64,000 nucleotides of DNA from IMGVR_UViG_3300025098_000012:124001-188000, one strand, 5' to 3'. Shown: positions 1 through 64,000, numbered from the stretch's first letter. A program made the numbers and translations. The notes: a model not told the origin generated them from the letters alone.

Positions 1-2
1 AT

Positions 3-737
3 CCTAGAACTGGCACATTACATGAAACTCCTTTAGAGCATTGTAAACCATTTTCGGATCGTGAGCTTGAGCGTGTAGATTATATGTGGAGAGAAGGTAT
101 TCGCAGAAACAACTGGATACTTGAACAGGGAGGTGAGCGAGTTAAGTTATTTACTCGCAGGATAGCAGGTATTCCTTGTTATTGTACCTCCTTCGACAAA
201 GAGACTCTTAAATATGCGAAGCAACCCGACAGTCTTTGTACTATCTGTTTCGGTACAGGCATTAAGGGTGGGTATGATGGCCCTTACGACATCATAGTCG
301 GCCCTAATGACAGTGAGCGTAGGATTTCTCAAGAGGATCGAGGTAGACGCAAGGAACATTCATATGAAGTATGGATCGGTCCAAGTCCTATCGTGAGTCA
401 AAAAGACTTTATCGTTAAACCTAATAATGAACGGTACTCCTGTGGTGCAGTTAATATGCCATCCAATAGGGGTAATGTTTTACAACAGCATTTCAATATA
501 GCGTATCTTGATAGTGGCGACATACGATATAGATTCCCTATTGAGGGTGTTCCTGTATCATGGCCAGAGACTCGTTATGGGTATTGGCCTCAGAGAGATA
601 CCTACACAGCTCGTGGTGATGCTGTTTATCCTGTTACACCCGACAGTGCTTATCCTATGGATTCAGACAAGGCTACTGTATCTAATGCGTTGGAGAAGCG
701 AGGTCGTACTGCAACTTGGGAGAATCAGAACTATTAA
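3..737 (+). CDS. Virion protein, possibly head-tail connector/neck, with Zn-finger (5' truncated by window)
   Basis: Frame is open from the window edge (PRTGTLHE...DYMWREG). CYC...CTICFGTG Cys motif; lies next to the terminase. Function inferred from context only. Confidence 0.4.
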   Translation, partial: PRTGTLHETPLEHCKPFSDRELERVDYMWREGIRRNNWILEQGGERVKLFTRRIAGIPCYCTSFDKETLKYAKQPDSLCTICFGTGIKGGYDGPYDIIVGPNDSERRISQEDRGRRKEHSYEVWIGPSPIVSQKDFIVKPNNERYSCGAVNMPSNRGNVLQQHFNIAYLDSGDIRYRFPIEGVPVSWPETRYGYWPQRDTYTARGDAVYPVTPDSAYPMDSDKATVSNALEKRGRTATWENQNY

Positions 738-750
738 TAGTTTATTTATC
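736..750 (+). promoter_or_regulatory. Class A motif AATAGTTTATTTAT (putative late promoter); representative copy
   Basis: Sense-oriented copies upstream of genes at about 736+, 9477-, 10612-, 12420+, 13797-, 15408-, 16684-, 29149+, 29965+, 37947-, 41124-, 43317-, 43847-, 46910-, 50548-, 53931-, 62893-, 63926-. Confidence 0.75.
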
Positions 751-798
751 CCTATCAATAAGTGGTCATTCTAACCTTAACCAAATGGAGAACTCCCT

Positions 799-1200
799 AT
801 GAGAAGATCAGCATCAGAAATTATCAGTGAACTTGAGCAACGCATCGCTCGTCTTGAAGGTCGTAAGTCTTCTTTGAACCTCGATGGTGTGCTTGATGGT
901 ACATCCTCTATGTCTAAGGTTGAGTTAAGTGATCTTGCTGTCAATAAGATGAGAGACAGCATGGATAACTATCAAGAGAGAAAGATCCAATCTATGCTCG
1001 AAGAAGCTCAAACTCAAGGGCAGGCTGATTTGAAAACTGCTATGGAATGGAGTGCTAGGAAAGTTTCGGGTCAAGTAGCGTCTAAAAAAGGATTGAAAGA
1101 CTTTACGCACATGAGGGGTTGGCCTGTAGAGTTAGGTAGGGAAGCTCGTTATTGGATGTACTTTGCTTTGATCGCTAAAGGCATCATCAAACAACCCTAA
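799..1200 (+). CDS. Leader-family protein 1 (MRRSASEIISELEQRIARLE + helical cargo)
   Basis: Class A motif, GGAG RBS and the shared N-terminal leader. Confidence 0.8.
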   Translation: MRRSASEIISELEQRIARLEGRKSSLNLDGVLDGTSSMSKVELSDLAVNKMRDSMDNYQERKIQSMLEEAQTQGQADLKTAMEWSARKVSGQVASKKGLKDFTHMRGWPVELGREARYWMYFALIAKGIIKQP

Positions 1201-1206
1201 AATCTT

Positions 1207-4200
1207 TCATTTCTTCCCAAAGCGACCATTGATTGAGTCTCTTAGGTTATAGCGTGGTGATTTAGGTGCAATCCTTTTAGCATCTGAACCACCTCGCCCT
1301 GTGTATCGACCACCTGTAGCAAAGGTCTTTCCCCCTGCCATTGGGTGTCGGTATTGCCGACTGCCTTTAGAACTAGCAAAGTATCGACCTTTGCCGATGT
1401 TATTAGATGCAAGCCATGCCATGCGTACAAGTGCGTCTGACATATCGTCATGTTTGCCTTTAGTCTGTGGGGCTTCGACTGTGATGAGATGCTTACCATG
1501 CACCGTTTGCTGTAGCTCTAAGAGTTCTTGGATATACGGTTCATGTCCTTCTGTCTCATAGTTAGGTCGATTGTAAAGTTTGATCTTCTGATCCCACATC
1601 ATGTCCTTAAAGTTTTGATACATCTGTGAGGAGAGCTGTTTGGTCATATTATGAGAGGTAAGATTTTTCAATCCTCGCTTCTCAAGTGCTTGTTGAAATG
1701 GAATACCAGCCCATTGGTCAAACATACCCTCTGTGATGTAGAACTTCTTTGTGTAATCTAACACCCAGTCAGCGACATCATCGAACTCTAATCGTTCTTT
1801 GTCTTGGTAGATACCTTCACCTGCTTTAATTTGAGCTACTAGATCTACCACGATTTCTTCACCATCGAGATGTCCAATAGCTATGGCAGTTCCGTCACCT
1901 ACAAGACCCAAGTCGATCCCCATAAAGTGTGGCATTCTAGCAGGGGCTGATCTCTGAGGTTTTAACTGTGTGTCAACACAAGATAAGAGATCTTGTTCAT
2001 CTGTGATCCAACCTCTTGTTCTGTCTGTGAACTCGCCACCATACTCTGTAAAGAACACAGCGGCGTTCTTGAGATAATGCTTCTCGAACTCTTGAGCAGG
2101 AACAGTTGGGTTTACTTCCCAAGTAGGAGCTTGGACAGCAAGGATGTTATCGGCAGCCGCTCCCCCACCCATACCGATTTGGAACAGGTTATAAAACAAA
2201 CCCTGTTTACCCAAAGGAGAAGAAATCAAGATAACACGACCCTCTACCTCTCCAATAGGAACTGTGGGGTTGTTAGGGTCTTTAGCCGAGTAAGCAGAGG
2301 TCGAAGGTACAACAGCGTTATAGACTTCTTCAGCACCCGATTGACCTGTTTCAGTAAAGTGAGCCACCTCGTCAAGAATAACGCATATATTACCTGCACC
2401 ACGAAGCCCTTTAGCTACACAAGACCTAAATGTAACTTTAAGAGTAGCTTTAGCAGAGGGATCTTCAATGTATCTACCGTACTTCTCAACATCAGCAGGT
2501 GTTTGAAAGCGAGCGTAAGATAGAGTATTGTTAGCAGTATATGGGCCAAAAAAAGCACAGTTGCGATAGTGTCCAGAAACTTCTTGATAAAGCAATCCTG
2601 CTTGGTCTTTATCAGTCGCCACAGAGATGATTTGGATGTTATTGCTTTGAGGTAGTCCGTAGAACTTTTGTGGGTTTTCTTTTTTGATGAGTTTGTAGGT
2701 TTCATAAGCGGCAATACACGCAGAAATCGTAGTGTTGTGATTAGTAAACCCATTGCCGATGAACATTGCTCCGTTAGGGACATTGAGATCAAAGACATGA
2801 GCTTCACGCTGTTCTACTTTAATGATACGGTCGAAAAAGTAATCGAGGTCAATGAGGTTATATATCTGAGACTTTGTGGTTTGACTTAGACCCTTATGAT
2901 CAGCGATCTTCTTGATCTTCCAATAGGGGGTATATTTAGTTGTAGGGCTTAGATCATGTTCAAGATCGGGGTGGAACTTCTTAAGTCGTTCAGCATACTC
3001 ATAGAAGAATGGCACACCCTCATTAGCACCCCTATAAGAAACGCTCGACATCACACCTTCAAGACACTTTTTCTTACGCTCTGATATAAACCCTATATGT
3101 TGGTCGAAAATCCTCTTAGACTTAGATCCTTTGAGTCTAATACGATACTCGGTTCTATCTTCTCGATTACTTTTGGAAAGGTTAGAGGTGATGCCGAGAT
3201 TGAGTAAAAGGAGTTGTGTCTCCCTCGCAAGCTCATAAGAAGCAGATGAAAGGGTAATAGATTGTTTGTAAGCCGAACCATCTGTTTCAAACAGACCTCT
3301 TAAAAAAGCACACACCACGCTTTTAGGAGATTGCATGATCGTATGTGGGATTTGCTTGGTGGTTGTCGTGCAGTCAACCACCCAACCTAGATTATTAAGG
3401 AACTGTCTTATGTCCTTACCATGAGCTGAGACTCTACCTACATCTACTTTTCTTTTATCTGGATAGTAAGAAACTTTGCCAAACAAGTCTCTGAACAGAC
3501 CCATTAAGTATTTCTCGAATGGCTTCTCCCCTACAGTGATTGAAATAGCTTTATCATTAGTCCAATGACCATCACCTGCAAGCAGACCTAATAACTCACC
3601 CCAACGCTCATCAAGGTATTTGGGTTGGTTCACATTCGTGTGGTGTTCACTTATATCTACATATTCATTAGGCCAAAGCTGACTTGAGCGATTGATGCAA
3701 GCCACATCACCTTCTTCAATCTCTTCAAGGTACTTCCATTCGATCTTACATTCGGGAGTCATCACTTTGATACGATGATTTCCTGTACCCTCAATCCTGT
3801 ATCCACAGAATGTCTCTAGGTACTTGGTAGCTTTTACCCCTCCGTTGTAGAAATAAGCAGACCTAGAGGTTGTACCAGACTCTTGGACTACATTGACTTG
3901 TAAGGGTTGTACCTCATCTCCATTTATATCCCCTAACGAGTCAATCCTAACCATACCTCTATTTGTAGGAATGAGCGTTTCACCTGTTACGCATTTACCC
4001 GATCTACGACCAATAGAGAGGATCATCTCTCGTCTTTGTTTACCTGGTATTACTTCACCTATATTGCAACGACCTTCATCAAAGATTTTTCGCAGGTAAG
4101 ATTTCTCGGTGTGAGTCTCGATTTTGGTTCGTGTCCAATCAGAGATTTGAAAGGTCTTTTCATCATCAAGCTCAAGACCATAGTGTGCTTTAAGGATAAC

Positions 4201-4329
4201 TCTTTGCACAGGAAAAAGGGTCATCTTCAAACCCCAAGATGCTTCTACAAACTCGATGATGTCAGCATCTTTTTCAGATTTTTTACCTGCTCTCGCACTC
4301 GCAGAAATGGCTACTGAGGATAAACTCAT
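1207..4329 (-). CDS. terL: Terminase large subunit containing an intein
   Basis: Walker A GRRSGK/T split by an intein; Walker B VILDEVAH; LISSP; RNase H-like C-terminal nuclease (GIDLGLVGDGTA ... HDDMSDAL). Confidence 0.92.
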   Translation of the reverse strand: MSLSSVAISASARAGKKSEKDADIIEFVEASWGLKMTLFPVQRVILKAHYGLELDDEKTFQISDWTRTKIETHTEKSYLRKIFDEGRCNIGEVIPGKQRREMILSIGRRSGKCVTGETLIPTNRGMVRIDSLGDINGDEVQPLQVNVVQESGTTSRSAYFYNGGVKATKYLETFCGYRIEGTGNHRIKVMTPECKIEWKYLEEIEEGDVACINRSSQLWPNEYVDISEHHTNVNQPKYLDERWGELLGLLAGDGHWTNDKAISITVGEKPFEKYLMGLFRDLFGKVSYYPDKRKVDVGRVSAHGKDIRQFLNNLGWVVDCTTTTKQIPHTIMQSPKSVVCAFLRGLFETDGSAYKQSITLSSASYELARETQLLLLNLGITSNLSKSNREDRTEYRIRLKGSKSKRIFDQHIGFISERKKKCLEGVMSSVSYRGANEGVPFFYEYAERLKKFHPDLEHDLSPTTKYTPYWKIKKIADHKGLSQTTKSQIYNLIDLDYFFDRIIKVEQREAHVFDLNVPNGAMFIGNGFTNHNTTISACIAAYETYKLIKKENPQKFYGLPQSNNIQIISVATDKDQAGLLYQEVSGHYRNCAFFGPYTANNTLSYARFQTPADVEKYGRYIEDPSAKATLKVTFRSCVAKGLRGAGNICVILDEVAHFTETGQSGAEEVYNAVVPSTSAYSAKDPNNPTVPIGEVEGRVILISSPLGKQGLFYNLFQIGMGGGAAADNILAVQAPTWEVNPTVPAQEFEKHYLKNAAVFFTEYGGEFTDRTRGWITDEQDLLSCVDTQLKPQRSAPARMPHFMGIDLGLVGDGTAIAIGHLDGEEIVVDLVAQIKAGEGIYQDKERLEFDDVADWVLDYTKKFYITEGMFDQWAGIPFQQALEKRGLKNLTSHNMTKQLSSQMYQNFKDMMWDQKIKLYNRPNYETEGHEPYIQELLELQQTVHGKHLITVEAPQTKGKHDDMSDALVRMAWLASNNIGKGRYFASSKGSRQYRHPMAGGKTFATGGRYTGRGGSDAKRIAPKSPRYNLRDSINGRFGKK
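2734..3993 (-). mobile_element. Intein (420 aa) with LAGLIDADG homing endonuclease in terL
   Basis: Begins CVTGETLI and ends GFTNHN with +1 Thr; contains LLGLLAGDG and FLRGLFETDG LAGLIDADG motifs. Confidence 0.95.
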
Positions 4330-5015
4330 TACTTATCACTTTCTATTGCCTTTTTTGCGTCTGTAATCCATTCTGGATCGTCTACCATTTTCCCAAAAGT
4401 AGCAAAAACGCTCTCGGCAAGTTCGGGACGAACACCAGCCTCATCACACGCTTTTCGGAATGTTTCAGCGATATGTCCGAATACTTTTTTAAATGCCTTC
4501 GACTCTAAGTCGATAGCCTTAGATGACATCAGTTCTTTTTTCTTAATCCAAGTGTCGCCCACAGCCCTTAACGCATTTACTCTCCTAAGAGAAATCTGTG
4601 AGGTAGACTCACCTCTACGCTCTGCTTCTTCTCTTTCAAAAGCAAGAGAAGCTGACTCCTCAGCTAGACCGACAAGGACATGAGTAAGTACATCAGATGA
4701 GTCTGCGTTCTTTTTAGTGGTATCAAATACAGCATCGTTATTAAGTTTAGCTTGTTTGCGTTGCTGTAGTTGATTGATGTTCGCCTGTGGGTTTGAATGT
4801 GGAACAGATGGAGTGTTGACAGGTGTCTGTTTTACATTAGCATTATTGGAACTAGGTTGGCCAGGTTTTCCAAACATGGCATAAGGTTCGCCTGTTTTAA
4901 AGTTAATACGAATTGTATCGGTGCTTAAGACTTCGGAGGGTTTTCGCCAAATTAGTTTGCCATATTCATCTTCTACTTGAACTCTTGTAGCACCTGCTGG
5001 AATAGGTATCGACAT
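4329..5015 (-). CDS. Possible terminase small subunit
   Basis: Immediately upstream of and overlapping terL by 1 nt; helical C-terminal half; no diagnostic motif. Confidence 0.35.
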   Translation of the reverse strand: MSIPIPAGATRVQVEDEYGKLIWRKPSEVLSTDTIRINFKTGEPYAMFGKPGQPSSNNANVKQTPVNTPSVPHSNPQANINQLQQRKQAKLNNDAVFDTTKKNADSSDVLTHVLVGLAEESASLAFEREEAERRGESTSQISLRRVNALRAVGDTWIKKKELMSSKAIDLESKAFKKVFGHIAETFRKACDEAGVRPELAESVFATFGKMVDDPEWITDAKKAIESDK

Positions 5016-5033
5016 ATAAACCTCCTTAACTTA

Positions 5034-5699
5034 TTAAGACTCATTCATAGGTAATATACCATTAGGTCGTACTAAAAGAACACCTGCACCGCCTTCTGCA
5101 ACAGTTGGGTCATAAAGGGTGTTTCCATCCATATCCTCGATAATAAAGGGTGGGTTTCCATTAAGTAATAAATAAGAGAAGCTATACACTTTAATAAAAA
5201 GTGCTGATGACACCTCATTACTACGGACAAGAACATGATTAAGATTTTGAGGATCTACACTCGCTGAGATGTCGGTTACAGAGTCATTTAATACGAGTGC
5301 AAGATCAGAGGCGACATCATTAACATTACCTGCACCCTCACCCTCACCCCTACCAAAGTGAGTGCCTGCTTTGAGAGAGTTGATACGATCAACATCTATA
5401 TAACCAGATGTTTGGATTTGGATGAGGTCTTGATCATAAAAGGGAGGTGCATTGCCGAGATTTTCATTCCCAAAGTCAGTTGTCTCTACTTTGATGCGTA
5501 CTTGATTAGTACTTGCGTCTATATTCCCAAGAACACCAGTACCCATACTAGTTGTGATGACTTGAGTTTCAAAGACTTGACGGATAGGCTGAGGGTTTCC
5601 TGCTTCACCTTTCGAGGGGTCAGATGACTTCCTTAAGTGAGCAACGAGCATTTTAAACTGAGGGGTAGCAACGACCCTACGATTGTAAGAGGAAAGCAT
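5034..5699 (-). CDS. Hypothetical protein, probably virion
   Basis: 221-aa ORF with RBS in the operon upstream of terL. Confidence 0.55.
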   Translation of the reverse strand: MLSSYNRRVVATPQFKMLVAHLRKSSDPSKGEAGNPQPIRQVFETQVITTSMGTGVLGNIDASTNQVRIKVETTDFGNENLGNAPPFYDQDLIQIQTSGYIDVDRINSLKAGTHFGRGEGEGAGNVNDVASDLALVLNDSVTDISASVDPQNLNHVLVRSNEVSSALFIKVYSFSYLLLNGNPPFIIEDMDGNTLYDPTVAEGGAGVLLVRPNGILPMNES

Positions 5700-5710
5700 A
5701 TCCTATCTCC

Positions 5711-8700
5711 TTAAACTTCAAATCCACCAAAAAGAACATCTCCTAACTCTTCATGTGAAGGTGCATCATCGACAGAAACACTTTCACTAGCTGTTAAGTT
5801 GAACTCATTAGCATCATAGTTATTAACGAATAGTGATGCTGTTTGCTCACTATCACTTGCGTTCGCCAATCGGATCATCTCTTGCTGATAAGACTGAGGA
5901 CTCTCAACCACCTCATCTGCTGAAGCAATGATCGGTTTGTTATACTTCTGACAAGACCCATCTGTGTTGAACACGCATGAGCCACACTTAGAGGTCTTAA
6001 GAATTGTTGGGATCTGATTAGCCCTATGGACTAATGCACCTTTATCACAGCCCTCAACACCCTTAGTCATGTAAGCAGAAGCGTCTACATAAGCATGACC
6101 CGATAGACCCTCATGTTCTGATCTGATAGATGCGATCCTATTTCCATACTCATTCACTACATTATGATTAAAGCGTGTAGCGATTAAGACATCTAACTCC
6201 TCACCTGCTGATCCTTCACTCATCTTCTGTCGAACCCATGTGGCTACCTTTTTCTCGGTCGCTGTCATGGTATTTGATTTCTTGTTGCCTAGAATATGAG
6301 CTGTCTGTTCGCCTTGATACTGAGTTGCCTCAGCAGGTTTAGAAGCCATATCGAATGCTTTGCGTACAAACTCATCTGGATTATTAGAGCTTGGAATAGA
6401 ATCAACTTGACCTTGAGTTAGTAAACCTGTCTCTACGAGCTTGGCTACCTTATCTTGAGCTTTTGACCAATCAGAAGCTGTATAGTTAATCTCAGCCTTC
6501 TTAGAGAACTTCGCACCGTAATGTCCAGTCTGACCCGATGCCTTCTTCACATGGACAGGCTTGCTTACTAGCTCATAAAGAGCATGGAGTCGTGCCTGTA
6601 ATGAAGAGTGTTTGTTTACGATACGATCAAACTGATCCATAGAGACAACACCCGACTGAATAAGGGTATTGATCTGACCCATAACCTTCTTCTCATAAGC
6701 CATTTTAGATCGAGAGGCTTGTTTATTGAAGAATGTGTCTTGGATTTTCTTCAGTTGAGAGGAGGTCAAACGAGCTTCAAAGTTATCAGCTTCGCCTTGA
6801 TAAGTTGATACTTTATCTGTCTTAGACTCAATCAGCTTCAAGACAGCCCTAAGTTTGCCTTCTGGAGTAGACGCTTTCTTAGCTACTCTTTCAACTTCAT
6901 CAATCGACACTAAGTTAGCCGAGATCAACCCTGCAATCTTTTCTTGGGCTATTTCTTTTCTACGAGTAAGCTCTCTACTGCCCTTTTGAGGTACATAAGC
7001 GTTAGCGTCTGTCTGATGCTTACGCATATTGTGATAAGATGCGTTCTTACCTTGACCCTCATAAGTGGAATAGTCATCAACCTTATGTGCAATCCTGTTA
7101 AAGACAGCCGACACCTTATCTTCGGGTGTTTGGTACTTAGCAATGATTGATGTCGCTTCTTGTGCAGAAATCAAGCCTGCTTTAACAATACGAGCAATCT
7201 TGTCTTTCGCCCTAGCGTACCTTTGCTCCATAGTGATCTCAGAACGAGTCTTAAAGTCGCTCTCAATCTCATTGCGAGTAGGGAGTAGGAGTTTGACTCC
7301 AATACCTTGACCCTCATAAGTAGAGGCAAGGTTCTCTATGTTTTTAGCGATGTGATTGAATACAGCTTTAACTTTATCTTCTGGTAACTCAAATCGAGAT
7401 GAGATAGAGGAGGCTTCTTGTGATGTAATCATACCTGCTTTAACGATACGACCAATCTTATCTTTAGCTGATGCAAAGCGTTGATCGAGGTTCAGCTCAG
7501 AGCGAGTCTTAAAGTTCTCCTCGATTTTGCTCTTATGTGGGGTATGAGCTTTAATGCCAACACCTTGACCAAGATAGTCCTTCGCATCTTTCGGTGTACT
7601 TGCTAACTCATACAGACGCTCAATCTTTTTAGATGCTGTCTTGTTCGATTCAACAACAGCATTGACTTGCTCCTCATCAAGAAATCCTTGATTGATGAGT
7701 TGGCTTGCGATCCGATTGAGTTTTTGTTCAATCTTTGATTGTTCAACATCTTCATACGAAGCAACAAAGATGTTTTCTTCTCTAGCGTTTTCTAGTTCCC
7801 TACGAGCATGGTCAAGAGAGATAAGGCTAGATTGATCGAGCTGTGTTGGAAACCATGTTGCAGATTTATCTTGTCGGTTTACACGACCTTCAATGAGATC
7901 TATAAACGCTGTCTGTAAGCGAGCTTTAGTAGATCCAGATGCGAGGCGAACACCGTAAGACTCTAGCTTAGGGAGTAGGGCTTTAGATGCTTTGTTCCAA
8001 GGTACTTCATTGACGACTTCCATACCCAAGAAGCGATCAAAGGCACAGTCTTTATTTTTAGGGATGATATACATCGCTGTTGCACAACGCTTGTTGATTA
8101 CTTCATCCCAACGACCATTGAACAAACCAGGAAAGTGTTCTTCTTTAATGTAAACACGACCATGTAATCCATACTCGGAAGCGAGCTTGGATTTGATCTC
8201 TAGGACTTGAGACTCTTTTACTTCGGAGAGAACTACATTCATAGGGTGTCCATAAGCGAGCTTACGAATGTTACGCTCCATCTCTTCCCTATAATCATCC
8301 CCTGGTAGTTGAGACTGTTCGTCAGTGTAGTTATTTTTATATGGTGCGTGGTATCTATTCTCATTTGGAATGATGTCAAGACCTGTGGTGCTAGTCTGAC
8401 CCCATGACTGCTCAAGAGCTTTAAGCTGATTGCTCGCAGGGTTATTCATGTGTCCATCAGCAAGGTCTTTATATACTTGCTCCATCTCGGCTGTACCACT
8501 AAGATCGGGTTCGGGCTGAGAAGCGAGCCATGAGTGGTCAACTAAAGTCACATCTTGAGTTGCTTCACGAGTGATCTCACCCATATTAAGATCAGCTTGA
8601 TGCTCTATCCCATCGGGAAGCATTGAGATACCCGAACTATCGAGTGGGATCATTCCACTAGGTAAGTTTGCTAACCCTCTTGCTTCGGGCAATCGAGCTT

Positions 8701-8818
8701 TCTCTTGAGGACCGCCACCATATTCAGTGTCGAAATGAAACCCATCCATCATGTAGTTTGACCCTTGAGTAAGGGTGTATCCACCATTAGGCATATAGCT
8801 TTTGTTTTTACTACTCAT
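5711..8818 (-). CDS. 1035-aa repeat protein, putative internal head/core protein
   Basis: Six ~80-aa helical repeats (KDKIxRIVKAGxI...YxGQG); Cys-rich C-terminal domain (CDKG...CGSC...CQKY). Confidence 0.7.
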   Translation of the reverse strand: MSSKNKSYMPNGGYTLTQGSNYMMDGFHFDTEYGGGPQEKARLPEARGLANLPSGMIPLDSSGISMLPDGIEHQADLNMGEITREATQDVTLVDHSWLASQPEPDLSGTAEMEQVYKDLADGHMNNPASNQLKALEQSWGQTSTTGLDIIPNENRYHAPYKNNYTDEQSQLPGDDYREEMERNIRKLAYGHPMNVVLSEVKESQVLEIKSKLASEYGLHGRVYIKEEHFPGLFNGRWDEVINKRCATAMYIIPKNKDCAFDRFLGMEVVNEVPWNKASKALLPKLESYGVRLASGSTKARLQTAFIDLIEGRVNRQDKSATWFPTQLDQSSLISLDHARRELENAREENIFVASYEDVEQSKIEQKLNRIASQLINQGFLDEEQVNAVVESNKTASKKIERLYELASTPKDAKDYLGQGVGIKAHTPHKSKIEENFKTRSELNLDQRFASAKDKIGRIVKAGMITSQEASSISSRFELPEDKVKAVFNHIAKNIENLASTYEGQGIGVKLLLPTRNEIESDFKTRSEITMEQRYARAKDKIARIVKAGLISAQEATSIIAKYQTPEDKVSAVFNRIAHKVDDYSTYEGQGKNASYHNMRKHQTDANAYVPQKGSRELTRRKEIAQEKIAGLISANLVSIDEVERVAKKASTPEGKLRAVLKLIESKTDKVSTYQGEADNFEARLTSSQLKKIQDTFFNKQASRSKMAYEKKVMGQINTLIQSGVVSMDQFDRIVNKHSSLQARLHALYELVSKPVHVKKASGQTGHYGAKFSKKAEINYTASDWSKAQDKVAKLVETGLLTQGQVDSIPSSNNPDEFVRKAFDMASKPAEATQYQGEQTAHILGNKKSNTMTATEKKVATWVRQKMSEGSAGEELDVLIATRFNHNVVNEYGNRIASIRSEHEGLSGHAYVDASAYMTKGVEGCDKGALVHRANQIPTILKTSKCGSCVFNTDGSCQKYNKPIIASADEVVESPQSYQQEMIRLANASDSEQTASLFVNNYDANEFNLTASESVSVDDAPSHEELGDVLFGGFEV

Positions 8819-9438
8819 TTTTTGACCTTTCTTGGTGATGAGAAATCTCTCTTAGGAATGTCCTTACCCTCCGAGTTTTTTTCAACCTCGCCCTCTTCTA
8901 CCTCTATAGCCCAACCTTCGGGGTCATCTTTCATTTCCTCAATTTCATCCATGACTTGATTAAGCATTTTATCTTGTTCCATTTTCCAATGGTCAGCAGT
9001 GATTTCGTCATAGAGGGTATCAGACATAGCAGAGAGAGCTTCTACTACATTCATGTACTGCCTACGAATAGCTTTGATTTCCATAATGTAGCCTCGACCA
9101 CCTAGATTACCATCGGGGCTGATGTCTCTTGATTTGATCTTGGCAAATGTAGTGTATGCACTCATTGAATGACCAAGAGCAGATAAGGTAGATCTAAGAA
9201 CCTTAGCTATATTCTTATTACACTTTTGATTAAAGGTATGGTTCGGGTCCATATTGCGTTGACTTGGAGGGTGTTGCCCCCAAGCCCAAGCGTTAGAGTC
9301 ATCGCCATGATCTTTAATGAAGCGAACTTCACCAGCAGTCTTAACCCTACCTGCTGTCTTTGACCGAGCGTTGATCTTACGAGCTTGCTTTATAAGCAGA
9401 TAGCGTTCGGCTACTGCTTTAGGGTTCGCCTTTGTCAT
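8815..9438 (-). CDS. Hypothetical protein (likely start MTKANP at 9438)
   Basis: The ORF-track 5' extension encodes the class A motif; the RBS precedes 9438; contains VAERYL and KTAG motifs. Confidence 0.65.
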   Translation of the reverse strand: MTKANPKAVAERYLLIKQARKINARSKTAGRVKTAGEVRFIKDHGDDSNAWAWGQHPPSQRNMDPNHTFNQKCNKNIAKVLRSTLSALGHSMSAYTTFAKIKSRDISPDGNLGGRGYIMEIKAIRRQYMNVVEALSAMSDTLYDEITADHWKMEQDKMLNQVMDEIEEMKDDPEGWAIEVEEGEVEKNSEGKDIPKRDFSSPRKVKK

Positions 9439-9499
9439 AATATACTCTCTCTTTCTAAATCTTACTGAAAGAGAGAGTATAAATAGACTATTAAAAACC

Positions 9500-10564
9500 T
9501 TAGAGGCTTTCTCGAAGATGCTCTTCAACCACAGCCTTTAGACGAGCACGAAGATCATCTTTCCATTCTCTCTCTGAAGGCATCTCAGAAGCCTTAGCGA
9601 TGTAGTATACAGTACCTACAGATGGATTAGCGTTTGTGAAGCCCTGTGATACAGTGTCCATAAGGAAATAGAAAGAATTGTCTTTCTTGCTGTATCCTGC
9701 ACCTTTCATCTCGCCCTCGTAGTAAATCTTACCGTAGTCAGAAAGACCACCCTCTACGAGATCGTCAAACTCACCCGAAAGGAGGGTCTGACGAGTACGG
9801 TCAACATTTGACTTCTCTGCGTACTGGCTACGGATAGCAGGAACAGGAAGTTTTCCTCCACGCTCATAAACCATCACGAAGTTTCCAACCTTTGGCTGTG
9901 AGATTACCTTTTGGTAGTGGCTAAGGCTCTTAAATGAAGCACGATAAATACCATGACCATTATGAGGAGCAAGTGCCTTTTCACGCATTTCACCAAGAAT
10001 ACGATTTACAGCGTTTGTGTCGCCTTTAGCCTCAGCTTTTTCGAGCTTTTTGGTAAGACCACTGATACCTCTTGCTGGCATAACTGCTTTGAACTCAAAT
10101 TTCTTGCTACCAACTTTACCTGTTTTGGTGTCGATTGGTGAAACTTGGTAAGTGCAAAGTTCACGAAGGTCAGCAGGTTCGATACGAGCAACAATCAGAC
10201 AATACTGCTCATTGTCTGGAGTATGCTCAAGAACACCACAGTTTCTTTTGTTTTCGGGGTGGATACATTTTGATGGGTCAACAAGAACAATCTCACCGAT
10301 GTCAAGAGGTCCACGCTTTTTGACGGGAGCCGCTTCACCTGGCTGACGGACTTTCACACCCGAAGAAGAAAGATATGAAACAACTTCATTAACACTCATG
10401 CCTTGTGGGTTAGACATTTTAGCCCATGCCGCAAAAGCTGCCGCATCGTCTGTGTTAAGAGCAGTTGCGATTTTATCTGTCTTAAGGATGTTGATGAGTT
10501 TCGCTTTGAAAGCTGGGTCTTTCTTAGCGAGCTTTAGTAGTTGTTCTCTTTGGTTCTTGTCCAT
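9500..10564 (-). CDS. Hypothetical protein with helical N-terminus (LLKLAKKDPAFKAKLINIL)
   Basis: 354-aa ORF with class A motif and AGGAG RBS. Confidence 0.65.
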   Translation of the reverse strand: MDKNQREQLLKLAKKDPAFKAKLINILKTDKIATALNTDDAAAFAAWAKMSNPQGMSVNEVVSYLSSSGVKVRQPGEAAPVKKRGPLDIGEIVLVDPSKCIHPENKRNCGVLEHTPDNEQYCLIVARIEPADLRELCTYQVSPIDTKTGKVGSKKFEFKAVMPARGISGLTKKLEKAEAKGDTNAVNRILGEMREKALAPHNGHGIYRASFKSLSHYQKVISQPKVGNFVMVYERGGKLPVPAIRSQYAEKSNVDRTRQTLLSGEFDDLVEGGLSDYGKIYYEGEMKGAGYSKKDNSFYFLMDTVSQGFTNANPSVGTVYYIAKASEMPSEREWKDDLRARLKAVVEEHLRESL

Positions 10565-10623
10565 GATGGATCTCCTTTGAATGAAAAAATACAGACACCA
10601 CAGAGCGAGCCATAAATAAACTA

Positions 10624-11073
10624 TTAAAGACTTTCTGTATCAACCCCATGTTTTAATAAATAACTTAACCCCTCTTGATGAACTTCAGTCTGTAAAGGAG
10701 CATAAACTTTAATAATGCCTGCATGATGTATTGCCTTTGCACACATAAGACATGGATCACAGGATGTGAAAATCCACTTGCCCATCGTAGACATACCGTT
10801 ACGAGTGGCATTTAAGATCGCATTGATTTCTGCATGATGGCAACCGACATCATTTTGAGTGCCACTTTTGACTTCGTACCGATCACGCAAACAGTCCGAC
10901 CCACCACATAAATTCCCATTACTCCCTCTCGGAGGTCCATTATATCCTTCGCTAACAACAACATTGCTATCGGGGTCTACGATCACTGAACCCACTTTTC
11001 TCCTACAACAAGTGCTTGCAGACGCTATTAAAGAGCATTGTTGTTTTCGTATTTCGATATGTTTCTGCTTCAT
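10624..11073 (-). CDS. dCMP deaminase
   Basis: HAEINAI and PCLMCAKAI zinc-deaminase motifs; EGYNG. Confidence 0.9.
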   Translation of the reverse strand: MKQKHIEIRKQQCSLIASASTCCRRKVGSVIVDPDSNVVVSEGYNGPPRGSNGNLCGGSDCLRDRYEVKSGTQNDVGCHHAEINAILNATRNGMSTMGKWIFTSCDPCLMCAKAIHHAGIIKVYAPLQTEVHQEGLSYLLKHGVDTESL

Positions 11074-11133
11074 ATTCTTTAGATACCTTTCGCTTATAGG
11101 GTGAGGAGAATATACCCTCAGAATGGAGTCCAC

Positions 11134-12423
11134 ATGACAAAGGCAGTTTTGTTAGATACGAGTGTTTTAATACACGACCCGACCTCGATGACCTCTTTTG
11201 GTGATGATACCCAAGTCCTCATTCCAATCTATGTTATCATGGAGCTTGATGTTCTCAAAGACACACCAAAGCGTGAGAAATCTCATGTTGCACATCTTGC
11301 TCGTCAAGCATCTAATCTTATCCTTGAGCTACAGCCACAAGGTAAGGTCAAAGTAGTCTCTCACGATGGGGAGATCAGCATCAGATCTTTAGATCGTGCT
11401 AATCAGATTAGGTATGTAGACCTACTCATCCTTCAAACTGCTATCCATCTTAAAGATGATTACGATTTGACTCTTGTATCAAGAGACATCAACCTGCGTA
11501 TCATCTGTGAGTCGGTTGGTGTTAAGTCAGATGACTATACATCAGACACAAGCACAGACACTCTTAGTGGCATCGGACTCAAAGAGTTCGTTCCCGATGT
11601 TGTCTTAATGAACCAACTCGTTAAATCATATTGGCAAGGAGCTGTTAGACTCCCACACGAGTTTGACACACCTTTCCATGAAAACCAATACGGATGGTTT
11701 ATAGCACCTGGTGAAAAGACACATCTATTCGTACACAGAGACAACTCACTTTTCCCTGTCGATAAGGTGCGTACCGAGAAAGCTAAACCTAGAAATCTTG
11801 AACAACGAGCCGCTTTGGATGCTCTTTTAGATCAAGACATTGAACTAGTGTGTCTCTTAGGTAAAGCAGGTACAGGTAAAACCTTCCTTGCATTGGCAGC
11901 CGCTCTTGAACAAGCCCATACATATCAGCGTATTTTGCTCTCGAAACCTGTCGTTGATGTAGGTAACGGAATTGGTTTCTTGCCTGGTTCGCTCTCCGAA
12001 AAACTAGAACCTTGGATGCAGAGCTTCTTTGATAACCTCGATCAGATCAATCCTCTTTGGGATGCTGGTCCTATGGGTGGGGAGATGGGTAGTAAAGAGG
12101 GATTCCTAGAGAAGAACCAAATCGAGATCCAACCTATCCACTCGATTAGAGGTAGATCACTTAAACAAGCCTTCATGATTATTGATGAGGCACAGAACCT
12201 CACCAAACATGAGATCAAGTCAATCATCACAAGAGCGGCAGAAGGTACGAAGGTTGTACTTTTGGGCGACCCTTATCAGATTGACCACCCTTACCTCACC
12301 AAGCAATCTAATGGTCTTGTGTATGTGATTGAGCGTATGCTCGGTCAGCCTTTATTTGCGTGTGTGAGTCTACATAAGTCAGAACGATCTACGCTCTCGG
12401 ACATAGCGGCAGATCTTTTATAG
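11134..12423 (+). CDS. phoH: PhoH2-like PIN domain + PhoH ATPase
   Basis: N-terminal PIN (LLDTSVLIHDP...LVSRDINLR); GKAGTGKT; RGRS; IIDEAQN; LGDPYQID. Start MTKAV follows a GGAG RBS. Confidence 0.9.
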   Translation: MTKAVLLDTSVLIHDPTSMTSFGDDTQVLIPIYVIMELDVLKDTPKREKSHVAHLARQASNLILELQPQGKVKVVSHDGEISIRSLDRANQIRYVDLLILQTAIHLKDDYDLTLVSRDINLRIICESVGVKSDDYTSDTSTDTLSGIGLKEFVPDVVLMNQLVKSYWQGAVRLPHEFDTPFHENQYGWFIAPGEKTHLFVHRDNSLFPVDKVRTEKAKPRNLEQRAALDALLDQDIELVCLLGKAGTGKTFLALAAALEQAHTYQRILLSKPVVDVGNGIGFLPGSLSEKLEPWMQSFFDNLDQINPLWDAGPMGGEMGSKEGFLEKNQIEIQPIHSIRGRSLKQAFMIIDEAQNLTKHEIKSIITRAAEGTKVVLLGDPYQIDHPYLTKQSNGLVYVIERMLGQPLFACVSLHKSERSTLSDIAADLL

Positions 12424-12482
12424 TTTCTTTATAGCTTCCCATAAGTGATCTTTAACCCCTAAACTACAATGGAGTATCACTT

Positions 12483-12788
12483 ATGAGAAGAACAGCATCA
12501 GAAATCATCCGTAACCTTGAGAGTCGGATCGCAAGACTTGAAAGACAATCGTCAAGTTCTTCGAGGTTTGCACAGGAGATTTTTAAAAGAGGCGATATGG
12601 TGATGCTTCTAACCGTAAAGCCAGGACAGGCAGGGTCTTACGCTAATCCTGGAATAGTAGAGTCTGTGATGGACGATGAAGTTCGAGTTAGCGTAGGGAT
12701 GGCGTCTCTCATTGTTCCTGTAGAAGATCTTGTTAAAGCTACAGGTCGTAAAAGTGAAAATGTTAAGATTTGGATAGCAAATCATTAA
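12483..12788 (+). CDS. Leader-family protein 2 (SH3/KOW-like cargo)
   Basis: [22 protein letters not shown] leader; FKRGDMV...GIVESV...VRVSV beta-barrel pattern. Confidence 0.75.
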   Translation: MRRTASEIIRNLESRIARLERQSSSSSRFAQEIFKRGDMVMLLTVKPGQAGSYANPGIVESVMDDEVRVSVGMASLIVPVEDLVKATGRKSENVKIWIANH

Positions 12789-12800
12789 AGATTAAATGAC

Positions 12801-12837
12801 TTACTCCTATATGAATAAACCTCTCATATAGGAGTAA
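12801..12837 (+). promoter_or_regulatory. 14-bp perfect inverted repeat sequestering the RBS of ORF 12842
   Basis: ttactcctatatga / tcatataggagtaa; GGAG lies in the 3' arm. Confidence 0.65.
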
Positions 12838-12841
12838 GATC

Positions 12842-13048
12842 ATGAGTGCCAAATCCTTTGAAGAAGCCCAAAGCACTACCCAACCTGTCATTTATGTTGG
12901 AGTTGAGCGTCAAGAGGCTAAAGGCTTCAATAAAGTCATTCTCATACAAGAGAACAAAGATGGGTTACTGACCTCAGAAAACCATGTTAGTGGTGAGGTG
13001 TCCGTTCAGATGGTGAACGGTGTCTTAAAGGTCTATGTTAAGAACTGA
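12842..13048 (+). CDS. Small hypothetical protein
   Basis: 68-aa ORF with GGAG RBS. Confidence 0.55.
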   Translation: MSAKSFEEAQSTTQPVIYVGVERQEAKGFNKVILIQENKDGLLTSENHVSGEVSVQMVNGVLKVYVKN

Positions 13049-13050
13049 AC

Positions 13051-13407
13051 TTACATAAACTCGTTAGGGTCTGTGCTATCTGCATTAGGTTCAGAGTTAG
13101 GTGTTGGGGTAGGTTTCTGAGGTGGCTTACCCCCACCCTTTTGCTCAAGTGCAGTAGTCGCAACATGAGTGTATTTATCCAGGGCGGCTTGCCCTAAGAT
13201 GTAGCCAATCTGAATGAAACCACTAGTAACAATCATGGTGACGAGAACCATAAATGCGTAGTGGTCGATTTGAGTCTGATACTCCCACACCACATAAAAC
13301 ATAAGGACTTTCCACCCGATGTCAGCGATGAGATAAGCAAGGAACTTCTTGCTCTTTAGAGGGAGCTTATCAAAGCTCGTAGGGTCTTGTGATTTCTCGG
13401 TAGCCAT
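13051..13407 (-). CDS. Two-TM membrane protein, holin-like
   Basis: KSKKFLAY followed by two hydrophobic segments and a Pro-rich charged tail. Confidence 0.45.
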   Translation of the reverse strand: MATEKSQDPTSFDKLPLKSKKFLAYLIADIGWKVLMFYVVWEYQTQIDHYAFMVLVTMIVTSGFIQIGYILGQAALDKYTHVATTALEQKGGGKPPQKPTPTPNSEPNADSTDPNEFM

Positions 13408-13417
13408 AATGACTCTC

Positions 13418-13765
13418 CTATTGGTTCACTCTAAGTTTAGAGCGTTGGGTTGATTTGTTGACAGTTTTAGGGAGGTGGTTGTTACCCATATTGACACGAG
13501 TACCCATTGCCTTCTGAAACTTGTCCTCTACGATCTGAGGGTAATCTTTCGGCTTGGTGCTGAAAGCATAAATCTCATTGAGTCGATACTGCTCTTCTTG
13601 TGTCATTCCAGGCAGTAGCTTCAAGAAATCATCCCTAGCTTTCTGATTGTCATTCGATAGGAACTCTAGGATCAAGTAAGCAGGGAGTACAGGCTTATTA
13701 GTCGGGTCATCTTCCACACCCTTTAGGGTGTTTTCACCATCGGGTCGTATCCAAAAGTTTTCCAT
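13418..13765 (-). CDS. Hypothetical protein
   Basis: 115-aa ORF, class A motif, AGGAG RBS. Confidence 0.6.
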   Translation of the reverse strand: MENFWIRPDGENTLKGVEDDPTNKPVLPAYLILEFLSNDNQKARDDFLKLLPGMTQEEQYRLNEIYAFSTKPKDYPQIVEDKFQKAMGTRVNMGNNHLPKTVNKSTQRSKLRVNQ

Positions 13766-13825
13766 AACAATCTCCTCTCTTTTAAGTAGGGGATTGTATA
13801 AAGGAACTATTAAAGGAGGTGTCTT

Positions 13826-14188
13826 ATGGAACGAAAGACCGTAATGAAGATCACGAGCAGTATGTTAGACTGCAAATGTAAGGGTGATGGATATATTTTC
13901 CTCAAAAAAGGGGGCATGATTAAATGCCCGACACATTATGCTTGTGCGTCTAGCGAAGATTATCGCTTAGAGATGCTAAGACTTGAGTATCAAAACTTGA
14001 GGAGGTTCGTTTTAGATATGCCCCACATGAACTCAAGTTTTATTGATCTTAGTTTGCCTACGACAGCTAAGGGTGTTGATGAGCATATCGGGTCAAATTA
14101 TGAGGTGGACTCAGCCGAGTCTTGGGTGAGAGCTATCCAACATTATGTGCGAGAATACTTACTTAACTACAAGGTGAAAGAGGATTAG
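13826..14188 (+). CDS. Hypothetical protein with Cys cluster
   Basis: CKCKGDG...CPTH; GGAGG RBS. Confidence 0.55.
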   Translation: MERKTVMKITSSMLDCKCKGDGYIFLKKGGMIKCPTHYACASSEDYRLEMLRLEYQNLRRFVLDMPHMNSSFIDLSLPTTAKGVDEHIGSNYEVDSAESWVRAIQHYVREYLLNYKVKED

Positions 14189-14218
14189 TAATCCTCGTCT
14201 TCATCTACTGAGGATGTC

Positions 14219-14785
14219 ATGAAGAAAAAGCTCCTAGAGGGTATAGATGCCTCTTTTGACTATTTTGTAAGACAACACCTTAACTCATACTCAAAAGTCT
14301 CACTCAGCTCGAATAAAGACGCTCAAATAAGGTCGTTCGTTAAACAGGTGATAGAGAAGAAGCGAGCAGAGGGGGGTCAATACTTTAAAGATCCAGAGTC
14401 ATTGGCTAAAAGGTATCTAACAGGTTGGGGTGGAGAGTGTGCTGTTGAAAAACACATAGGTAAACCCTTTGTCGATTTTACTATAGGAGACTCACATGAC
14501 TACTATGTACCCGACTTGAGGTCAGCAGGATATGAGGTGGGAGTTAAGACGGTGAGCATGGGCGACTTTCCCCTGTTAAGGAAACCTACACCTAGTTCAT
14601 CAAACACACCTCAGATTATCGTGATACGAGAGTCTAACCTTGATTATTACATCTGTGGGTTGGCTACCTATGATGTAGTAAACGACCCCAACAACTTCTC
14701 TCAGTTGCTAGTGCGTAGTGGGGGAGTCTTAGAGGTAGGGGTCAAATCAGCGTTTTATCGCTTTGACCTTCTCTCCCCTCTTTAG
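14219..14785 (+). CDS. Hypothetical protein, possible PD-(D/E)xK nuclease
   Basis: GECAVE...PDL...EVGVKT spacing resembles restriction-like nucleases. Confidence 0.35.
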   Translation: MKKKLLEGIDASFDYFVRQHLNSYSKVSLSSNKDAQIRSFVKQVIEKKRAEGGQYFKDPESLAKRYLTGWGGECAVEKHIGKPFVDFTIGDSHDYYVPDLRSAGYEVGVKTVSMGDFPLLRKPTPSSSNTPQIIVIRESNLDYYICGLATYDVVNDPNNFSQLLVRSGGVLEVGVKSAFYRFDLLSPL

Positions 14786-14841
14786 CTGAGGTTGGTGGGT
14801 AGGCTTGCCTGTGTTTGATGTCGCTATCTCTCGTTACACCT

Positions 14842-15384
14842 TTACATCTTAGCAAGCTCGCTTGGGCTATATGCTAGGAAGTTCCCATCCCATTCTTTAC
14901 GAGGATCGTCCTCAAAAGGAGGCATCGATGGTCCTGCGTAAACTGTGATAAGACCTTGTTTACCACCACCTGTTGGGATGATGATAAGGGTAAGGATGTC
15001 GGTTGCTCTCATTGGTCGAGGGCGACTGATAAGACGCTGTTCTGGACGACCCTCACCACGAGACTTGTAGAAAAACTCCTCATCTCTCATGTTGATACGA
15101 TCACCCATCTTCTTGCCATGTAAACGAGTCTCGCCTCGGAAGCCTTGTACTCTAAGTTCGGTAGCTCCGTTTGGACCTCCCATATCTTCCCACATCTGAA
15201 AAGCCTTAGCGAGAGACTTAGCGTCAAACTCTTTAGCGTGGGTTTTGAAGTGAGTGGAAAGAAGCTCGATGTCGTTGCGAGCAAGAAACTCTTCAACTAC
15301 AGAGTCTACAGAGCCTGCTTGACGCTCAAGGCGAGCAACTCGTTGCTCAAGATTACGGATTACTTCTGATGCTGTTCTTCTCAT
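14842..15384 (-). CDS. Leader-family protein 3 (alpha/beta cargo, possibly enzymatic)
   Basis: MRRTASEVIRNLEQRVARLERQAG leader. Confidence 0.75.
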   Translation of the reverse strand: MRRTASEVIRNLEQRVARLERQAGSVDSVVEEFLARNDIELLSTHFKTHAKEFDAKSLAKAFQMWEDMGGPNGATELRVQGFRGETRLHGKKMGDRINMRDEEFFYKSRGEGRPEQRLISRPRPMRATDILTLIIIPTGGGKQGLITVYAGPSMPPFEDDPRKEWDGNFLAYSPSELAKM

Positions 15385-15431
15385 AGTGAGATCGACTCAT
15401 TGGCATTGATAAATAATCTATAAATAAAGGG

Positions 15432-15629
15432 TTACACTTCCCACCAATCGTACATTGTAAATCCGTACTCCTCGCTGATCCAATCTGAGATACCATCTTC
15501 ATCCTCATAGGCGATGTCGATAGGTACGAGAACAATATGAGGTAGTCCAGCTTGTTCAACAGCGTTATCATAATCTGTATCTTCAAGCTCTGTTTGAGAA
15601 AAATCCCATTGAACACGAACTTTCATCAT
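15432..15629 (-). CDS. Small acidic protein
   Basis: 65 aa, D/E-rich, stop/start overlap with the GS gene. Confidence 0.55.
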   Translation of the reverse strand: MMKVRVQWDFSQTELEDTDYDNAVEQAGLPHIVLVPIDIAYEDEDGISDWISEEYGFTMYDWWEV

Positions 15630-16648
15630 TTACCCCAAGTGTCTGAAATAGTCCTTATCAATGCTTCACACACAAGATAAGGGTCAGCATTAGCGTTAGG
15701 TCTACGATCTTCAAAGTAGCCACAACCATTCTTATCTGTCTCCACAGGAATGCGAACCGAAGCTGTCCGATCAGACACTCCCGACTTAAATTCATCATAG
15801 CGACAAGTCTCATGGTGTCCTGTTAATCGGATCTCATACCCTGCACCATACCGATCAAGGTGTTCTTGAATCCTGTGAGACATCTTCTCTACAGCTTTGT
15901 TGATTTCCTCGATACCACCTTCTTGTCTCATTGCTTTGGTAGAGAAGTTGGTGTGCATACCTGCACCGTTCCAATCACCTGTAACTGGCTTAGGGTCAAG
16001 GGTAGCCGAGATGTCGAAATCTTCACCTACACGATAAAGAAGCCACCGAGCAATCCACAGATAGTCACTTGCAGACAGAGCATCTTGCATCGGACCACCG
16101 AGTTGGAACTCCCATTGACCAGGCATTACTTCAGCGTTGATCCCTGTGATTGGTAGTTCTGCTTTCAAGCACACATCAAGATGCTTCTCTACGAGATTTC
16201 TACCCGAAACTTCATCTGAACCAACCCCACAATAATAAGGACCTTGTTCAGCAGGAAACCTACGCTCACTAGGGAAGCCCAAAGGTCTTGATCCCTTATA
16301 GAGAGTATATTCTTGTTCAAAAGCAACCCACTCGCCTTGATCTACGAATGACTTGAGTGCCTCTACGAGTTTGGCTCTTGTATTTGAAGGGTGTTTTTCA
16401 CCATCTACTGTTTCTACTTCACAAAGAACGAGAATGTTATCTCCACCTCTGATGGGATCTTCGACAACTCGTACTGGTCTTAATACACAATCTGATGAGT
16501 TGCCTTCAGCTTGCATGGTGGAAGATCCATCAAAGCTCCAAAGGGGCAACTGTTCGGGTGAAAAAGTAGGTGCTGTGAGATACTTCGTCTTTGACCTTAC
16601 CCTTGCTGTAGGGTTTCCACCATCAATCCAAATATATTCTGCGAGCAT
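15626..16648 (-). CDS. glnII: Glutamine synthetase type II
   Basis: AEYIWIDG, WSFDGSST, NAEVMPGQWEFQ, WNGAGMHTNFST, RLTGHHET, YFEDRRP; 340 aa, typical GSII length. Confidence 0.93.
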   Translation of the reverse strand: MLAEYIWIDGGNPTARVRSKTKYLTAPTFSPEQLPLWSFDGSSTMQAEGNSSDCVLRPVRVVEDPIRGGDNILVLCEVETVDGEKHPSNTRAKLVEALKSFVDQGEWVAFEQEYTLYKGSRPLGFPSERRFPAEQGPYYCGVGSDEVSGRNLVEKHLDVCLKAELPITGINAEVMPGQWEFQLGGPMQDALSASDYLWIARWLLYRVGEDFDISATLDPKPVTGDWNGAGMHTNFSTKAMRQEGGIEEINKAVEKMSHRIQEHLDRYGAGYEIRLTGHHETCRYDEFKSGVSDRTASVRIPVETDKNGCGYFEDRRPNANADPYLVCEALIRTISDTWGK

Positions 16649-16695
16649 TAAGCTCTCCTTTCTTAAATAAGAGAAGAGATACAATAAATAAACTA

Positions 16696-17517
16696 TCAGT
16701 CAACATCACCAAATATGTCGAAGATAGAAATCTGTTCTCCCTTTTGAGGTTTCGCCTTGCCTACTAGAGCTTCAGATTCAATCTCTGTTCCTATAGGCAT
16801 CCAATGTCGAATACGAGCTTCACAGATTTTCGCATATTCGGGATTAAGTTCAACCCCTACAAAGTCATGACCTAAGCGACTCATAGCGATCCCTGTTGTA
16901 CCAGAACCTAAAAATGGGTCTACAACCTTTGAATTAGGTGCTATGTCTCTAGCACACCATTCCATAATTTCTATTGGTTTAACTGTTGGGTGTATATTTG
17001 CTCTAGGTTGTTGACCACTCGTGCCAGCATACGGATTTGCATCAGGTTTTCCGTTTTTTATTCTAACTAAGCCCGCAGAACCTTCTTTCCTACCCGTTAA
17101 CTCGGAGTTATTTTTTTTATTTAATCCATCTAGTCCTGCTTCTCTTTCAGACCGACTCGCTTTTGAGGTATATTGAAATGTGTTGGGTTCTTCAGCTACA
17201 AAAATAGCATCTCGGACTTCAAAACCACAGTCTTCAAGAGCAATCACACCCTTATATCCTATATCTTCTGGGATCATTACGACATGAGCACCTGGTTTAA
17301 GGATGTCCTTAATCTCTTTAGATTGTTCGTCTGTAGGTTCTCCAAGTAAGATGAGTCCATGCACCATAGGTTCATAGGTAGACAGTAAAGATCCTTCTTC
17401 AAAGACCTCTTTCTTGTAGGTAGAGAAGTCAATCTCATTAGGTTGAGAGACGATTACACAAGCATCCTCTACAGGAGGTGTGATCATTGTCTTAAAGTAT
17501 TCAATCATGTCTTTCAT
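16696..17517 (-). CDS. Split DNA methyltransferase, C subunit (SAM-binding; catalytic motif absent)
   Basis: HPTVKP and VDPFLGSGTTG (motif I), GVELNPEY; degenerate ILKPGAH...EDCGFEVRD core; no DPPY. Confidence 0.85.
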   Translation of the reverse strand: MKDMIEYFKTMITPPVEDACVIVSQPNEIDFSTYKKEVFEEGSLLSTYEPMVHGLILLGEPTDEQSKEIKDILKPGAHVVMIPEDIGYKGVIALEDCGFEVRDAIFVAEEPNTFQYTSKASRSEREAGLDGLNKKNNSELTGRKEGSAGLVRIKNGKPDANPYAGTSGQQPRANIHPTVKPIEIMEWCARDIAPNSKVVDPFLGSGTTGIAMSRLGHDFVGVELNPEYAKICEARIRHWMPIGTEIESEALVGKAKPQKGEQISIFDIFGDVD

Positions 17518-17930
17518 TGATCATTCTCTTTCTTAAATTGTTTGAAGAACCTAGAAGCACCCCCTGTTTCAGTTCTCCAATCCGACTTTTCAACCATGTC
17601 TGGTATCTTGTCGGTGAAATCTTCATTGCTTCTTTTATATGAATAATTTGAGGTGTTTGTTTTGATACCACTTTGTCGATCTAACTCTTGAACAGGGCAA
17701 TCCCCAATAAGAATAAAGTTAGCAGGCCACCTACCTGTGGATTCTTTAGCTTCTATAGGCTTAGACTTCCAATGGACATCTATCTCACCCCCTAAGCTAC
17801 TCATAGCAGTTGAAACCATAGTTTCAGTTCCTACTCTAGTAGCGTCTATATCCAAAGCACCACATCCATGTTTCAGGACATTATCTGCTACACTGCCCCC
17901 TAGAGACTTTCTTAATATGGTGATAATCAT
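17514..17930 (-). CDS. Split methyltransferase middle module M4
   Basis: IITILRK...LKHGCGALDID...GRWPANFIL...GGASRFFK. Confidence 0.85.
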   Translation of the reverse strand: MIITILRKSLGGSVADNVLKHGCGALDIDATRVGTETMVSTAMSSLGGEIDVHWKSKPIEAKESTGRWPANFILIGDCPVQELDRQSGIKTNTSNYSYKRSNEDFTDKIPDMVEKSDWRTETGGASRFFKQFKKENDQ

Positions 17931-18247
17931 AGTTCATTCTCCTTTTTAAACTTCTTGAAAAACTTCGACCCCTCACAACTAACCTCATTTGTTAAGATGA
18001 AATTAGCTGGCCATCTGCCCTTTTCTTTATACATTTGTATGTCTGAACCAACTTGAGCAACATGACCCGACCACCCGCTCTCTTTGTAGGAAGCTGTTTG
18101 TTGTCTTTGCCTAGCTTCAAAGTTTATACTTTCATTTTCATCGTAGCCTACTCTAGTGACATCTATATTCAAAGCTCCGCACCCATGTTTAAGAGTGTTT
18201 TCGGCTACGCTTCCCTCTAGGGGTTTTCTAAGGATAGTGATGATCAT
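17927..18247 (-). CDS. Split methyltransferase middle module M3
   Basis: Same conserved blocks; shortest variant. Confidence 0.85.
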   Translation of the reverse strand: MIITILRKPLEGSVAENTLKHGCGALNIDVTRVGYDENESINFEARQRQQTASYKESGWSGHVAQVGSDIQMYKEKGRWPANFILTNEVSCEGSKFFKKFKKENEL

Positions 18248-18813
18248 GTTTTAACTCCAATGCAAACTGGTTCCCAAGCAGGTTTAAGAGCTGTACCCCA
18301 ACCTTCCCACTTTTTAGCTTCATCTGAAACTAAAGCCCGAATAGGTATTTGAGTTGCTTTTTGAACAATACCAACACCGCCTCGTGCAATACCCCCATGA
18401 CCTTGTGAGTCCTCAACGCTCACACCTAGTTTATGTCCGATGACTTCTCCCTCAACTCCTAGCTTCTTTTCAAACTGCTTGGCTAGATTATGAGATTTCG
18501 GAAAACCAGACCCGTATGCCCATGCTTCTACTTTCAAGTCTGCGAAGCCTATTTCTCCCATCATTGCTATTAAATGATGAAAGGTTCTCGTACCGCTAAA
18601 AGCCTTAAGGACACCGTTAGGTTTAAGGACTCTATGAGCTTCTCTAATCCAAGCTCTATGCCATTCTCTTTGTTGAGATCCTTCCCCAATGTCATCCCAA
18701 CCTTTAGACATAAACTTAAGTCCGTAAGGGGGGTCGCAGATAATAGCGTCTACGGAGTTATCTTCTAAGTCTTTAAGTCGTTGGGTGCAATCACCTATCT
18801 TGATTTCTATCAT
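18244..18813 (-). CDS. Split methyltransferase catalytic module N2
   Basis: GDC...DPPYG (motif IV), RVLKPNG, YGSGFPKS, WEGWGTALKPAWEP; no FxGxG. Confidence 0.88.
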   Translation of the reverse strand: MIEIKIGDCTQRLKDLEDNSVDAIICDPPYGLKFMSKGWDDIGEGSQQREWHRAWIREAHRVLKPNGVLKAFSGTRTFHHLIAMMGEIGFADLKVEAWAYGSGFPKSHNLAKQFEKKLGVEGEVIGHKLGVSVEDSQGHGGIARGGVGIVQKATQIPIRALVSDEAKKWEGWGTALKPAWEPVCIGVKT

Positions 18814-19382
18814 TAGTCATTCTCTTTCTTAAGTTGTTTGAAGAACCTGGAAGCTCCACCCTCATCTCCAAATCCTGTCATTTCTCCTCCTGGGAAGTTT
18901 CCATGATAGCCTGTACCTGCTTTTTTAGTTCCTGTCGGTTTACCACTTTGTCGGTCTAACTCTTGAACTGAGCAACCCTCAACACAAGCCCAATCAGATA
19001 TGGTTTCTTTTCCATCTTTATCTGCATGACCTACCCTGTGAATACCCTCTTTAGAGTTATTCATGGAAATAGAAGTCTTAGCTTCATTACCTACAGAGGG
19101 TTTGCTTATTGCACCCTTAACTTTCTTAGTGCCTTTTAGTTCACAACCATCTTTATGGGTAAGGATAAAGTTAGCTGGCCACCTGCCTTTTGACTCAGTT
19201 GGATCTATAGGTTTAGATTTCCAATTATCATCGTGCATAACCCCTAGACTACCCATAGACCTAGAAACCATAGTCTCTGTACCTACTCTAGTGGCATCTA
19301 TATTTATAGCACTACAACCATGTTTAAGAGTATTCTCAGTTACTGAACCCTCTAACGGTTTTCTCAATATGGTGATAATCAT
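18813..19382 (-). CDS. Split methyltransferase middle module M2
   Basis: Conserved blocks plus two Cys-containing inserts. Confidence 0.85.
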   Translation of the reverse strand: MIITILRKPLEGSVTENTLKHGCSAINIDATRVGTETMVSRSMGSLGVMHDDNWKSKPIDPTESKGRWPANFILTHKDGCELKGTKKVKGAISKPSVGNEAKTSISMNNSKEGIHRVGHADKDGKETISDWACVEGCSVQELDRQSGKPTGTKKAGTGYHGNFPGGEMTGFGDEGGASRFFKQLKKEND

Positions 19383-19385
19383 AGT

Positions 19386-19997
19386 TCATTCTCCTTTCTT
19401 AAATTGTTTGAAGAAACGAGAAGCACCTCCCTCATCATTATACCCCTCTTTATACCCTTGTCTTTGGGTTGACGAGTTATGAAAAGAGTTTCCTTGGTAT
19501 GGATTAAAAGTATTATGGTTTTGACTCGACCAACCTTTGACTTGACCACTTTGTCTATCTAACTCTTTAACAGGACAATCCTCTGCACAATCCCAATCAG
19601 CTACTGTTTCCTCTCCTTGATGGTGGTCTTTAGCTCTTTTCTTAAGTCCATCCTTATAAAGACCTACTTCTCTGTCAGAATAAAGACCTACTTCTCTGTC
19701 AGAGCCACTTTTACCCTGTTTGGTCTTCTTAATCCCTTTTAACTCACAATCGTCTTTGTGAGTAAGAATGAAGTTAGCTGGCCACCTACCTGTAGTAATC
19801 TTCCCCTCAAAGTCTTCTTTAAGACCCGATTGAAAGACAGTACTTTTATGCTTATCTGGAGAGCGTCCATTTTTAGAAGTGTCTTGAACTAAGTTCCCAA
19901 TGCGAGTGGCATCAATGTTGATAGCCCCACACCCATGTTTAAGGGTGTTCTCAGTCACACTCCCCTCTAGGGGCTTTCTAAGTAATGTAATGATCAT
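19386..19997 (-). CDS. Split methyltransferase middle module M1
   Basis: Conserved blocks; internal 24-bp tandem duplication (SDREVGLY x2). Confidence 0.85.
   Translation of the reverse strand: MIITLLRKPLEGSVTENTLKHGCGAINIDATRIGNLVQDTSKNGRSPDKHKSTVFQSGLKEDFEGKITTGRWPANFILTHKDDCELKGIKKTKQGKSGSDREVGLYSDREVGLYKDGLKKRAKDHHQGEETVADWDCAEDCPVKELDRQSGQVKGWSSQNHNTFNPYQGNSFHNSSTQRQGYKEGYNDEGGASRFFKQFKKGE
19656..19703. repeat. 24-bp perfect tandem duplication within M1
   Basis: ataaagacctacttctctgtcaga occurs twice. Confidence 0.9.
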
Positions 19998-20584
19998 AAC
20001 TTAACTCCTATACAAACTGGTTCCCAAGATTTCTTAAGGGTAGTGCCATAGCCCATGTAAAGAGAAGCCTCTTTAGTCTGAGGTTCAAGATCAAAAGCTA
20101 CTCCGTCTATCTGATAGTCTTTAGGTCGGAGGCCATGCTCTAAAAATATTTTACTATATCCTACTTTCCCTCCCCTACGACTACCTTTAAGTTTTTTAAA
20201 TGTTTTTTTGTTAGAGTTTCCAAATAAGAGTGTTGCCTCTATGCCTTTTGCCATGTCGTAGTTCCCTGTCGGCATACCACTTGTGTAAACCCATGCCTCG
20301 ACTACGAGGTTTACGAACCCTACTTCAATCATAGCAGATGTTAAATGATGCAATGTTTTAGCACTTGAGAACGCTTTAAGGACACCATTAGATTTAAGGA
20401 CTCTATGAGCTTCGGTTAACCATCCACAATGCCATTCTCTTTGTTGCTTTCCCAACCCTAAATCATCCCAACCTTTTTCCAAATACCTTACACCATAAGG
20501 GGGATCACAGATAATAGCGTCTACGGAGTTATCCTCTAGGTCTTTAAGTCGTTGGGTGCAATCACCAATCTTTATTTCTATCAT
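19994..20584 (-). CDS. Split methyltransferase catalytic module N1
   Basis: First 31 aa identical to N2 including DPPYG; divergent middle; ends WEPVCIGVKL. Confidence 0.88.
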   Translation of the reverse strand: MIEIKIGDCTQRLKDLEDNSVDAIICDPPYGVRYLEKGWDDLGLGKQQREWHCGWLTEAHRVLKSNGVLKAFSSAKTLHHLTSAMIEVGFVNLVVEAWVYTSGMPTGNYDMAKGIEATLLFGNSNKKTFKKLKGSRRGGKVGYSKIFLEHGLRPKDYQIDGVAFDLEPQTKEASLYMGYGTTLKKSWEPVCIGVKL

Positions 20585-21960
20585 TTCTTACTCCTAACGA
20601 TATGACCCACAGAGCCTAAAGTCGTGGCTATTGATATGGATTTGTCTAATAACTCTATTAGTCTACCAACAGGGAAAGGTTCATAGAGTTCTTTTATATC
20701 CCATACGCTAGAGTCATTCTCAGCCTTACCTAAGTTATGACATACGACTTTAAAAGGTGCTTTCAATGCTCGATCAAGATATGGGTTTCCTGTGTCTATA
20801 TTATAAAGGGTAGGTATTGCACCTTTAACATAACCATTTGCCTTTGCGTCCATCATAGAAATCAAGGCTTTTTCGGCTAATCCCCTTCTCCATCTTGCTT
20901 CAGCTTCGGTTGTTCCGCCAACTCTTAATCGAACAAGAGTTCCATTTAAAGCGTTGGCTCTTTTTCTAAGTTGATCTTGTGTGTGTGGGAAAGGACTACT
21001 TTCCGCTTCCCTTAAAAGTTCGTCTACTCTATTTGCTGTTGTATCTACATGATCATCATAAGGATCAACAATCATTTCATTGTAGTTAAGGACTGTGTTA
21101 ATCGCAGACCCATAGAACTCTGGTGAAAACTTTTCGTACTTTTGATCTACAACGGTTGCCCCTGTAAACGAAGCAAAGTCATCTAGCCAACCCTTACCCC
21201 AAATCACTCTAGGTGCGTCACAAGCGTACACTTCAAGCGTTCCCTTATGATTGTTCATCTTGATTGCTTGAAGGGCTTTACCCCCAACCATAGGAGCGAT
21301 AATGACTAATGGTCTTCCTTCAAACGACCCCATATACTCCATAGCGTTGAGTACATGATCTATTTCAAATACGGGGCGACTGAATAGAGCAAACATCGGT
21401 CCTTTAAGATATGCTTCTTTGTCATGGTGTACTTTTAAAGAAGCGTGGAAAGACTCTGTTTCAACCACCTCGCACCCATTACCCTCCCATTTCTCAAGAG
21501 AGACATGAGAAGATAAAGACCCTGCGAGATAGATTGCTTCAGATATTTTATCTATGGACTCCTCATCAAGCTCACTTTGTAGACCTATTTCTTTTAGTAT
21601 CTCTTGGTTTGAGTCAAATCGAGGCACATCATCCACAGCTATATTGACTGCTCCTTTAACTCCGTCTGTAATCTTAGGGTGGACTTCACCATAATGACGA
21701 TGAAAAGACCTTAACAGAGAAATCGTGACAAACGCTCCGAGCTTGCACCCATCACCAGACCTACACAGTTCTAATAAGGAAGTCTGAATGATCCTAGCGT
21801 GGGGTTCGGGATGATAAGCGTTGATGATCGACTTAGCCGAGAGGTTATTCCAAACCTTGTTGTTACGAGAGAGCAGGACTGTCCCTCCATTACTCGCATG
21901 GCTCAAAACTAAAAGTGATGATAGTTCGTTTATCGTAGGTATAAATAGAGATAACGACAT
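20581..21960 (-). CDS. Divergent GroEL-like chaperonin
   Basis: GroEL-like segments (GGTVLL, SGDG, GRPLVIIA, VYACDAP, LRVGGTTEAE, KGAIPTL); GDGTTT replaced by GDGCKL. Confidence 0.75.
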   Translation of the reverse strand: MSLSLFIPTINELSSLLVLSHASNGGTVLLSRNNKVWNNLSAKSIINAYHPEPHARIIQTSLLELCRSGDGCKLGAFVTISLLRSFHRHYGEVHPKITDGVKGAVNIAVDDVPRFDSNQEILKEIGLQSELDEESIDKISEAIYLAGSLSSHVSLEKWEGNGCEVVETESFHASLKVHHDKEAYLKGPMFALFSRPVFEIDHVLNAMEYMGSFEGRPLVIIAPMVGGKALQAIKMNNHKGTLEVYACDAPRVIWGKGWLDDFASFTGATVVDQKYEKFSPEFYGSAINTVLNYNEMIVDPYDDHVDTTANRVDELLREAESSPFPHTQDQLRKRANALNGTLVRLRVGGTTEAEARWRRGLAEKALISMMDAKANGYVKGAIPTLYNIDTGNPYLDRALKAPFKVVCHNLGKAENDSSVWDIKELYEPFPVGRLIELLDKSISIATTLGSVGHIVRSKK

Positions 21961-21989
21961 GAATAATACTCACAGAGAAAGGTGAAACG

Positions 21990-22937
21990 ATGTCCTCTAT
22001 AGTTATACAAACAAGAGCTAACGCTTGCTCATATAATAAAAAAGCAAGCCGATCTGTTGGTTGGGGAGGTCAAATCCCTCAGCTTGCTATCGAAGCCTAC
22101 CCTAACCTATCCAAAAAAGTAGATTCGACAGACTTCGCTCTTGCTGTAGAAGCGTTCCAAGAAGACACTTTCGGTGCAGGGTCTGGCGTTGATGGGAAGA
22201 TGGGTCGTGGAACATGGTCTGCGATGTTAAAGAGGTTTGATCGCATTGAAGATGGTCAAGCATATTGGACAATCAATGATCGCAGAGTCGGTGTAGACAT
22301 CGACCCAGATGTTGAAATGGTCAACTTCGATCAGACAGGAGGACTCGACCTACACCGCTTTGGTCACTTCTCATCTCGTAGAGGGAAGAAGCCCACTATC
22401 ATTGTGGTGCATTGGGGTGGTCTTGATCCTCACCATTGTCATAGGATCTTCTCTAGCCCCGATAGACAAGTCAGTTCACACGCAGGTATTGGACTAAATA
22501 AAGAAGGTAATCCTGCTATCTATCAATACCTTGATCTTAACCACAAGTCATGGCATGGGGGATGGGCGAACTCATACTCTGTCGGGATTGACATCTGTCA
22601 GCAACCTTCACTTAAGTGGAAGAACCACTATATAAAGAAAGGTTATGATGTACATGAAACGACCAATGAGACAGGTCGTGGAGATAAGCGTATCATCTCT
22701 TTAGATCCATATGTTGCTCTTGCAGTGAGAGAAGCTGTTAAGAGTCTCTGTACAGCTTTGGACATCCCTTATCAGTTCCCTTGTGGATCAGACGGTCAGT
22801 CTTATGATGGTGATTTCTATCATGGGGTTGTTGATAAGAGTTATCTCACAAGCGACTTCACAGGAGTCATTGGACACCACCACATCACAGCTAAAAAATG
22901 GGATTGTGCTTGTTGGTGGGATACTCTTTTCGGATAA
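21990..22937 (+). CDS. Endolysin: peptidoglycan-binding region + Zn amidase (Amidase_2-like)
   Basis: VDGKMGRGTW PG-binding motif; VVHWGG, SSHAGIG, SVGIDIC, GHHHI...KWDC. Confidence 0.75.
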   Translation: MSSIVIQTRANACSYNKKASRSVGWGGQIPQLAIEAYPNLSKKVDSTDFALAVEAFQEDTFGAGSGVDGKMGRGTWSAMLKRFDRIEDGQAYWTINDRRVGVDIDPDVEMVNFDQTGGLDLHRFGHFSSRRGKKPTIIVVHWGGLDPHHCHRIFSSPDRQVSSHAGIGLNKEGNPAIYQYLDLNHKSWHGGWANSYSVGIDICQQPSLKWKNHYIKKGYDVHETTNETGRGDKRIISLDPYVALAVREAVKSLCTALDIPYQFPCGSDGQSYDGDFYHGVVDKSYLTSDFTGVIGHHHITAKKWDCACWWDTLFG

Positions 22938-22940
22938 GAA

Positions 22941-23255
22941 ATGATCTTGCACTTGGTGTCTGATCTCAATCGAGCATTAGAAATCAAAGCTCGGTTAGGT
23001 TGTCCTCATATTCACTTTATTATTGAAGAGGATTGTGGGGCATTTACTACAAGCCTCGTCTGGATGGAAGTCCTCACGAGAGCGAGTGATCTCTGTCTTA
23101 AAGAGGGGTCATGCGTTGTTTCTCACAGCGACCTCTCAAGACATAAAGACACACTTAGCAATGAGGACATCAAGTTTTTACAAAAGATGCAAGCACAGTT
23201 AAATGATAAGATGGAAGGTATTGAGGTTGTAAAGCATGAAGTCATGGGCTTATGA
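22941..23255 (+). CDS. Hypothetical protein
   Basis: 104-aa ORF directly after the amidase. Confidence 0.5.
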   Translation: MILHLVSDLNRALEIKARLGCPHIHFIIEEDCGAFTTSLVWMEVLTRASDLCLKEGSCVVSHSDLSRHKDTLSNEDIKFLQKMQAQLNDKMEGIEVVKHEVMGL

Positions 23256-23667
23256 AGCGTATCAGATGTATATACAGGGCATAAGCTACCCTCTACTTGA
23301 AGAACACTTTGGTGTTAAGCAAAGTACGATCCGACACTACATCAAGAGATATGCTTATGAGAACAATCTCACCTACCCTCGACTTAAACCAGATTATAAA
23401 CTAGCTTTCAATCTATACTACAACACGATGAGTGTCGGAGACATTGCTCGATACTTGGGGGTATGTCGGTCTACGGTAAAAAATTACATTCGTAGGTATT
23501 CTGAAATGAATGGCATCTCTACGACCCAATCTTATAATAAAGGTCAAGTAGCGTACAATCTTCGACTGCAAGGTTATACCTACGGTAAGATTTCTAAAAT
23601 GCTCGGATATGAAAACAGATCGAACTGTTATCGGGCAATCAAAAACTACAAGGAAAAATTATGTTAG
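23236..23667 (+). CDS. Protein with three tandem HTH repeats
   Basis: AYQMY..GISY..LEEHFGVKQSTI / AFNLY..MSVGDIARYLGVCRSTV / AYNLR..GYTYGKISKMLG. Confidence 0.75.
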   Translation: MKSWAYEAYQMYIQGISYPLLEEHFGVKQSTIRHYIKRYAYENNLTYPRLKPDYKLAFNLYYNTMSVGDIARYLGVCRSTVKNYIRRYSEMNGISTTQSYNKGQVAYNLRLQGYTYGKISKMLGYENRSNCYRAIKNYKEKLC

Positions 23668-23770
23668 CCTTATTAATTTTCGCTGTCATTTGTTTGACAG
23701 CACATAGACTATTTACGACTAAGATAACTCCCGAAGAGATGAGTGAGATGTTGAATAGTGATGAATGGTA

Positions 23771-24202
23771 TTAGGCGATTTTTTTGCATTTATCATGGGC
23801 GACTTTCCAGTACCTGTTAGGAACTGAAACACCCACCTCTGACAAAAGATAGAAGCTGTTCCAAAAGTTTCGGGTGATAAAACCTTTCACTTTAAGTGTA
23901 GCTCCTTTTACCTCAACCTCAAACTCAACTTTTTGACCACATTCCCATCTAGGGAAGTGGTTCTCATATTCATTCCCTTCGACTGTGAACCTCCCCTCTA
24001 CATTTTGCGTTTCGGGTTGGTCAATGGCATTGGTGTAGGACGCAAAGACATCCTCGTCATTTAGACGAAAGTCATTTTTGACATTCCCTTCCTCATCTAC
24101 AACTTGAAAACTTTCGTTGTGGGTGAGGACATCAATGATCGTCATTGTTTTTAGCGTTGTTTTACCAACCAAAAATTGGTGTCCTACTCTGTATTCACTC
24201 AT
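23771..24202 (-). CDS. Hypothetical protein (class B motif upstream)
   Basis: 143-aa ORF with RBS. Confidence 0.55.
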   Translation of the reverse strand: MSEYRVGHQFLVGKTTLKTMTIIDVLTHNESFQVVDEEGNVKNDFRLNDEDVFASYTNAIDQPETQNVEGRFTVEGNEYENHFPRWECGQKVEFEVEVKGATLKVKGFITRNFWNSFYLLSEVGVSVPNRYWKVAHDKCKKIA

Positions 24203-24262
24203 GGTTTCCCCTTATATATATAGATTTGTTCTACTATTATATAAATAAGGGGTTATGATTAT

Positions 24263-24847
24263 CTACCAACGAGGATCTTTTCTGCGAAAGTTCCCACGAG
24301 GTTGATTTCGATTATCGTAATGAGGGTTGTAATGAGGATTATAGTGAGGGTTGTAGTGAGGGTTATAGTGTCGGGGTGGGTGCTGATTATAGTGTGGTTG
24401 GTTGTAGTGTTGAGGACGCTTCTCACGATACACATCCTTATCCCAACGCCTCCTTTGCTTTTGGATCACATGAGAAGGTACATTGTGTTCACACCTCTCA
24501 GAGAGCTGACGGTCAGATAAGCCTCCATCATAAAGATTGATGACCTGTACAAAGTAGTCATTCTTGTTCGCCAACTCCATGTAAGGATCACACTCCCACT
24601 TGCGAGTGAAAGTATTATGGACGACAATAGTCTGATAACTATCCTCCATAGCTTCAAGGCACTCTTTTTGACACCAAGAGTGAGCCTCTTTCAACGCTTC
24701 ATGGTTGAAGTTATAAACACCACTGTCATCAACGAAGAAATCGTCTGCTGACACCATGAACCGATCTTCCAACCCCACACAAATTGTCTCTGCGAGTGTT
24801 GTTTTCCCCGACCCACTTAACCCTCGTACCAAAATCAGTTGCTTCAC
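24263..24847 (-). CDS. AAA_33 P-loop kinase-like protein with HYNP-repeat tail
   Basis: RGLSGSGKTT, SADDFF, VHNTFT; GTG start with GGAG RBS. Confidence 0.85.
   Translation of the reverse strand: MKQLILVRGLSGSGKTTLAETICVGLEDRFMVSADDFFVDDSGVYNFNHEALKEAHSWCQKECLEAMEDSYQTIVVHNTFTRKWECDPYMELANKNDYFVQVINLYDGGLSDRQLSERCEHNVPSHVIQKQRRRWDKDVYREKRPQHYNQPHYNQHPPRHYNPHYNPHYNPHYNPHYDNRNQPRGNFRRKDPRW
24311..24415. repeat. 12-bp tandem repeats encoding (HYNP/HYNQP)n
   Basis: cactataaccct/cattacaaccct units on the minus strand. Confidence 0.85.
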
Positions 24848-24865
24848 TGTATTTCTCCAGTGCTG

Positions 24866-25036
24866 TTAAAGTTGAATCTCAATAACCCTTTTGGGTTCTC
24901 CCTGCTCATCTCTAGGTTTAGGTTTTAGCTCTGGCTCTGGAATTGGAAGCCAAAGTCTACGACCCTCCTCCTCAAGTTCTCTCTGTCTTTGCTGTTCCTT
25001 GAGGCTTTCGATCACGAGAAGGTCTATATCAATCAT
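24866..25036 (-). CDS. 56-aa charged small protein (MIDIDLLVIE...LWLPIPEP...RVIEIQL), absent from ORF track
   Basis: Translated manually; AAGGAG RBS. Confidence 0.6.
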   Translation of the reverse strand: MIDIDLLVIESLKEQQRQRELEEEGRRLWLPIPEPELKPKPRDEQGEPKRVIEIQL

Positions 25037-25138
25037 ACCACGCTCCTTTCAATACCATTCCTAAAATAAATTGTAAACACAAGTCGGGGTAGACCCCAAA
25101 CTCTTTTATCTTCAACACCCATTTCTCGCTTCAATCGA

Positions 25139-25582
25139 CTATTTTTCAGTAGAACTTTCAGCTACCCACTTATCCATTCCTGTTAAAGAAGCGACACGAT
25201 TCATGGTGTCTTGACCTAAGTTTTGAGCGTCTAGCTTGGGCTTGATCTTGAGCTGTGGTACAGGATTAGTCTTGCTGTAGTCATCGACAAGGCTTGAAGG
25301 GATGTCTCCCTTTAAGACGGCATTGGCGAACTTCTTACGATCTACCTTGACCACAACCTCACCGATTGTGTTTGGGTCGATACCAAGCTGATTAAGCTCG
25401 GCTAGTAAGCCAGCTTCATCATAGCTTGTACGAGATGCGTCCACATGGTTCACATCACCAAGTGGTGTCTCGATCTTTTCCCCGACAGGGATATGCTGAC
25501 GCAGAGCTTTGATCTCTGCATCAAGAGCATCTTTGAGAGCTTTGATACGACACAGGTTTTCAGCGATTTGTTGCTTATTCAT
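25139..25582 (-). CDS. Hypothetical coiled-coil protein, Gam/gp157-like pattern
   Basis: N-terminal coiled coil, KVDRKK motif; likely start MNKQQ. Confidence 0.45.
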   Translation of the reverse strand: MNKQQIAENLCRIKALKDALDAEIKALRQHIPVGEKIETPLGDVNHVDASRTSYDEAGLLAELNQLGIDPNTIGEVVVKVDRKKFANAVLKGDIPSSLVDDYSKTNPVPQLKIKPKLDAQNLGQDTMNRVASLTGMDKWVAESSTEK

Positions 25583-25839
25583 TCTTCTTCTCCTAGTAGT
25601 GAGCTGAATAGCTCTTTCATGTAAGTGGTTGTCTGTTCTATGGACTCTGAGTCCGTTAAAATGACTCTCCAAGCGTCTTTAAAGTCGAGGTGCTTATCTT
25701 CTTCAACGATGAGGTTCATGTCCTCAAATAAATCTAGGAAAGCTAGAGCTTCTTCTCTACTTTCGACCTTAGACAAAGCGTCTAAGAGCGTTTCAGTCTC
25801 TTGGGTAGTGTTGGTGATTAGTTTGTATATGTGCTTCAT
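25579..25839 (-). CDS. Small acidic hypothetical protein
   Basis: 86 aa, AGGAG RBS. Confidence 0.55.
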   Translation of the reverse strand: MKHIYKLITNTTQETETLLDALSKVESREEALAFLDLFEDMNLIVEEDKHLDFKDAWRVILTDSESIEQTTTYMKELFSSLLGEEE

Positions 25840-25863
25840 TTGATCTCCTTATGCCTTATATGA

Positions 25864-26793
25864 TTACCCTACCTCACGCATACAGACTTGCTCGTCTGTC
25901 TCGTCTTGGATTTCGGTTTGGGTCATCAGTTCCATGATGTCCTCAAGACTTACAACACCATCTGTTCCTCCAAAGTCATCGACCATGACAGCAAGGTGAG
26001 ACTTGCTCGTGGTGAACTGCTTGAACATTTCCTCACAGGTGGTTGATGACTCAACCTTGAGGACAGTACGAGTAAGCTCTTGGACAGTCGGGTTCTCATC
26101 CTTAGCGAGTGCTTGGAAAGCGTCTTTAAGGAGCATGATCCCTTGTACATCATCTCGGCTCTTGCCTAGTACGACAAGTCGTGAGTGCTGACTCTCAAAG
26201 AGAGCTGGCTTGATGTCCTCAAGACTCTCATCTGCTCGGACAGTGGTCATGTTCACACGAGGTGTACCAACCTGCTCAACAGTCGTGAGTGAAAGGTTGT
26301 ATGTACCCTCGTAGATACGCTCTACGATTGCACTAGGCTCTGCACTCTTAAAACGAGCTGTGAGCTTTCCGATGATCCAGTTGATAGGAGTGAGTACCCA
26401 TGAGAGCAAAACCATCACAGGAGCGAATATACGCCCTACAAAGAGAGGGTTATTCGTACCATACGCTTTCGGGATGATCTCTGAGCAGATTATGATAGTG
26501 AAAGTGAGGATACCCATCACCAAACCAACATACTCAGACCCAAGCCACAGACCTGCGTTAGTACCGACAACACCACTACCCATGATGTTGGCGATGTTAT
26601 TACAGATGGTATTAGTCGAGATAAAGGACTCTTTGTCGCTCATCACCTTAGATAAAGCACAAGCTCCGAAGATCTTGTTCTTACAGGCACTCTTGACCTC
26701 AGCCTTAGAGAGCGAAGCGACAGCCATTTCCCACGCACTGTGGATGGCTGAAGCGATGATGGTGATGATGAAAGCAGTAAGGGTGCTGACCAT
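25864..26793 (-). CDS. CNNM (DUF21) + CBS-pair membrane protein, HlyC/CorC family
   Basis: SAWEMAVASL, SEIIPKAYG, HSRLVV, VDDFGGTDGVVSLEDIME. Confidence 0.9.
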   Translation of the reverse strand: MVSTLTAFIITIIASAIHSAWEMAVASLSKAEVKSACKNKIFGACALSKVMSDKESFISTNTICNNIANIMGSGVVGTNAGLWLGSEYVGLVMGILTFTIIICSEIIPKAYGTNNPLFVGRIFAPVMVLLSWVLTPINWIIGKLTARFKSAEPSAIVERIYEGTYNLSLTTVEQVGTPRVNMTTVRADESLEDIKPALFESQHSRLVVLGKSRDDVQGIMLLKDAFQALAKDENPTVQELTRTVLKVESSTTCEEMFKQFTTSKSHLAVMVDDFGGTDGVVSLEDIMELMTQTEIQDETDEQVCMREVG

Positions 26794-26910
26794 GTTTAGT
26801 TCTCCGTTTGGGAGTTGGGGTTTTCGTTTCTCACACAATGGGATAGATAAGGGGTTACGACCCACACCCGACAATACCTAAGCTCCTGTAAAGTAAAGCG
26901 AAGTCTGACT

Positions 26911-26936
26911 TGTAACCCCTTATCTATAGAGTAGTG
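26911..26936 (+). promoter_or_regulatory. Class B motif GTAACCCCTTATCTATA followed by a -10-like hexamer; representative copy
   Basis: Copies at about 15419-, 24239-, 26842-, 26911+, 41512-, 53959+, 54306+, all sense-oriented before accessory genes. Confidence 0.7.
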
Positions 26937-26985
26937 TCGAGGTTGACAATGACCTCATCTAATCACTTCCGAACGGAGACAAAAC

Positions 26986-27276
26986 ATGAATGTAATCATC
27001 ACACAAGAAGAGATGGAGATCATCGCTTACGAGGTTGCCAAGCAAGAGCGTAAGGATCAGTGCCTTGCACAGAGCTTCAGAGGCATGAGCGATGAGGAGA
27101 TCGCTGAGTGTCTTCGCCTTGAAGAAGAACGATATGAGGCCGAACTTGCAGAGGATCGAGCTGAAGACGCTTGGCAAGCGTGGAATGGAAACCCTCTCTA
27201 TATCTCTCGTGAGGAGCTTAGACTCCATGAGATAGCACTCGACCATGAGTCGATTGAGATGAGCCTCATGGGGTAA
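26986..27276 (+). CDS. Acidic helical hypothetical protein
   Basis: 96 aa with class B motif and RBS. Confidence 0.6.
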   Translation: MNVIITQEEMEIIAYEVAKQERKDQCLAQSFRGMSDEEIAECLRLEEERYEAELAEDRAEDAWQAWNGNPLYISREELRLHEIALDHESIEMSLMG

Positions 27277-27329
27277 ACCTAAACCATAGGAGAAACAAAG
27301 AGACTCACTCACTAAAGGAGAAACATCAC

Positions 27330-27575
27330 ATGGGAATCGACCCTATCACGCAATGCAATCTTTCACCCACCTTCACCTTGCGACTTGAGCATAAGGACGG
27401 ACACTATAAGTTTTGGGAGGCTACAGGTCGCCCAAATGGAGATGTAATCATCCGTTATGGACGCATAGGGGATTGGGGTACAGCAATCACAAAAGATCGG
27501 GCTTACTTTGAGAAGAAAGCCCCCACAAAAATCGCCAAAGGCTACAAAGTAGAGAGGATGGAACTATCATGCTAA
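27330..27575 (+). CDS. Stand-alone WGR domain protein
   Basis: HYKFWE...VIIRYGRIG...KIAKGYK. Confidence 0.8.
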   Translation: MGIDPITQCNLSPTFTLRLEHKDGHYKFWEATGRPNGDVIIRYGRIGDWGTAITKDRAYFEKKAPTKIAKGYKVERMELSC

Positions 27576-28357
27576 ACTCAATCAAAACATCAGATAACAT
27601 CTTAATCGTAACGGGTGCAGGTATCAGTACCTCATCGGGCATCCAAGCATGGCGAACAGGTGATGACGCTGTGTGGGCAAATGATGTGCTTGAGAAAGGC
27701 ACACAACGCTACTTCAACCGTAATCCTGCAAAAGCGTGGGAGTGGTATCTCGACAAGTTTAAGGGTGTCTTTGCCCTTGAGCCTAATGACGCTCATAAAG
27801 CTCTCGTGGAGCTTGAAACATGGTGCGAGTCAGAGGGTAAGACCTTTGACATCATCACACAGAATGTGGATCACCTTCACAACAAGGCAGGCTCACAGAA
27901 TGTCATCGAAATACATGGTACAACCAACGCTGTGCGTTGCCCTAATCATGGGTGTGATCATGGAGAGCCGAGAGGTTCAATCCCGATGAGCGAGGTATGG
28001 GCTGACTATAAGAAGTTTGAACAGACCAAAAAACCGAAAGACTTACCTTGTTGCCCTAAATGCGAGATCCCTTTAAGGGCACACGCTCTATGGTTCGATG
28101 AGTTTTATGGAGGTCACGAGGACTATCGCTTAGATGACGCTATGGGAGCAATCGAAGAAGCAGATCTAGTGGTCTTTATCGGCACTAGCTTCTCTGTAGG
28201 GATCACGAACATGGTGGTTCAAGCTGGTAGACAGATGAGGAAACCGATGTATATCATCGACCCTAGTCCTACCCAAGAGTCCAAGAGCTTCAAATACATC
28301 ACTGAGAAGGCAGAGGACTACCTGCCAAACTTAGTGCAACAACTGACTAAGAGGTAA
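27569..28357 (+). CDS. Sirtuin (Sir2/CobB-like NAD-dependent deacylase)
   Basis: TGAGISTSSGI, ITQNVDHLH, EIHG, CPNHGC/CPKC Zn sites, IGTSFSV. Confidence 0.93.
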   Translation: MLNSIKTSDNILIVTGAGISTSSGIQAWRTGDDAVWANDVLEKGTQRYFNRNPAKAWEWYLDKFKGVFALEPNDAHKALVELETWCESEGKTFDIITQNVDHLHNKAGSQNVIEIHGTTNAVRCPNHGCDHGEPRGSIPMSEVWADYKKFEQTKKPKDLPCCPKCEIPLRAHALWFDEFYGGHEDYRLDDAMGAIEEADLVVFIGTSFSVGITNMVVQAGRQMRKPMYIIDPSPTQESKSFKYITEKAEDYLPNLVQQLTKR

Positions 28358-28362
28358 GAGGT

Positions 28363-28581
28363 ATGGCTATTGACGCTGTAACACAATGTAATCTATCACC
28401 CTCATTCACTCTTCGCCTTGAGCATAAAGACCCTAGAGGCAGGTAAGGTTCTCATACGCTCTGGTAGTCTTGGCACTACCTATCTGAAAGAGGTCATAGA
28501 GCGTACTTTGAGAGAAATGCTCCCCAAAAGATCGCTAAGGGTTATGTCGTAAAGAGGCTAGTCATAGGATCTGACGGATGA
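28363..28581 (+). pseudogene. Frameshifted second WGR paralog
   Basis: MAIDAVTQCNLSPSFTLRLEHKD matches the WGR gene start; KVLIRSGSLG and RAYFERNAPQKIAKGY continue in other frames. Confidence 0.8.
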
Positions 28582-29131
28582 CATCTAGCCTCTGACCCTC
28601 ATCCATGTCGTACCAATCGAGATTGATGTATTTAGTCTCTTTAGGGAGTCTGTCTGGTATCTGCATGACTTGAGCCTGTAGCTTGTGCAGGTAAGACTCC
28701 TCGATACCCGACTCGAACTCTCGACCCCTCTTAGAAATCCTTTGCATTGCTTGATCTACACTTACATGGAGATGAATACACACATCAACATGAGGGATAT
28801 AAGGTTTAAGCATCTCGAAGTGCTTCGTATACGAGCTGTGTTCGTCCTCTGTTAGCACACCGTCATCTCTTAAGATGTTAGCGAAGCATATATCTCCAAA
28901 AATCGAGCGATCAAGAAGGGTGTTTTCGGGGAGGTGCTTTGAGAACCTGTCGTAGAGGAAGTGCATCTGAAGCGTATAAGCCCACCTGCTAGGGTCATCG
29001 GAATAAAACTTTTCAAGGAATGGGTTATCATCAACCGACTCATACATGGGAGTGAGGTTGAAATACTTGCTGGCTTCTTCTGTGAATGTGGACTTACCGA
29101 CACCGATAAGACCCTCTACGATAATTCTCAT
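28562..29131 (-). CDS. Deoxynucleoside kinase
   Basis: VEGLIGVGKST, YESVD, DRSIFGD, RISKRGREFE. Confidence 0.9.
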   Translation of the reverse strand: MRIIVEGLIGVGKSTFTEEASKYFNLTPMYESVDDNPFLEKFYSDDPSRWAYTLQMHFLYDRFSKHLPENTLLDRSIFGDICFANILRDDGVLTEDEHSSYTKHFEMLKPYIPHVDVCIHLHVSVDQAMQRISKRGREFESGIEESYLHKLQAQVMQIPDRLPKETKYINLDWYDMDEGQRLDVIRQIL

Positions 29132-29212
29132 GTGGGAGACCTCCTTTTAATAACTTATTTATACCTCTCTACAGACATGAACCATTCAACAATCTCATTT
29201 AAGGAGAACTCC

Positions 29213-29710
29213 ATGAGAAGATCAGCCTCAGAAATCATTCGTAATCTTGAGCAAAGAATTGCTCGCCTTGAAAGACAGCCGTCAAATCGTACAGCAAGCC
29301 CGAAGATCAGGGTGTCAATCTCTACAGGATATAAAACAAGAAAGATGGTGGAGATGATGACAGTCCAAGGGATACTTTCAGAGGTCAAAAGCGAAGTAGC
29401 AGATAGATCCGTTGTAAAAATCATTCCAGATGGAAAGAGATCACAGATCAAATTCATCTTGACTAATTTCGAGGAAGGTTCATCTATACGAACAGTGGTT
29501 GATGTGAGTCTCTTTTCCTTTGCATCGGCAGTAGAAAACAGCCACTCTTCTGAAATGGATTCTCTATATATGAATGCAGGTATTGTTGACTTGGAAGATC
29601 GCTTTGATAAAGATAAAGATGTCGCATACGCTATCAAAGATTACCTACAAACAAGTCGTGGTTCTTTTGGTGGTGGTCTAGGTAGTGATTGGTTGATAGA
29701 GGTTCTTTAA
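29213..29710 (+). CDS. Leader-family protein 4 (paralog of 40598-41077)
   Basis: True start MRRSAS after AAGGAG; the ORF-track extension is antisense overlap. Confidence 0.85.
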   Translation: MRRSASEIIRNLEQRIARLERQPSNRTASPKIRVSISTGYKTRKMVEMMTVQGILSEVKSEVADRSVVKIIPDGKRSQIKFILTNFEEGSSIRTVVDVSLFSFASAVENSHSSEMDSLYMNAGIVDLEDRFDKDKDVAYAIKDYLQTSRGSFGGGLGSDWLIEVL

Positions 29711-29762
29711 TCTTATCTCTTCTAAGGGAAATAAGTTCTCCTTAATTGTAGTACAACTTAGG

Positions 29763-29960
29763 GAGAGGAGAGAAGATGTCCTTAGACACCAAATATAGAC
29801 CTACCTTGCGTATGCTTCTCTTGCGGGTCATGGAACAGGTCTTTGGGATCACGACCACTCCGAAGCAGAGACACTAGAAAATCTAGTTAAGCGTGATCGT
29901 AAGTGTGGCGATTTAGCAGAGAAGATTGACAACCTACCTTACGATCTTGGTCTAGCTTAA
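29763..29960 (+). pseudogene. Recombination scar: duplicated dnaX 5' end fused to a 3' gene fragment
   Basis: 38/39 bp identical to the reverse complement of 40497-40535 (RBS + MSLDTKYRP); then a startless frame YLAYASLAGHGTGLWD...DLGLA*. Confidence 0.8.
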
Positions 29961-30026
29961 TTTGTAGTTTATTTATACCCTATCAATAAATGATCTCTTT
30001 AACCTCAAACCAAGGGAGAAAAAACC

Positions 30027-30452
30027 ATGAGAAGATCAGCCTCACAAATCATCAGAAACCTTGAAAATCGTATCGCAAGACTTGAGAAAGAAGCAAATCG
30101 AAAATCTGCCTCAGTTACTCTTAGACTTGACTCTAAAACTTTGCATCTCGTTGAGGATGCGATTGCAAAAAAGTTTGAATATGAAGAACAGTTCAACAAC
30201 ATCGAAGTTAGTGATGTCAACTGTGAGTCCACTGTGGAAATAACCTCCAATAGAGGTACGAGTTTAATCGAGGTGGATTGCGAGCTTCACTATACTGATG
30301 AAGATGGTGATGAAGATAGAGATGACCAGTCTTGGACTATCGAGATTGACAGCGACATCGCAAATGAGGTCGGACCTCTAACCAATCCAAACTTTATTTT
30401 TAAATTAATCAGAGAAGCTGTGAAAGATATAGATAATCTTAGCCAATCTTGA
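30027..30452 (+). CDS. Leader-family protein 5 (acidic cargo)
   Basis: MRRSASQIIRNLENRIARLEKEANRKSAS; full conserved UTR. Confidence 0.85.
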   Translation: MRRSASQIIRNLENRIARLEKEANRKSASVTLRLDSKTLHLVEDAIAKKFEYEEQFNNIEVSDVNCESTVEITSNRGTSLIEVDCELHYTDEDGDEDRDDQSWTIEIDSDIANEVGPLTNPNFIFKLIREAVKDIDNLSQS

Positions 30453-30462
30453 ATAATGTCGC

Positions 30463-30798
30463 CTAAAGACCATACCAGTTCTCATAAGCTCTGCGTATGG
30501 TCTTTAATACATCGTTCCCAAAGACATGGTACTCGACATCACCCTCATAAGTTAGCGTCCATTTAGAGTGTCTATACGCTATGAGATGATGCCACTTTTG
30601 TCTAGGGTCTAAGGTGATCAAGAGGGTTAGGTCTGTGTCTTGATTATGAATAAACACAATACCGTCATGATTTCTATCGTATGAAAAGCCACACTCAGAT
30701 AAGACTGTGAAGATGTATTTAGGGTAGGTAATACCCTTGAAGTTTGCTTCTACACAAACCCGAATACCATCTTGTTTTATTGTGTACGGCTTGTTCAT
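30463..30798 (-). CDS. Hypothetical protein
   Basis: 111 aa; RBS within 12-bp inverted repeat 30797-30833. Confidence 0.55.
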   Translation of the reverse strand: MNKPYTIKQDGIRVCVEANFKGITYPKYIFTVLSECGFSYDRNHDGIVFIHNQDTDLTLLITLDPRQKWHHLIAYRHSKWTLTYEGDVEYHVFGNDVLKTIRRAYENWYGL

Positions 30799-30840
30799 TG
30801 TCTATACCCTCTAATACATAAGGTATAGACAATAAAAAGA

Positions 30841-31032
30841 TTACACTATATCACTGACATCCAATGGGAAATCTTCGTCCTCAACACTTAGAGTAGAGAT
30901 GAACTCAAAGATCTCTTTTGCTGTGGTCAAGATTTCTGTAATCGTAGGATATGCTTGCTCTGGGTTCGAGGCATATTTGCGAGAGTGATACTCTTCAGCC
31001 ATTTTCAGAGCTTGATAGACGGACTCATTCAT
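30841..31032 (-). CDS. Small hypothetical protein
   Basis: 63 aa; AAGGAG RBS within 15-bp inverted repeat 31036-31087. Confidence 0.6.
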   Translation of the reverse strand: MNESVYQALKMAEEYHSRKYASNPEQAYPTITEILTTAKEIFEFISTLSVEDEDFPLDVSDIV

Positions 31033-31093
31033 AGGTAATCTCCTTGAGGTAATAGTAGTGATTACTTATACCACCTCAAGGAGATTATCAATC

Positions 31094-31357
31094 TTATGGG
31101 GTGAAAACACCAGAGGCGATCTCTCTAAAGCTAACGCAAGCATTGTCCATCATGTCGGGAACACGCATATCGAGATCTAAGAACCTTTTAGCGAGTGCTT
31201 GGTACATGATCATGATGTCCTCATCATCATACCCCTCATCTGATCTCTCTTCCTCGAAAGAGACAGAGCCGATGACTTTAGCGTGGCTAATCATCTCCAT
31301 CATAGGGATTTGATTGATGTAATCAATCCATTCTTCGATAGTAGCTAAATCTTCCAT
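31094..31357 (-). CDS. Small acidic hypothetical protein
   Basis: Start MEDL just after the helicase stop, AAGGA RBS. Confidence 0.6.
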   Translation of the reverse strand: MEDLATIEEWIDYINQIPMMEMISHAKVIGSVSFEEERSDEGYDDEDIMIMYQALAKRFLDLDMRVPDMMDNACVSFREIASGVFTP

Positions 31358-31358
31358 C

Positions 31359-34300
31359 TTATTTATCCTTTCTTGCTTTTTGAGCTTCAATGAGATCGGG
31401 ATCTTCTTCGCCTTCGATTAACTCGGCAACAATCTGACCTTGATAGTTTTCAAGTCTTAACTGCTCCCAAATCGCTTGTAAACAAGGATCTTGCGAGTCC
31501 TCCCAAAGTCTCATGTCAGAGGCATTAAACTCAGAGCCAAGTTTAACTCTCTGTTGCACATTCTCTACACTGTATTCTTTATTAGAACTTTGCTCTTGAC
31601 CAACAGCCCTACTCTGTAGAGATCTTCGACCTGGTGCAGGAGTTCTGTGGTTAGTTTGAGGGTCAATCAAGTCATACTTCTTCATATGTGCCTTGAAAAC
31701 CTTTTCAGAACCACAAAGTCTCTCAATCTTCTCACGAAGACCCTTATGTGCATACCATGCAGTACGATACGCTTCTGGATACTGACTGACGACCTCTGTC
31801 CACTTGAGATTTTGACCCTTGACAGAAATCTGATCTACTTCTTGTTCCCAACACCAAGGATCTTCTATATTAAGGAGATCCAACGGAGTATTAAGGAAAT
31901 CATTTACATCAAGGTTCGCTTCAAGAGCCTTTTTCTTGAGATATGCGTTAGCAATCTTCATCGAAGGTGTTCCATCTTCAAGGTATAGGGTCATACTACC
32001 CCCACCACCATACAAGCCCCATAGTTTCTCACCGACAGCGACACCGTAATCAGTTGACTTCTTCGCTTTGGGTTTTGGAGGTTTAGGGTTGTCAGTATCA
32101 TATTCAGATGATCTTAGATCCCAACCGTTCATCTCTTCAAGCAATGCTGTCGTATCTACAGCAGTACGAGGTGTGATAAGGCTGATGAAATCATTGCTAC
32201 CGCTGATTGTATGTGTAGTTCCATCATCAAGTCTAATACCAATGTTTCCATTGACATCAACTCTGTAAACTTCACCTTCCACACCAAACATTTGAGGAGC
32301 GATCCTCTGCAACCTCTCGCCATCAGCTTTGACTCGATCACCAACTTGCCATCTACCTTGTGGTGGGAGTACAGGTCGCTCACCAAGAGCATTCTTCTTA
32401 GCTTCTTCCCATGCTTGCATAGCATTTTTATAAGCATCAGCATCTGACTTTTTAACCTTCATGGTTACAATGTCAGCAGTGATTACCAAGAGCTTTAAGA
32501 GGTCAACACGACCAGGATCACCCATGATCTTTTTAACAGCTTGAACATAAACTTGATTAGGGCTGTTATTTGGAACACGACCCAAGAGGTTAGAGAGACC
32601 TATATTCATAGTAAAACCGAACTTAGGCCAAACTGCATAACCACTATATGTTCCGTCTCCTGGACTACCTGCGGCAAGACAGTCGATTTTCTTTATGCCC
32701 ATGCGTTTTGCTGTGACGATTTCTGCAAATAAGAACCTTGGAGAGAACCCTCTTGGAGCACATGGTTTAGCCTTAACATAGTCATTACTGATGCGATCTG
32801 ATTGTATTTTAACACGAGCACGCTCTATGTACCTATTTCCTTCGAGTCTGATAGCACCGCTAGAAATATCACCTCTTGTGTCACCCATAAAGAAGTTAGC
32901 AAGCTGAGGTCCACCCATAAGGTCAATGATCTGCTTTTGCTTCTTAGTGAGACTAGAGCCATCTCTATTGAACCTACCTGCCAACCATAGATCAGCATCA
33001 TCATAACGACCTGGATCGTAAGTGATGTGGCTTAGTGGGTTTGCATCGTACTCCTCAAGCTCTTTTTCAGCTCTAATGCAGTTCTCTTCTGTCGGATCAA
33101 GGACAGCCCTCATCATAGCAGGTGTTTTAATCGCAACACCTGTGTCAGAGACACGAGCATCAAGTCGCTTAGTAAGGTCAGACTTCAATCCATTAACGAT
33201 GATGTCTTGGAAGAAATCTTGATCTGCCTCATTAACCAAAGACTTGATTTGGTCAATTGAGAGCATATCAAAGTCATCTTTGACAGTCGCTCGCTCTTTG
33301 ATGTCCATGCCTTCTTCAAGAACGATCCTCTTAATAGGCTCTTCAGCACTTGGGAGGTCTACAGGAGTAACATAGCCCATAGTGTTAAAGATCTCGTTGA
33401 CTTTGGCTTCAACAACCTCAGAACCATCCCCTTCAAGAGTGAATGTGAAAGTGTCTGAAAGAACCCAATCATCTTCATCCCAAATGAATGTTTGGTAAGT
33501 CTTGCCCGACTGAAGCTCTCTTCTCTCAAGAGAACGAGCATTTTTAAGGTCAACTTTAAGACCACGAGCGTTATCGCTAACAGTACCCTCTGAATCAGAG
33601 TCTGGAGCAAAGGTAGCATCAATGTAGATTTCTTCTACCTGTTGAGCTTGACCACCACGATAAGCACGAGCGGTTCTCTGCTTCAAGAGTTCAGAGTCAA
33701 ACCCTTTACCACGATCAAGGTGGATGACTTTAGTGAAGGTTTGGAAGTTGAAACCACGAGCATAGTTATCCGAACAAACAGCAGTCGCTAAAGTGCTATT
33801 CTCTTTGACATACTTTTTCGAGATGTCCATAGCCCATGTGGACTCGGTTTCAGTATCTTCTTCTTCCTCTGAAGCCATCTTGGTGTAGATGCCTGTGTCG
33901 AGATACTTTTCATCGAAAGCATCAACGCTCATGTTGTCTTTCTCTTCGACCTTAGCGACAATCTCACCGTTCTGATAGAAGATGATTTCTTTAGCCCAAA
34001 GGACAGCGTGAACCTTGTCCTTACGGATCTTACTGTTCTTCTTGATTACAGACTCAGCAAGTTTAAGGTTCGAGCAGAAGTATAGGCACTTCTCGGTTCT
34101 ATTGTCCTTAAAGACCTTAGACCCGACATCAGCCTTAAACATACCCTCAGAAGAAATCCTAATGAGCTTGTTTAGAGCTGTTCTTACTTTAGAGGTAGCT
34201 TTAGTGAGGTCTTGATATGCCTTACTCTTTGTTCGATCAAAGAACTCTCCATCAGTGTCTTTCATAGTGTGTAGTTTATGTCGGAGATCACGATACTTAG

Positions 34301-37300
34301 CCACCATTGCTTTAAGCTCACCCGAAATAGCTTTAGCTTCGTCTTTGTACTTTCGCTGTATAGCACGAGGCATACGAGTAGTAAGAGTACGAGACTTGAG
34401 TTTCAAGAGCTTCGGCAAGTGGACATCTTCGTAAGCAACACCGAAATCTGGATCAACAGAGATGTCCATCTTGGGTGCAAAGTAAGCATTTTCTTTGACC
34501 CAATTGTGGAACTGTCCTTGTAGCTCCTTATTTGGCTTCAGTGCAACCATACGACCTGCGAGAACAACACCGTATTTGTTTGCAAAGGCTTTTTCACTCT
34601 TTGCAGTAGGAACTTCACCTTTAGCTAGTGTAGCGAGCCTATAAAGGTCAACAGGATCACGATCAAGAGCAGAAGCAGTCAAGAAAACTTTGCGAGGGTG
34701 TCCAAGAGATGACACAGCATAGTTTTTGTCCTTACCTGTATTGCCCTTCTCAAAGATCTCATTGATCTCATCAAAGAAACAGGCATAGTATCTGTCTTGG
34801 TACTTCTTATTCAAAGCAGGAGAGGACTTAGCCTTAGCTTGCTTCTTGAGTTTGTTGTACTGCCTACGAGACTTAGCAAGCTCCTTCTTCTTCGCATCCT
34901 TTTCAGAAGGTGAGAGAGCAGGATAAGAAACAAGTTCTTGGACGATTTTCGTTTCAGTTCTTCGAGAGGCTGTACGAACGATTGTAGGGTCAATCAAGTT
35001 GCCGATTTGGAAATCAACTTCTTTTCTCGAAACCTCACGACCGTTCTTATACTTAACCTCATAGGTAATGGTCGCTTCTTTGCCATGATGTTTGTTTTCA
35101 CGAGCTAGACGGTTTGTCTCAGCAACAACCTCTTTACCGTTATCCATGTCTAAGATGAGGTCGTCAATGCCTTCGGAACTCCTAAAGTCTGCAACAAAAT
35201 CCTCATAAGACATCTCGTCAATGCGATCAAGAACGATCTGTTGCCAGTTTGGAGTTGTCTCAACTTCACCGTCAGCTCGAACAAAATCATCCCCACCTGT
35301 AACCATAAAGTTAAGGACTTCTTTCTTCAAGTTTCCGACAAGGCTCTTAGGTGAAACATAGAGGAATCTACGATTTGCCCCTTCGCCACCTTCTTCCATA
35401 CCCTCATTGATTGCTTTTTTAATCGCAACGAGAGAGGTAAGAGTCTTACCAACACCTGTATCAAGAGCAATAACGCCCTGCATACCCGATGCTTCGAGCC
35501 AAGCAGCCGCTTCCTTTTGTTTGTTATTGAACTTGAGAGGCTTATTGTTTGGTAGCTTTTTAACAAAACCACCAAGAGTTTCGGGAGTGAAACGCTCTGT
35601 ATTCTCAACAGTAGTAGCGTTCTCTTTCGCTCTAAGTTTAGCGTAATACTCGTCCATAAACTTAGAGGCAGACTCACTTAAAGCTACCGAACCAAGAGAG
35701 TCACGAATAGTCTCAAAGTCTTCAGCAGAGAAAGTGAAGAAGGGGTTCTTATTCATGTGTCCAGTAGGGAGAGTTGGATCTTTCACAACATTAATTGAAG
35801 AAATCTTGCTCGCAAGATCCTTCATAATGTTTCGGTCAGCCTTACTAGCATTTTCACCAGGTACACCGAGTGTAAGAACACCTGTCTTTGGGTTGACCGT
35901 AATGTAAGGCTCAATAAGTCTTTGCTTATAAGTCCAAGAGTCTCCATCTTTGATCTTATCTACAGTACGAGCATTTCCCTTGTTATCAAAAGCGATGCGA
36001 TCTGTTTCAACCTTGACCGAGCGACCACCTTCTTTTTTAACATAGCCACCCTCAATAAAGCGACCTTCCATGTTTAAGATGGTGTCGAGTTCATATCCAG
36101 CGTATCGACCCTCAACAACGATCTCCCTGTCCTTACCCTCCGAGTCTTTCAGAGTAACAAGACGGAAAGTTTTGCTCAGACCTTCTGACCCCTTAATCTC
36201 TCTGAATGAAGGGGTTAAAACTTTGTCTTTAAGACTTGGGTCAAGGTCGGGGTTTCTTCCAAGATTGATACGGTTCAAGGCTTCTTGTAAAAGATCCTTG
36301 TAGTGTACAGGATTGTAGGTGCTTCCCGATGGGTACTTGAAGCAAGCAATCTTAACCTTACGGTCTTTGTAAACAACCTTATTACCATCCCAATCGGGGT
36401 AATTTTCGACTGTGATTGTTTCGGTTGTGATCTTCGGCTGTGTAAGCCTTTCTTTCTTTTTGTCTTTACGATTCTTAATAACCTTTTTAGCGAGTGCTTC
36501 CATGTTATTAAAGCGTTTATATGTGTTGCCTAGCTCATCAGTAAAGTCACTGCTATAAACACCTTTAACAAGAGGCTTCATAGCGAGTCGGTAGTTGAAA
36601 ACTTCCGTACTATGAGCGGCTTTATTCTCACAGATCGCTCTGAACTCTAAGAGCTTGTCGAACAACCTAACAGCTCGGTTGTAAAACTTGAGGCGAGACT
36701 TAGGCACTTTATATCTAAAGTTAGGCATACCTGCTTGGTTGTAGCCTGCTTCTGGCTCACCATTAGGAAGTTTTCCATATCCCTCTTTAAACTGAGGGAT
36801 AGAGAACGCTCTAGCGTTCACTTTAGCTAAAGAAATCCGACTAATGATGAGATCATTCTTCTCTTTTTCACCAGGCTCGTAGGAAAGGAAAGGTTTACCA
36901 CTCTCATCCTTTTGAACTGAACACTTGGGAGCAACGAAAAATTCTTTTGGATCAGTATTAGATCCGTAGACAGTATCTTCAGCCACTAAGCTCTCTAAAG
37001 CAAGAATGATCTCTTTATCCTTCTTAGAGAAAACAGGTGTTTTAGGCTTGCTTCGAGGCTTAGGGATCTTGGTTGCTTGTTGATCGTAAGCAACGGTGAG
37101 ATACGCTACACCTTTGTCTCTGCCCTCTGTGATATATACAGGCTGAGTTTCTACATGATAACCTTGCTCAAGTAGAGAAGATTTGAGCTTCGCATCTCGA
37201 AGTTTCTTCAGTCTTTCAGCTTTTTTGATCTCACCTGCGACCATCTCACTTGAGTTGGCGATCAGTTCACTGATTTCATCTCCTACAGAGAACTGCACAT

Positions 37301-37904
37301 ACCGAATGTTAAACTTAGGGTTACTTTTAACTTCGGTGAGGACATTGATGCCGAGCATATTGAAGCATTGTTTAATGAAATCTGCGTAGAAGCCGACTGT
37401 TCTCTTATAATCTGAACTTCCTGCGGCTCCCTTGAGCATACCTACGATCTGATTGATGTCAGTCCCTGTAAGGGCCCCTGCCAATCCCATGTTGATGTTC
37501 TTGTCAATGACTTTGAGTCGAGCTTCAATTTTGGTTGCAAGCTCTCTTGTGCCTTTTGGGGCTTTCATTGCATACTTTTGAAGCAAGTATCTCCAACTTT
37601 TTGCAAAGTCTTGTCTGAGTGTAGACATGGGAAAAGGAGGTCTACCTGCTTTAAGCCCACCTTCATAAAGCATCTTAAAGTATTCATCAATAAGACAAAT
37701 GTTGTAGTAGATCTCAAATGTGTCAGTTACTTCTTTGCGTCTGACTTTGACGATCTGACCTTCGATGGGATTACCATCTTCATCTGTCTGCTCAACCTGC
37801 TCCCCTTTTGCGTTTAGGACAGGAACATAAGCAAAGTTCTTGACCACCATATCATAGAGCTGACCTCTATATGGCTTGACTATGCGATTTCTTCTTACAG
37901 CCAT
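31359..37904 (-). CDS. 2,181-aa SNF2/SF2 helicase-like protein with C-terminal GNAT-like and SH3-like segments
   Basis: ALDTGVGKT (Walker A), FFDEIN (variant Walker B), LTAS, RGFNF, QRTARAYRGGQ; GYAVWPKFGF GNAT-like; class A motif upstream of MAVRR. Confidence 0.8.
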   Translation of the reverse strand: MAVRRNRIVKPYRGQLYDMVVKNFAYVPVLNAKGEQVEQTDEDGNPIEGQIVKVRRKEVTDTFEIYYNICLIDEYFKMLYEGGLKAGRPPFPMSTLRQDFAKSWRYLLQKYAMKAPKGTRELATKIEARLKVIDKNINMGLAGALTGTDINQIVGMLKGAAGSSDYKRTVGFYADFIKQCFNMLGINVLTEVKSNPKFNIRYVQFSVGDEISELIANSSEMVAGEIKKAERLKKLRDAKLKSSLLEQGYHVETQPVYITEGRDKGVAYLTVAYDQQATKIPKPRSKPKTPVFSKKDKEIILALESLVAEDTVYGSNTDPKEFFVAPKCSVQKDESGKPFLSYEPGEKEKNDLIISRISLAKVNARAFSIPQFKEGYGKLPNGEPEAGYNQAGMPNFRYKVPKSRLKFYNRAVRLFDKLLEFRAICENKAAHSTEVFNYRLAMKPLVKGVYSSDFTDELGNTYKRFNNMEALAKKVIKNRKDKKKERLTQPKITTETITVENYPDWDGNKVVYKDRKVKIACFKYPSGSTYNPVHYKDLLQEALNRINLGRNPDLDPSLKDKVLTPSFREIKGSEGLSKTFRLVTLKDSEGKDREIVVEGRYAGYELDTILNMEGRFIEGGYVKKEGGRSVKVETDRIAFDNKGNARTVDKIKDGDSWTYKQRLIEPYITVNPKTGVLTLGVPGENASKADRNIMKDLASKISSINVVKDPTLPTGHMNKNPFFTFSAEDFETIRDSLGSVALSESASKFMDEYYAKLRAKENATTVENTERFTPETLGGFVKKLPNNKPLKFNNKQKEAAAWLEASGMQGVIALDTGVGKTLTSLVAIKKAINEGMEEGGEGANRRFLYVSPKSLVGNLKKEVLNFMVTGGDDFVRADGEVETTPNWQQIVLDRIDEMSYEDFVADFRSSEGIDDLILDMDNGKEVVAETNRLARENKHHGKEATITYEVKYKNGREVSRKEVDFQIGNLIDPTIVRTASRRTETKIVQELVSYPALSPSEKDAKKKELAKSRRQYNKLKKQAKAKSSPALNKKYQDRYYACFFDEINEIFEKGNTGKDKNYAVSSLGHPRKVFLTASALDRDPVDLYRLATLAKGEVPTAKSEKAFANKYGVVLAGRMVALKPNKELQGQFHNWVKENAYFAPKMDISVDPDFGVAYEDVHLPKLLKLKSRTLTTRMPRAIQRKYKDEAKAISGELKAMVAKYRDLRHKLHTMKDTDGEFFDRTKSKAYQDLTKATSKVRTALNKLIRISSEGMFKADVGSKVFKDNRTEKCLYFCSNLKLAESVIKKNSKIRKDKVHAVLWAKEIIFYQNGEIVAKVEEKDNMSVDAFDEKYLDTGIYTKMASEEEEDTETESTWAMDISKKYVKENSTLATAVCSDNYARGFNFQTFTKVIHLDRGKGFDSELLKQRTARAYRGGQAQQVEEIYIDATFAPDSDSEGTVSDNARGLKVDLKNARSLERRELQSGKTYQTFIWDEDDWVLSDTFTFTLEGDGSEVVEAKVNEIFNTMGYVTPVDLPSAEEPIKRIVLEEGMDIKERATVKDDFDMLSIDQIKSLVNEADQDFFQDIIVNGLKSDLTKRLDARVSDTGVAIKTPAMMRAVLDPTEENCIRAEKELEEYDANPLSHITYDPGRYDDADLWLAGRFNRDGSSLTKKQKQIIDLMGGPQLANFFMGDTRGDISSGAIRLEGNRYIERARVKIQSDRISNDYVKAKPCAPRGFSPRFLFAEIVTAKRMGIKKIDCLAAGSPGDGTYSGYAVWPKFGFTMNIGLSNLLGRVPNNSPNQVYVQAVKKIMGDPGRVDLLKLLVITADIVTMKVKKSDADAYKNAMQAWEEAKKNALGERPVLPPQGRWQVGDRVKADGERLQRIAPQMFGVEGEVYRVDVNGNIGIRLDDGTTHTISGSNDFISLITPRTAVDTTALLEEMNGWDLRSSEYDTDNPKPPKPKAKKSTDYGVAVGEKLWGLYGGGGSMTLYLEDGTPSMKIANAYLKKKALEANLDVNDFLNTPLDLLNIEDPWCWEQEVDQISVKGQNLKWTEVVSQYPEAYRTAWYAHKGLREKIERLCGSEKVFKAHMKKYDLIDPQTNHRTPAPGRRSLQSRAVGQEQSSNKEYSVENVQQRVKLGSEFNASDMRLWEDSQDPCLQAIWEQLRLENYQGQIVAELIEGEEDPDLIEAQKARKDK

Positions 37905-37963
37905 TGTGTTCTCCTTTGGGTTTAAAATCCACACTGATAGAGGTTTGATAAAAGAACTACAAA

Positions 37964-38215
37964 TCAATCTTCTATGATGTAGCCTTGCTTCCTTAGCTTG
38001 ATAGTTAAGTGTGCGAGTTTGATAGGGTCGTTGGAACTGACCACAATTTTATGATCTTCAATGATGCTTACATCCCAATCTTCTTTTTGAAGGTTGCGTA
38101 TAAACTTTTCCCCGAAAGGATACTCTTGAGGGTGGATCGTAATGTCATATTTCTGAGTCATCACCTCAGCGACCCATCTCTTCACGATGTCTTTAGGTAA
38201 GATTTTATCCGTCAT
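37964..38215 (-). CDS. Small hypothetical protein
   Basis: 83 aa, ATGA-coupled to the upstream gene. Confidence 0.55.
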   Translation of the reverse strand: MTDKILPKDIVKRWVAEVMTQKYDITIHPQEYPFGEKFIRNLQKEDWDVSIIEDHKIVVSSNDPIKLAHLTIKLRKQGYIIED

Positions 38216-38778
38216 AAAATTACCTTTTTCCGATCCACCTCTTCTGGTAGAACTCTAAGGAGAGTGATGTTTTCACTTATAACTTTAAATGTATTGTACA
38301 CATCGCTTAATTTTGGAGATTGTTCCATAGCCTTTAAACACTTCAAGTATCTGTATCTGATCTTTCCTTGTGTATCACCTAAAAGACGAGCCACATAGCT
38401 TTGGCTAGAGTAGGTATATAAAAGAACTAATACTTCGATGTCTTTGCTGTCGATAAAAAAACTAGAAAGTAAATCTCTTAGTTCAGCCTCCTCATAAATT
38501 GTTATTTGTGCGTATATCTTCAACCTCTCTAATCCTCTATTAACCCTATAATGGACATTTGGTTGAGTATACCCAAAGATTTTTCCGAGATATGCTTGGC
38601 TGAGTCCATGCAATAGGTGTAGCTCAACCATATCAGCTTCAACAGGTGAAACTTTGCTCATGTGTTCTAGGATTGAATGTATCTTTTCAATCTGATCATC
38701 TGGAACATAATTTGGAGTTGGGCAAGTATGGAGTCCCTGCGAGTCCGAAAATATCTGTTCCATTAACTTCTGATCCAT
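38212..38778 (-). CDS. Sigma region-4-like double-HTH protein
   Basis: GLSQAYLGKIFGYTQPNVHYRVNRG and SQSYVARLLGDTQGKIRYRYLK. Confidence 0.65.
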   Translation of the reverse strand: MDQKLMEQIFSDSQGLHTCPTPNYVPDDQIEKIHSILEHMSKVSPVEADMVELHLLHGLSQAYLGKIFGYTQPNVHYRVNRGLERLKIYAQITIYEEAELRDLLSSFFIDSKDIEVLVLLYTYSSQSYVARLLGDTQGKIRYRYLKCLKAMEQSPKLSDVYNTFKVISENITLLRVLPEEVDRKKVIL

Positions 38779-38782
38779 TTTT

Positions 38783-39301
38783 TTAAGCCCCTTCTACGGA
38801 TAAACAATCTATAGTGTGTATGATTTCTACACTCCTAAAAGACAGGTGGATAGCGTACATTCGTACATCGCCATCTCTCCAAGTCATCACTACCTCTCCC
38901 TCAAAGCTCTTAAAAGGACCAGATTTTAATCGAACATAGTCTCCTTGTTTGAAAGAACCCCCTAGATTATCCACTTGCTTGACCATTCTCTTCAAATCAG
39001 AGTCGGGGATCACTCCCATACTCATAAGGCCAGTGCGAGAATCTAGTTGAGAGATGATGTCTCTTACTAACCCACATTGCTTTAAACTATAATACTCAAC
39101 AGCACCATACCCACTCTTGATGAAGATATACCCTTCCATTAACCAAATAGGTTCATGGTATCTCTGAACCATCAAAGGTATGTATACATCATCAACATTA
39201 AAAGCAGTGTTGGAAACAATTCTATCTTTGAGCGACCCTTTTAGGGCTTCTTCTTCGCCTTTAGTTGAAAGCTCAAGGACAACCCACGAAGTTTCTCTCA
39301 T
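38783..39301 (-). CDS. nusG: NusG-family transcription factor (NGN + KOW)
   Basis: WVVLEL...VYIP...EGYIFI; GDYVRLKSGPFKSFEGEV KOW motif. Confidence 0.85.
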   Translation of the reverse strand: MRETSWVVLELSTKGEEEALKGSLKDRIVSNTAFNVDDVYIPLMVQRYHEPIWLMEGYIFIKSGYGAVEYYSLKQCGLVRDIISQLDSRTGLMSMGVIPDSDLKRMVKQVDNLGGSFKQGDYVRLKSGPFKSFEGEVVMTWRDGDVRMYAIHLSFRSVEIIHTIDCLSVEGA

Positions 39302-39328
39302 AGATAACTCACAGTAAAAAGAATGGTG

Positions 39329-40522
39329 TTAAATAGATACCATTCCTTTTACCATCTTGCTAAAATCCGATAGCGAAAGTTGTTTCTTAGGCGGTACTTT
39401 ATCCACCTGTGGTTCTGAAACAGCGATTTTTTCTTCAGAAATTGCTTGATGCACTTGTAGGGTTTGTACACCGCCGATCTTCCACTTCAACAAATCACAC
39501 TTGAACATACCACCTGTCGGTCTAATCGGACGACTCGCTAAACTGTCTGCAAGACTTAATAAAGGCATACCATACTTATCCCAAATCTCTTGCAAAAGAG
39601 GTCTGTTCCAATATGGGGGTGGCACACCTGCCTTCATACCTAGAGAAATAGCAAACATACACGCAGATTGCAACCTGTCATAAGCAATACCCACAGGAGT
39701 CGATTGCAATAACTCATCGACCAAGCTCAAAGACTTAGAGTTGTCACTCAACAAGAGCTGACAGATAACATCATTACGATCTACATGGAGATATGCCCTC
39801 ACACCTAGTAGACCCACCACACCCTCATTCGAGGAAGCTACACCCTCAATCGCTTTTAAAGCATCTCGAATATGACCCTCTGTGAAGTCAGCTATTAAAA
39901 CCAACGCTTCACGCTCATACTCGAAGCCTTCCCACTCACACACCTTTTGTAAGCGATCTGCTATTTCTTCTGAGTCCACATGGCGAATGATGAACGCAGG
40001 AGCACACCTACTCAACACAGTCTGTCTCATCTTCTCTGGTTCGGTAGTGGCAAATATACAGACGAGCTTCTTATCGAAGCTACCCCGATCATTCTCCTCC
40101 ATCGGCTTCAATAGAGCATCGAGTGCATCCTTAGATAACTGATGGGCCTCATCAAAGAGGTAGAGCTTCTTCTTCCCCGAAAATGAAGAATACCCTAGTT
40201 CCTCTAAGAGCTTCTTCACATCTGCTTTACCACTATTCGTAGCCGCATCTACCTCAATGAATGAGTCATGGCTACCTATTAACATCGCTTTACATGAATG
40301 ACATTCATCACAAGGCTCTCCATTAACAGGAGAGCCACACAATAAAGCACGAGCCATGATCCGACCTAGAGTGGTCTTGCCCGAACCATAAGGACCAGCG
40401 AATAGATAAGACTGTCTCCAACCTGCGTCTGACTTGACAAAGCCTTTGAGCGTTTGGATGGTAGCCTTTTGACCAAGCACATCGCTGTATGTTCTCGGTC
40501 TGTATTTGGTGTCTAAGGACAT
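39329..40522 (-). CDS. dnaX: DNA polymerase III gamma/tau-like clamp-loader ATPase
   Basis: LDTKYRP, GPYGSGKTT, CDECHSC, EVDAATN, DEAHQLS, SRC. Confidence 0.92.
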   Translation of the reverse strand: MSLDTKYRPRTYSDVLGQKATIQTLKGFVKSDAGWRQSYLFAGPYGSGKTTLGRIMARALLCGSPVNGEPCDECHSCKAMLIGSHDSFIEVDAATNSGKADVKKLLEELGYSSFSGKKKLYLFDEAHQLSKDALDALLKPMEENDRGSFDKKLVCIFATTEPEKMRQTVLSRCAPAFIIRHVDSEEIADRLQKVCEWEGFEYEREALVLIADFTEGHIRDALKAIEGVASSNEGVVGLLGVRAYLHVDRNDVICQLLLSDNSKSLSLVDELLQSTPVGIAYDRLQSACMFAISLGMKAGVPPPYWNRPLLQEIWDKYGMPLLSLADSLASRPIRPTGGMFKCDLLKWKIGGVQTLQVHQAISEEKIAVSEPQVDKVPPKKQLSLSDFSKMVKGMVSI

Positions 40523-40597
40523 CTTCTCTCCTCTCGTATAGGTACATATACCTTTATACTATTTCGAGAAGATTTAAGACCCTTAGAAGGGATAAGA

Positions 40598-41077
40598 TTA
40601 AATAACCTCTATCATCCAACCACGACCTAGACCGCCACCAAAAGATCCACGAGATGTCTGTAAGTAATCTTTGATAGCATACGCTATATCAACATCACCC
40701 TCAAAGCGATCTTCCAAGTCATGAATACCTGCGTTCATATATATATCATCCATCTCAACGGGATGGCTTGCTTCTACTGCTAATGCAAAGTCAAAAAGAC
40801 TCACATTGCAAGACCAATGGTTATCTGGACAGATAAAGTTGATCTTTGATCTTTCTCCATTAGGGATGATGTTTACAACACATCGACCTGTTGCTTGGCT
40901 TTTGACCATTGAAAGTAGCTCTTGGACTGTCATCCTCTCCACTTCGTTTCTTGGTGATCCTGTAGAGATTGACACCTTGATCTTCGAGCTTGCTGTACGA
41001 TTTGAAGCTGTTTTGGACTCAAGTCGAGCAATCCTTTGCTCAAGGTCTTTGATGATTTCACTAGCAGATCTTCTCAT
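40598..41077 (-). CDS. Leader-family protein 6 (paralog of 29213-29710)
   Basis: MRRSASEIIKDLEQRIARLESKTASNRTAS; shared C-terminus AYAIKDYLQTSRGSFGGGLG. Confidence 0.85.
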   Translation of the reverse strand: MRRSASEIIKDLEQRIARLESKTASNRTASSKIKVSISTGSPRNEVERMTVQELLSMVKSQATGRCVVNIIPNGERSKINFICPDNHWSCNVSLFDFALAVEASHPVEMDDIYMNAGIHDLEDRFEGDVDIAYAIKDYLQTSRGSFGGGLGRGWMIEVI

Positions 41078-41183
41078 GGTTTTTCTCCATTGGTTTAAGG
41101 TTAAAGAGATCACTTATGAGAGGGTATAAATAAACTACAAATAAAGTACCATTAGCATGATGTTGTTTCCTCATCTGTCTCTA

Positions 41184-41456
41184 TTACCCGATCAGACTCT
41201 TGAAGATGCTTTTGTCGAGAGGCTTCATGGTGATCTCACCATTCTTCATAGTGGCTGATTGTGCATCAAGTACCCAAGCACCCTTCTCAGAAGGTACGAT
41301 TTGGATTTGATACTGCACCCCGTCCTCGTAGTTCATCTTCTCCTCAGAGAAAGAGGGAAGTGGAGTACAGAAGAGAGTCGGTGAGTTCCCATGTGGCAGA
41401 GCATTTACTGCCTCTTTTAGATCATTAAGAGTAGGGATGATAGTTGGTTGTAGCAT
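41184..41456 (-). CDS. Hypothetical protein
   Basis: 90 aa; class B motif and AAGGAG RBS. Confidence 0.6.
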   Translation of the reverse strand: MLQPTIIPTLNDLKEAVNALPHGNSPTLFCTPLPSFSEEKMNYEDGVQYQIQIVPSEKGAWVLDAQSATMKNGEITMKPLDKSIFKSLIG

Positions 41457-41579
41457 ATTTTCTCCTTATTGAGAGTGGAAGTTGGTGGGCTTCATTGCCC
41501 CGATACTATGATATAGATAAGGGGTTACACACCACATTCTCGGTATCATTCATATAAAGGGAATGGGAGACAAGACACC

Positions 41580-42701
41580 ATGCAAGTTAAAATAGAAAAC
41601 TACCAATCAATCAAACACGCTGAGTTTGAGGTCAAAGGTCTGACTGTCATTACAGGACCGAATAACACAGGCAAGTCTGCTTGTGCGAGAGCCATTGCAG
41701 GTGCTTTCTCTAACGCTAGGGGTTATTCTCATGTTCGCAAAGGTGAAAAGTCATCAAAAGTCTCCATCGACTTTGATGATGGCAACTCGGTCATTTGGGA
41801 AAAGGGAAAAGGGGTCAACAAATATGAGATCAACGGACAAAAGCTAGATAAGGTTGGATCAAAGACTCCCGATGAACTTGATGACTTAAACATTATTTCA
41901 GTAGATGTAGATGGAAAAACTGTCTGGCCTCAGATAGCTAGACAGTTTGAACAAATCTTCTTGCTTGATATGCCCCCTAGTGTCCTCTCTAGTGCCTTGT
42001 CTGATGTCAAGACGATAGAAGCCTTAGAGAAAGCCTCAAGTTTCTCTAGGAGCGAAACTAAGAGCCTTAATCAACGCATTAAGATTAAGCATGAGGACTT
42101 AGAGTATGAGCGTAAACGATTACCTAAGTTCAATGAACTGTCAGACGCAGAAAAAGCAATCAATCATATAAATGATCTTGAGGGGTCGATTAAGACCCTT
42201 GAAGAAAGAGTTAAAAAGCTAGAGGCAATCAAAGAAAAGAGAGAAAACCTTATGTTTCAAACACAGTTCGTATCTGCCTTGCAAAATGTACACTTTCCAC
42301 AGGTCAACCCACATGACTTCATGGGGATCAAAGACCTTGAGCGTATCCGTAGAGAAAAGAACCGACTAAGGATCATGGAAGGTATCGTAGGTGTCGGCTT
42401 AACATCATTCCCATCTTTGCCCGATGTGGAGGTCAAAGACCATAGACCACTTGAGCGAGTCTTGAATAAGCGTAAAGAGCTTGACCAAACAATCAAGTCA
42501 ATCTCTATGCTAGAGGTCGAACTACCAAAAGTAGATACCACTATCGAGAATGACCTCAAAATCGCTTCGGAACGCTTTGAACTGTTCAGTCGCATCTCTC
42601 GCACCGAACGAGAGGTAGAAAAGCTCACAGAGGAGCTTGACGCTATCAAATGCGAGATTGGTGATACTTGTCCTTTATGTGAACAAGGTATCGACCACTA
42701 A
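41580..42701 (+). CDS. SbcC/Rad50-like ATPase, N-terminal half only
   Basis: IENYQSIK, TGPNNTGKS, coiled coil, ends at CPLC zinc hook; no signature or Walker B. Confidence 0.8.
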   Translation: MQVKIENYQSIKHAEFEVKGLTVITGPNNTGKSACARAIAGAFSNARGYSHVRKGEKSSKVSIDFDDGNSVIWEKGKGVNKYEINGQKLDKVGSKTPDELDDLNIISVDVDGKTVWPQIARQFEQIFLLDMPPSVLSSALSDVKTIEALEKASSFSRSETKSLNQRIKIKHEDLEYERKRLPKFNELSDAEKAINHINDLEGSIKTLEERVKKLEAIKEKRENLMFQTQFVSALQNVHFPQVNPHDFMGIKDLERIRREKNRLRIMEGIVGVGLTSFPSLPDVEVKDHRPLERVLNKRKELDQTIKSISMLEVELPKVDTTIENDLKIASERFELFSRISRTEREVEKLTEELDAIKCEIGDTCPLCEQGIDH

Positions 42702-42755
42702 CTCACTTTGTCTCTTCTTTAATCACTTTGAGGACTGAGATTTCTAGCGAGTATA

Positions 42756-43286
42756 TTAAAATCTATACCCCATGCCATAGATCAAACCCCAAACCAAATC
42801 ACCATCTGGATTATATGGTGAGGTTGTCACCCCTGCATACATAGTGCTGTCTTCGTCTTTAACGAACTTCAAACGAAACGCACCCACAGGGAAGAACTGA
42901 CCATTAAGAGTAATCGTGTGTCCGACTGAAGCACCAACATCAAGACCTAAAGATTTCTTGTCAGAGATCTCATATCCTAATAACTCATAACTCGCACCTA
43001 GCATAAGACTAGGTGGTGTCTGAGACTCTACAAGTAAACCTTCCTCTGTAAACCTTTTGTTAGAGGAGGTAGGTAGATTGAACACAACCCATAATGCAAA
43101 GTTCTCATACATCTTACGAGATAAGATGAATGTGGCAGAGTTCGTAGGTACAGGTATTGAACCCTCTTCGTACCCACCGATGAACATTTGCGTTGTGCCT
43201 AGACTCACTTCCCAGTTATTCTCTTCAGCGTGAGAAATCGTAGAGGTGAGCAAGAAAGATAAGAGTAAAGCGATAGTAAGTCTCAT
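42756..43286 (-). CDS. Outer-membrane beta-barrel protein
   Basis: Signal peptide (…ISHA/EE), alternating hydrophobic strands, C-terminal YGMGYRF beta-signal. Confidence 0.7.
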   Translation of the reverse strand: MRLTIALLLSFLLTSTISHAEENNWEVSLGTTQMFIGGYEEGSIPVPTNSATFILSRKMYENFALWVVFNLPTSSNKRFTEEGLLVESQTPPSLMLGASYELLGYEISDKKSLGLDVGASVGHTITLNGQFFPVGAFRLKFVKDEDSTMYAGVTTSPYNPDGDLVWGLIYGMGYRF

Positions 43287-43344
43287 GGTGTCTCTCCTTT
43301 ATGGATAAAAGACACCGATAAAGAGACTATTAATCCCTAGATAC

Positions 43345-43385
43345 GAAAAACCCCCCCCAAAATCTCAAAGGGAGATGAGGTTCTT
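43345..43385 (-). terminator. Intrinsic terminator
   Basis: Hairpin followed by a T-tract and GTATCTAGGG; homologous to the MCP terminator. Confidence 0.6.
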
Positions 43386-43393
43386 TATAGACC

Positions 43394-43801
43394 CTACAGG
43401 CTGTTTTTTGCTCTGCGAATAACAGCAGGAGATGAAAGTCGATCACCCTTATTAGCACCCTCAATGATAGCAACCCAAGCCTCAACTGGAGAACTCGCTC
43501 TCAACTTCTTCTGTAAAGCCTCTCCCCACACTTGAATGTCCTGTTTAGTCATTTTTTGTGACTTCCAAGAGATCTTCTCTGATCCACCTCTAGTGTATTC
43601 TAGCGTCATGGTAAACATAGCAATACCATTATCATCTTCAACTGTAGCTGAGTATCCTTCATCACTTTCTACAACACGACCCATAACGAGCGTAGAAAAT
43701 GCCTCCTCAGACCAAGAAAAAGCAAAAGGATTTGCTTGCTTTTCAAGACGGGCGATTCTCATCTCAAGATTTCTGATTACTTCACTAGCTGATCTTCTCA
43801 T
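43394..43801 (-). CDS. Leader-family protein 7
   Basis: MRRSASEVIRNLEMRIARLEKQAN; full conserved promoter/UTR. Confidence 0.85.
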   Translation of the reverse strand: MRRSASEVIRNLEMRIARLEKQANPFAFSWSEEAFSTLVMGRVVESDEGYSATVEDDNGIAMFTMTLEYTRGGSEKISWKSQKMTKQDIQVWGEALQKKLRASSPVEAWVAIIEGANKGDRLSSPAVIRRAKNSL

Positions 43802-43892
43802 GTTTTTTCTCCATTGGTTTTTGGTTAATGAGATCACCTATGTGAAGATATAAATAAACTATTGAAATCCCTAGATACAAAAAAACCCCATC

Positions 43893-44804
43893 TCACTCCA
43901 CACCAAACTTAACCATCCAACGACCAATCGTACTCGCACCCACATCAAGATACTTGGCAATCCTACGCTGACTCCAACCCTTACTCCTTAAGTCCTCTAA
44001 GATGCCTTTGTCCATCTTCTTCTTGATAGCATTGTTGCGACCTTGAAAACCAAAGTCCAACTTGTAAGACATACAATCGGGTACATGAGGCTTAATGATC
44101 TCAATGAAACGATCAGCGTTATCACCCTTAAAGTGAAACTCTCCTGCCTCCCCTTTTTTATGTGTCCAGTTAGGAGCTAAACCAAACTTCTCAAAGATTA
44201 AGTAAGCGTTAGCTCGACTCCCCTGTTTTGCTCCAAAACAAATCTGAGGCCAATGTCCTGCATTACCATCATCGAGATACCACATAGCCAAAGCTAACTC
44301 ATCTACTTGGTCTATAACATCAGACTTAACAACTTTCCAACCCTTATCCCTATCCTCATAGAACAAGTCTCGATACTCATTAAGCATTGGGTGAGCGTGG
44401 GTGCGAAAGATATATGAGGTAAAATCTCGGCTCTTCGCTGTGGTTAACTCACCACTTGACCATTTGCCCCACTTCTCTTGCTTCCACTCAAGATACTCTT
44501 TCTGATTCGGTGCGTGTCGTTCCTCATAGTGTGAAGCGTTCGTTCTAAAGGCAATACGACCGTCACCTAGCATAGAACCAATAAGGATTGATCTTAACTC
44601 CCCCTCAATCTTTGGTAGCTCAAGACGATCATATTTAGCCACTGTCTCAATCTCATAGCGTAGTCTCCAACTACGGACACGCTTTATGCTTGAGTCAACA
44701 CCCTCAGAAATCAACAAATCGTTAATCTGCTCCTGTGTTAAGTATTGCTTAGTATAGAGGTCTTCAAAACGCTCTTTAGATATAGGGCATGGTATCGCTC
44801 TCAT
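43893..44804 (-). mobile_element. Free-standing LAGLIDADG homing endonuclease with terminal HTH segments
   Basis: LIGSMLGDG and LAMWYLDDG motifs; C-terminal WSQRRIAKYLDVGASTI HTH. Confidence 0.88.
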
Positions 44805-45118
44805 AACCAACCACCCCCTAGATCCTCTTTTCCTGTCAGCAACCAATATACTGTCGCAATCATAAAAAGAGTCATACAGATAAGAAAGTACACAAATCCT
44901 ACGATAACAAGTACCCCAATAGAGTTCAAGTTGAGATCAGAAAAGACAAAACCCCAAAAACCTTCCCAACTGAAGTAGCCAAGTAGCCCCCCTATGACGA
45001 ATCCTGTTAAACAAGTCATAAAGACAGACAAGTACAGGCTACACAAAGTAAGGAGGAACTTCCCTACCTTATGTACTAGGAAGCATACCCTGTTGAAGAT
45101 GCGTTCAAAAGCGTTCAT
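44801..45118 (-). CDS. Membrane protein, ATGA-coupled to the endonuclease
   Basis: Two to three hydrophobic segments. Confidence 0.6.
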   Translation of the reverse strand: MNAFERIFNRVCFLVHKVGKFLLTLCSLYLSVFMTCLTGFVIGGLLGYFSWEGFWGFVFSDLNLNSIGVLVIVGFVYFLICMTLFMIATVYWLLTGKEDLGGGWL

Positions 45119-45120
45119 AA

Positions 45121-45187
45121 TGACCTCTTTAGGTTCTTGTGTGGTTGGTTGTGTTCCATTTGTACCACTATGAACCTAAAGAGGTCA
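45121..45187 (-). promoter_or_regulatory. 16-bp perfect inverted repeat sequestering the RBS of 44801-45118
   Basis: tgacctctttaggttc / gaacctaaagaggtca. Confidence 0.7.
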
Positions 45188-45208
45188 AGATTTATTTCCC
45201 CTAGATAC

Positions 45209-45243
45209 AAAAAAACCCCATCTCCCGAAGAAGATGAGGTTCT
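45209..45243 (-). terminator. Intrinsic terminator after the major capsid gene
   Basis: CCTCATCTTC-TTCG-GGAGATGGGG stem with cUUCGg loop and a T-tract. Confidence 0.85.
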
Positions 45244-45303
45244 TTCTAAGTACCTCTTACACCTACTAAGTAGGCGAATGTACAAGCATTGTTATCTTAA
45301 AGA

Positions 45304-46182
45304 TTAACGCTGTACAGTAAGACGAGCAAGACCACGAGGGTTGTAAGCTCCGATACCCAAGTTTTCAAAGACACTGAAGCCGATTGTACGAGCTTTAGGA
45401 TCGTCAGCAGAAAGGACGGTCAACTCGGTACGAACAGGGATACGACCAAACATCTCTGGCTCACAGCAGACATAAACAGTTCCAACAGGAACAAGTCGGC
45501 TAGTGATGATCTGAGCACCCCAAAGGGTAGCCTGTAGACCAGTCTTGAGAAGTGCCGCTTGGCTCTCGATGTCGAGAATGTCACGACCGAACTTACGGAT
45601 GTCAGCGTAATCACGAGCATTCATGAATACACGAGCAACACGAAGGTCATGACGCTCAATGAGGCTGTATGCGTCAGCAAGAACAGCACCATTAAGAGGA
45701 GCGATAACAGGAATGTCAGCGTTAGTCTGACCTGCAACGCTATCAAATCCGTTAGCCGCAACTGCATCAAGGATAGCGAATACACGCTCGTCCTCAGCCG
45801 CTTGGATTTGAGCACGAGCAAGATCCTGAGCACGCTCGATAAGGTCGAACCTACGCTCTTTGATCTGTGTGAGTGGGATCTCTGGGTTAGAAGCGATCTC
45901 AAACAATGGGAAGATAACCCTGCGTGGCTTGGTGATAGCAAGGATGTTCTCACCCTCTTCACCAACTACGAAAGCAGTCACATCGGGATCTTTGTCGTAG
46001 ATAGGTAAAGCACCATCTGGAAGTTGCTCGACTAAGAAAGTCTTACGACCAACAGAGGTGTAATCTCTACGAAGGCGAAGTGGTTGAGTCATTGAAGCGG
46101 CGAGCTTCGCACGACCCTGTGGAGTCTTAATGTAGTCAGAAATGATCTTCTGTTTTACGGCATTATCAACTGTATTACTCAT
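45304..46182 (-). CDS. Major capsid protein (HK97-like)
   Basis: 292 aa; ends the protease-scaffold-decoration run; LWGAQIITSRLVP P-domain-like motif; strong terminator. Confidence 0.85.
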   Translation of the reverse strand: MSNTVDNAVKQKIISDYIKTPQGRAKLAASMTQPLRLRRDYTSVGRKTFLVEQLPDGALPIYDKDPDVTAFVVGEEGENILAITKPRRVIFPLFEIASNPEIPLTQIKERRFDLIERAQDLARAQIQAAEDERVFAILDAVAANGFDSVAGQTNADIPVIAPLNGAVLADAYSLIERHDLRVARVFMNARDYADIRKFGRDILDIESQAALLKTGLQATLWGAQIITSRLVPVGTVYVCCEPEMFGRIPVRTELTVLSADDPKARTIGFSVFENLGIGAYNPRGLARLTVQR

Positions 46183-46204
46183 AATAAATCACTCTTCCTT
46201 TCTA

Positions 46205-46798
46205 TCAAATGCGTTGGTCGTATACCAACTCATCAGAAGTTGAGTCGGGAGCGATTTTAAGAATACCGATAGTAGTAGTATCAGTATGAGCGTTTGCGTT
46301 TCCTGTCTCAGTAGTCAAGAAACCATTACGAGAAGCAACAAGTGAAGCACCTGGAACATATGCTTGAGTCAAAGCTCCACCACCGTTGTCAATACGGATT
46401 GTCTCATAAAGAAGGTTTGCGTAAGTACCTTGTGCAGAAACATAAGGTCCTCGGTTTGACGCAACACCTGGTTGGTTTTCAAAAGCATTGCCCGAAGCAT
46501 TGTTGATGAAAACACCAAGTACACGCTCAGTTGCAGGTGCAACAGCCTGTGAAGGCCCACCATGCTCATTAGCAGTACCACGAGTAAAAGCGATAGAACC
46601 ACTAAGTACACCGAGTACATTTGTTAAAAGTCCAGGAGCGGTGGTAGTATCACCGTTACCTGCAAAATCTACGGGGTTAGACTGAGTGAAAGCACTGCTG
46701 TGTAGTTGACCTACAGTGTTACGCACACCAACATGGAGGATACGCAACGCAGAGCTTGACTCTGTAAAACCACCACTAGCTTGTCCAAGTAGAGCCAT
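46205..46798 (-). CDS. Capsid decoration/cement protein
   Basis: Gly/Ala/Thr-rich beta protein directly upstream of MCP. Confidence 0.6.
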   Translation of the reverse strand: MALLGQASGGFTESSSALRILHVGVRNTVGQLHSSAFTQSNPVDFAGNGDTTTAPGLLTNVLGVLSGSIAFTRGTANEHGGPSQAVAPATERVLGVFINNASGNAFENQPGVASNRGPYVSAQGTYANLLYETIRIDNGGGALTQAYVPGASLVASRNGFLTTETGNANAHTDTTTIGILKIAPDSTSDELVYDQRI

Positions 46799-46943
46799 GA
46801 GATTTCTCCTATTTAGCTCGTACTCTCTGTTTTCAAGAGAGTAGTGTTGTGTTGAAATAGGGTGGTCTTACAACCAACCCCGAAAAGGTTTTCCAATATA
46901 ATAGCGTCAGATATAAATAAACTATTACAAGTTTATCTATATC

Positions 46944-48512
46944 TTATCCGAAGAACTTGCTTACATCGGGAGCAGACTCCCAAAGTTTAGAAAGCTCATC
47001 AGAAGCACTTGAAGCCTCACGAGAGATGTTACCGAGAGTCTTAACAGCCGCTTTACGAGCAGAGGTGCGTGGGCGATAAGAAGCCTTCTTATCAGCCTTT
47101 TCCTCTTTAGCCTCTTCCTCAGTAGCTTCTTCTTCGGTAGCTTCTTCTTCGGTAGCTTCTTCCTCAGTAGCTTCTTCCTCAGTAGCTTCTTCGGTAGACT
47201 CTTCCTCAGCGTCTTCATCAGCCGCTGTGAAGATTGAAGCGAGGCGAGGGTCCATAGCCATTGCATCTTCTGCGTCCATGTCAAGACCCATGACATCTTC
47301 ACCCATGCTCATTGTAGTTTCGACTTCTTCAGCAGTATATCCATACTCTGGATCATTCTGCTCACGAGTGTCATCTGCTTCAAGCTCTGCAAGGAGAGTT
47401 GCCATCTCATTATCAGCAGTAGTGTCCATGTCAGACATATAAGTTGAAAGAGCTTCTGCAAGACGCTCAATCTTTGCTAAACGCTGAGTAGGCTGACCCT
47501 CTGAAGGCTCACTAGCAGGAGCAGTCTCAAGTGCTACAGTGTCGTTCTGACCTTGATAGCCTGTACCAACTTGTACTGCGTTATCAGCGAGTTTACGAAC
47601 CTTGCGAGCAAGACGAGCATTAGCGGCTTTAAGAGTAGCGATTTCTTCTGCGAGAGCTTCGGCTGATGAAGAGTGATCCTCAGCCATCATCATAGCCTCG
47701 TGATCTTCAGCCATCAACATTGCTTCGTGATCTTCAGCTTCAAGATCAGCCATGATTTGTGAAAGCTCATCTTCTGCTTCAAGTTCGTCTGCGAAAGACT
47801 CACCAAGACCAAGAGCGATTTCATCACGAGAAAGGAAGCCATCCTCATTCATATCAAGATCGTCAAAGATCTCGTCAGAGCCACCCCATTCGTCCATAGA
47901 AATCATGCCATCGCCATCGGTGTCATAAGCGTCAAACATAGAGTGACCCATGTGATCGTCAGCTTCTAGTTCATCACTTGCATTTCCTGGTCCTGTGAAT
48001 TCAAGACCTTCATCATACTCAGTTCCAACTTGTACAGCATTGTCAGCAAGACGAGCAACACGAGCATTAACAGTACGACTAGGAAGATCCATCATGCGAA
48101 GTGCAAGATCCTCGATCTCACGCTGTGAAGCAGTACGACCAAGACGACTTTCAGCGATGCGAATGCACTTAGCCGCTTTACGCTCCATAGCTTTTTTAAG
48201 GTTCTCTTGGCGAAGGTCATCAGTAAGAGCATAATCTTCAACAAGCTCATCGCTTACAGCAGGATGCTCTGGCTCCCAACCATAAGATGCAGGAGCAGGA
48301 CCAGAACGGTAAGGTCCTTTACGGACTCCTTCACCGAACTCTGAGTCGAAGCCATACTGATCTACAGAAGGCTGATCGGATGAAGCAGGGTGACCGAAGT
48401 GATCCCAACCAAGATTATCGTATCCTGGGAGGCCAGAGTTTGCTCTGCGATTTCTTCTACGAGCAAGCTCTGCCCTGCGAGACATATTCTTAGAACGAGA
48501 ATACCTAGACAT
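46944..48512 (-). CDS. Scaffold-like acidic protein with an EF-hand pair
   Basis: Between protease and capsid genes; highly acidic; coiled coils; DTDGDGMISMDE and DMNEDGFLSRDE loops. Confidence 0.7.
   Translation of the reverse strand: MSRYSRSKNMSRRAELARRRNRRANSGLPGYDNLGWDHFGHPASSDQPSVDQYGFDSEFGEGVRKGPYRSGPAPASYGWEPEHPAVSDELVEDYALTDDLRQENLKKAMERKAAKCIRIAESRLGRTASQREIEDLALRMMDLPSRTVNARVARLADNAVQVGTEYDEGLEFTGPGNASDELEADDHMGHSMFDAYDTDGDGMISMDEWGGSDEIFDDLDMNEDGFLSRDEIALGLGESFADELEAEDELSQIMADLEAEDHEAMLMAEDHEAMMMAEDHSSSAEALAEEIATLKAANARLARKVRKLADNAVQVGTGYQGQNDTVALETAPASEPSEGQPTQRLAKIERLAEALSTYMSDMDTTADNEMATLLAELEADDTREQNDPEYGYTAEEVETTMSMGEDVMGLDMDAEDAMAMDPRLASIFTAADEDAEEESTEEATEEEATEEEATEEEATEEEATEEEAKEEKADKKASYRPRTSARKAAVKTLGNISREASSASDELSKLWESAPDVSKFFG
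47110..47205. repeat. 15-bp tandem repeats encoding (EEEAT)n
   Basis: gtagcttcttcttcg / gtagcttcttcctca units. Confidence 0.9.
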
Positions 48513-48550
48513 AAGGCTATTCCTTTCTGTGGGGTGAAACAGGGCGAGAC

Positions 48551-49990
48551 TTATTTCTGCCCGTAAGTGTTAAGGGATAAGAGTTTAGCTAATCTTACAA
48601 GACGAAGAGTGTCTTGCTTCGACAGATTTTTACCATTTAAGTAGCTTGCTTGCTCCAGATAATCAACTACATCATTATACTGACTGGTTGAGCCGAGCAA
48701 ACTAGCTAACTTATAAACATGGGTAGGAATCTGAACATTACAGTGATTATTCACTAGAGTTATGTTCAGTACAGCTTCTTCAACAGACTTAGCTGTTCTA
48801 ACAGAAGCATCTAAGAGGCTCATGTACTTGGAAGCAGACATACCCTCTTTGACAATCGTATCGTTTTGTTCAACGACAGACTTATCAATAGGTGGGTTCA
48901 TTACTTCTTGAGCCTTCTCTGCTTTGAGTTCGTTTTCTAGCTTTTGGCGAAAACGATCTACAATAGCAGTCTCGTAAACATTTTCGAGCTGTTTCAACAA
49001 AGACTCGGAAGGTGCGTCAGCTTTATCATCACCACCTTCATCCTCATCCATGTCAAAAGGTCCAGCTTTCTTGTTTAGCTGACCATGAGGGTCATACCAA
49101 GGAGAACTCTGTAAACTAGACGCTTTAGCAATCCACTTCTGTGGAACTTCATTAAGTTGATCATCAGAAGCTGATTTAGCCATGTCAGCTTTAGGGATGT
49201 CTAATACATTGCGAGCGACAGCTCCTACAAATGCAGGGGTTGCAACCCAAGATGCTTCGATGAATGTAACACCTGCTGTACCACCGATTTCTTCATGACC
49301 ACAAAGCTCTGCTACTCTATGTTGATTTCCTTGTTCATCATAGAAAACATTGCCTTTCTCATATTTGATATGAGAACACATCTCGGTTTCATCAGCGGCC
49401 ACATGACCACATTTGGTGCAAATGGTAAAGTCTACGCTACATCCCATAGACATTGAGTTCATTTGACCCGACTCAATCTGTTTAACCAAGTCTTTGTGTT
49501 TGCGATCAGTAGCGACAAGGATGTCTACATATAAAGAATCACCGATGTCTCTAAGAACAGCATCAATGATCCGACCCTTAGATAGTTCTTCAACTTGGAT
49601 ATGCTCAACAAAGTTATGAGCACCAATGAAGGTCTGATAAGATTTCTTAATCACACCTCTTGACCATGAGTCGAGGTTGTTATTGATGAACTTATCAGTG
49701 CCAGAGCTGACACGATAGTCAGCGTATTTACGATTAATAGTTTGTCCACCCTCAGTGATCGAGCCTGTCTTTGTGTTTGGAGGTGTGATTGCATCGACAG
49801 AGCAAACGATAGTGGAGTGGGTAAGTAGAAATCTATCGGGAGTGAAAGGTTCGCCTAAGATGTCCTCTGCTTGCTTTTTGAGCGAAGCATTGATGGTTTT
49901 AGCACCAGAAGCGATCCTTACCTTATCCCATTGTAGACCATGAATGGAGGGCTGAACTACATTAGCCCTAGCATATCTTAAAAATGCCAT
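48551..49990 (-). CDS. Prohead protease with Zn-finger insert
   Basis: NNNLDSW, NFVEH, GRIIDA, SMSMGC, CTKC...C, EASWVATPAF; position upstream of the scaffold. Confidence 0.75.
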   Translation of the reverse strand: MAFLRYARANVVQPSIHGLQWDKVRIASGAKTINASLKKQAEDILGEPFTPDRFLLTHSTIVCSVDAITPPNTKTGSITEGGQTINRKYADYRVSSGTDKFINNNLDSWSRGVIKKSYQTFIGAHNFVEHIQVEELSKGRIIDAVLRDIGDSLYVDILVATDRKHKDLVKQIESGQMNSMSMGCSVDFTICTKCGHVAADETEMCSHIKYEKGNVFYDEQGNQHRVAELCGHEEIGGTAGVTFIEASWVATPAFVGAVARNVLDIPKADMAKSASDDQLNEVPQKWIAKASSLQSSPWYDPHGQLNKKAGPFDMDEDEGGDDKADAPSESLLKQLENVYETAIVDRFRQKLENELKAEKAQEVMNPPIDKSVVEQNDTIVKEGMSASKYMSLLDASVRTAKSVEEAVLNITLVNNHCNVQIPTHVYKLASLLGSTSQYNDVVDYLEQASYLNGKNLSKQDTLRLVRLAKLLSLNTYGQK

Positions 49991-49993
49991 GCT

Positions 49994-52900
49994 TTACCCC
50001 TTAACGATGTCGGAAGGTTTGATGATAAAGAGGCAGGTATAACAAGCGAGCAGTTTCTCACTCTTACCTCCTCTTCTTTTGTAAACAGTATTGCCGAGTG
50101 GAGTTTTACACTTGGGACAACAAGGTTTTTCCTCATTCCGACATTGGCGATAAGTACGATCTTTCTTATACCAATAAATAGCTTGCTTCATGTATCTGGA
50201 GGCAACACGATTAGCTTGCTTTTTGACGGCACGAGAAGTTACAGGAACAGTACCAGCTCCACCTGGTATAGTATCTTGATCGTCAGTATAAATGTTCAAG
50301 TAATCACCCGAAGTATCTACAACAAGATCTTCTACAGGATAGCGTTGCGATCCATGAGGGAACTGCACATCGACCATACCAATTGCAGGGAAGATAGCTA
50401 TAACGAGTCCAGACCTTGACGGATTACCACCAAGAAAGGGGTATACACGCATCCCTAGCTCGAACGCTTGGGATCTACGCTGATAGTCAACATATTGTGT
50501 AGATCGTTTTTGCATGATTACAGTGCCTCCACTCTTATAGTAGGTGTCAATAAATGATCTATTAAAATTATTTGCTTGTTTATTTGATGAGGTAGACTCA
50601 ATTTCTTGTGTCGCTGTGTCATCAAATAGCTCAGTAAGCCTACTTCTTATGTCTTTGAGCCTCTGTCTCTTAGTCGCACCATCTAAACTTTTCACTTTTT
50701 CTAGTTCTTGCTGTATCTGCTCCCATCTAAACTTTTTCGTGTTATCACTGTAGAGCTGAATACCGTCAATGCTACTCCGAGTTTCTTCAATTCTCCATCT
50801 TGTCCTAAATTCTTCTCCAGCGGCTTCTCTCTCTTCTTCGGTGTATTCTTTACCAGTTGATAGATCAACACCATCAACGAACACCTCGAAAAACTTATCT
50901 TTGTTTTCTCTCCAAAAGAGCTTCATTTGCTCTTTGACTTTCTTAGAAGGACCAGAGCTATCACCTTTAGGTTTGTAGTAGCCATCCCCCTTAGACTCTT
51001 TTTCGACAGTATGGAGATTAACGAAACCTCCACTCATGTAATCCCTTAACAGTTTCTTCATGTCATCAGACAATGGGTTAGGACAGGGATCATCTGAGGG
51101 GAGGAGCTTCTTGTCTCCCACACCTGCGGCGTTATTTGTAGGCCCACCAGGACAGTAGTCGTCATCTAATAAATCCAACATATCTCCATAAGGTCCTTGC
51201 TCACCTCCAACTACAGCTTTAAAATCTTCTGTGTCGAGGTTTTCAGTGACCGACTCAATCAAATCTCGTGTCTTACTAGGGTTAGTGCCTTGTTGGGAGA
51301 GCATACTGATGCCTTCTTCCCAAGCCTCTGATCCTGTTTGTCTTGCGAGTTCAAGTAATCGGTCGGGTACTTCGGCATACCCATCAATGACACCCTCACT
51401 ATTTATCATGCGTATTGTATTGAGGGCTGTTTCAGATGCTTTTAAGTTTACGAGCTTACCCTGTAATGATTTCTTTTCTTCATCAGACAGACCTTCCCCA
51501 TCATTTTCTAGGAGTGCTTTTGCTTCACCAATCTCCTCTGCGACCCTTCCAACCATAGCATTACGCTGTTCTTCATTCATCTTCTTAAAGCGTCTGCCTT
51601 GAACTCTGCGTACATTCTGTAGGTGCTTCTCTTTATCGTGATCATCCCCATCAGTAGGGAACTCAAGTAGCCCGAACTCTGGATCTTCCACAATACTCTT
51701 TTGTGCATGGGTTGTTGCTAAGTAGCTACCTAGATTTTGTGCGTACTCCTTTTGAACAGCCTCATAGTTTTCTAAGTCTGATTTTAAGGAACTGAGAGAA
51801 TCTTCTGCATCTTTCAAAGAATTCTTAAGTTGCTTTAGAGTTTCCTCATCTGTGTCATCGTCAGCTTCCGATAACTTTTGTTGAGCTTTATTCACCTTGT
51901 CGGTGGTTTCCTTAATGTCCTTATTGAGTTGTTCTACTGTAGGAGGAGGTGTGGGGGGCTTTAAATCCTTTGCCTCTTCGTCAATGTAAGACTGTAGACC
52001 ATCGAGTCCTTGATTTCTCATCACTTCTTCGACTTTGAATGCACCGGATCCGTAAGCCTGCACCATTTGTTGAACTTGATCTTCGGTCAACTCATCAAGT
52101 GCATCTACAGTTTCACTTATCCTTTGAATAAATGTGCGAGTGCTCTTTCTAGTTGATGCAAGATCCTTCTTCTCAAGTCCTTTGATTTGTTCCTTGAGAT
52201 CACGCTTCTCTTTATCGCTTAAAGAAGGATCTTCGAGCTTTTTTTCGAGATTCTCTATCTTCTCACTCGTGCCTTTGCTTAACTTATCCCTAAAGGCTTT
52301 CTCAAGGCGATCCTTGATTTCTGCCTTTTGGACATAGCTCGGCTGTTCCAATAAAGGAGCACCTTCAACAAACGGAGGTTCTTCTTTCGGAGGTGTATCA
52401 TCCCCCTTTGCGTCATCCTTTCCCGATTCATTTCTAGGTTTTGGCTCACCCTTACCTTTGCTTTTACCCTTGCCTTTGGGTTCTTCTTCTCCTGTTTGCT
52501 TCTCACGCTCTTTAGCTCTCTCGTCCAAGACATCTTTGGTTTCTTTTACTTCTTCTTCAGTAATGTCGGATGCCTCTTGAACATCAACCTCGACAGCATC
52601 AATCCCCTCTTCTTCAAGAGATGTGGTGAGCTTTTCAGCGACTCTCTTTTTATAAGGACCTCGCTTTTTGCCTTTATCGGATCTTGTTTTTCTTTTCTTC
52701 TTAGGTGGTGGTTCACCTACTTCTTCCCGAACCTCCTCATGGATGTCCATAAGAAGAGCCATAATGTCTCTCATGGTGCGTTCTTCAACAAGAGACATAT
52801 CTCTCATATCACGACCATTGTTCATCCTTGAGAGCAGGTCATATTGTTCATCATTGAGAGTAGCGGCTACGGAATAGCTGACATCACTAGAGTCTCCCTT

Positions 52901-53239
52901 AGACCCTCTAGCTTTATCCATAGCTTTGTTAAAGTCTTGGACAGCTTTTGGGTGGGCACGATTATAAGCTGTATTAAACGACAACTCATCACCTGTCAGC
53001 CTACTCTTATACTTACGACTTTTGAGCTTGTCTTTGACCTTCTTAACGATCTTCTGCTCTTTTTTCTGTTTCCTTTTCTGCTCTGGCGTGAGCTTTTGCT
53101 TCTTTCGCTTTTTCTTTTTAGTTGGCTTACGAGATCCGTCCTCACGCTTTTGAGAAGCCGCAACTCGGTGTGCCTCTAAAAGAAGGCGATCTGTTTTCTC
53201 TAGCTCCGTTTGGAGTTCTAGTAGAAGGCGACTAATCAT
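49994..53239 (-). CDS. 1,081-aa head-module protein: basic N-terminus, coiled coils, C-terminal SH3-like + Zn ribbon
   Basis: Poly-K/R tracts, RKTRSDKGKKRGPY; CPKC...CYTC; internal promoter/RBS at 50515-50563. Confidence 0.65.
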   Translation of the reverse strand: MISRLLLELQTELEKTDRLLLEAHRVAASQKREDGSRKPTKKKKRKKQKLTPEQKRKQKKEQKIVKKVKDKLKSRKYKSRLTGDELSFNTAYNRAHPKAVQDFNKAMDKARGSKGDSSDVSYSVAATLNDEQYDLLSRMNNGRDMRDMSLVEERTMRDIMALLMDIHEEVREEVGEPPPKKKRKTRSDKGKKRGPYKKRVAEKLTTSLEEEGIDAVEVDVQEASDITEEEVKETKDVLDERAKEREKQTGEEEPKGKGKSKGKGEPKPRNESGKDDAKGDDTPPKEEPPFVEGAPLLEQPSYVQKAEIKDRLEKAFRDKLSKGTSEKIENLEKKLEDPSLSDKEKRDLKEQIKGLEKKDLASTRKSTRTFIQRISETVDALDELTEDQVQQMVQAYGSGAFKVEEVMRNQGLDGLQSYIDEEAKDLKPPTPPPTVEQLNKDIKETTDKVNKAQQKLSEADDDTDEETLKQLKNSLKDAEDSLSSLKSDLENYEAVQKEYAQNLGSYLATTHAQKSIVEDPEFGLLEFPTDGDDHDKEKHLQNVRRVQGRRFKKMNEEQRNAMVGRVAEEIGEAKALLENDGEGLSDEEKKSLQGKLVNLKASETALNTIRMINSEGVIDGYAEVPDRLLELARQTGSEAWEEGISMLSQQGTNPSKTRDLIESVTENLDTEDFKAVVGGEQGPYGDMLDLLDDDYCPGGPTNNAAGVGDKKLLPSDDPCPNPLSDDMKKLLRDYMSGGFVNLHTVEKESKGDGYYKPKGDSSGPSKKVKEQMKLFWRENKDKFFEVFVDGVDLSTGKEYTEEEREAAGEEFRTRWRIEETRSSIDGIQLYSDNTKKFRWEQIQQELEKVKSLDGATKRQRLKDIRSRLTELFDDTATQEIESTSSNKQANNFNRSFIDTYYKSGGTVIMQKRSTQYVDYQRRSQAFELGMRVYPFLGGNPSRSGLVIAIFPAIGMVDVQFPHGSQRYPVEDLVVDTSGDYLNIYTDDQDTIPGGAGTVPVTSRAVKKQANRVASRYMKQAIYWYKKDRTYRQCRNEEKPCCPKCKTPLGNTVYKRRGGKSEKLLACYTCLFIIKPSDIVKG

Positions 53240-53245
53240 TGCAGA

Positions 53246-53886
53246 CTACCCTCTCAAGTTAAGGAACTTACGAGCAACACGCTGTGCCATCTTCTCACTT
53301 CTACGAGAAAGATCGGGATCACCTTTGTCTCCACGACCAACACCTTGTAGATCGGGGTCATCGCTAATTTGTACTCTGTTCTTACGGAGGTCTTTGCGAG
53401 GAGGCTTATTCTTAGGAGATCTCCTAACGAGCTTTTCAACTGCTTCGTCCTCTTTTTCAGCTTGGGTCTTAGTCGCTACTCTCTTGTGAGGACAGATATA
53501 TGAACTTGCCTTACGCTCCATACTCGCCATCTTGCGAACATCAAAGCAATGTCCTGCAAAACTCTTTCTGAGAACTCTAAGTGCTTGAGCGAGGATGAGG
53601 TAAAACCTATGAGCGTGTTCGCTCTCTCTGGTGTCTAGCCAAACAGCTTGGAGCTTTCTAACTTCTTCAGCTTTACCGTCTAAAACATCTACATATTTAA
53701 GCTCTTTATCAAGAGAGACAGCTTCCTCAAAAAGTGCTTCTATGGTGAGGAAATGCTTACGGATGCAGTCTGGACATCTTTTACGAGGTTGGTTAAGATG
53801 ATCTTCGAGTAGGACAATCTGTTTACAGATCTCTCGTAAGTTATATAAGGGACTCATAATCGGCAATAAACCTTGATCGTTGCTCA
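53246..53886 (-). CDS. Protein with LEDH...CPDC..KH metal-binding helical domain
   Basis: Start MSNDQG after class A motif; REICKQIVLLEDHLNQPRKRCPDCIRKHF. Confidence 0.65.
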
Positions 53887-54017
53887 TAACTACACCTCTT
53901 TTTTTTGGGATACTAACTACAAGTAGGAAATATAAACAAACTATTAAACTAAGAGAGCGTAACCCCTTATTTATATCTCTATGTAAGAACCACCAAACAC
54001 TCTTAAAGGAGAACAAC

Positions 54018-54281
54018 ATGGGCAAGAAAAGACCAGATCAAGTGAAGCGAGTCCACGAGGCTTTGAAGATGAACGCTAAAGAGGCCAAGTACGGTATGCC
54101 GTACTGTAAGTGGCGAAAAGAAGAATCTCGTTGGGAGATCTCAGACGCTTCGGGTCGAGATGCGTCAATGTTCTTCTATCCCGAAGGGGAGCGTTGGACT
54201 TATCAAGCTCCTTACTACGATGAGGAGGACTCAACCTTTAGTCGTTCACTTGGGAACGCCTACTGTTGTTACACAGGTTAA
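54018..54281 (+). CDS. Hypothetical protein
   Basis: Start MGKKR with AAGGAG RBS and class B motif. Confidence 0.6.
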   Translation: MGKKRPDQVKRVHEALKMNAKEAKYGMPYCKWRKEESRWEISDASGRDASMFFYPEGERWTYQAPYYDEEDSTFSRSLGNAYCCYTG

Positions 54282-54362
54282 TCCTGTAGCCTTTGTCTTT
54301 GGTGCGTAACCCCTTATTCATATAACTACATAACGAAACCCACTCCCACTAGGAGAAAAAGT

Positions 54363-54860
54363 ATGACTGTTTCAACCCCCAACCCACGATATATCTTGGT
54401 TCAAGAGGAATACGGATACCGACATTGGGTCGGTGTCCTACCCTCCGAGATGAAACGAGATAACATCATCTCGTGGTGGAAGAATCTACCCTCTGTAATG
54501 GGTATGTTCTTCAACCCAAGTGGGAGCTTCCCTCTTACTCTTATCGAGCTTGAAGATGTAGCACCCGATGGTGCTGACAAAGCCACATGGAAATGGATAG
54601 ACCCCGATGGTCAAGTGCATATCCTTGATCGCTCTAATGTGGTGCTGTTCGCCCATGTTCACATGGATGATGACAGCTACCTCAAAATCCCTCAAGGAGA
54701 GACTTTTCACCATGCAGGGTATGGAGAGATGCCCTTTGCAGATGAGGAGGACGAGGACGAGTGTGATGAGCCTACTGAAGAACAAATCAGAGAGTGGGCT
54801 TCCGAGAGCGAACTCAGTAGAAAGGTGTTCCAATCCTTGTATCCAGAGATGAAGCTATGA
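54363..54860 (+). CDS. Hypothetical protein with acidic tail
   Basis: Class B motif, AGGAG RBS. Confidence 0.6.
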   Translation: MTVSTPNPRYILVQEEYGYRHWVGVLPSEMKRDNIISWWKNLPSVMGMFFNPSGSFPLTLIELEDVAPDGADKATWKWIDPDGQVHILDRSNVVLFAHVHMDDDSYLKIPQGETFHHAGYGEMPFADEEDEDECDEPTEEQIREWASESELSRKVFQSLYPEMKL

Positions 54861-55024
54861 GTCCGACAGTAGTCGTGCCGAGTAGTTGGGTTTTAGCTTA
54901 CCTCATCGGTCTTGTTTTTTGTTTTTACAAGGCACACAGGACTGACAAGGTAGAGCTGTTCTTTACCTTTGGTATGATCTATCTACTAGCCCTCACCATT
55001 GGACTAAGACTCTACTATGCTTGA
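54857..55024 (+). CDS. 55-aa two-TM protein (absent from ORF track)
   Basis: Manual translation MSPTVV...LRLYYA; ATGA overlap. Confidence 0.5.
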   Translation: MSPTVVVPSSWVLAYLIGLVFCFYKAHRTDKVELFFTFGMIYLLALTIGLRLYYA

Positions 55025-55172
55025 CATCTATTATTCGGCACTCATCAGCCTACTTTTCATCTCATTTGGAATAGGTCTTTTTTACTCAACCACAAGAGCG
55101 AGATACTTCGCCTATGCAGGTGTCGGATCTTACATCATAGGACTATTTTTAGGAGTGTATTATGGCTACTAA
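55017..55172 (+). CDS. 51-aa two-TM protein (absent from ORF track)
   Basis: Manual translation MLDIYY...GVYYGY. Confidence 0.5.
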   Translation: MLDIYYSALISLLFISFGIGLFYSTTRARYFAYAGVGSYIIGLFLGVYYGY

Positions 55173-55335
55173 CAAATATGCAAAAAACAAGAGATCAATC
55201 TACTTATCAGACCCGATAATCCAAGAACTTGAAGCTGAGGCAAAGCGTCAAGATAGAACGGTGTCTTGGCTAATCAAGAGAGCTTGGCTTGAGTCTCGTG
55301 AGAAGATAAAGAAGTATCCCGATGTCGAGCAATGA
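55162..55335 (+). CDS. 57-aa ribbon-helix-helix protein (absent from ORF track)
   Basis: KRSIYLSDPIIQELEAEAKRQDRTVSWLIKRAW; AGGAG RBS. Confidence 0.8.
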   Translation: MATNKYAKNKRSIYLSDPIIQELEAEAKRQDRTVSWLIKRAWLESREKIKKYPDVEQ

Positions 55336-55696
55336 ATTCACCCACATCGTAGACGGACAAAGACAATGGAGTCAGAAGGGTCTTAGAACCATCCAAAGTA
55401 CACTGTGTCTTGAGAATACTTTTTTACGATTTAATACCCTCAAAGTATTACTCACAGAGTCCTTTGAAGAGTGTGGTGGTAAGTTCAAGAAGATTCAAGA
55501 GTCAGATATGATCTGTAGGTGGATGTTGCAGACTCCCTGTTGGGATTGCAGTGTGGTACTGCACCACCAACCCACATACCGAGACTCTATTGTTCTTAGG
55601 GTAGGTGGGGGTGTCGAACCAATGAGGCCAGAGAAAGACCTTTTTCCCTTGTGGGGGATCATAAGGGATAAGTGGGAAAATGAAAACAGAGATTAG
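55322..55696 (+). CDS. Paralog family member A
   Basis: DGQRQWSQKGL ... LWGIIRDKW. Confidence 0.65.
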   Translation: MSSNEFTHIVDGQRQWSQKGLRTIQSTLCLENTFLRFNTLKVLLTESFEECGGKFKKIQESDMICRWMLQTPCWDCSVVLHHQPTYRDSIVLRVGGGVEPMRPEKDLFPLWGIIRDKWENENRD

Positions 55697-56045
55697 AGAT
55701 GGTCAGAGGGTGTGGACTAAAGATTCCATAGAGATCATTTTAGAGGGGTATAAACCACATCAGTCAGATGATTACTGGTATAAGTTAGGGGCGGTTTTTC
55801 GAGGTGGACTCATAGAAGCAGGTTTTAGTGAACCTAAAACCTTATTAGAAAATAAGATCACCCTCCACCTAAACACTCAAAAATGGTTTTGCCCCATACA
55901 CCTTCTTCGATTAGATGACGGACAGATCGTCTTTCTTTTTGATCTTGAAATGCACCCTGCAAGAGACTTGATCTATCTGTGGGATTATATCAGAGAGGCT
56001 TGGTCAAAAAAGATCAAGGGTAGCGATTACCCCATATCACCCTAA
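55680..56045 (+). CDS. Paralog family member B
   Basis: DGQRVWTKDSI ... LWDYIREAW. Confidence 0.65.
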   Translation: MKTEIRDGQRVWTKDSIEIILEGYKPHQSDDYWYKLGAVFRGGLIEAGFSEPKTLLENKITLHLNTQKWFCPIHLLRLDDGQIVFLFDLEMHPARDLIYLWDYIREAWSKKIKGSDYPISP

Positions 56046-56337
56046 TCCTCTCAAAAAGGGTTCTAGGGTCTTTGACCGTCTCCAAAATAACCTCATCGCC
56101 ATCGCTCCCACAAGCGTCTTTCCCGATGAGTGTTCCTTGTCGGGTAGCTCTCACAAATAGGTGTTGAGAAATCCAAAACATACGAGAGTCATGTTTTGTT
56201 GATTTTAACCCACACTCAGAAAGAGCGTTGGTGATGACGATGAGGGTCATCATCTCATGTTCAGATTTTTGAATCTCGGTCAGTCCGTAAGCAGACCACT
56301 CCCTTCGACCATTAACTTTCTCGGTGAGCGTATTCAT
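56014..56337 (-). CDS. Paralog family member C
   Basis: NGRREWSAYGL ... LFERIRVIW. Confidence 0.6.
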   Translation of the reverse strand: MNTLTEKVNGRREWSAYGLTEIQKSEHEMMTLIVITNALSECGLKSTKHDSRMFWISQHLFVRATRQGTLIGKDACGSDGDEVILETVKDPRTLFERIRVIWGNRYP

Positions 56338-56521
56338 TCCTAATGTACCTCAACTTTGCTTCATACTCATCATTTGCAAACAATACATCAATCTCTACTT
56401 GTGCTTGAGAGGGTGATGACTGCACGATTTTTTCTGCTTCAAGGTCAAGATGATCCAAAGGCTTTGCAGAACCAGTGATGCGAGCATAGGTGTAAGATTG
56501 AATTAGTTGGTCGATGTTCAT
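56312..56521 (-). CDS. Small hypothetical protein
   Basis: Likely start MNIDQL after GGAGG. Confidence 0.45.
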   Translation of the reverse strand: MNIDQLIQSYTYARITGSAKPLDHLDLEAEKIVQSSPSQAQVEIDVLFANDEYEAKLRYIRNEYAHRES

Positions 56522-56543
56522 TTCTTCCTCCATAAGTGGGTGG

Positions 56544-56795
56544 TTAAGACTCGTTATATGATTTAACATCTTCCATCCCATAAGTCCGTACACCTTCTTT
56601 AGCAAACTCACGAGCGATAAGATACTCAGCGAGCTGTCCATTCAGCGTTTCTATACGCTCATCTACATACTCATAAGGGTCATTTCTCTCTTTCCAACCT
56701 TCGTACCAGTCAATCATCCTTTGGTGTGCTTCGATTTGTGCGTTGATATGATCTATTTTAGATATGTCTATTGTGTATCTTAGTAAAGGGTTCAA
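56544..56795 (-). CDS. Small coiled-coil hypothetical protein
   Basis: 83 aa, AAGGAGG RBS. Confidence 0.55.
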   Translation of the reverse strand: MNPLLRYTIDISKIDHINAQIEAHQRMIDWYEGWKERNDPYEYVDERIETLNGQLAEYLIAREFAKEGVRTYGMEDVKSYNES

Positions 56796-56843
56796 TAGAT
56801 ACCTCCTTGTAGTTCATTTATAATACCACTAAAGAAAAGGAGA

Positions 56844-58277
56844 ATGAATATGCCTACACCACAAGAAGAAAGAAAAATCTCTGCGTTTCAACGCAAAGCC
56901 CTCACAGCTTTTAGGTCGCTTTTGAAAGACCTCAAAAGTTATGGTGCTCAAGCTAAGTCCGAGCATAAAGGTCGAGGACAAGCTGTTATCAATAAGAGAA
57001 AAAGACACATAGTTAAGTCGATTAAGACGCTCCCTCAAGTTCTCACCTTCATGGAGAAGTTTGTCGGATCAGACGAAGTGAGCGATAAAGCATACTCTTG
57101 GAGGAACACTACCCTTTATCTCATTCGTGATCACTTGGCAGGTCAAAAGACGCTAAAAGAGGTGAGCGAGACATTCAAAAAAAACAGCATCCGATCCTTC
57201 AAAGCACTAGAAATCCACAAGAGACAAGCACCTCTTAAGTCAATCATCCCTGTAGAGCTTAGAGCTTACTTACCCGACACAATCACTATTGATGTAGACG
57301 ATGAGGGATATATTAAGACGATCAACGATATGTTCGGCAATAAGACTTACACTTTAGCCGAGAAGATCAAGTCTCAAAAGAAGCTCATCAAAAAGTACAA
57401 CACAATCGTTAAGCTCATTAAAAGGGATCTCAAATCGAGAGATGAGATGACTAAGTTATCTGCAATCATCACTTCAATCATCATGGAAACAGGGATAAGA
57501 CCAGGACAGATTGGAAATGGGATTGTAGAAACAGTAGACGACCAAGAAGTTCAAGTTGAAACCTTCGGAGCGATCACGCTGAACACATCTCATGTTAGCT
57601 TTGTGAGGAATAACTTTGCCGAGCTAAGTTTCAGAGGGAAGATGGGAACTGTAAACACAGCGTCCATCTCAAACTCAGCAATCGTCAAAGTGCTGAAAGA
57701 TTATGTGGATAATGCTCTTTCATCTGGTTCAGATTACATTTTCATTACGAGTGAAGGTGAAAGGTTCACCTACCAAGACCTCATAAAATACTTTAGGACT
57801 AACTTTAAGGGATTTAAGATCACTGATTTTAGGAAACTAAGGGCGACACAAGAAGTTTTTGACGGACTCCAAGAAGAAAGAGATTCAATGCTTCGGAGGA
57901 TTAAAGAGGTCGCAGAGATGGAGACAGAGGATTTGACTCAGCGTGTTGTTGAGATCGTAGCCGAAACGATCAATAAAGCACACGAGAGGGCACAAGTGGC
58001 TTTGAGCCACGATAGTGGAACAACGACTAAGAAATCGTACATCAACCCCGAAGTTCTACTAAGGTTCTTGAGTACAGCTTCAATGCAAAGCACTCTCAAA
58101 GAGAGCATTACGACAGGTAAGACAAAGCTCCACTTTGACCCTATGATGTTCGTTCGAGAGGCGACTCGAACAGCAGGATTGCGTATGATTTCTGCATCGG
58201 GGAGGACGCTAGAGAGTATAGATACAATCATTGATATGTTAGAGCATATTTTTGATGGTGGTATAGTAGAAGGTTGA
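56844..58277 (+). CDS. DNA topoisomerase IB (bacterial/poxvirus-like)
   Basis: ETGIRPG (R), LSFRGK (K), DFRKLRAT (R), LSH...KKSYINP (H/Y): the type IB catalytic pentad. Confidence 0.8.
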   Translation: MNMPTPQEERKISAFQRKALTAFRSLLKDLKSYGAQAKSEHKGRGQAVINKRKRHIVKSIKTLPQVLTFMEKFVGSDEVSDKAYSWRNTTLYLIRDHLAGQKTLKEVSETFKKNSIRSFKALEIHKRQAPLKSIIPVELRAYLPDTITIDVDDEGYIKTINDMFGNKTYTLAEKIKSQKKLIKKYNTIVKLIKRDLKSRDEMTKLSAIITSIIMETGIRPGQIGNGIVETVDDQEVQVETFGAITLNTSHVSFVRNNFAELSFRGKMGTVNTASISNSAIVKVLKDYVDNALSSGSDYIFITSEGERFTYQDLIKYFRTNFKGFKITDFRKLRATQEVFDGLQEERDSMLRRIKEVAEMETEDLTQRVVEIVAETINKAHERAQVALSHDSGTTTKKSYINPEVLLRFLSTASMQSTLKESITTGKTKLHFDPMMFVREATRTAGLRMISASGRTLESIDTIIDMLEHIFDGGIVEG

Positions 58278-58299
58278 AACCCTAAAAAGAGGATGTGTT

Positions 58300-58923
58300 A
58301 TGACTAACATTAATGGCATCAAGACCGACCCGAATAAACAAAGAGGCAAGAACACATTTGGTGGAGGGAATGAAAATTCTCTTTACATTCCGATGTCGGA
58401 CATCGAGCAAGAGTTCATCGCTCGTCTTGTTGAGCAGGGAGAAATCTTGGTCGAGTTTCATGGTTGGGGTACGGTTCAGCCTATCGTGACCTTTGGTGAT
58501 AAGGTCATCCATGCTCACATTAAAATCTTGTTCCATAATGCTCCCCCTCCCCCTGGCAAACCTGTTCCTTTCTTTGACATGGATCTTCGGACTCAATCGG
58601 GGATCAGTCTCTACAGACAAAAGATGCCGACATCTTATGGCAACACACCAATCACCATCTCTAACGAGGTTGAACTTGAAATGGTGTGGGATATAGCCCT
58701 CAAATATATTGATCCGAAGCTCATCAAGACGCTCATGCCCCAAGTGAGAGGGTTTACGACAAGGCTTGAAGATCGAGATACGCACGACATCACTGTAACT
58801 GGTAATATGAGACTTAATAAAGAGCAGGTTAAGTCAGCTCATAGCCTTCATCAGAGCGAACAGAACATCAAAGTATATGATGAAAATAAGCTCGCTGAGT
58901 CGATCACTAAAATCTCAAAGTAA
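58300..58923 (+). CDS. Hypothetical protein
   Basis: 207 aa with RBS. Confidence 0.6.
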   Translation: MTNINGIKTDPNKQRGKNTFGGGNENSLYIPMSDIEQEFIARLVEQGEILVEFHGWGTVQPIVTFGDKVIHAHIKILFHNAPPPPGKPVPFFDMDLRTQSGISLYRQKMPTSYGNTPITISNEVELEMVWDIALKYIDPKLIKTLMPQVRGFTTRLEDRDTHDITVTGNMRLNKEQVKSAHSLHQSEQNIKVYDENKLAESITKISK

Positions 58924-59259
58924 TAGTCTATAGGGGTGTTTATCCCACTTAACTTTAACTGCACCTTTAGGGAGAGTACATTCAGTTCTCTTGTCTTTAT
59001 CTAGGTAGTAGACCTTACGATTAGAAGATTTCTCGTAGTATTTACTCCCTAGCCGATAGAGAGTCCACTTTAGATTGTGCTTGGCTTTTAGTATGAGATT
59101 GCTTGGGTATAGTTCTTCAAGAATGTAGCCCATTTCATCCTCATACTCTTTAAGAGACTTATATCGCTTCTCTCCATCTTGAGAGTTCACATAACAAGAC
59201 TCATTTTTATAGACTATAAATACATCGTCTTTCATGTTGTATGTAAGAACGGATTTCAT
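58915..59259 (-). CDS. Hypothetical basic protein (start uncertain)
   Basis: ORF-track 5' end overlaps the divergent flavodoxin gene; an internal Met is more likely. Confidence 0.4.
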   Translation of the reverse strand: MKSVLTYNMKDDVFIVYKNESCYVNSQDGEKRYKSLKEYEDEMGYILEELYPSNLILKAKHNLKWTLYRLGSKYYEKSSNRKVYYLDKDKRTECTLPKGAVKVKWDKHPYRLLL

Positions 59260-59273
59260 AAAGGTAGACTCCC

Positions 59274-59939
59274 ATGAAGATTTTGATTGTAAGCACAACC
59301 ACGCATAGGGATAAATCAACTAGCAAAATGGTGCTAAGTAAACTGTCAGATAAACTAAATGAAAAGCATGATATAGACTTCATTGATGCAAATGATCTTC
59401 ACATCGTTCCTAATCTTAGTTGTTATTCTGATGGGAAAATGAACTGTGCTAATCCAGACGCAGGTAAATATAGATGTTGGGCACATAAACTTAGTCATGA
59501 CAACCCCGATGATTATCGGGGGAAAGATGAGATGAACATCATTTATGACGCTTTAGATTGGTGCGACTTGGTAATATGGGGAACGAGTGTTCGTTGGGGT
59601 AGTCATTCAGCCTTGATGCAGAAGATCATAGAGCGTATGAATACCCTTGAAAACCAACAAACAGTATATGGAGAGAAGAACCCTTTAGAGGGTAAGAAAT
59701 GTGGTGTTGTGGTAACTGGACAGCATTATAAGGCACAATCGGTATCTGAACACCTCATCACACAGTTCGGGTGGATTGGTTTTGATACAGACCCCTCTTA
59801 TGTTTTGACTTGGCAGAAATCCCAAGACATACACCTAGAGCAAGAAGATGATAACAACGACCCTCTTGAAGCATATCTCAAATCTAAAGAGGGCAAGGCA
59901 CAAGTAGATAACTTCCTTTCATTCATGGAGATCAAATGA
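59274..59939 (+). CDS. Flavodoxin-like NAD(P)H-dependent FMN reductase / Fe-S flavoprotein family
   Basis: [12 protein letters not shown]-loop, C..C...C..D pattern, [26 protein letters not shown]. Confidence 0.8.
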
Positions 59940-61420
59940 GAATCGAAACAGACTTTAAACTCGACTTTAAAGATGTGTTGTTTAAGCCTAAGAGGTCTAC
60001 CCTCACATCACGCAAAGATGTGAAACTATCTAGGGAGATTAAACTCCCTCACAGTAAAAGAATATGGGAGGGTGTACCTATAGTAGCCGCTAATATGGAC
60101 ACCGTAGCTACCTTTGAAGCAGGTAAAGTCCTCACCGACCTCCACATGATGGTCTGTCTCCATAAGCATTACACCGAAGAACGATACATGGAGATATATG
60201 ATTGGGTGTATTCCAATCAAGGATGTGGCTACGCTCCATATTGGGCTTACTCTATGGGTATCTCAGACGAAGAATTTGATAGACTTGTGCGTATTCAAGA
60301 TAAGACCAATGGAATGATCCTCACGATCTGCATTGATGTGGCTAATGGGTATACAGAGCGTTTCATTGAGTTTGTCGCTAAGGTAAGGAAAAAGTATCCA
60401 CTCTCCATCATCATCGCAGGGAATGTAGTCACAGCAGAAATCACTGAACAGTTGATCTTAGCAGGTGCTGACATCGTAAAGGTTGGGATTGGTTCGGGAT
60501 GCTTCGTTGCTGGTACACCTATCCTCACCAATAATGGACTCAAGGCGATTGAGGAAGTTGAGGTAGGAGATAAAGTAATGACTCACATGGGTCGTGAGCG
60601 TACTGTGTCGAACACCTTCACCCATACCGATAAGAATCTACTCGTTAATGTGAATGGTATCAAAGCGACACCAAACCATGAGTTCTATGTGGTACATAAG
60701 TCTGATGCAGATAAGGTGAATGACGAGAACATCCATGAGTACGCAAAGTGGGTTCGAGCTGATGAACTGACCTATTCACATTATCTTTTAGAAGCACCCT
60801 CATTTAGTCTCATAGAAATCAATACCCTAGAAACAGAACCTAACCCATCGGGGATCGCCTATGACCTTGAGGTCGAGGAAGATCACTCATATACGATTGG
60901 GGAGAATAGGACTGTAGTTCATAACTCAGCGTGTACGACCAGAATACAGGCAGGTGTAGGTTATCCACAGTTAAGTGCTGTTATTGAGTGTGCTGATGCC
61001 GCTCATGGTTTAGGTGGACGCATCATGTCAGATGGTGGTTGTACCTGTCCTGGTGATGTAGCTAAGGCATTTGGTGGTGGAGCTGACTATGTGATGCTTG
61101 GGGGTATGCTCGCAGGACACACCGAGAACCTTAGACTTGATGAAGATGGAAACGCACTCTTCTATGGTATGTCATCAGACACAGCCATGAACAAGTATCA
61201 TGGTGGTGTTAATGACTATCGTTCGTCAGAAGGACGCACAGTAGCCATTGAGCGTAAAGGTTCAATCAAAGATACCCTCCAAGACATACTTGGAGGCATC
61301 CGATCAACCTGTACTTATATTGGTGCAAGCGAGCTAAGAGAACTGAGTAAATGCACGACATTCATTCGTGTTCGTCAGCAATATAACTCTGTGTTTGAGT
61401 CTAGGACGCTTAAGTCTTAG
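59936..61420 (+). CDS. guaC: GMP reductase with mini-intein
   Basis: [15 protein letters not shown]...KRSTL..R, AANMD, DVANGY, GIGSG/SACTTR, MSDGGC, FYGMSS, SEGR; spliced length 352 aa. Confidence 0.92.
60500..60925 (+). mobile_element. Mini-intein (142 aa, no endonuclease)
   Basis: CFVAGTPIL...ATPNHEF...YDLEV...VVHN, +1 Ser. Confidence 0.93.
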
Positions 61421-61677
61421 TAAGCACCTGCGATGTGCTTGATTTCTTCTTCAACCCTCATGGAGAGCGTATACCAACGCTCTGCTAAGTCAGCATAGTA
61501 GCGATCCTCCACATCTCCTCTGAATGAAGGCATCTTTTCAAGTTCACGCTCCATCTCTTGCATAGCCTTTAAGACTTTTTCTGCCGACTTACGAATCGGT
61601 GTTGAAGATTGCTTCTGTTCAAGTCTAGCAATCCTAGACTCAAGATTTCTTATCGTTTCTTCCGCTGTTCTTCTCAT
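61417..61677 (-). CDS. Leader-family protein 8
   Basis: [25 protein letters not shown] directly after sod. Confidence 0.75.
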
Positions 61678-61679
61678 GT

Positions 61680-62291
61680 TCATAATCCTTTCGAGGCATA
61701 GCCCCAACTTAATAGATTGTCGATTACTTGCTCTAGGAACTCTTTACGACCATTCTCATAGTCGGGGTAATAAGCGTGTTCCCATAGGTCAATGGTTAAG
61801 ATAGGTCGATGACCTCTCATCATTGGTGTGTTTTGATTTAGAGTCGAATAAACTCTAAGCTCGCCTGTCTTAGTCTCGGCTAACCAAACCCAACCAGAAC
61901 CGAAATGACTCGTTCCTTCAAGGATAAGTTCATCTCTAAGTTCTGAGTATCCACCAAAAGTCTTATTAACTTTACCTTGAAAAGATCTTGAGGTGTCCTC
62001 ATATCTAATAGGTTTAGGGGAGAGACAGTTCCAATAAAAAGCATGGTTCCAGACACCACCACCAAAGTCGATTACAGACTGTTTGATTTCTTGTGGTATC
62101 CACTTTGGGTTAGATATGAGTTGATAGAGGCTACCTACTCGTTCAAGCATTTCTGGATATTGCTCAAGAGTCGTATTGAGCTTATCTACATATCCTTTCT
62201 GGTGTGAAAGGTGATGTAGCCTCATAGCCTTTTCAGAGATAATAGGCTCAAGAGCGTCATACTTATATGGTAGTGGTTGTAGTTTAATCAT
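61680..62291 (-). CDS. Fe/Mn superoxide dismutase
   Basis: LPYKYDALEP, HHLSHQKGY, GGVWNHAFYW, FGSGWVW, DLWEHAYY. Confidence 0.95.
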   Translation of the reverse strand: MIKLQPLPYKYDALEPIISEKAMRLHHLSHQKGYVDKLNTTLEQYPEMLERVGSLYQLISNPKWIPQEIKQSVIDFGGGVWNHAFYWNCLSPKPIRYEDTSRSFQGKVNKTFGGYSELRDELILEGTSHFGSGWVWLAETKTGELRVYSTLNQNTPMMRGHRPILTIDLWEHAYYPDYENGRKEFLEQVIDNLLSWGYASKGL

Positions 62292-62305
62292 ATTAAGATC
62301 CTACT

Positions 62306-62854
62306 TTATGGTCGTTTAAGTATAGCTAGGCATAATCCAGATGAAGGGTATTTACGACCTAGTGATGCCCATACTCGTTTAGCATCATTGCTAGTTGAAC
62401 CTGTTTCCATACAACCATCTGGAACAAATATAAAAGGCTGACCTACTTTATTCCAGTAAGTTCTAGCAAAAGTAAGGTACATATCAGTTCCTATTTTCTT
62501 ACCTTTGTATTCATCTTTAATTGCAGTATTGTAAACTGAAAGGATAGGGGCATAAGGTCTATCCTTCCAATCATTCTGAACAAGGTGCGGGTATTTGTTC
62601 AAAAGTTTTTGAACATCATTAGAACATTTTAGGCTCTCAACCTGTGATATGTCTTGCCCCATGATAGGGTTTAGTTTTTTTTCATTTAACCCACCTTGTA
62701 TTTGACCAATGCGTTTACGACCATGAAAAATGACAAGTTGATAAAAACTCCCAACATTACCCTTAACAGTGTACTTGATCTTTTCATCTCTCAATGGGTT
62801 AGCTATCTCTAATCTCTTTGCATATTTACTAGCTACTCTTTGATATGGTTTCAT
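62306..62854 (-). CDS. GNAT-like protein with RVASKY N-terminus
   Basis: IKDEYKGKKIGTDMY (motif A-like), SNDAKRVWASL; class A motif. Confidence 0.6.
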   Translation of the reverse strand: MKPYQRVASKYAKRLEIANPLRDEKIKYTVKGNVGSFYQLVIFHGRKRIGQIQGGLNEKKLNPIMGQDISQVESLKCSNDVQKLLNKYPHLVQNDWKDRPYAPILSVYNTAIKDEYKGKKIGTDMYLTFARTYWNKVGQPFIFVPDGCMETGSTSNDAKRVWASLGRKYPSSGLCLAILKRP

Positions 62855-62921
62855 CTGTTTATTCCTTATATGCCTAATCATATAAGTATAGTGATAAATA
62901 AACTATTGAAAGGTTAAATCT

Positions 62922-63896
62922 ATGATAAAGCTACTATGGAGAACCGATGTCCACATGGGGGATAAAACACCACGCAGACGCACAGGGAACTGGACGGATG
63001 ATGTGGTCAACAAGCTCAAGTGGATTGGTGATCTCGCTAAAGATAAAGAGATTGATGCTGTTCTTGATGGAGGAGACTTCTTTGATGTCAAATCACCTAC
63101 CAAGAATAGCCATAGTTTAGTCCGTAAAGCGTGTGAAGCACATGAGCATTACCCTTGCCCTACTTATGGTCTAGTCGGCAACCACGATGTAAAATATGGG
63201 AACATAGACTACCTACCCGAACAGCCTCTAGGTGTCCTATTCTCATCGGGTGTGTTCAAGCAGTTTGGGGATGATGTAGAAATCAACTTTGAAAAAGATG
63301 GTGTCAAAGTTCGTGTCGTGGGTGTGCCTTATCATGGTGTCATCTATGACTTTGATCGGCTCAAAAACATAAAGAAGAAAGATGAAGACTACCTGTTAGT
63401 AGCTTGCCACTTGTTAGCCCGACAAGGTAAGACAGGATCTATGTTTGAGAATGAGGATATAATCGGATATGACTTCCTCAACGAAAACACAGAGGTTGAC
63501 GGTTGGTTCTTTGGTCATTGGCACAAAGACCAAGGGATCTCCACGCTCTTAAATGGAGCGAGGGTAGTCAATGTAGGGTCATTAACTAGAGGCTCTTTGC
63601 ACCTTGATGACTTAGACCGTAGACCTTGTGTGGTAGAGGTTCAAGCGACCAAAGAGTCGCTTAACTTCATCAGACACGATGTTCCTGTACGAGATGCCAA
63701 TGAGGTATTCAAAATAGAGGAAACAGTGCGTGAGAAGGAAGATAAGCAACGCATGGAGGACATCGTAGACAAGATGAAAGCTGTAGCCACATCGGGTTGG
63801 TCTGAACTGACTCTTAAAGAGCGTGTAATGCAGACTATGGGTTCAAATGGAGCTAAGGAGATGGCTATCTCTTACCTTGAACGAGTCGAGGAATAA
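62922..63896 (+). CDS. SbcD/Mre11-like metallophosphoesterase nuclease
   Basis: TDVH, GGDFFD, GNHD, CH, GHWH, NVGS. Confidence 0.88.
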   Translation: MIKLLWRTDVHMGDKTPRRRTGNWTDDVVNKLKWIGDLAKDKEIDAVLDGGDFFDVKSPTKNSHSLVRKACEAHEHYPCPTYGLVGNHDVKYGNIDYLPEQPLGVLFSSGVFKQFGDDVEINFEKDGVKVRVVGVPYHGVIYDFDRLKNIKKKDEDYLLVACHLLARQGKTGSMFENEDIIGYDFLNENTEVDGWFFGHWHKDQGISTLLNGARVVNVGSLTRGSLHLDDLDRRPCVVEVQATKESLNFIRHDVPVRDANEVFKIEETVREKEDKQRMEDIVDKMKAVATSGWSELTLKERVMQTMGSNGAKEMAISYLERVEE

Positions 63897-64000
63897 GATT
63901 AAAGAGATCACTTATGAGGGGGGGTGTAAATAAACTATTAATAGCGATCTTTATCAATAGCGTCTTGGTCAATCTCAACAAAGATACCGTACTCTACCTC

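Follow-up and report, generated by a model that had tools for sequence, protein, structure and literature searches.

A giant gene on the minus strand of the window (the whole stretch of 64,000 nucleotides analysed here) encodes a 2,181-residue protein that joins a predicted SNF2-type ATPase to a predicted domain of the GNAT superfamily, and on balance we favour reading it as a multi-enzyme effector of polyvalent type from a marine huge phage. The polypeptide comprises, in this order, a 780-residue N-terminal region, the SNF2-type core, a linker, the GNAT domain with an inserted barrel, and a helical tail. The locus is laid out as follows:

31359..37904, minus strand: giant protein, complete CDS, 2,181 aa and TAA stop (ORF list, translation, AAGGAG site, full-length orthologs)
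35565..37904, minus strand: N-terminal region, aa 1-780, lineage-conserved, no recognisable family or fold
33585..35564, minus strand: predicted SNF2-type SF2 ATPase core, aa 781-1440, with long inserts at about 870-1040 and about 1085-1270 (Pfam, PDB profile, motifs)
35442..35456, minus strand: motif I / Walker A, GVGKT, aa 817-821
34761..34772, minus strand: motif II / Walker B variant, DEIN, aa 1045-1048
33648..33680, minus strand: motif VI, QRTARAYRGGQ, aa 1409-1419, of the SNF2-type Q..R..R.GQ form, aligning to motif VI of ZorD
33093..33584, minus strand: linker, aa 1441-1604, including the highly conserved helix SIDQIKSLVNEADQDFFQDII (conservation profile; common to ortholog P0023)
32415..33092, minus strand: predicted GNAT-superfamily domain, N-terminal part, aa 1605-1830
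32172..32357, minus strand: KOW/Tudor/SH3-like barrel of five strands, aa 1850-1911, set within the GNAT domain
31905..32057, minus strand: predicted GNAT-superfamily domain, C-terminal part, aa 1950-2000, VGEKLWGLYG...MTLYLEDGT.SM..ANAYL
31362..31904, minus strand: C-terminal tail, aa 2001-2181, conserved and helical with an acidic end
31094..31357, minus strand: conserved 87-aa partner ORF, whose ATG lies 1 nt after the stop of the giant gene (TAAGATG)
37964..39301, minus strand: overlapping upstream genes in the same orientation; products are an 83-aa protein, a sigma-70 region-4 protein and a NusG-like protein containing KOW

The ORF list and the translation place the gene in a single open frame of the minus strand (31359..37967), with the best start at the ATG at 37904, just preceded by AAGGAG, and the TAA stop at 31359-31361; these are the boundaries and the length given in the earlier note. 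A chance origin of so long a frame at 42% G+C is, we infer, impossible. Twenty of the 22 metagenomic relatives are full-length orthologs (37-90% identity, on contigs of up to 376 kb), and one is a shorter ortholog of 1,618 aa; the gene is real and conserved across its lineage. The sequence is present in marine metagenome runs. Neither megablast against the INPHARED phages nor tblastn of the whole protein against 50,697 INPHARED phage records (E<=1e-5) returned a match, and the same holds for PHROGs searched with the whole protein and for PDB profile searches with the whole, C-terminal and N-terminal alignments. A promoter and terminator scan found fewer sites than in shuffled sequence.

Judged from its motifs, the core belongs to the SNF2-type ATPases. 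Helicase motifs I, Ia, II, III, V and VI follow one another in order, with the catalytic Lys, the Asp-Glu pair and the arginine fingers present, so that the SF2 motifs with a DEIN variant read earlier are all there at verified coordinates. GVGKT, SPKSLVGNL, DE-x-N, TAS (1076-1078), ARGFNFQ (1382-1388) and QRTARAYRGGQ are invariant in 16 orthologs. D1045, E1046 and N1048 of motif II do not vary; the family-wide form is DE-x-N (DEVN in P0023), and DE-x-H is not present. Pfam matches to DEAD, SNF2, ResIII and Helicase_C stay below threshold in the giant protein (P0002), in which SNF2-rel_dom (PF00176) reaches 18.1 bits against a cut-off of 24.9; two orthologs, P0023 (28.2 bits) and P0021 (25.6 bits), exceed that cut-off. 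The nearest solved sequence is ZorD (8qy7, E 0.0017), with a Rad54-like protein (1z3i) at E 0.47. ZorD, a component of the Zorya defence system, carries a Snf2-related domain (PDB 8QY7; PMC11946911). Motifs I/Ia and V/VI of these two Snf2 ATPases align with the phage core, which differs from both in having DE-x-N instead of DE-x-H and an extra insert of ~170 aa before motif II. The long inserts noticed earlier are real, and one, at about 910-1035, is missing from P0023; from sequence only, the spacing at about 1085-1270 and about 1300-1375 is compatible with helical inserts after motif III of lobe 1 and within lobe 2. Other strings picked out in the earlier note fared less well. There is one RTAS (977) and one KMAS (1342), the latter not kept in the family consensus, S-x-x-K is present 12 times in the protein, and the "class A" motif found no support; all of these are treated as chance strings and given no weight.

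Assignment of the C-terminal domain to the GNAT superfamily draws on fold and on profiles. The GNAT-like segment GYAVWPKFGF, which the earlier note had pointed out, was located at 1755-1764, after beta5, and the signature G-Y-x-x-W-P-K-x-G-F is strictly conserved; CAPRGF (1715-1720) sits at the beta4-alpha3 junction. The order of elements in the model, beta2-3-4 / alpha3 / beta5 / alpha4 / beta6, fits GNAT. In the VIA wide search, the C-terminal model matched 1yre (Z 6.7 over 128 aligned residues), 3tcv (6.6 over 142), 2z0z (6.4 over 132) and 5kta (6.0 over 121), the matches spanning residues 126-476 of the model; these middling scores are moderate evidence alone. Foldseek, proposed as a check in the earlier note, returned nothing from the pdb set at E<=1e-3 for either the C-terminal or the N-terminal model; a second VIA search of the PDB with the C-terminal model gave a list filled by the barrel and adds nothing on GNAT.

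At the level of profiles, membership is transitive, reached through retrieved relatives. The GNAT domain profile retrieves 2,978 representative proteins (clusters), and copies of the domain among these score as Acetyltransf_1 at 48.0, 52.6, 21.3 and 21.2 bits (cut-off 20.7), as well as Acetyltransf_7/10, at overlapping coordinates. Pfam and NCBIfam make no GNAT call on the giant protein itself, which counts against the effector reading; a PF00583 search of the phage's own record gave no match while the control genomes matched, Pfam gave none on 18 solo homologs, and NCBIfam none on the GNAT domain or the solo proteins. The family to which the domain belongs is not catalogued in Pfam. Its other members sit in giant phage and plasmid proteins, often in 2-4 copies per giant protein, with ART-PolyVal, ADPrib_exo_Tox, InPase, NUDIX, Phage_Mu_F (in two proteins), Portal_Mu, Phage_portal_3, ATLF and Zeta_toxin as companions in the same polypeptide. 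This repertoire matches that of the polyvalent proteins in the parts of PMC5512222 (Iyer et al. 2017) consulted.

Several residues of the phage copy depart from the family. Its CoA loop reads AP-R-G-F-S-P against a family consensus AP-x-G-[LI]-G-[TAS]; by sequence this glycine-rich loop is degenerate, which also counts against the effector reading. At two positions where 83-84% of the family keeps an acidic residue, this phage and its closest relatives have T and Y. Given the loss of this Asp pair, the domain may bind and not catalyse, and acetylation of host proteins by the giant protein, as the earlier note proposed, would remain plausible but is weakened because these positions are replaced.

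Solo homologs of the domain, found on 15 PLSDB plasmids, offer a simpler version of it. The betaproteobacterial plasmid proteins of ~255 aa and the Atlas clusters of 218 and 263 aa are homologous to the phage GNAT across the whole domain (hhalign probability 99.2; structure TM 0.70 and 0.61), and their end, WW..HG...M.FDL...S.SW..L..YL, aligns with the C-terminal part of the phage domain. They differ from the phage copy in standing alone, in having no barrel insert and in keeping both conserved Asp. In two metagenome contigs, the solo homolog adjoins an Antirestrict (PF03230) gene and a gene for a ~660-aa protein, which in one case shows a weak ParB_N match. SSB and KfrA genes are also present on one of these contigs, and a Phd antitoxin gene on the other. 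A tightly coupled small ORF after the gene is common to the solo proteins and the giant phage gene. Kinship between the phage 87-aa ORF and the 78-84-aa ORF after the plasmid solo genes was ruled out (hhalign probability 0.3).

The SH3-like stretch noted earlier starts with WQVGDRVKA at 1852 and forms a five-stranded barrel, matched in the VIA wide structure search. It lies in a variable insertion (aa ~1831-1949) that is missing from distant orthologs. The N-terminal region 1-780 has no Pfam, PHROGs or PDB profile match. Its AF2 model (pLDDT 77) shows a bundle of four helices at ~55-187 along with a number of alpha/beta modules, for which Foldseek pdb, BFVD and VIA wide gave generic helical-bundle matches only; the best BFVD match, a crAss-like 'ART-PolyVal-like' protein (E 6e-3, probability 0.11), was not counted as evidence. 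A word search of the N-terminal profile found a sole match, an 856-aa fragment of its own family. The linker has low pLDDT in the model, and searches for known families with the tail gave no match.

The 87-aa ORF is translationally coupled to the giant gene and follows it at 1 nt in each of the four relatives checked, the most distant of which has 29% identity. No family match was found for it, and a predicted complex with the C-terminal 652 residues scored 0.00, which speaks neither for nor against binding. The record that holds the giant gene also carries a major head protein, a protease, an intein-bearing terminase and a clamp loader. The head protein gene lies ~7.4 kb upstream in the same orientation, separated from the giant gene by replication and transcription genes, and its product is related to those of Tunturiibacter phage Tunturi_5 and Bacillus phage G. 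The host genome is that of a marine huge phage, a relative of Bacillus phage G. LR745208.1, with a head protein 89% identical, was dropped as a close relative lacking the gene; since the head gene and LAGLIDADG-like ORFs are all that it has in common with the phage, absence of the giant gene from it says little.

Polyvalent proteins are regarded as the earliest weapons that a phage or plasmid carries into the cell, and to our knowledge few have been studied beyond DarB. Like them, the giant protein is a very large phage polypeptide that pairs a SWI2/SNF2 ATPase with a protein-modifying domain, in the sense of the passages of PMC5512222 consulted; it holds at least two effector or enzymatic domains (SNF2 ATPase and GNAT, with the barrel), and its GNAT family supplies the domains shared with other polyvalent proteins. 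It differs from them in having no adenine methylase with the SNF2 ATPase and no MuF, portal or LPD domain, and in its 780-aa N-terminal region without relatives, its barrel inside the GNAT domain and its source, a marine huge phage. No SNF2 and GNAT architecture is described in the keyword-searched passages of PMC5512222. The giant protein is a variant of a known polyvalent-protein theme, new in its make-up. MuF-type phage polymorphic toxins are likewise large proteins of phages, carry their effector at the C-terminus and are often followed by a small protective gene; the giant protein differs from them in having no MuF domain.

A host-takeover or anti-defence role is probable because this acetyltransferase-type family is otherwise found in polyvalent effectors. 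The SNF2 motor would bind double-stranded DNA and track along it or strip proteins off, and in this way carry the GNAT domain and the barrel to a host protein sitting on DNA, for example one of the nucleoid, of defence or of transcription, which the GNAT domain would acylate or bind early in infection, so helping to establish the phage DNA. Arrival in the capsid and synthesis right after entry would both be possible. The injection proposed in the earlier note is not without grounds, as fusions of the same GNAT family to MuF and portal domains and to ART-PolyVal exist in other proteins. Against the effector reading stands the absence of any detectable MuF, portal, LPD or other packaging or delivery domain, and the neighbours of the gene in close relatives are clamp-loader, sigma-like and NusG-like genes and not the classic genes for injected proteins. 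A more specific version, which we hold to be distinctly unlikely, is a motor-coupled acyltransferase delivered with or right after the DNA and acting in cis on DNA-bound defence or nucleoid proteins: the SNF2 engine would run along the entering genome while the tethered GNAT/Tudor module acylated or sequestered bound proteins, and the 87-aa partner would keep the copy in the producer cell inactive.

The same neighbourhood could be read otherwise. The operon-like order of clamp loader, KOW protein, sigma region-4 protein, 83-aa ORF and giant gene, kept in relatives of 37-50% identity, would suit a transcription-coupled factor, with a RapA/Mfd-type motor docking on the host RNA polymerase through the barrel, alongside the sigma-like and NusG-like proteins, and the GNAT domain modifying the polymerase without any injection. 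phiKMV Rac and other phage GNATs acetylate host RNA polymerase, and RapA-like SNF2 proteins and Rac-like GNATs have been proposed in jumbo phages (PMC7824862). Like the domain described here, Rac is a phage member of the GNAT superfamily with the potential to modify a host protein in takeover; it belongs to a different GNAT family, and the giant protein has no PF00583 match. We find this account unlikely: the barrel, of a small fold that is very common, is missing from more distant orthologs; at P0023 the giant gene comes after tail-fibre-like genes and has lost its sigma/NusG neighbours; and similarity to RapA or Mfd does not extend beyond the SF2 motifs. The clamp loader is a neighbour of the giant gene, and in L016 the neighbours include DNA polymerase III delta, ribonucleotide reductase and a RecD-like helicase (with tail-fibre-like genes as well); this would instead fit a replication or recombination helicase, a UvsW-type stand-in whose GNAT-like, barrel and N-terminal parts are structural or DNA-binding modules only. 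Group-specific Snf2 helicases have been proposed in jumbo-phage recombination (PMC7824862), and the lost GNAT Asp residues fit a non-catalytic role. Nevertheless, the related genomes of phage G, Tunturi_5 and LR745208.1 lack the gene, which therefore does not belong to the core replication genes of the clade, and a scaffold role by itself would hardly account for the strict conservation of the GNAT signature together with the polyvalent company; we judge this helicase very unlikely. As for the earlier note's comparison with P1 DarB, described in the consulted part of PMC5512222 as the archetype of SNF2-bearing polyvalent proteins, capsid-borne and protecting incoming DNA, the likeness holds in size (about 2,200 aa) and in the logic of an SF2/SNF2-like motor with a second enzyme. 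It does not hold in sequence: the tblastn search found nothing among records taken to include P1, Pfam shows no methylase family at E<=1, unlike in DarB, and the order of parts differs, with an N-terminal region of no known type and the accessory enzyme C-terminal. True homology, with antirestriction by modification of incoming DNA in cis, is largely refuted and extremely improbable.

As a polyvalent-type effector, the giant protein would draw attention to several things at once. The locus is a compact, conserved example of a DNA motor joined to a protein-modifying module; the widespread GNAT family (2,978 representative clusters) has been missed by current domain libraries; and the 780 conserved residues of the novel-looking N-terminal region match no known fold. 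If the acyltransferase acted in cis, it would represent a way of countering defence that no phage has yet been shown to use, and would give a GNAT family of about 3,000 clusters its first function. The giant protein is a testable entry point into host takeover by uncultured huge marine phages.

The giant gene lies in a single open frame on the minus strand, which runs from 37967 to 31359 in the ORF listing of the window. The convincing start is an ATG at 37904, with AAGGAG seven bases ahead, and the TAA stop is found at 31359-31361, giving a product (P0002) of 2,181 residues, in exact agreement with the coordinates 31359-37904 of the earlier note. The G+C content of the gene does not differ from that of its surroundings. 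A word search with the full-length protein recovered 21 relatives, 20 of which are full-length orthologs (2,026-2,192 aa, 37-90% identity), all metagenomic, the largest of their contigs measuring 376 kb. The remaining ortholog, P0023, has only 1,618 aa, is more divergent and does without residues ~274-590 and the ~910-1035 insert. Conservation spans the whole protein, apart from a single variable stretch at ~1831-1949. One more family member, the 856-aa fragment P0190, came from a further word search in which the N-terminal profile was the query. It shares 73% identity with the N-terminal region and carries a precomputed PF01970 hit, odd against everything else seen; the gene call is probably truncated or chimeric.

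The central part of the protein (781-1440) had been assigned to the SF2/SNF2 group from its motifs alone, and this assignment is borne out. On P0002 itself the Pfam matches (DEAD, SNF2-rel_dom, ResIII and Helicase_C) are all sub-threshold; SNF2-rel_dom rises above its curated cut-off in the orthologs P0023 and P0021. The best solved sequence for the core profile is E. coli ZorD (8qy7; E 0.031, or 0.0017 when P0023 is added to the profile), which carries a Snf2-related domain (PMC11946911); the next solved match is the Rad54-like 1z3i (E 0.47). The catalytic motif residues are all invariant across the orthologs compared, motif II being DE-x-N family-wide and motif VI having the SNF2 form Q..R..R.GQ. 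The strings first picked out are present in P0002: GVGKT at 817, DEIN at 1045, TAS at 1076, QRTARAYRGGQ at 1409 and GYAVWPKFGF at 1755. Other short motifs carry no weight: there is a single RTAS and a single KMAS, the latter not conserved in the family consensus, and S-x-x-K occurs twelve times. This is a real, conserved gene with an SNF2-type core whose catalytic motifs are intact, and on these sequence grounds we regard this core as an active ATPase.

The C-terminal part was approached through structure and through sequence. The AlphaFold2 model of residues 1530-2181 has a mean pLDDT of 74 and gave weak rows only in Foldseek. In a Foldseek-independent search of 48,161 chains, four GNAT acetyltransferases (1yre, 6.7; 3tcv, 6.6; 2z0z, 6.4; 5kta, 6.0) accounted for four of the five non-barrel rows among the top 50, with 121-142 residues aligned over model residues ~126-476; these scores are middling, and models that are multidomain pieces give fold scores that understate or blur single domains. 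Independent evidence was therefore sought in the sequence. A profile of residues 1640-1830 matches stand-alone proteins of ~255 aa ("solos") without any Pfam domain, and a profile-profile comparison of the phage domain with the solos gives a probability of 99.2 (E 2e-19). When the alignment includes the orthologs that lack the variable stretch, homology resumes past it, the solo motif WW..HG...M.FDL...S.SW..L..YL corresponding to LWGLYG...MTLYL..GT.SM..ANAYL in the phage protein. Because homology to the solos restarts in this way, the alignment places the GNAT domain at ~1605-1830 plus ~1950-2000, with the KOW/Tudor-like barrel (aa 1850-1911) as an insertion. The barrel is missing from the four most distant full-length orthologs and partial in two others. 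In the ESM Atlas, language-model features and shape both lead to the same solo clusters (218 and 263 aa; TM 0.70 and 0.61).

The family to which this domain belongs is large. Searched against 1.84 billion representatives, the domain profile found 2,978 proteins at E<=1e-3, of which 1,850 also pass E<=1e-10. The best 147 of the 2,978 include 53 of solo size and 82 longer than 800 aa; two to four copies of the domain are present in 92. Pfam Acetyltransf_1 hits overlap the domain copies in several proteins, reaching 48.0 bits in P0047 and 52.6 bits in P0075 (cut-off 20.7), and Acetyltransf_7/10 match too. This transitive homology settles, at the level of sequence, the membership of the phage domain in the GNAT superfamily. 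With the Pfam hits on homologous copies and the four structure matches, the GNAT-like call of the earlier note holds, and its SH3-like segment proves to be the barrel inside the GNAT domain.

The giant members of the family also carry ART-PolyVal, ADPrib_exo_Tox, InPase, NUDIX, SocA_Panacea, Phage_Mu_F and Mu-type and other portal domains, as well as ATLF, Zeta_toxin and a 2'-5' RNA ligase domain. This set of domains matches the one that Iyer et al. 2017 (PMC5512222) describe for the "polyvalent proteins"; in that paper GNATs are listed beside ART domains, and InPase is fused to NUDIX and GNAT. Six of these giants (P0045, P0047, P0051, P0056, P0058 and P0140; 1,000-3,900 aa) have two to four tandem GNAT-like copies each, mixed with ART-PolyVal, ADP-ribosyl exotoxin, InPase, MuF and portal domains; the three copies of P0045 have nearly equal scores.

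Across 226 copies the family signature reads AP-x-G-[LI]-G-[TAS], then A..K.G[FV]..I...AAG and G-Y-x-x-W-P-[RK]-x-G-[FY]-D, followed C-terminally by W-W-x-x-[NH]-G and F-D-L-x-x-G-S-x-S...L..Y. Of the 21 positions conserved in 70% or more of the copies, P0002 retains 16. Its segment equivalent to the CoA loop is AP-R-G-F-S-P, and two family-conserved aspartates (family columns 186 and 231; within window 31905-33092, minus strand) are T and Y. For these reasons the activity of the P0002 copy is uncertain. Both aspartates are also lost in the close relatives P0003, P0005, P0006 and P0014 and kept in nine other orthologs, P0009 and P0013 among them; in the window phage and its closest relatives one is replaced by T, the other by Y, H or N. 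The replacement may reflect a recent change, or a loss of activity, within this lineage.

Fifteen PLSDB plasmids, from Burkholderia, Cupriavidus, Variovorax, Ralstonia and Janthinobacterium, carry solos, and eight of these plasmids are typed conjugative. Solo GNAT-like genes (~255 aa, betaproteobacterial plasmid type) were located as follows:

L008, 6001-7064: solo gene on a metagenome contig
L010, 6001-7001: solo gene on a metagenome contig
L013, 2192-3210: solo gene
L015, 9001-10020: solo gene

In L008 and L010 the solo lies near an Antirestrict (PF03230) gene and a gene for a ~660-aa protein (with a weak ParB_N hit in L010 only); further neighbours are SSB and KfrA in L010 and a Phd antitoxin in L008. 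A conserved small ORF of 78-84 aa, with the motif MTA..K...Y.IA...RAK...FGESRI.IPEF, follows the solo in four of the five contexts viewed: it overlaps the solo 3' end in L008, L010 and a third contig, and on the Janthinobacterium plasmid, where it has 81 aa, 3 nt separate it from the solo. In L014, where the solo is truncated, no small following ORF was called. Solo and small ORF could form an unrecognised two-gene establishment or toxin-immunity module.

The window covers bases 124001-188000 of a 226,698-base IMG/VR virus record with an estimated completeness of 73%, encoding a major head protein, maturation protease, clamp loader, sigma region-4 protein, PhoH, Sir2 and a GroEL-like protein. 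Against the head proteins of Tunturiibacter phage Tunturi_5 (309 kb) and Bacillus phage G (498 kb), that of the record has 46% and 38% identity, respectively. The giant gene sequence is present in marine and seawater metagenome runs and was found in no RNA run. From these identities, gene set and runs, the source is a huge marine phage akin to phage G. Features of the window are:

1207-4329, minus strand: large terminase (1,040 aa), split by an intein with a LAGLIDADG homing endonuclease domain (Intein_splicing and LAGLIDADG_3, terminase PHROGs on both sides)
11101-12423, plus strand: PhoH, an auxiliary gene typical of large phages, as are the next two
20581-21960, minus strand: GroEL-like chaperonin
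27569-28357, plus strand: Sir2-like NAD-dependent deacetylase
38212-39301, minus strand: immediately upstream of the giant gene, a 188-aa protein with sigma-70 region 4 only and a 172-aa NusG-like protein that contains KOW
43893-46182, minus strand: free-standing LAGLIDADG endonuclease gene, just downstream of the major head gene (also LR745208.1, 15001-17885)

The head protein of LR745208.1, an uncultured 485-kb phage, is 89% identical to that of the window; over 15 kb on each side of the head gene the two share only this gene and the adjoining LAGLIDADG-like ORFs, and their capsid gene may have undergone homing-endonuclease-linked exchange. Between head protease and major head protein lies a gene for a 522-aa protein with an EF-hand calcium-binding motif (46944-48512, minus strand), unusual for a head module and kept in one relative (L007, 1-706). 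A Sir2-family gene (PF02146) is also found in the relative L006, ~7.6 kb downstream of the giant gene.

The giant gene sits within a long leftward block. Junctions between the sigma-like gene and the partner ORF are tight, with overlaps of 4 nt on the upstream side and a gap of 1 nt on the downstream side. The main rival to an effector role is a transcription factor of the RapA/Mfd kind that would act inside the cell together with the neighbouring sigma-like and NusG-like genes. At 37-50% identity the order is still clamp loader, ORF in the NusG position, sigma region-4, ~83-aa ORF, giant gene and ~87-aa ORF; among the relatives viewed, the KOW hit in the NusG-like position is confined to the window copy. 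At greater distance this synteny with the sigma/NusG-like genes is lost: P0023 has tail-fibre-like genes (Mtd_N, Laminin_G_3, PA14) on its upstream side and replicative ones downstream. This loss and the variable presence of the barrel weaken the transcription reading. A core role in replication is unlikely since related huge phages do without the gene: neither the giant protein nor its ATPase core has a relative in phage G, Tunturi_5 or LR745208.1 (the source record served as positive control). The sole constant companion is the small partner ORF (29-57% identity among the relatives checked), whose ATG in the window lies one base past the stop of the giant gene.

Polyvalent proteins are an already known theme, and their parts include SNF2 and GNAT. 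The novelty lies in this architecture, with the split GNAT domain and its barrel insert, the constant partner ORF, and an N-terminal region of no recognised fold: the model of its 780 residues (pLDDT 77) matches a generic four-helix bundle only, and profile and word searches found no relatives outside the giant-protein family. The tail (2001-2181) is conserved, without a family match. Also new are the size and the tandem-copy habit of a GNAT family that is missing from Pfam and NCBIfam.

The likeness to DarB proposed in the earlier note is not supported as homology, there being no tblastn match at E<=1e-5 among 50,697 phage records and no methyltransferase domain in Pfam. DarB serves rather as a paradigm: it and the proteins in which this GNAT family is fused to MuF or portal domains suggest, by analogy, that the giant protein may be delivered in the capsid. 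We infer that the giant protein, with its GNAT-superfamily domain of a polyvalent-associated family, is a polyvalent-type effector, whose motor would track DNA and, as infection begins, carry the GNAT/barrel module to a host target bound to DNA.
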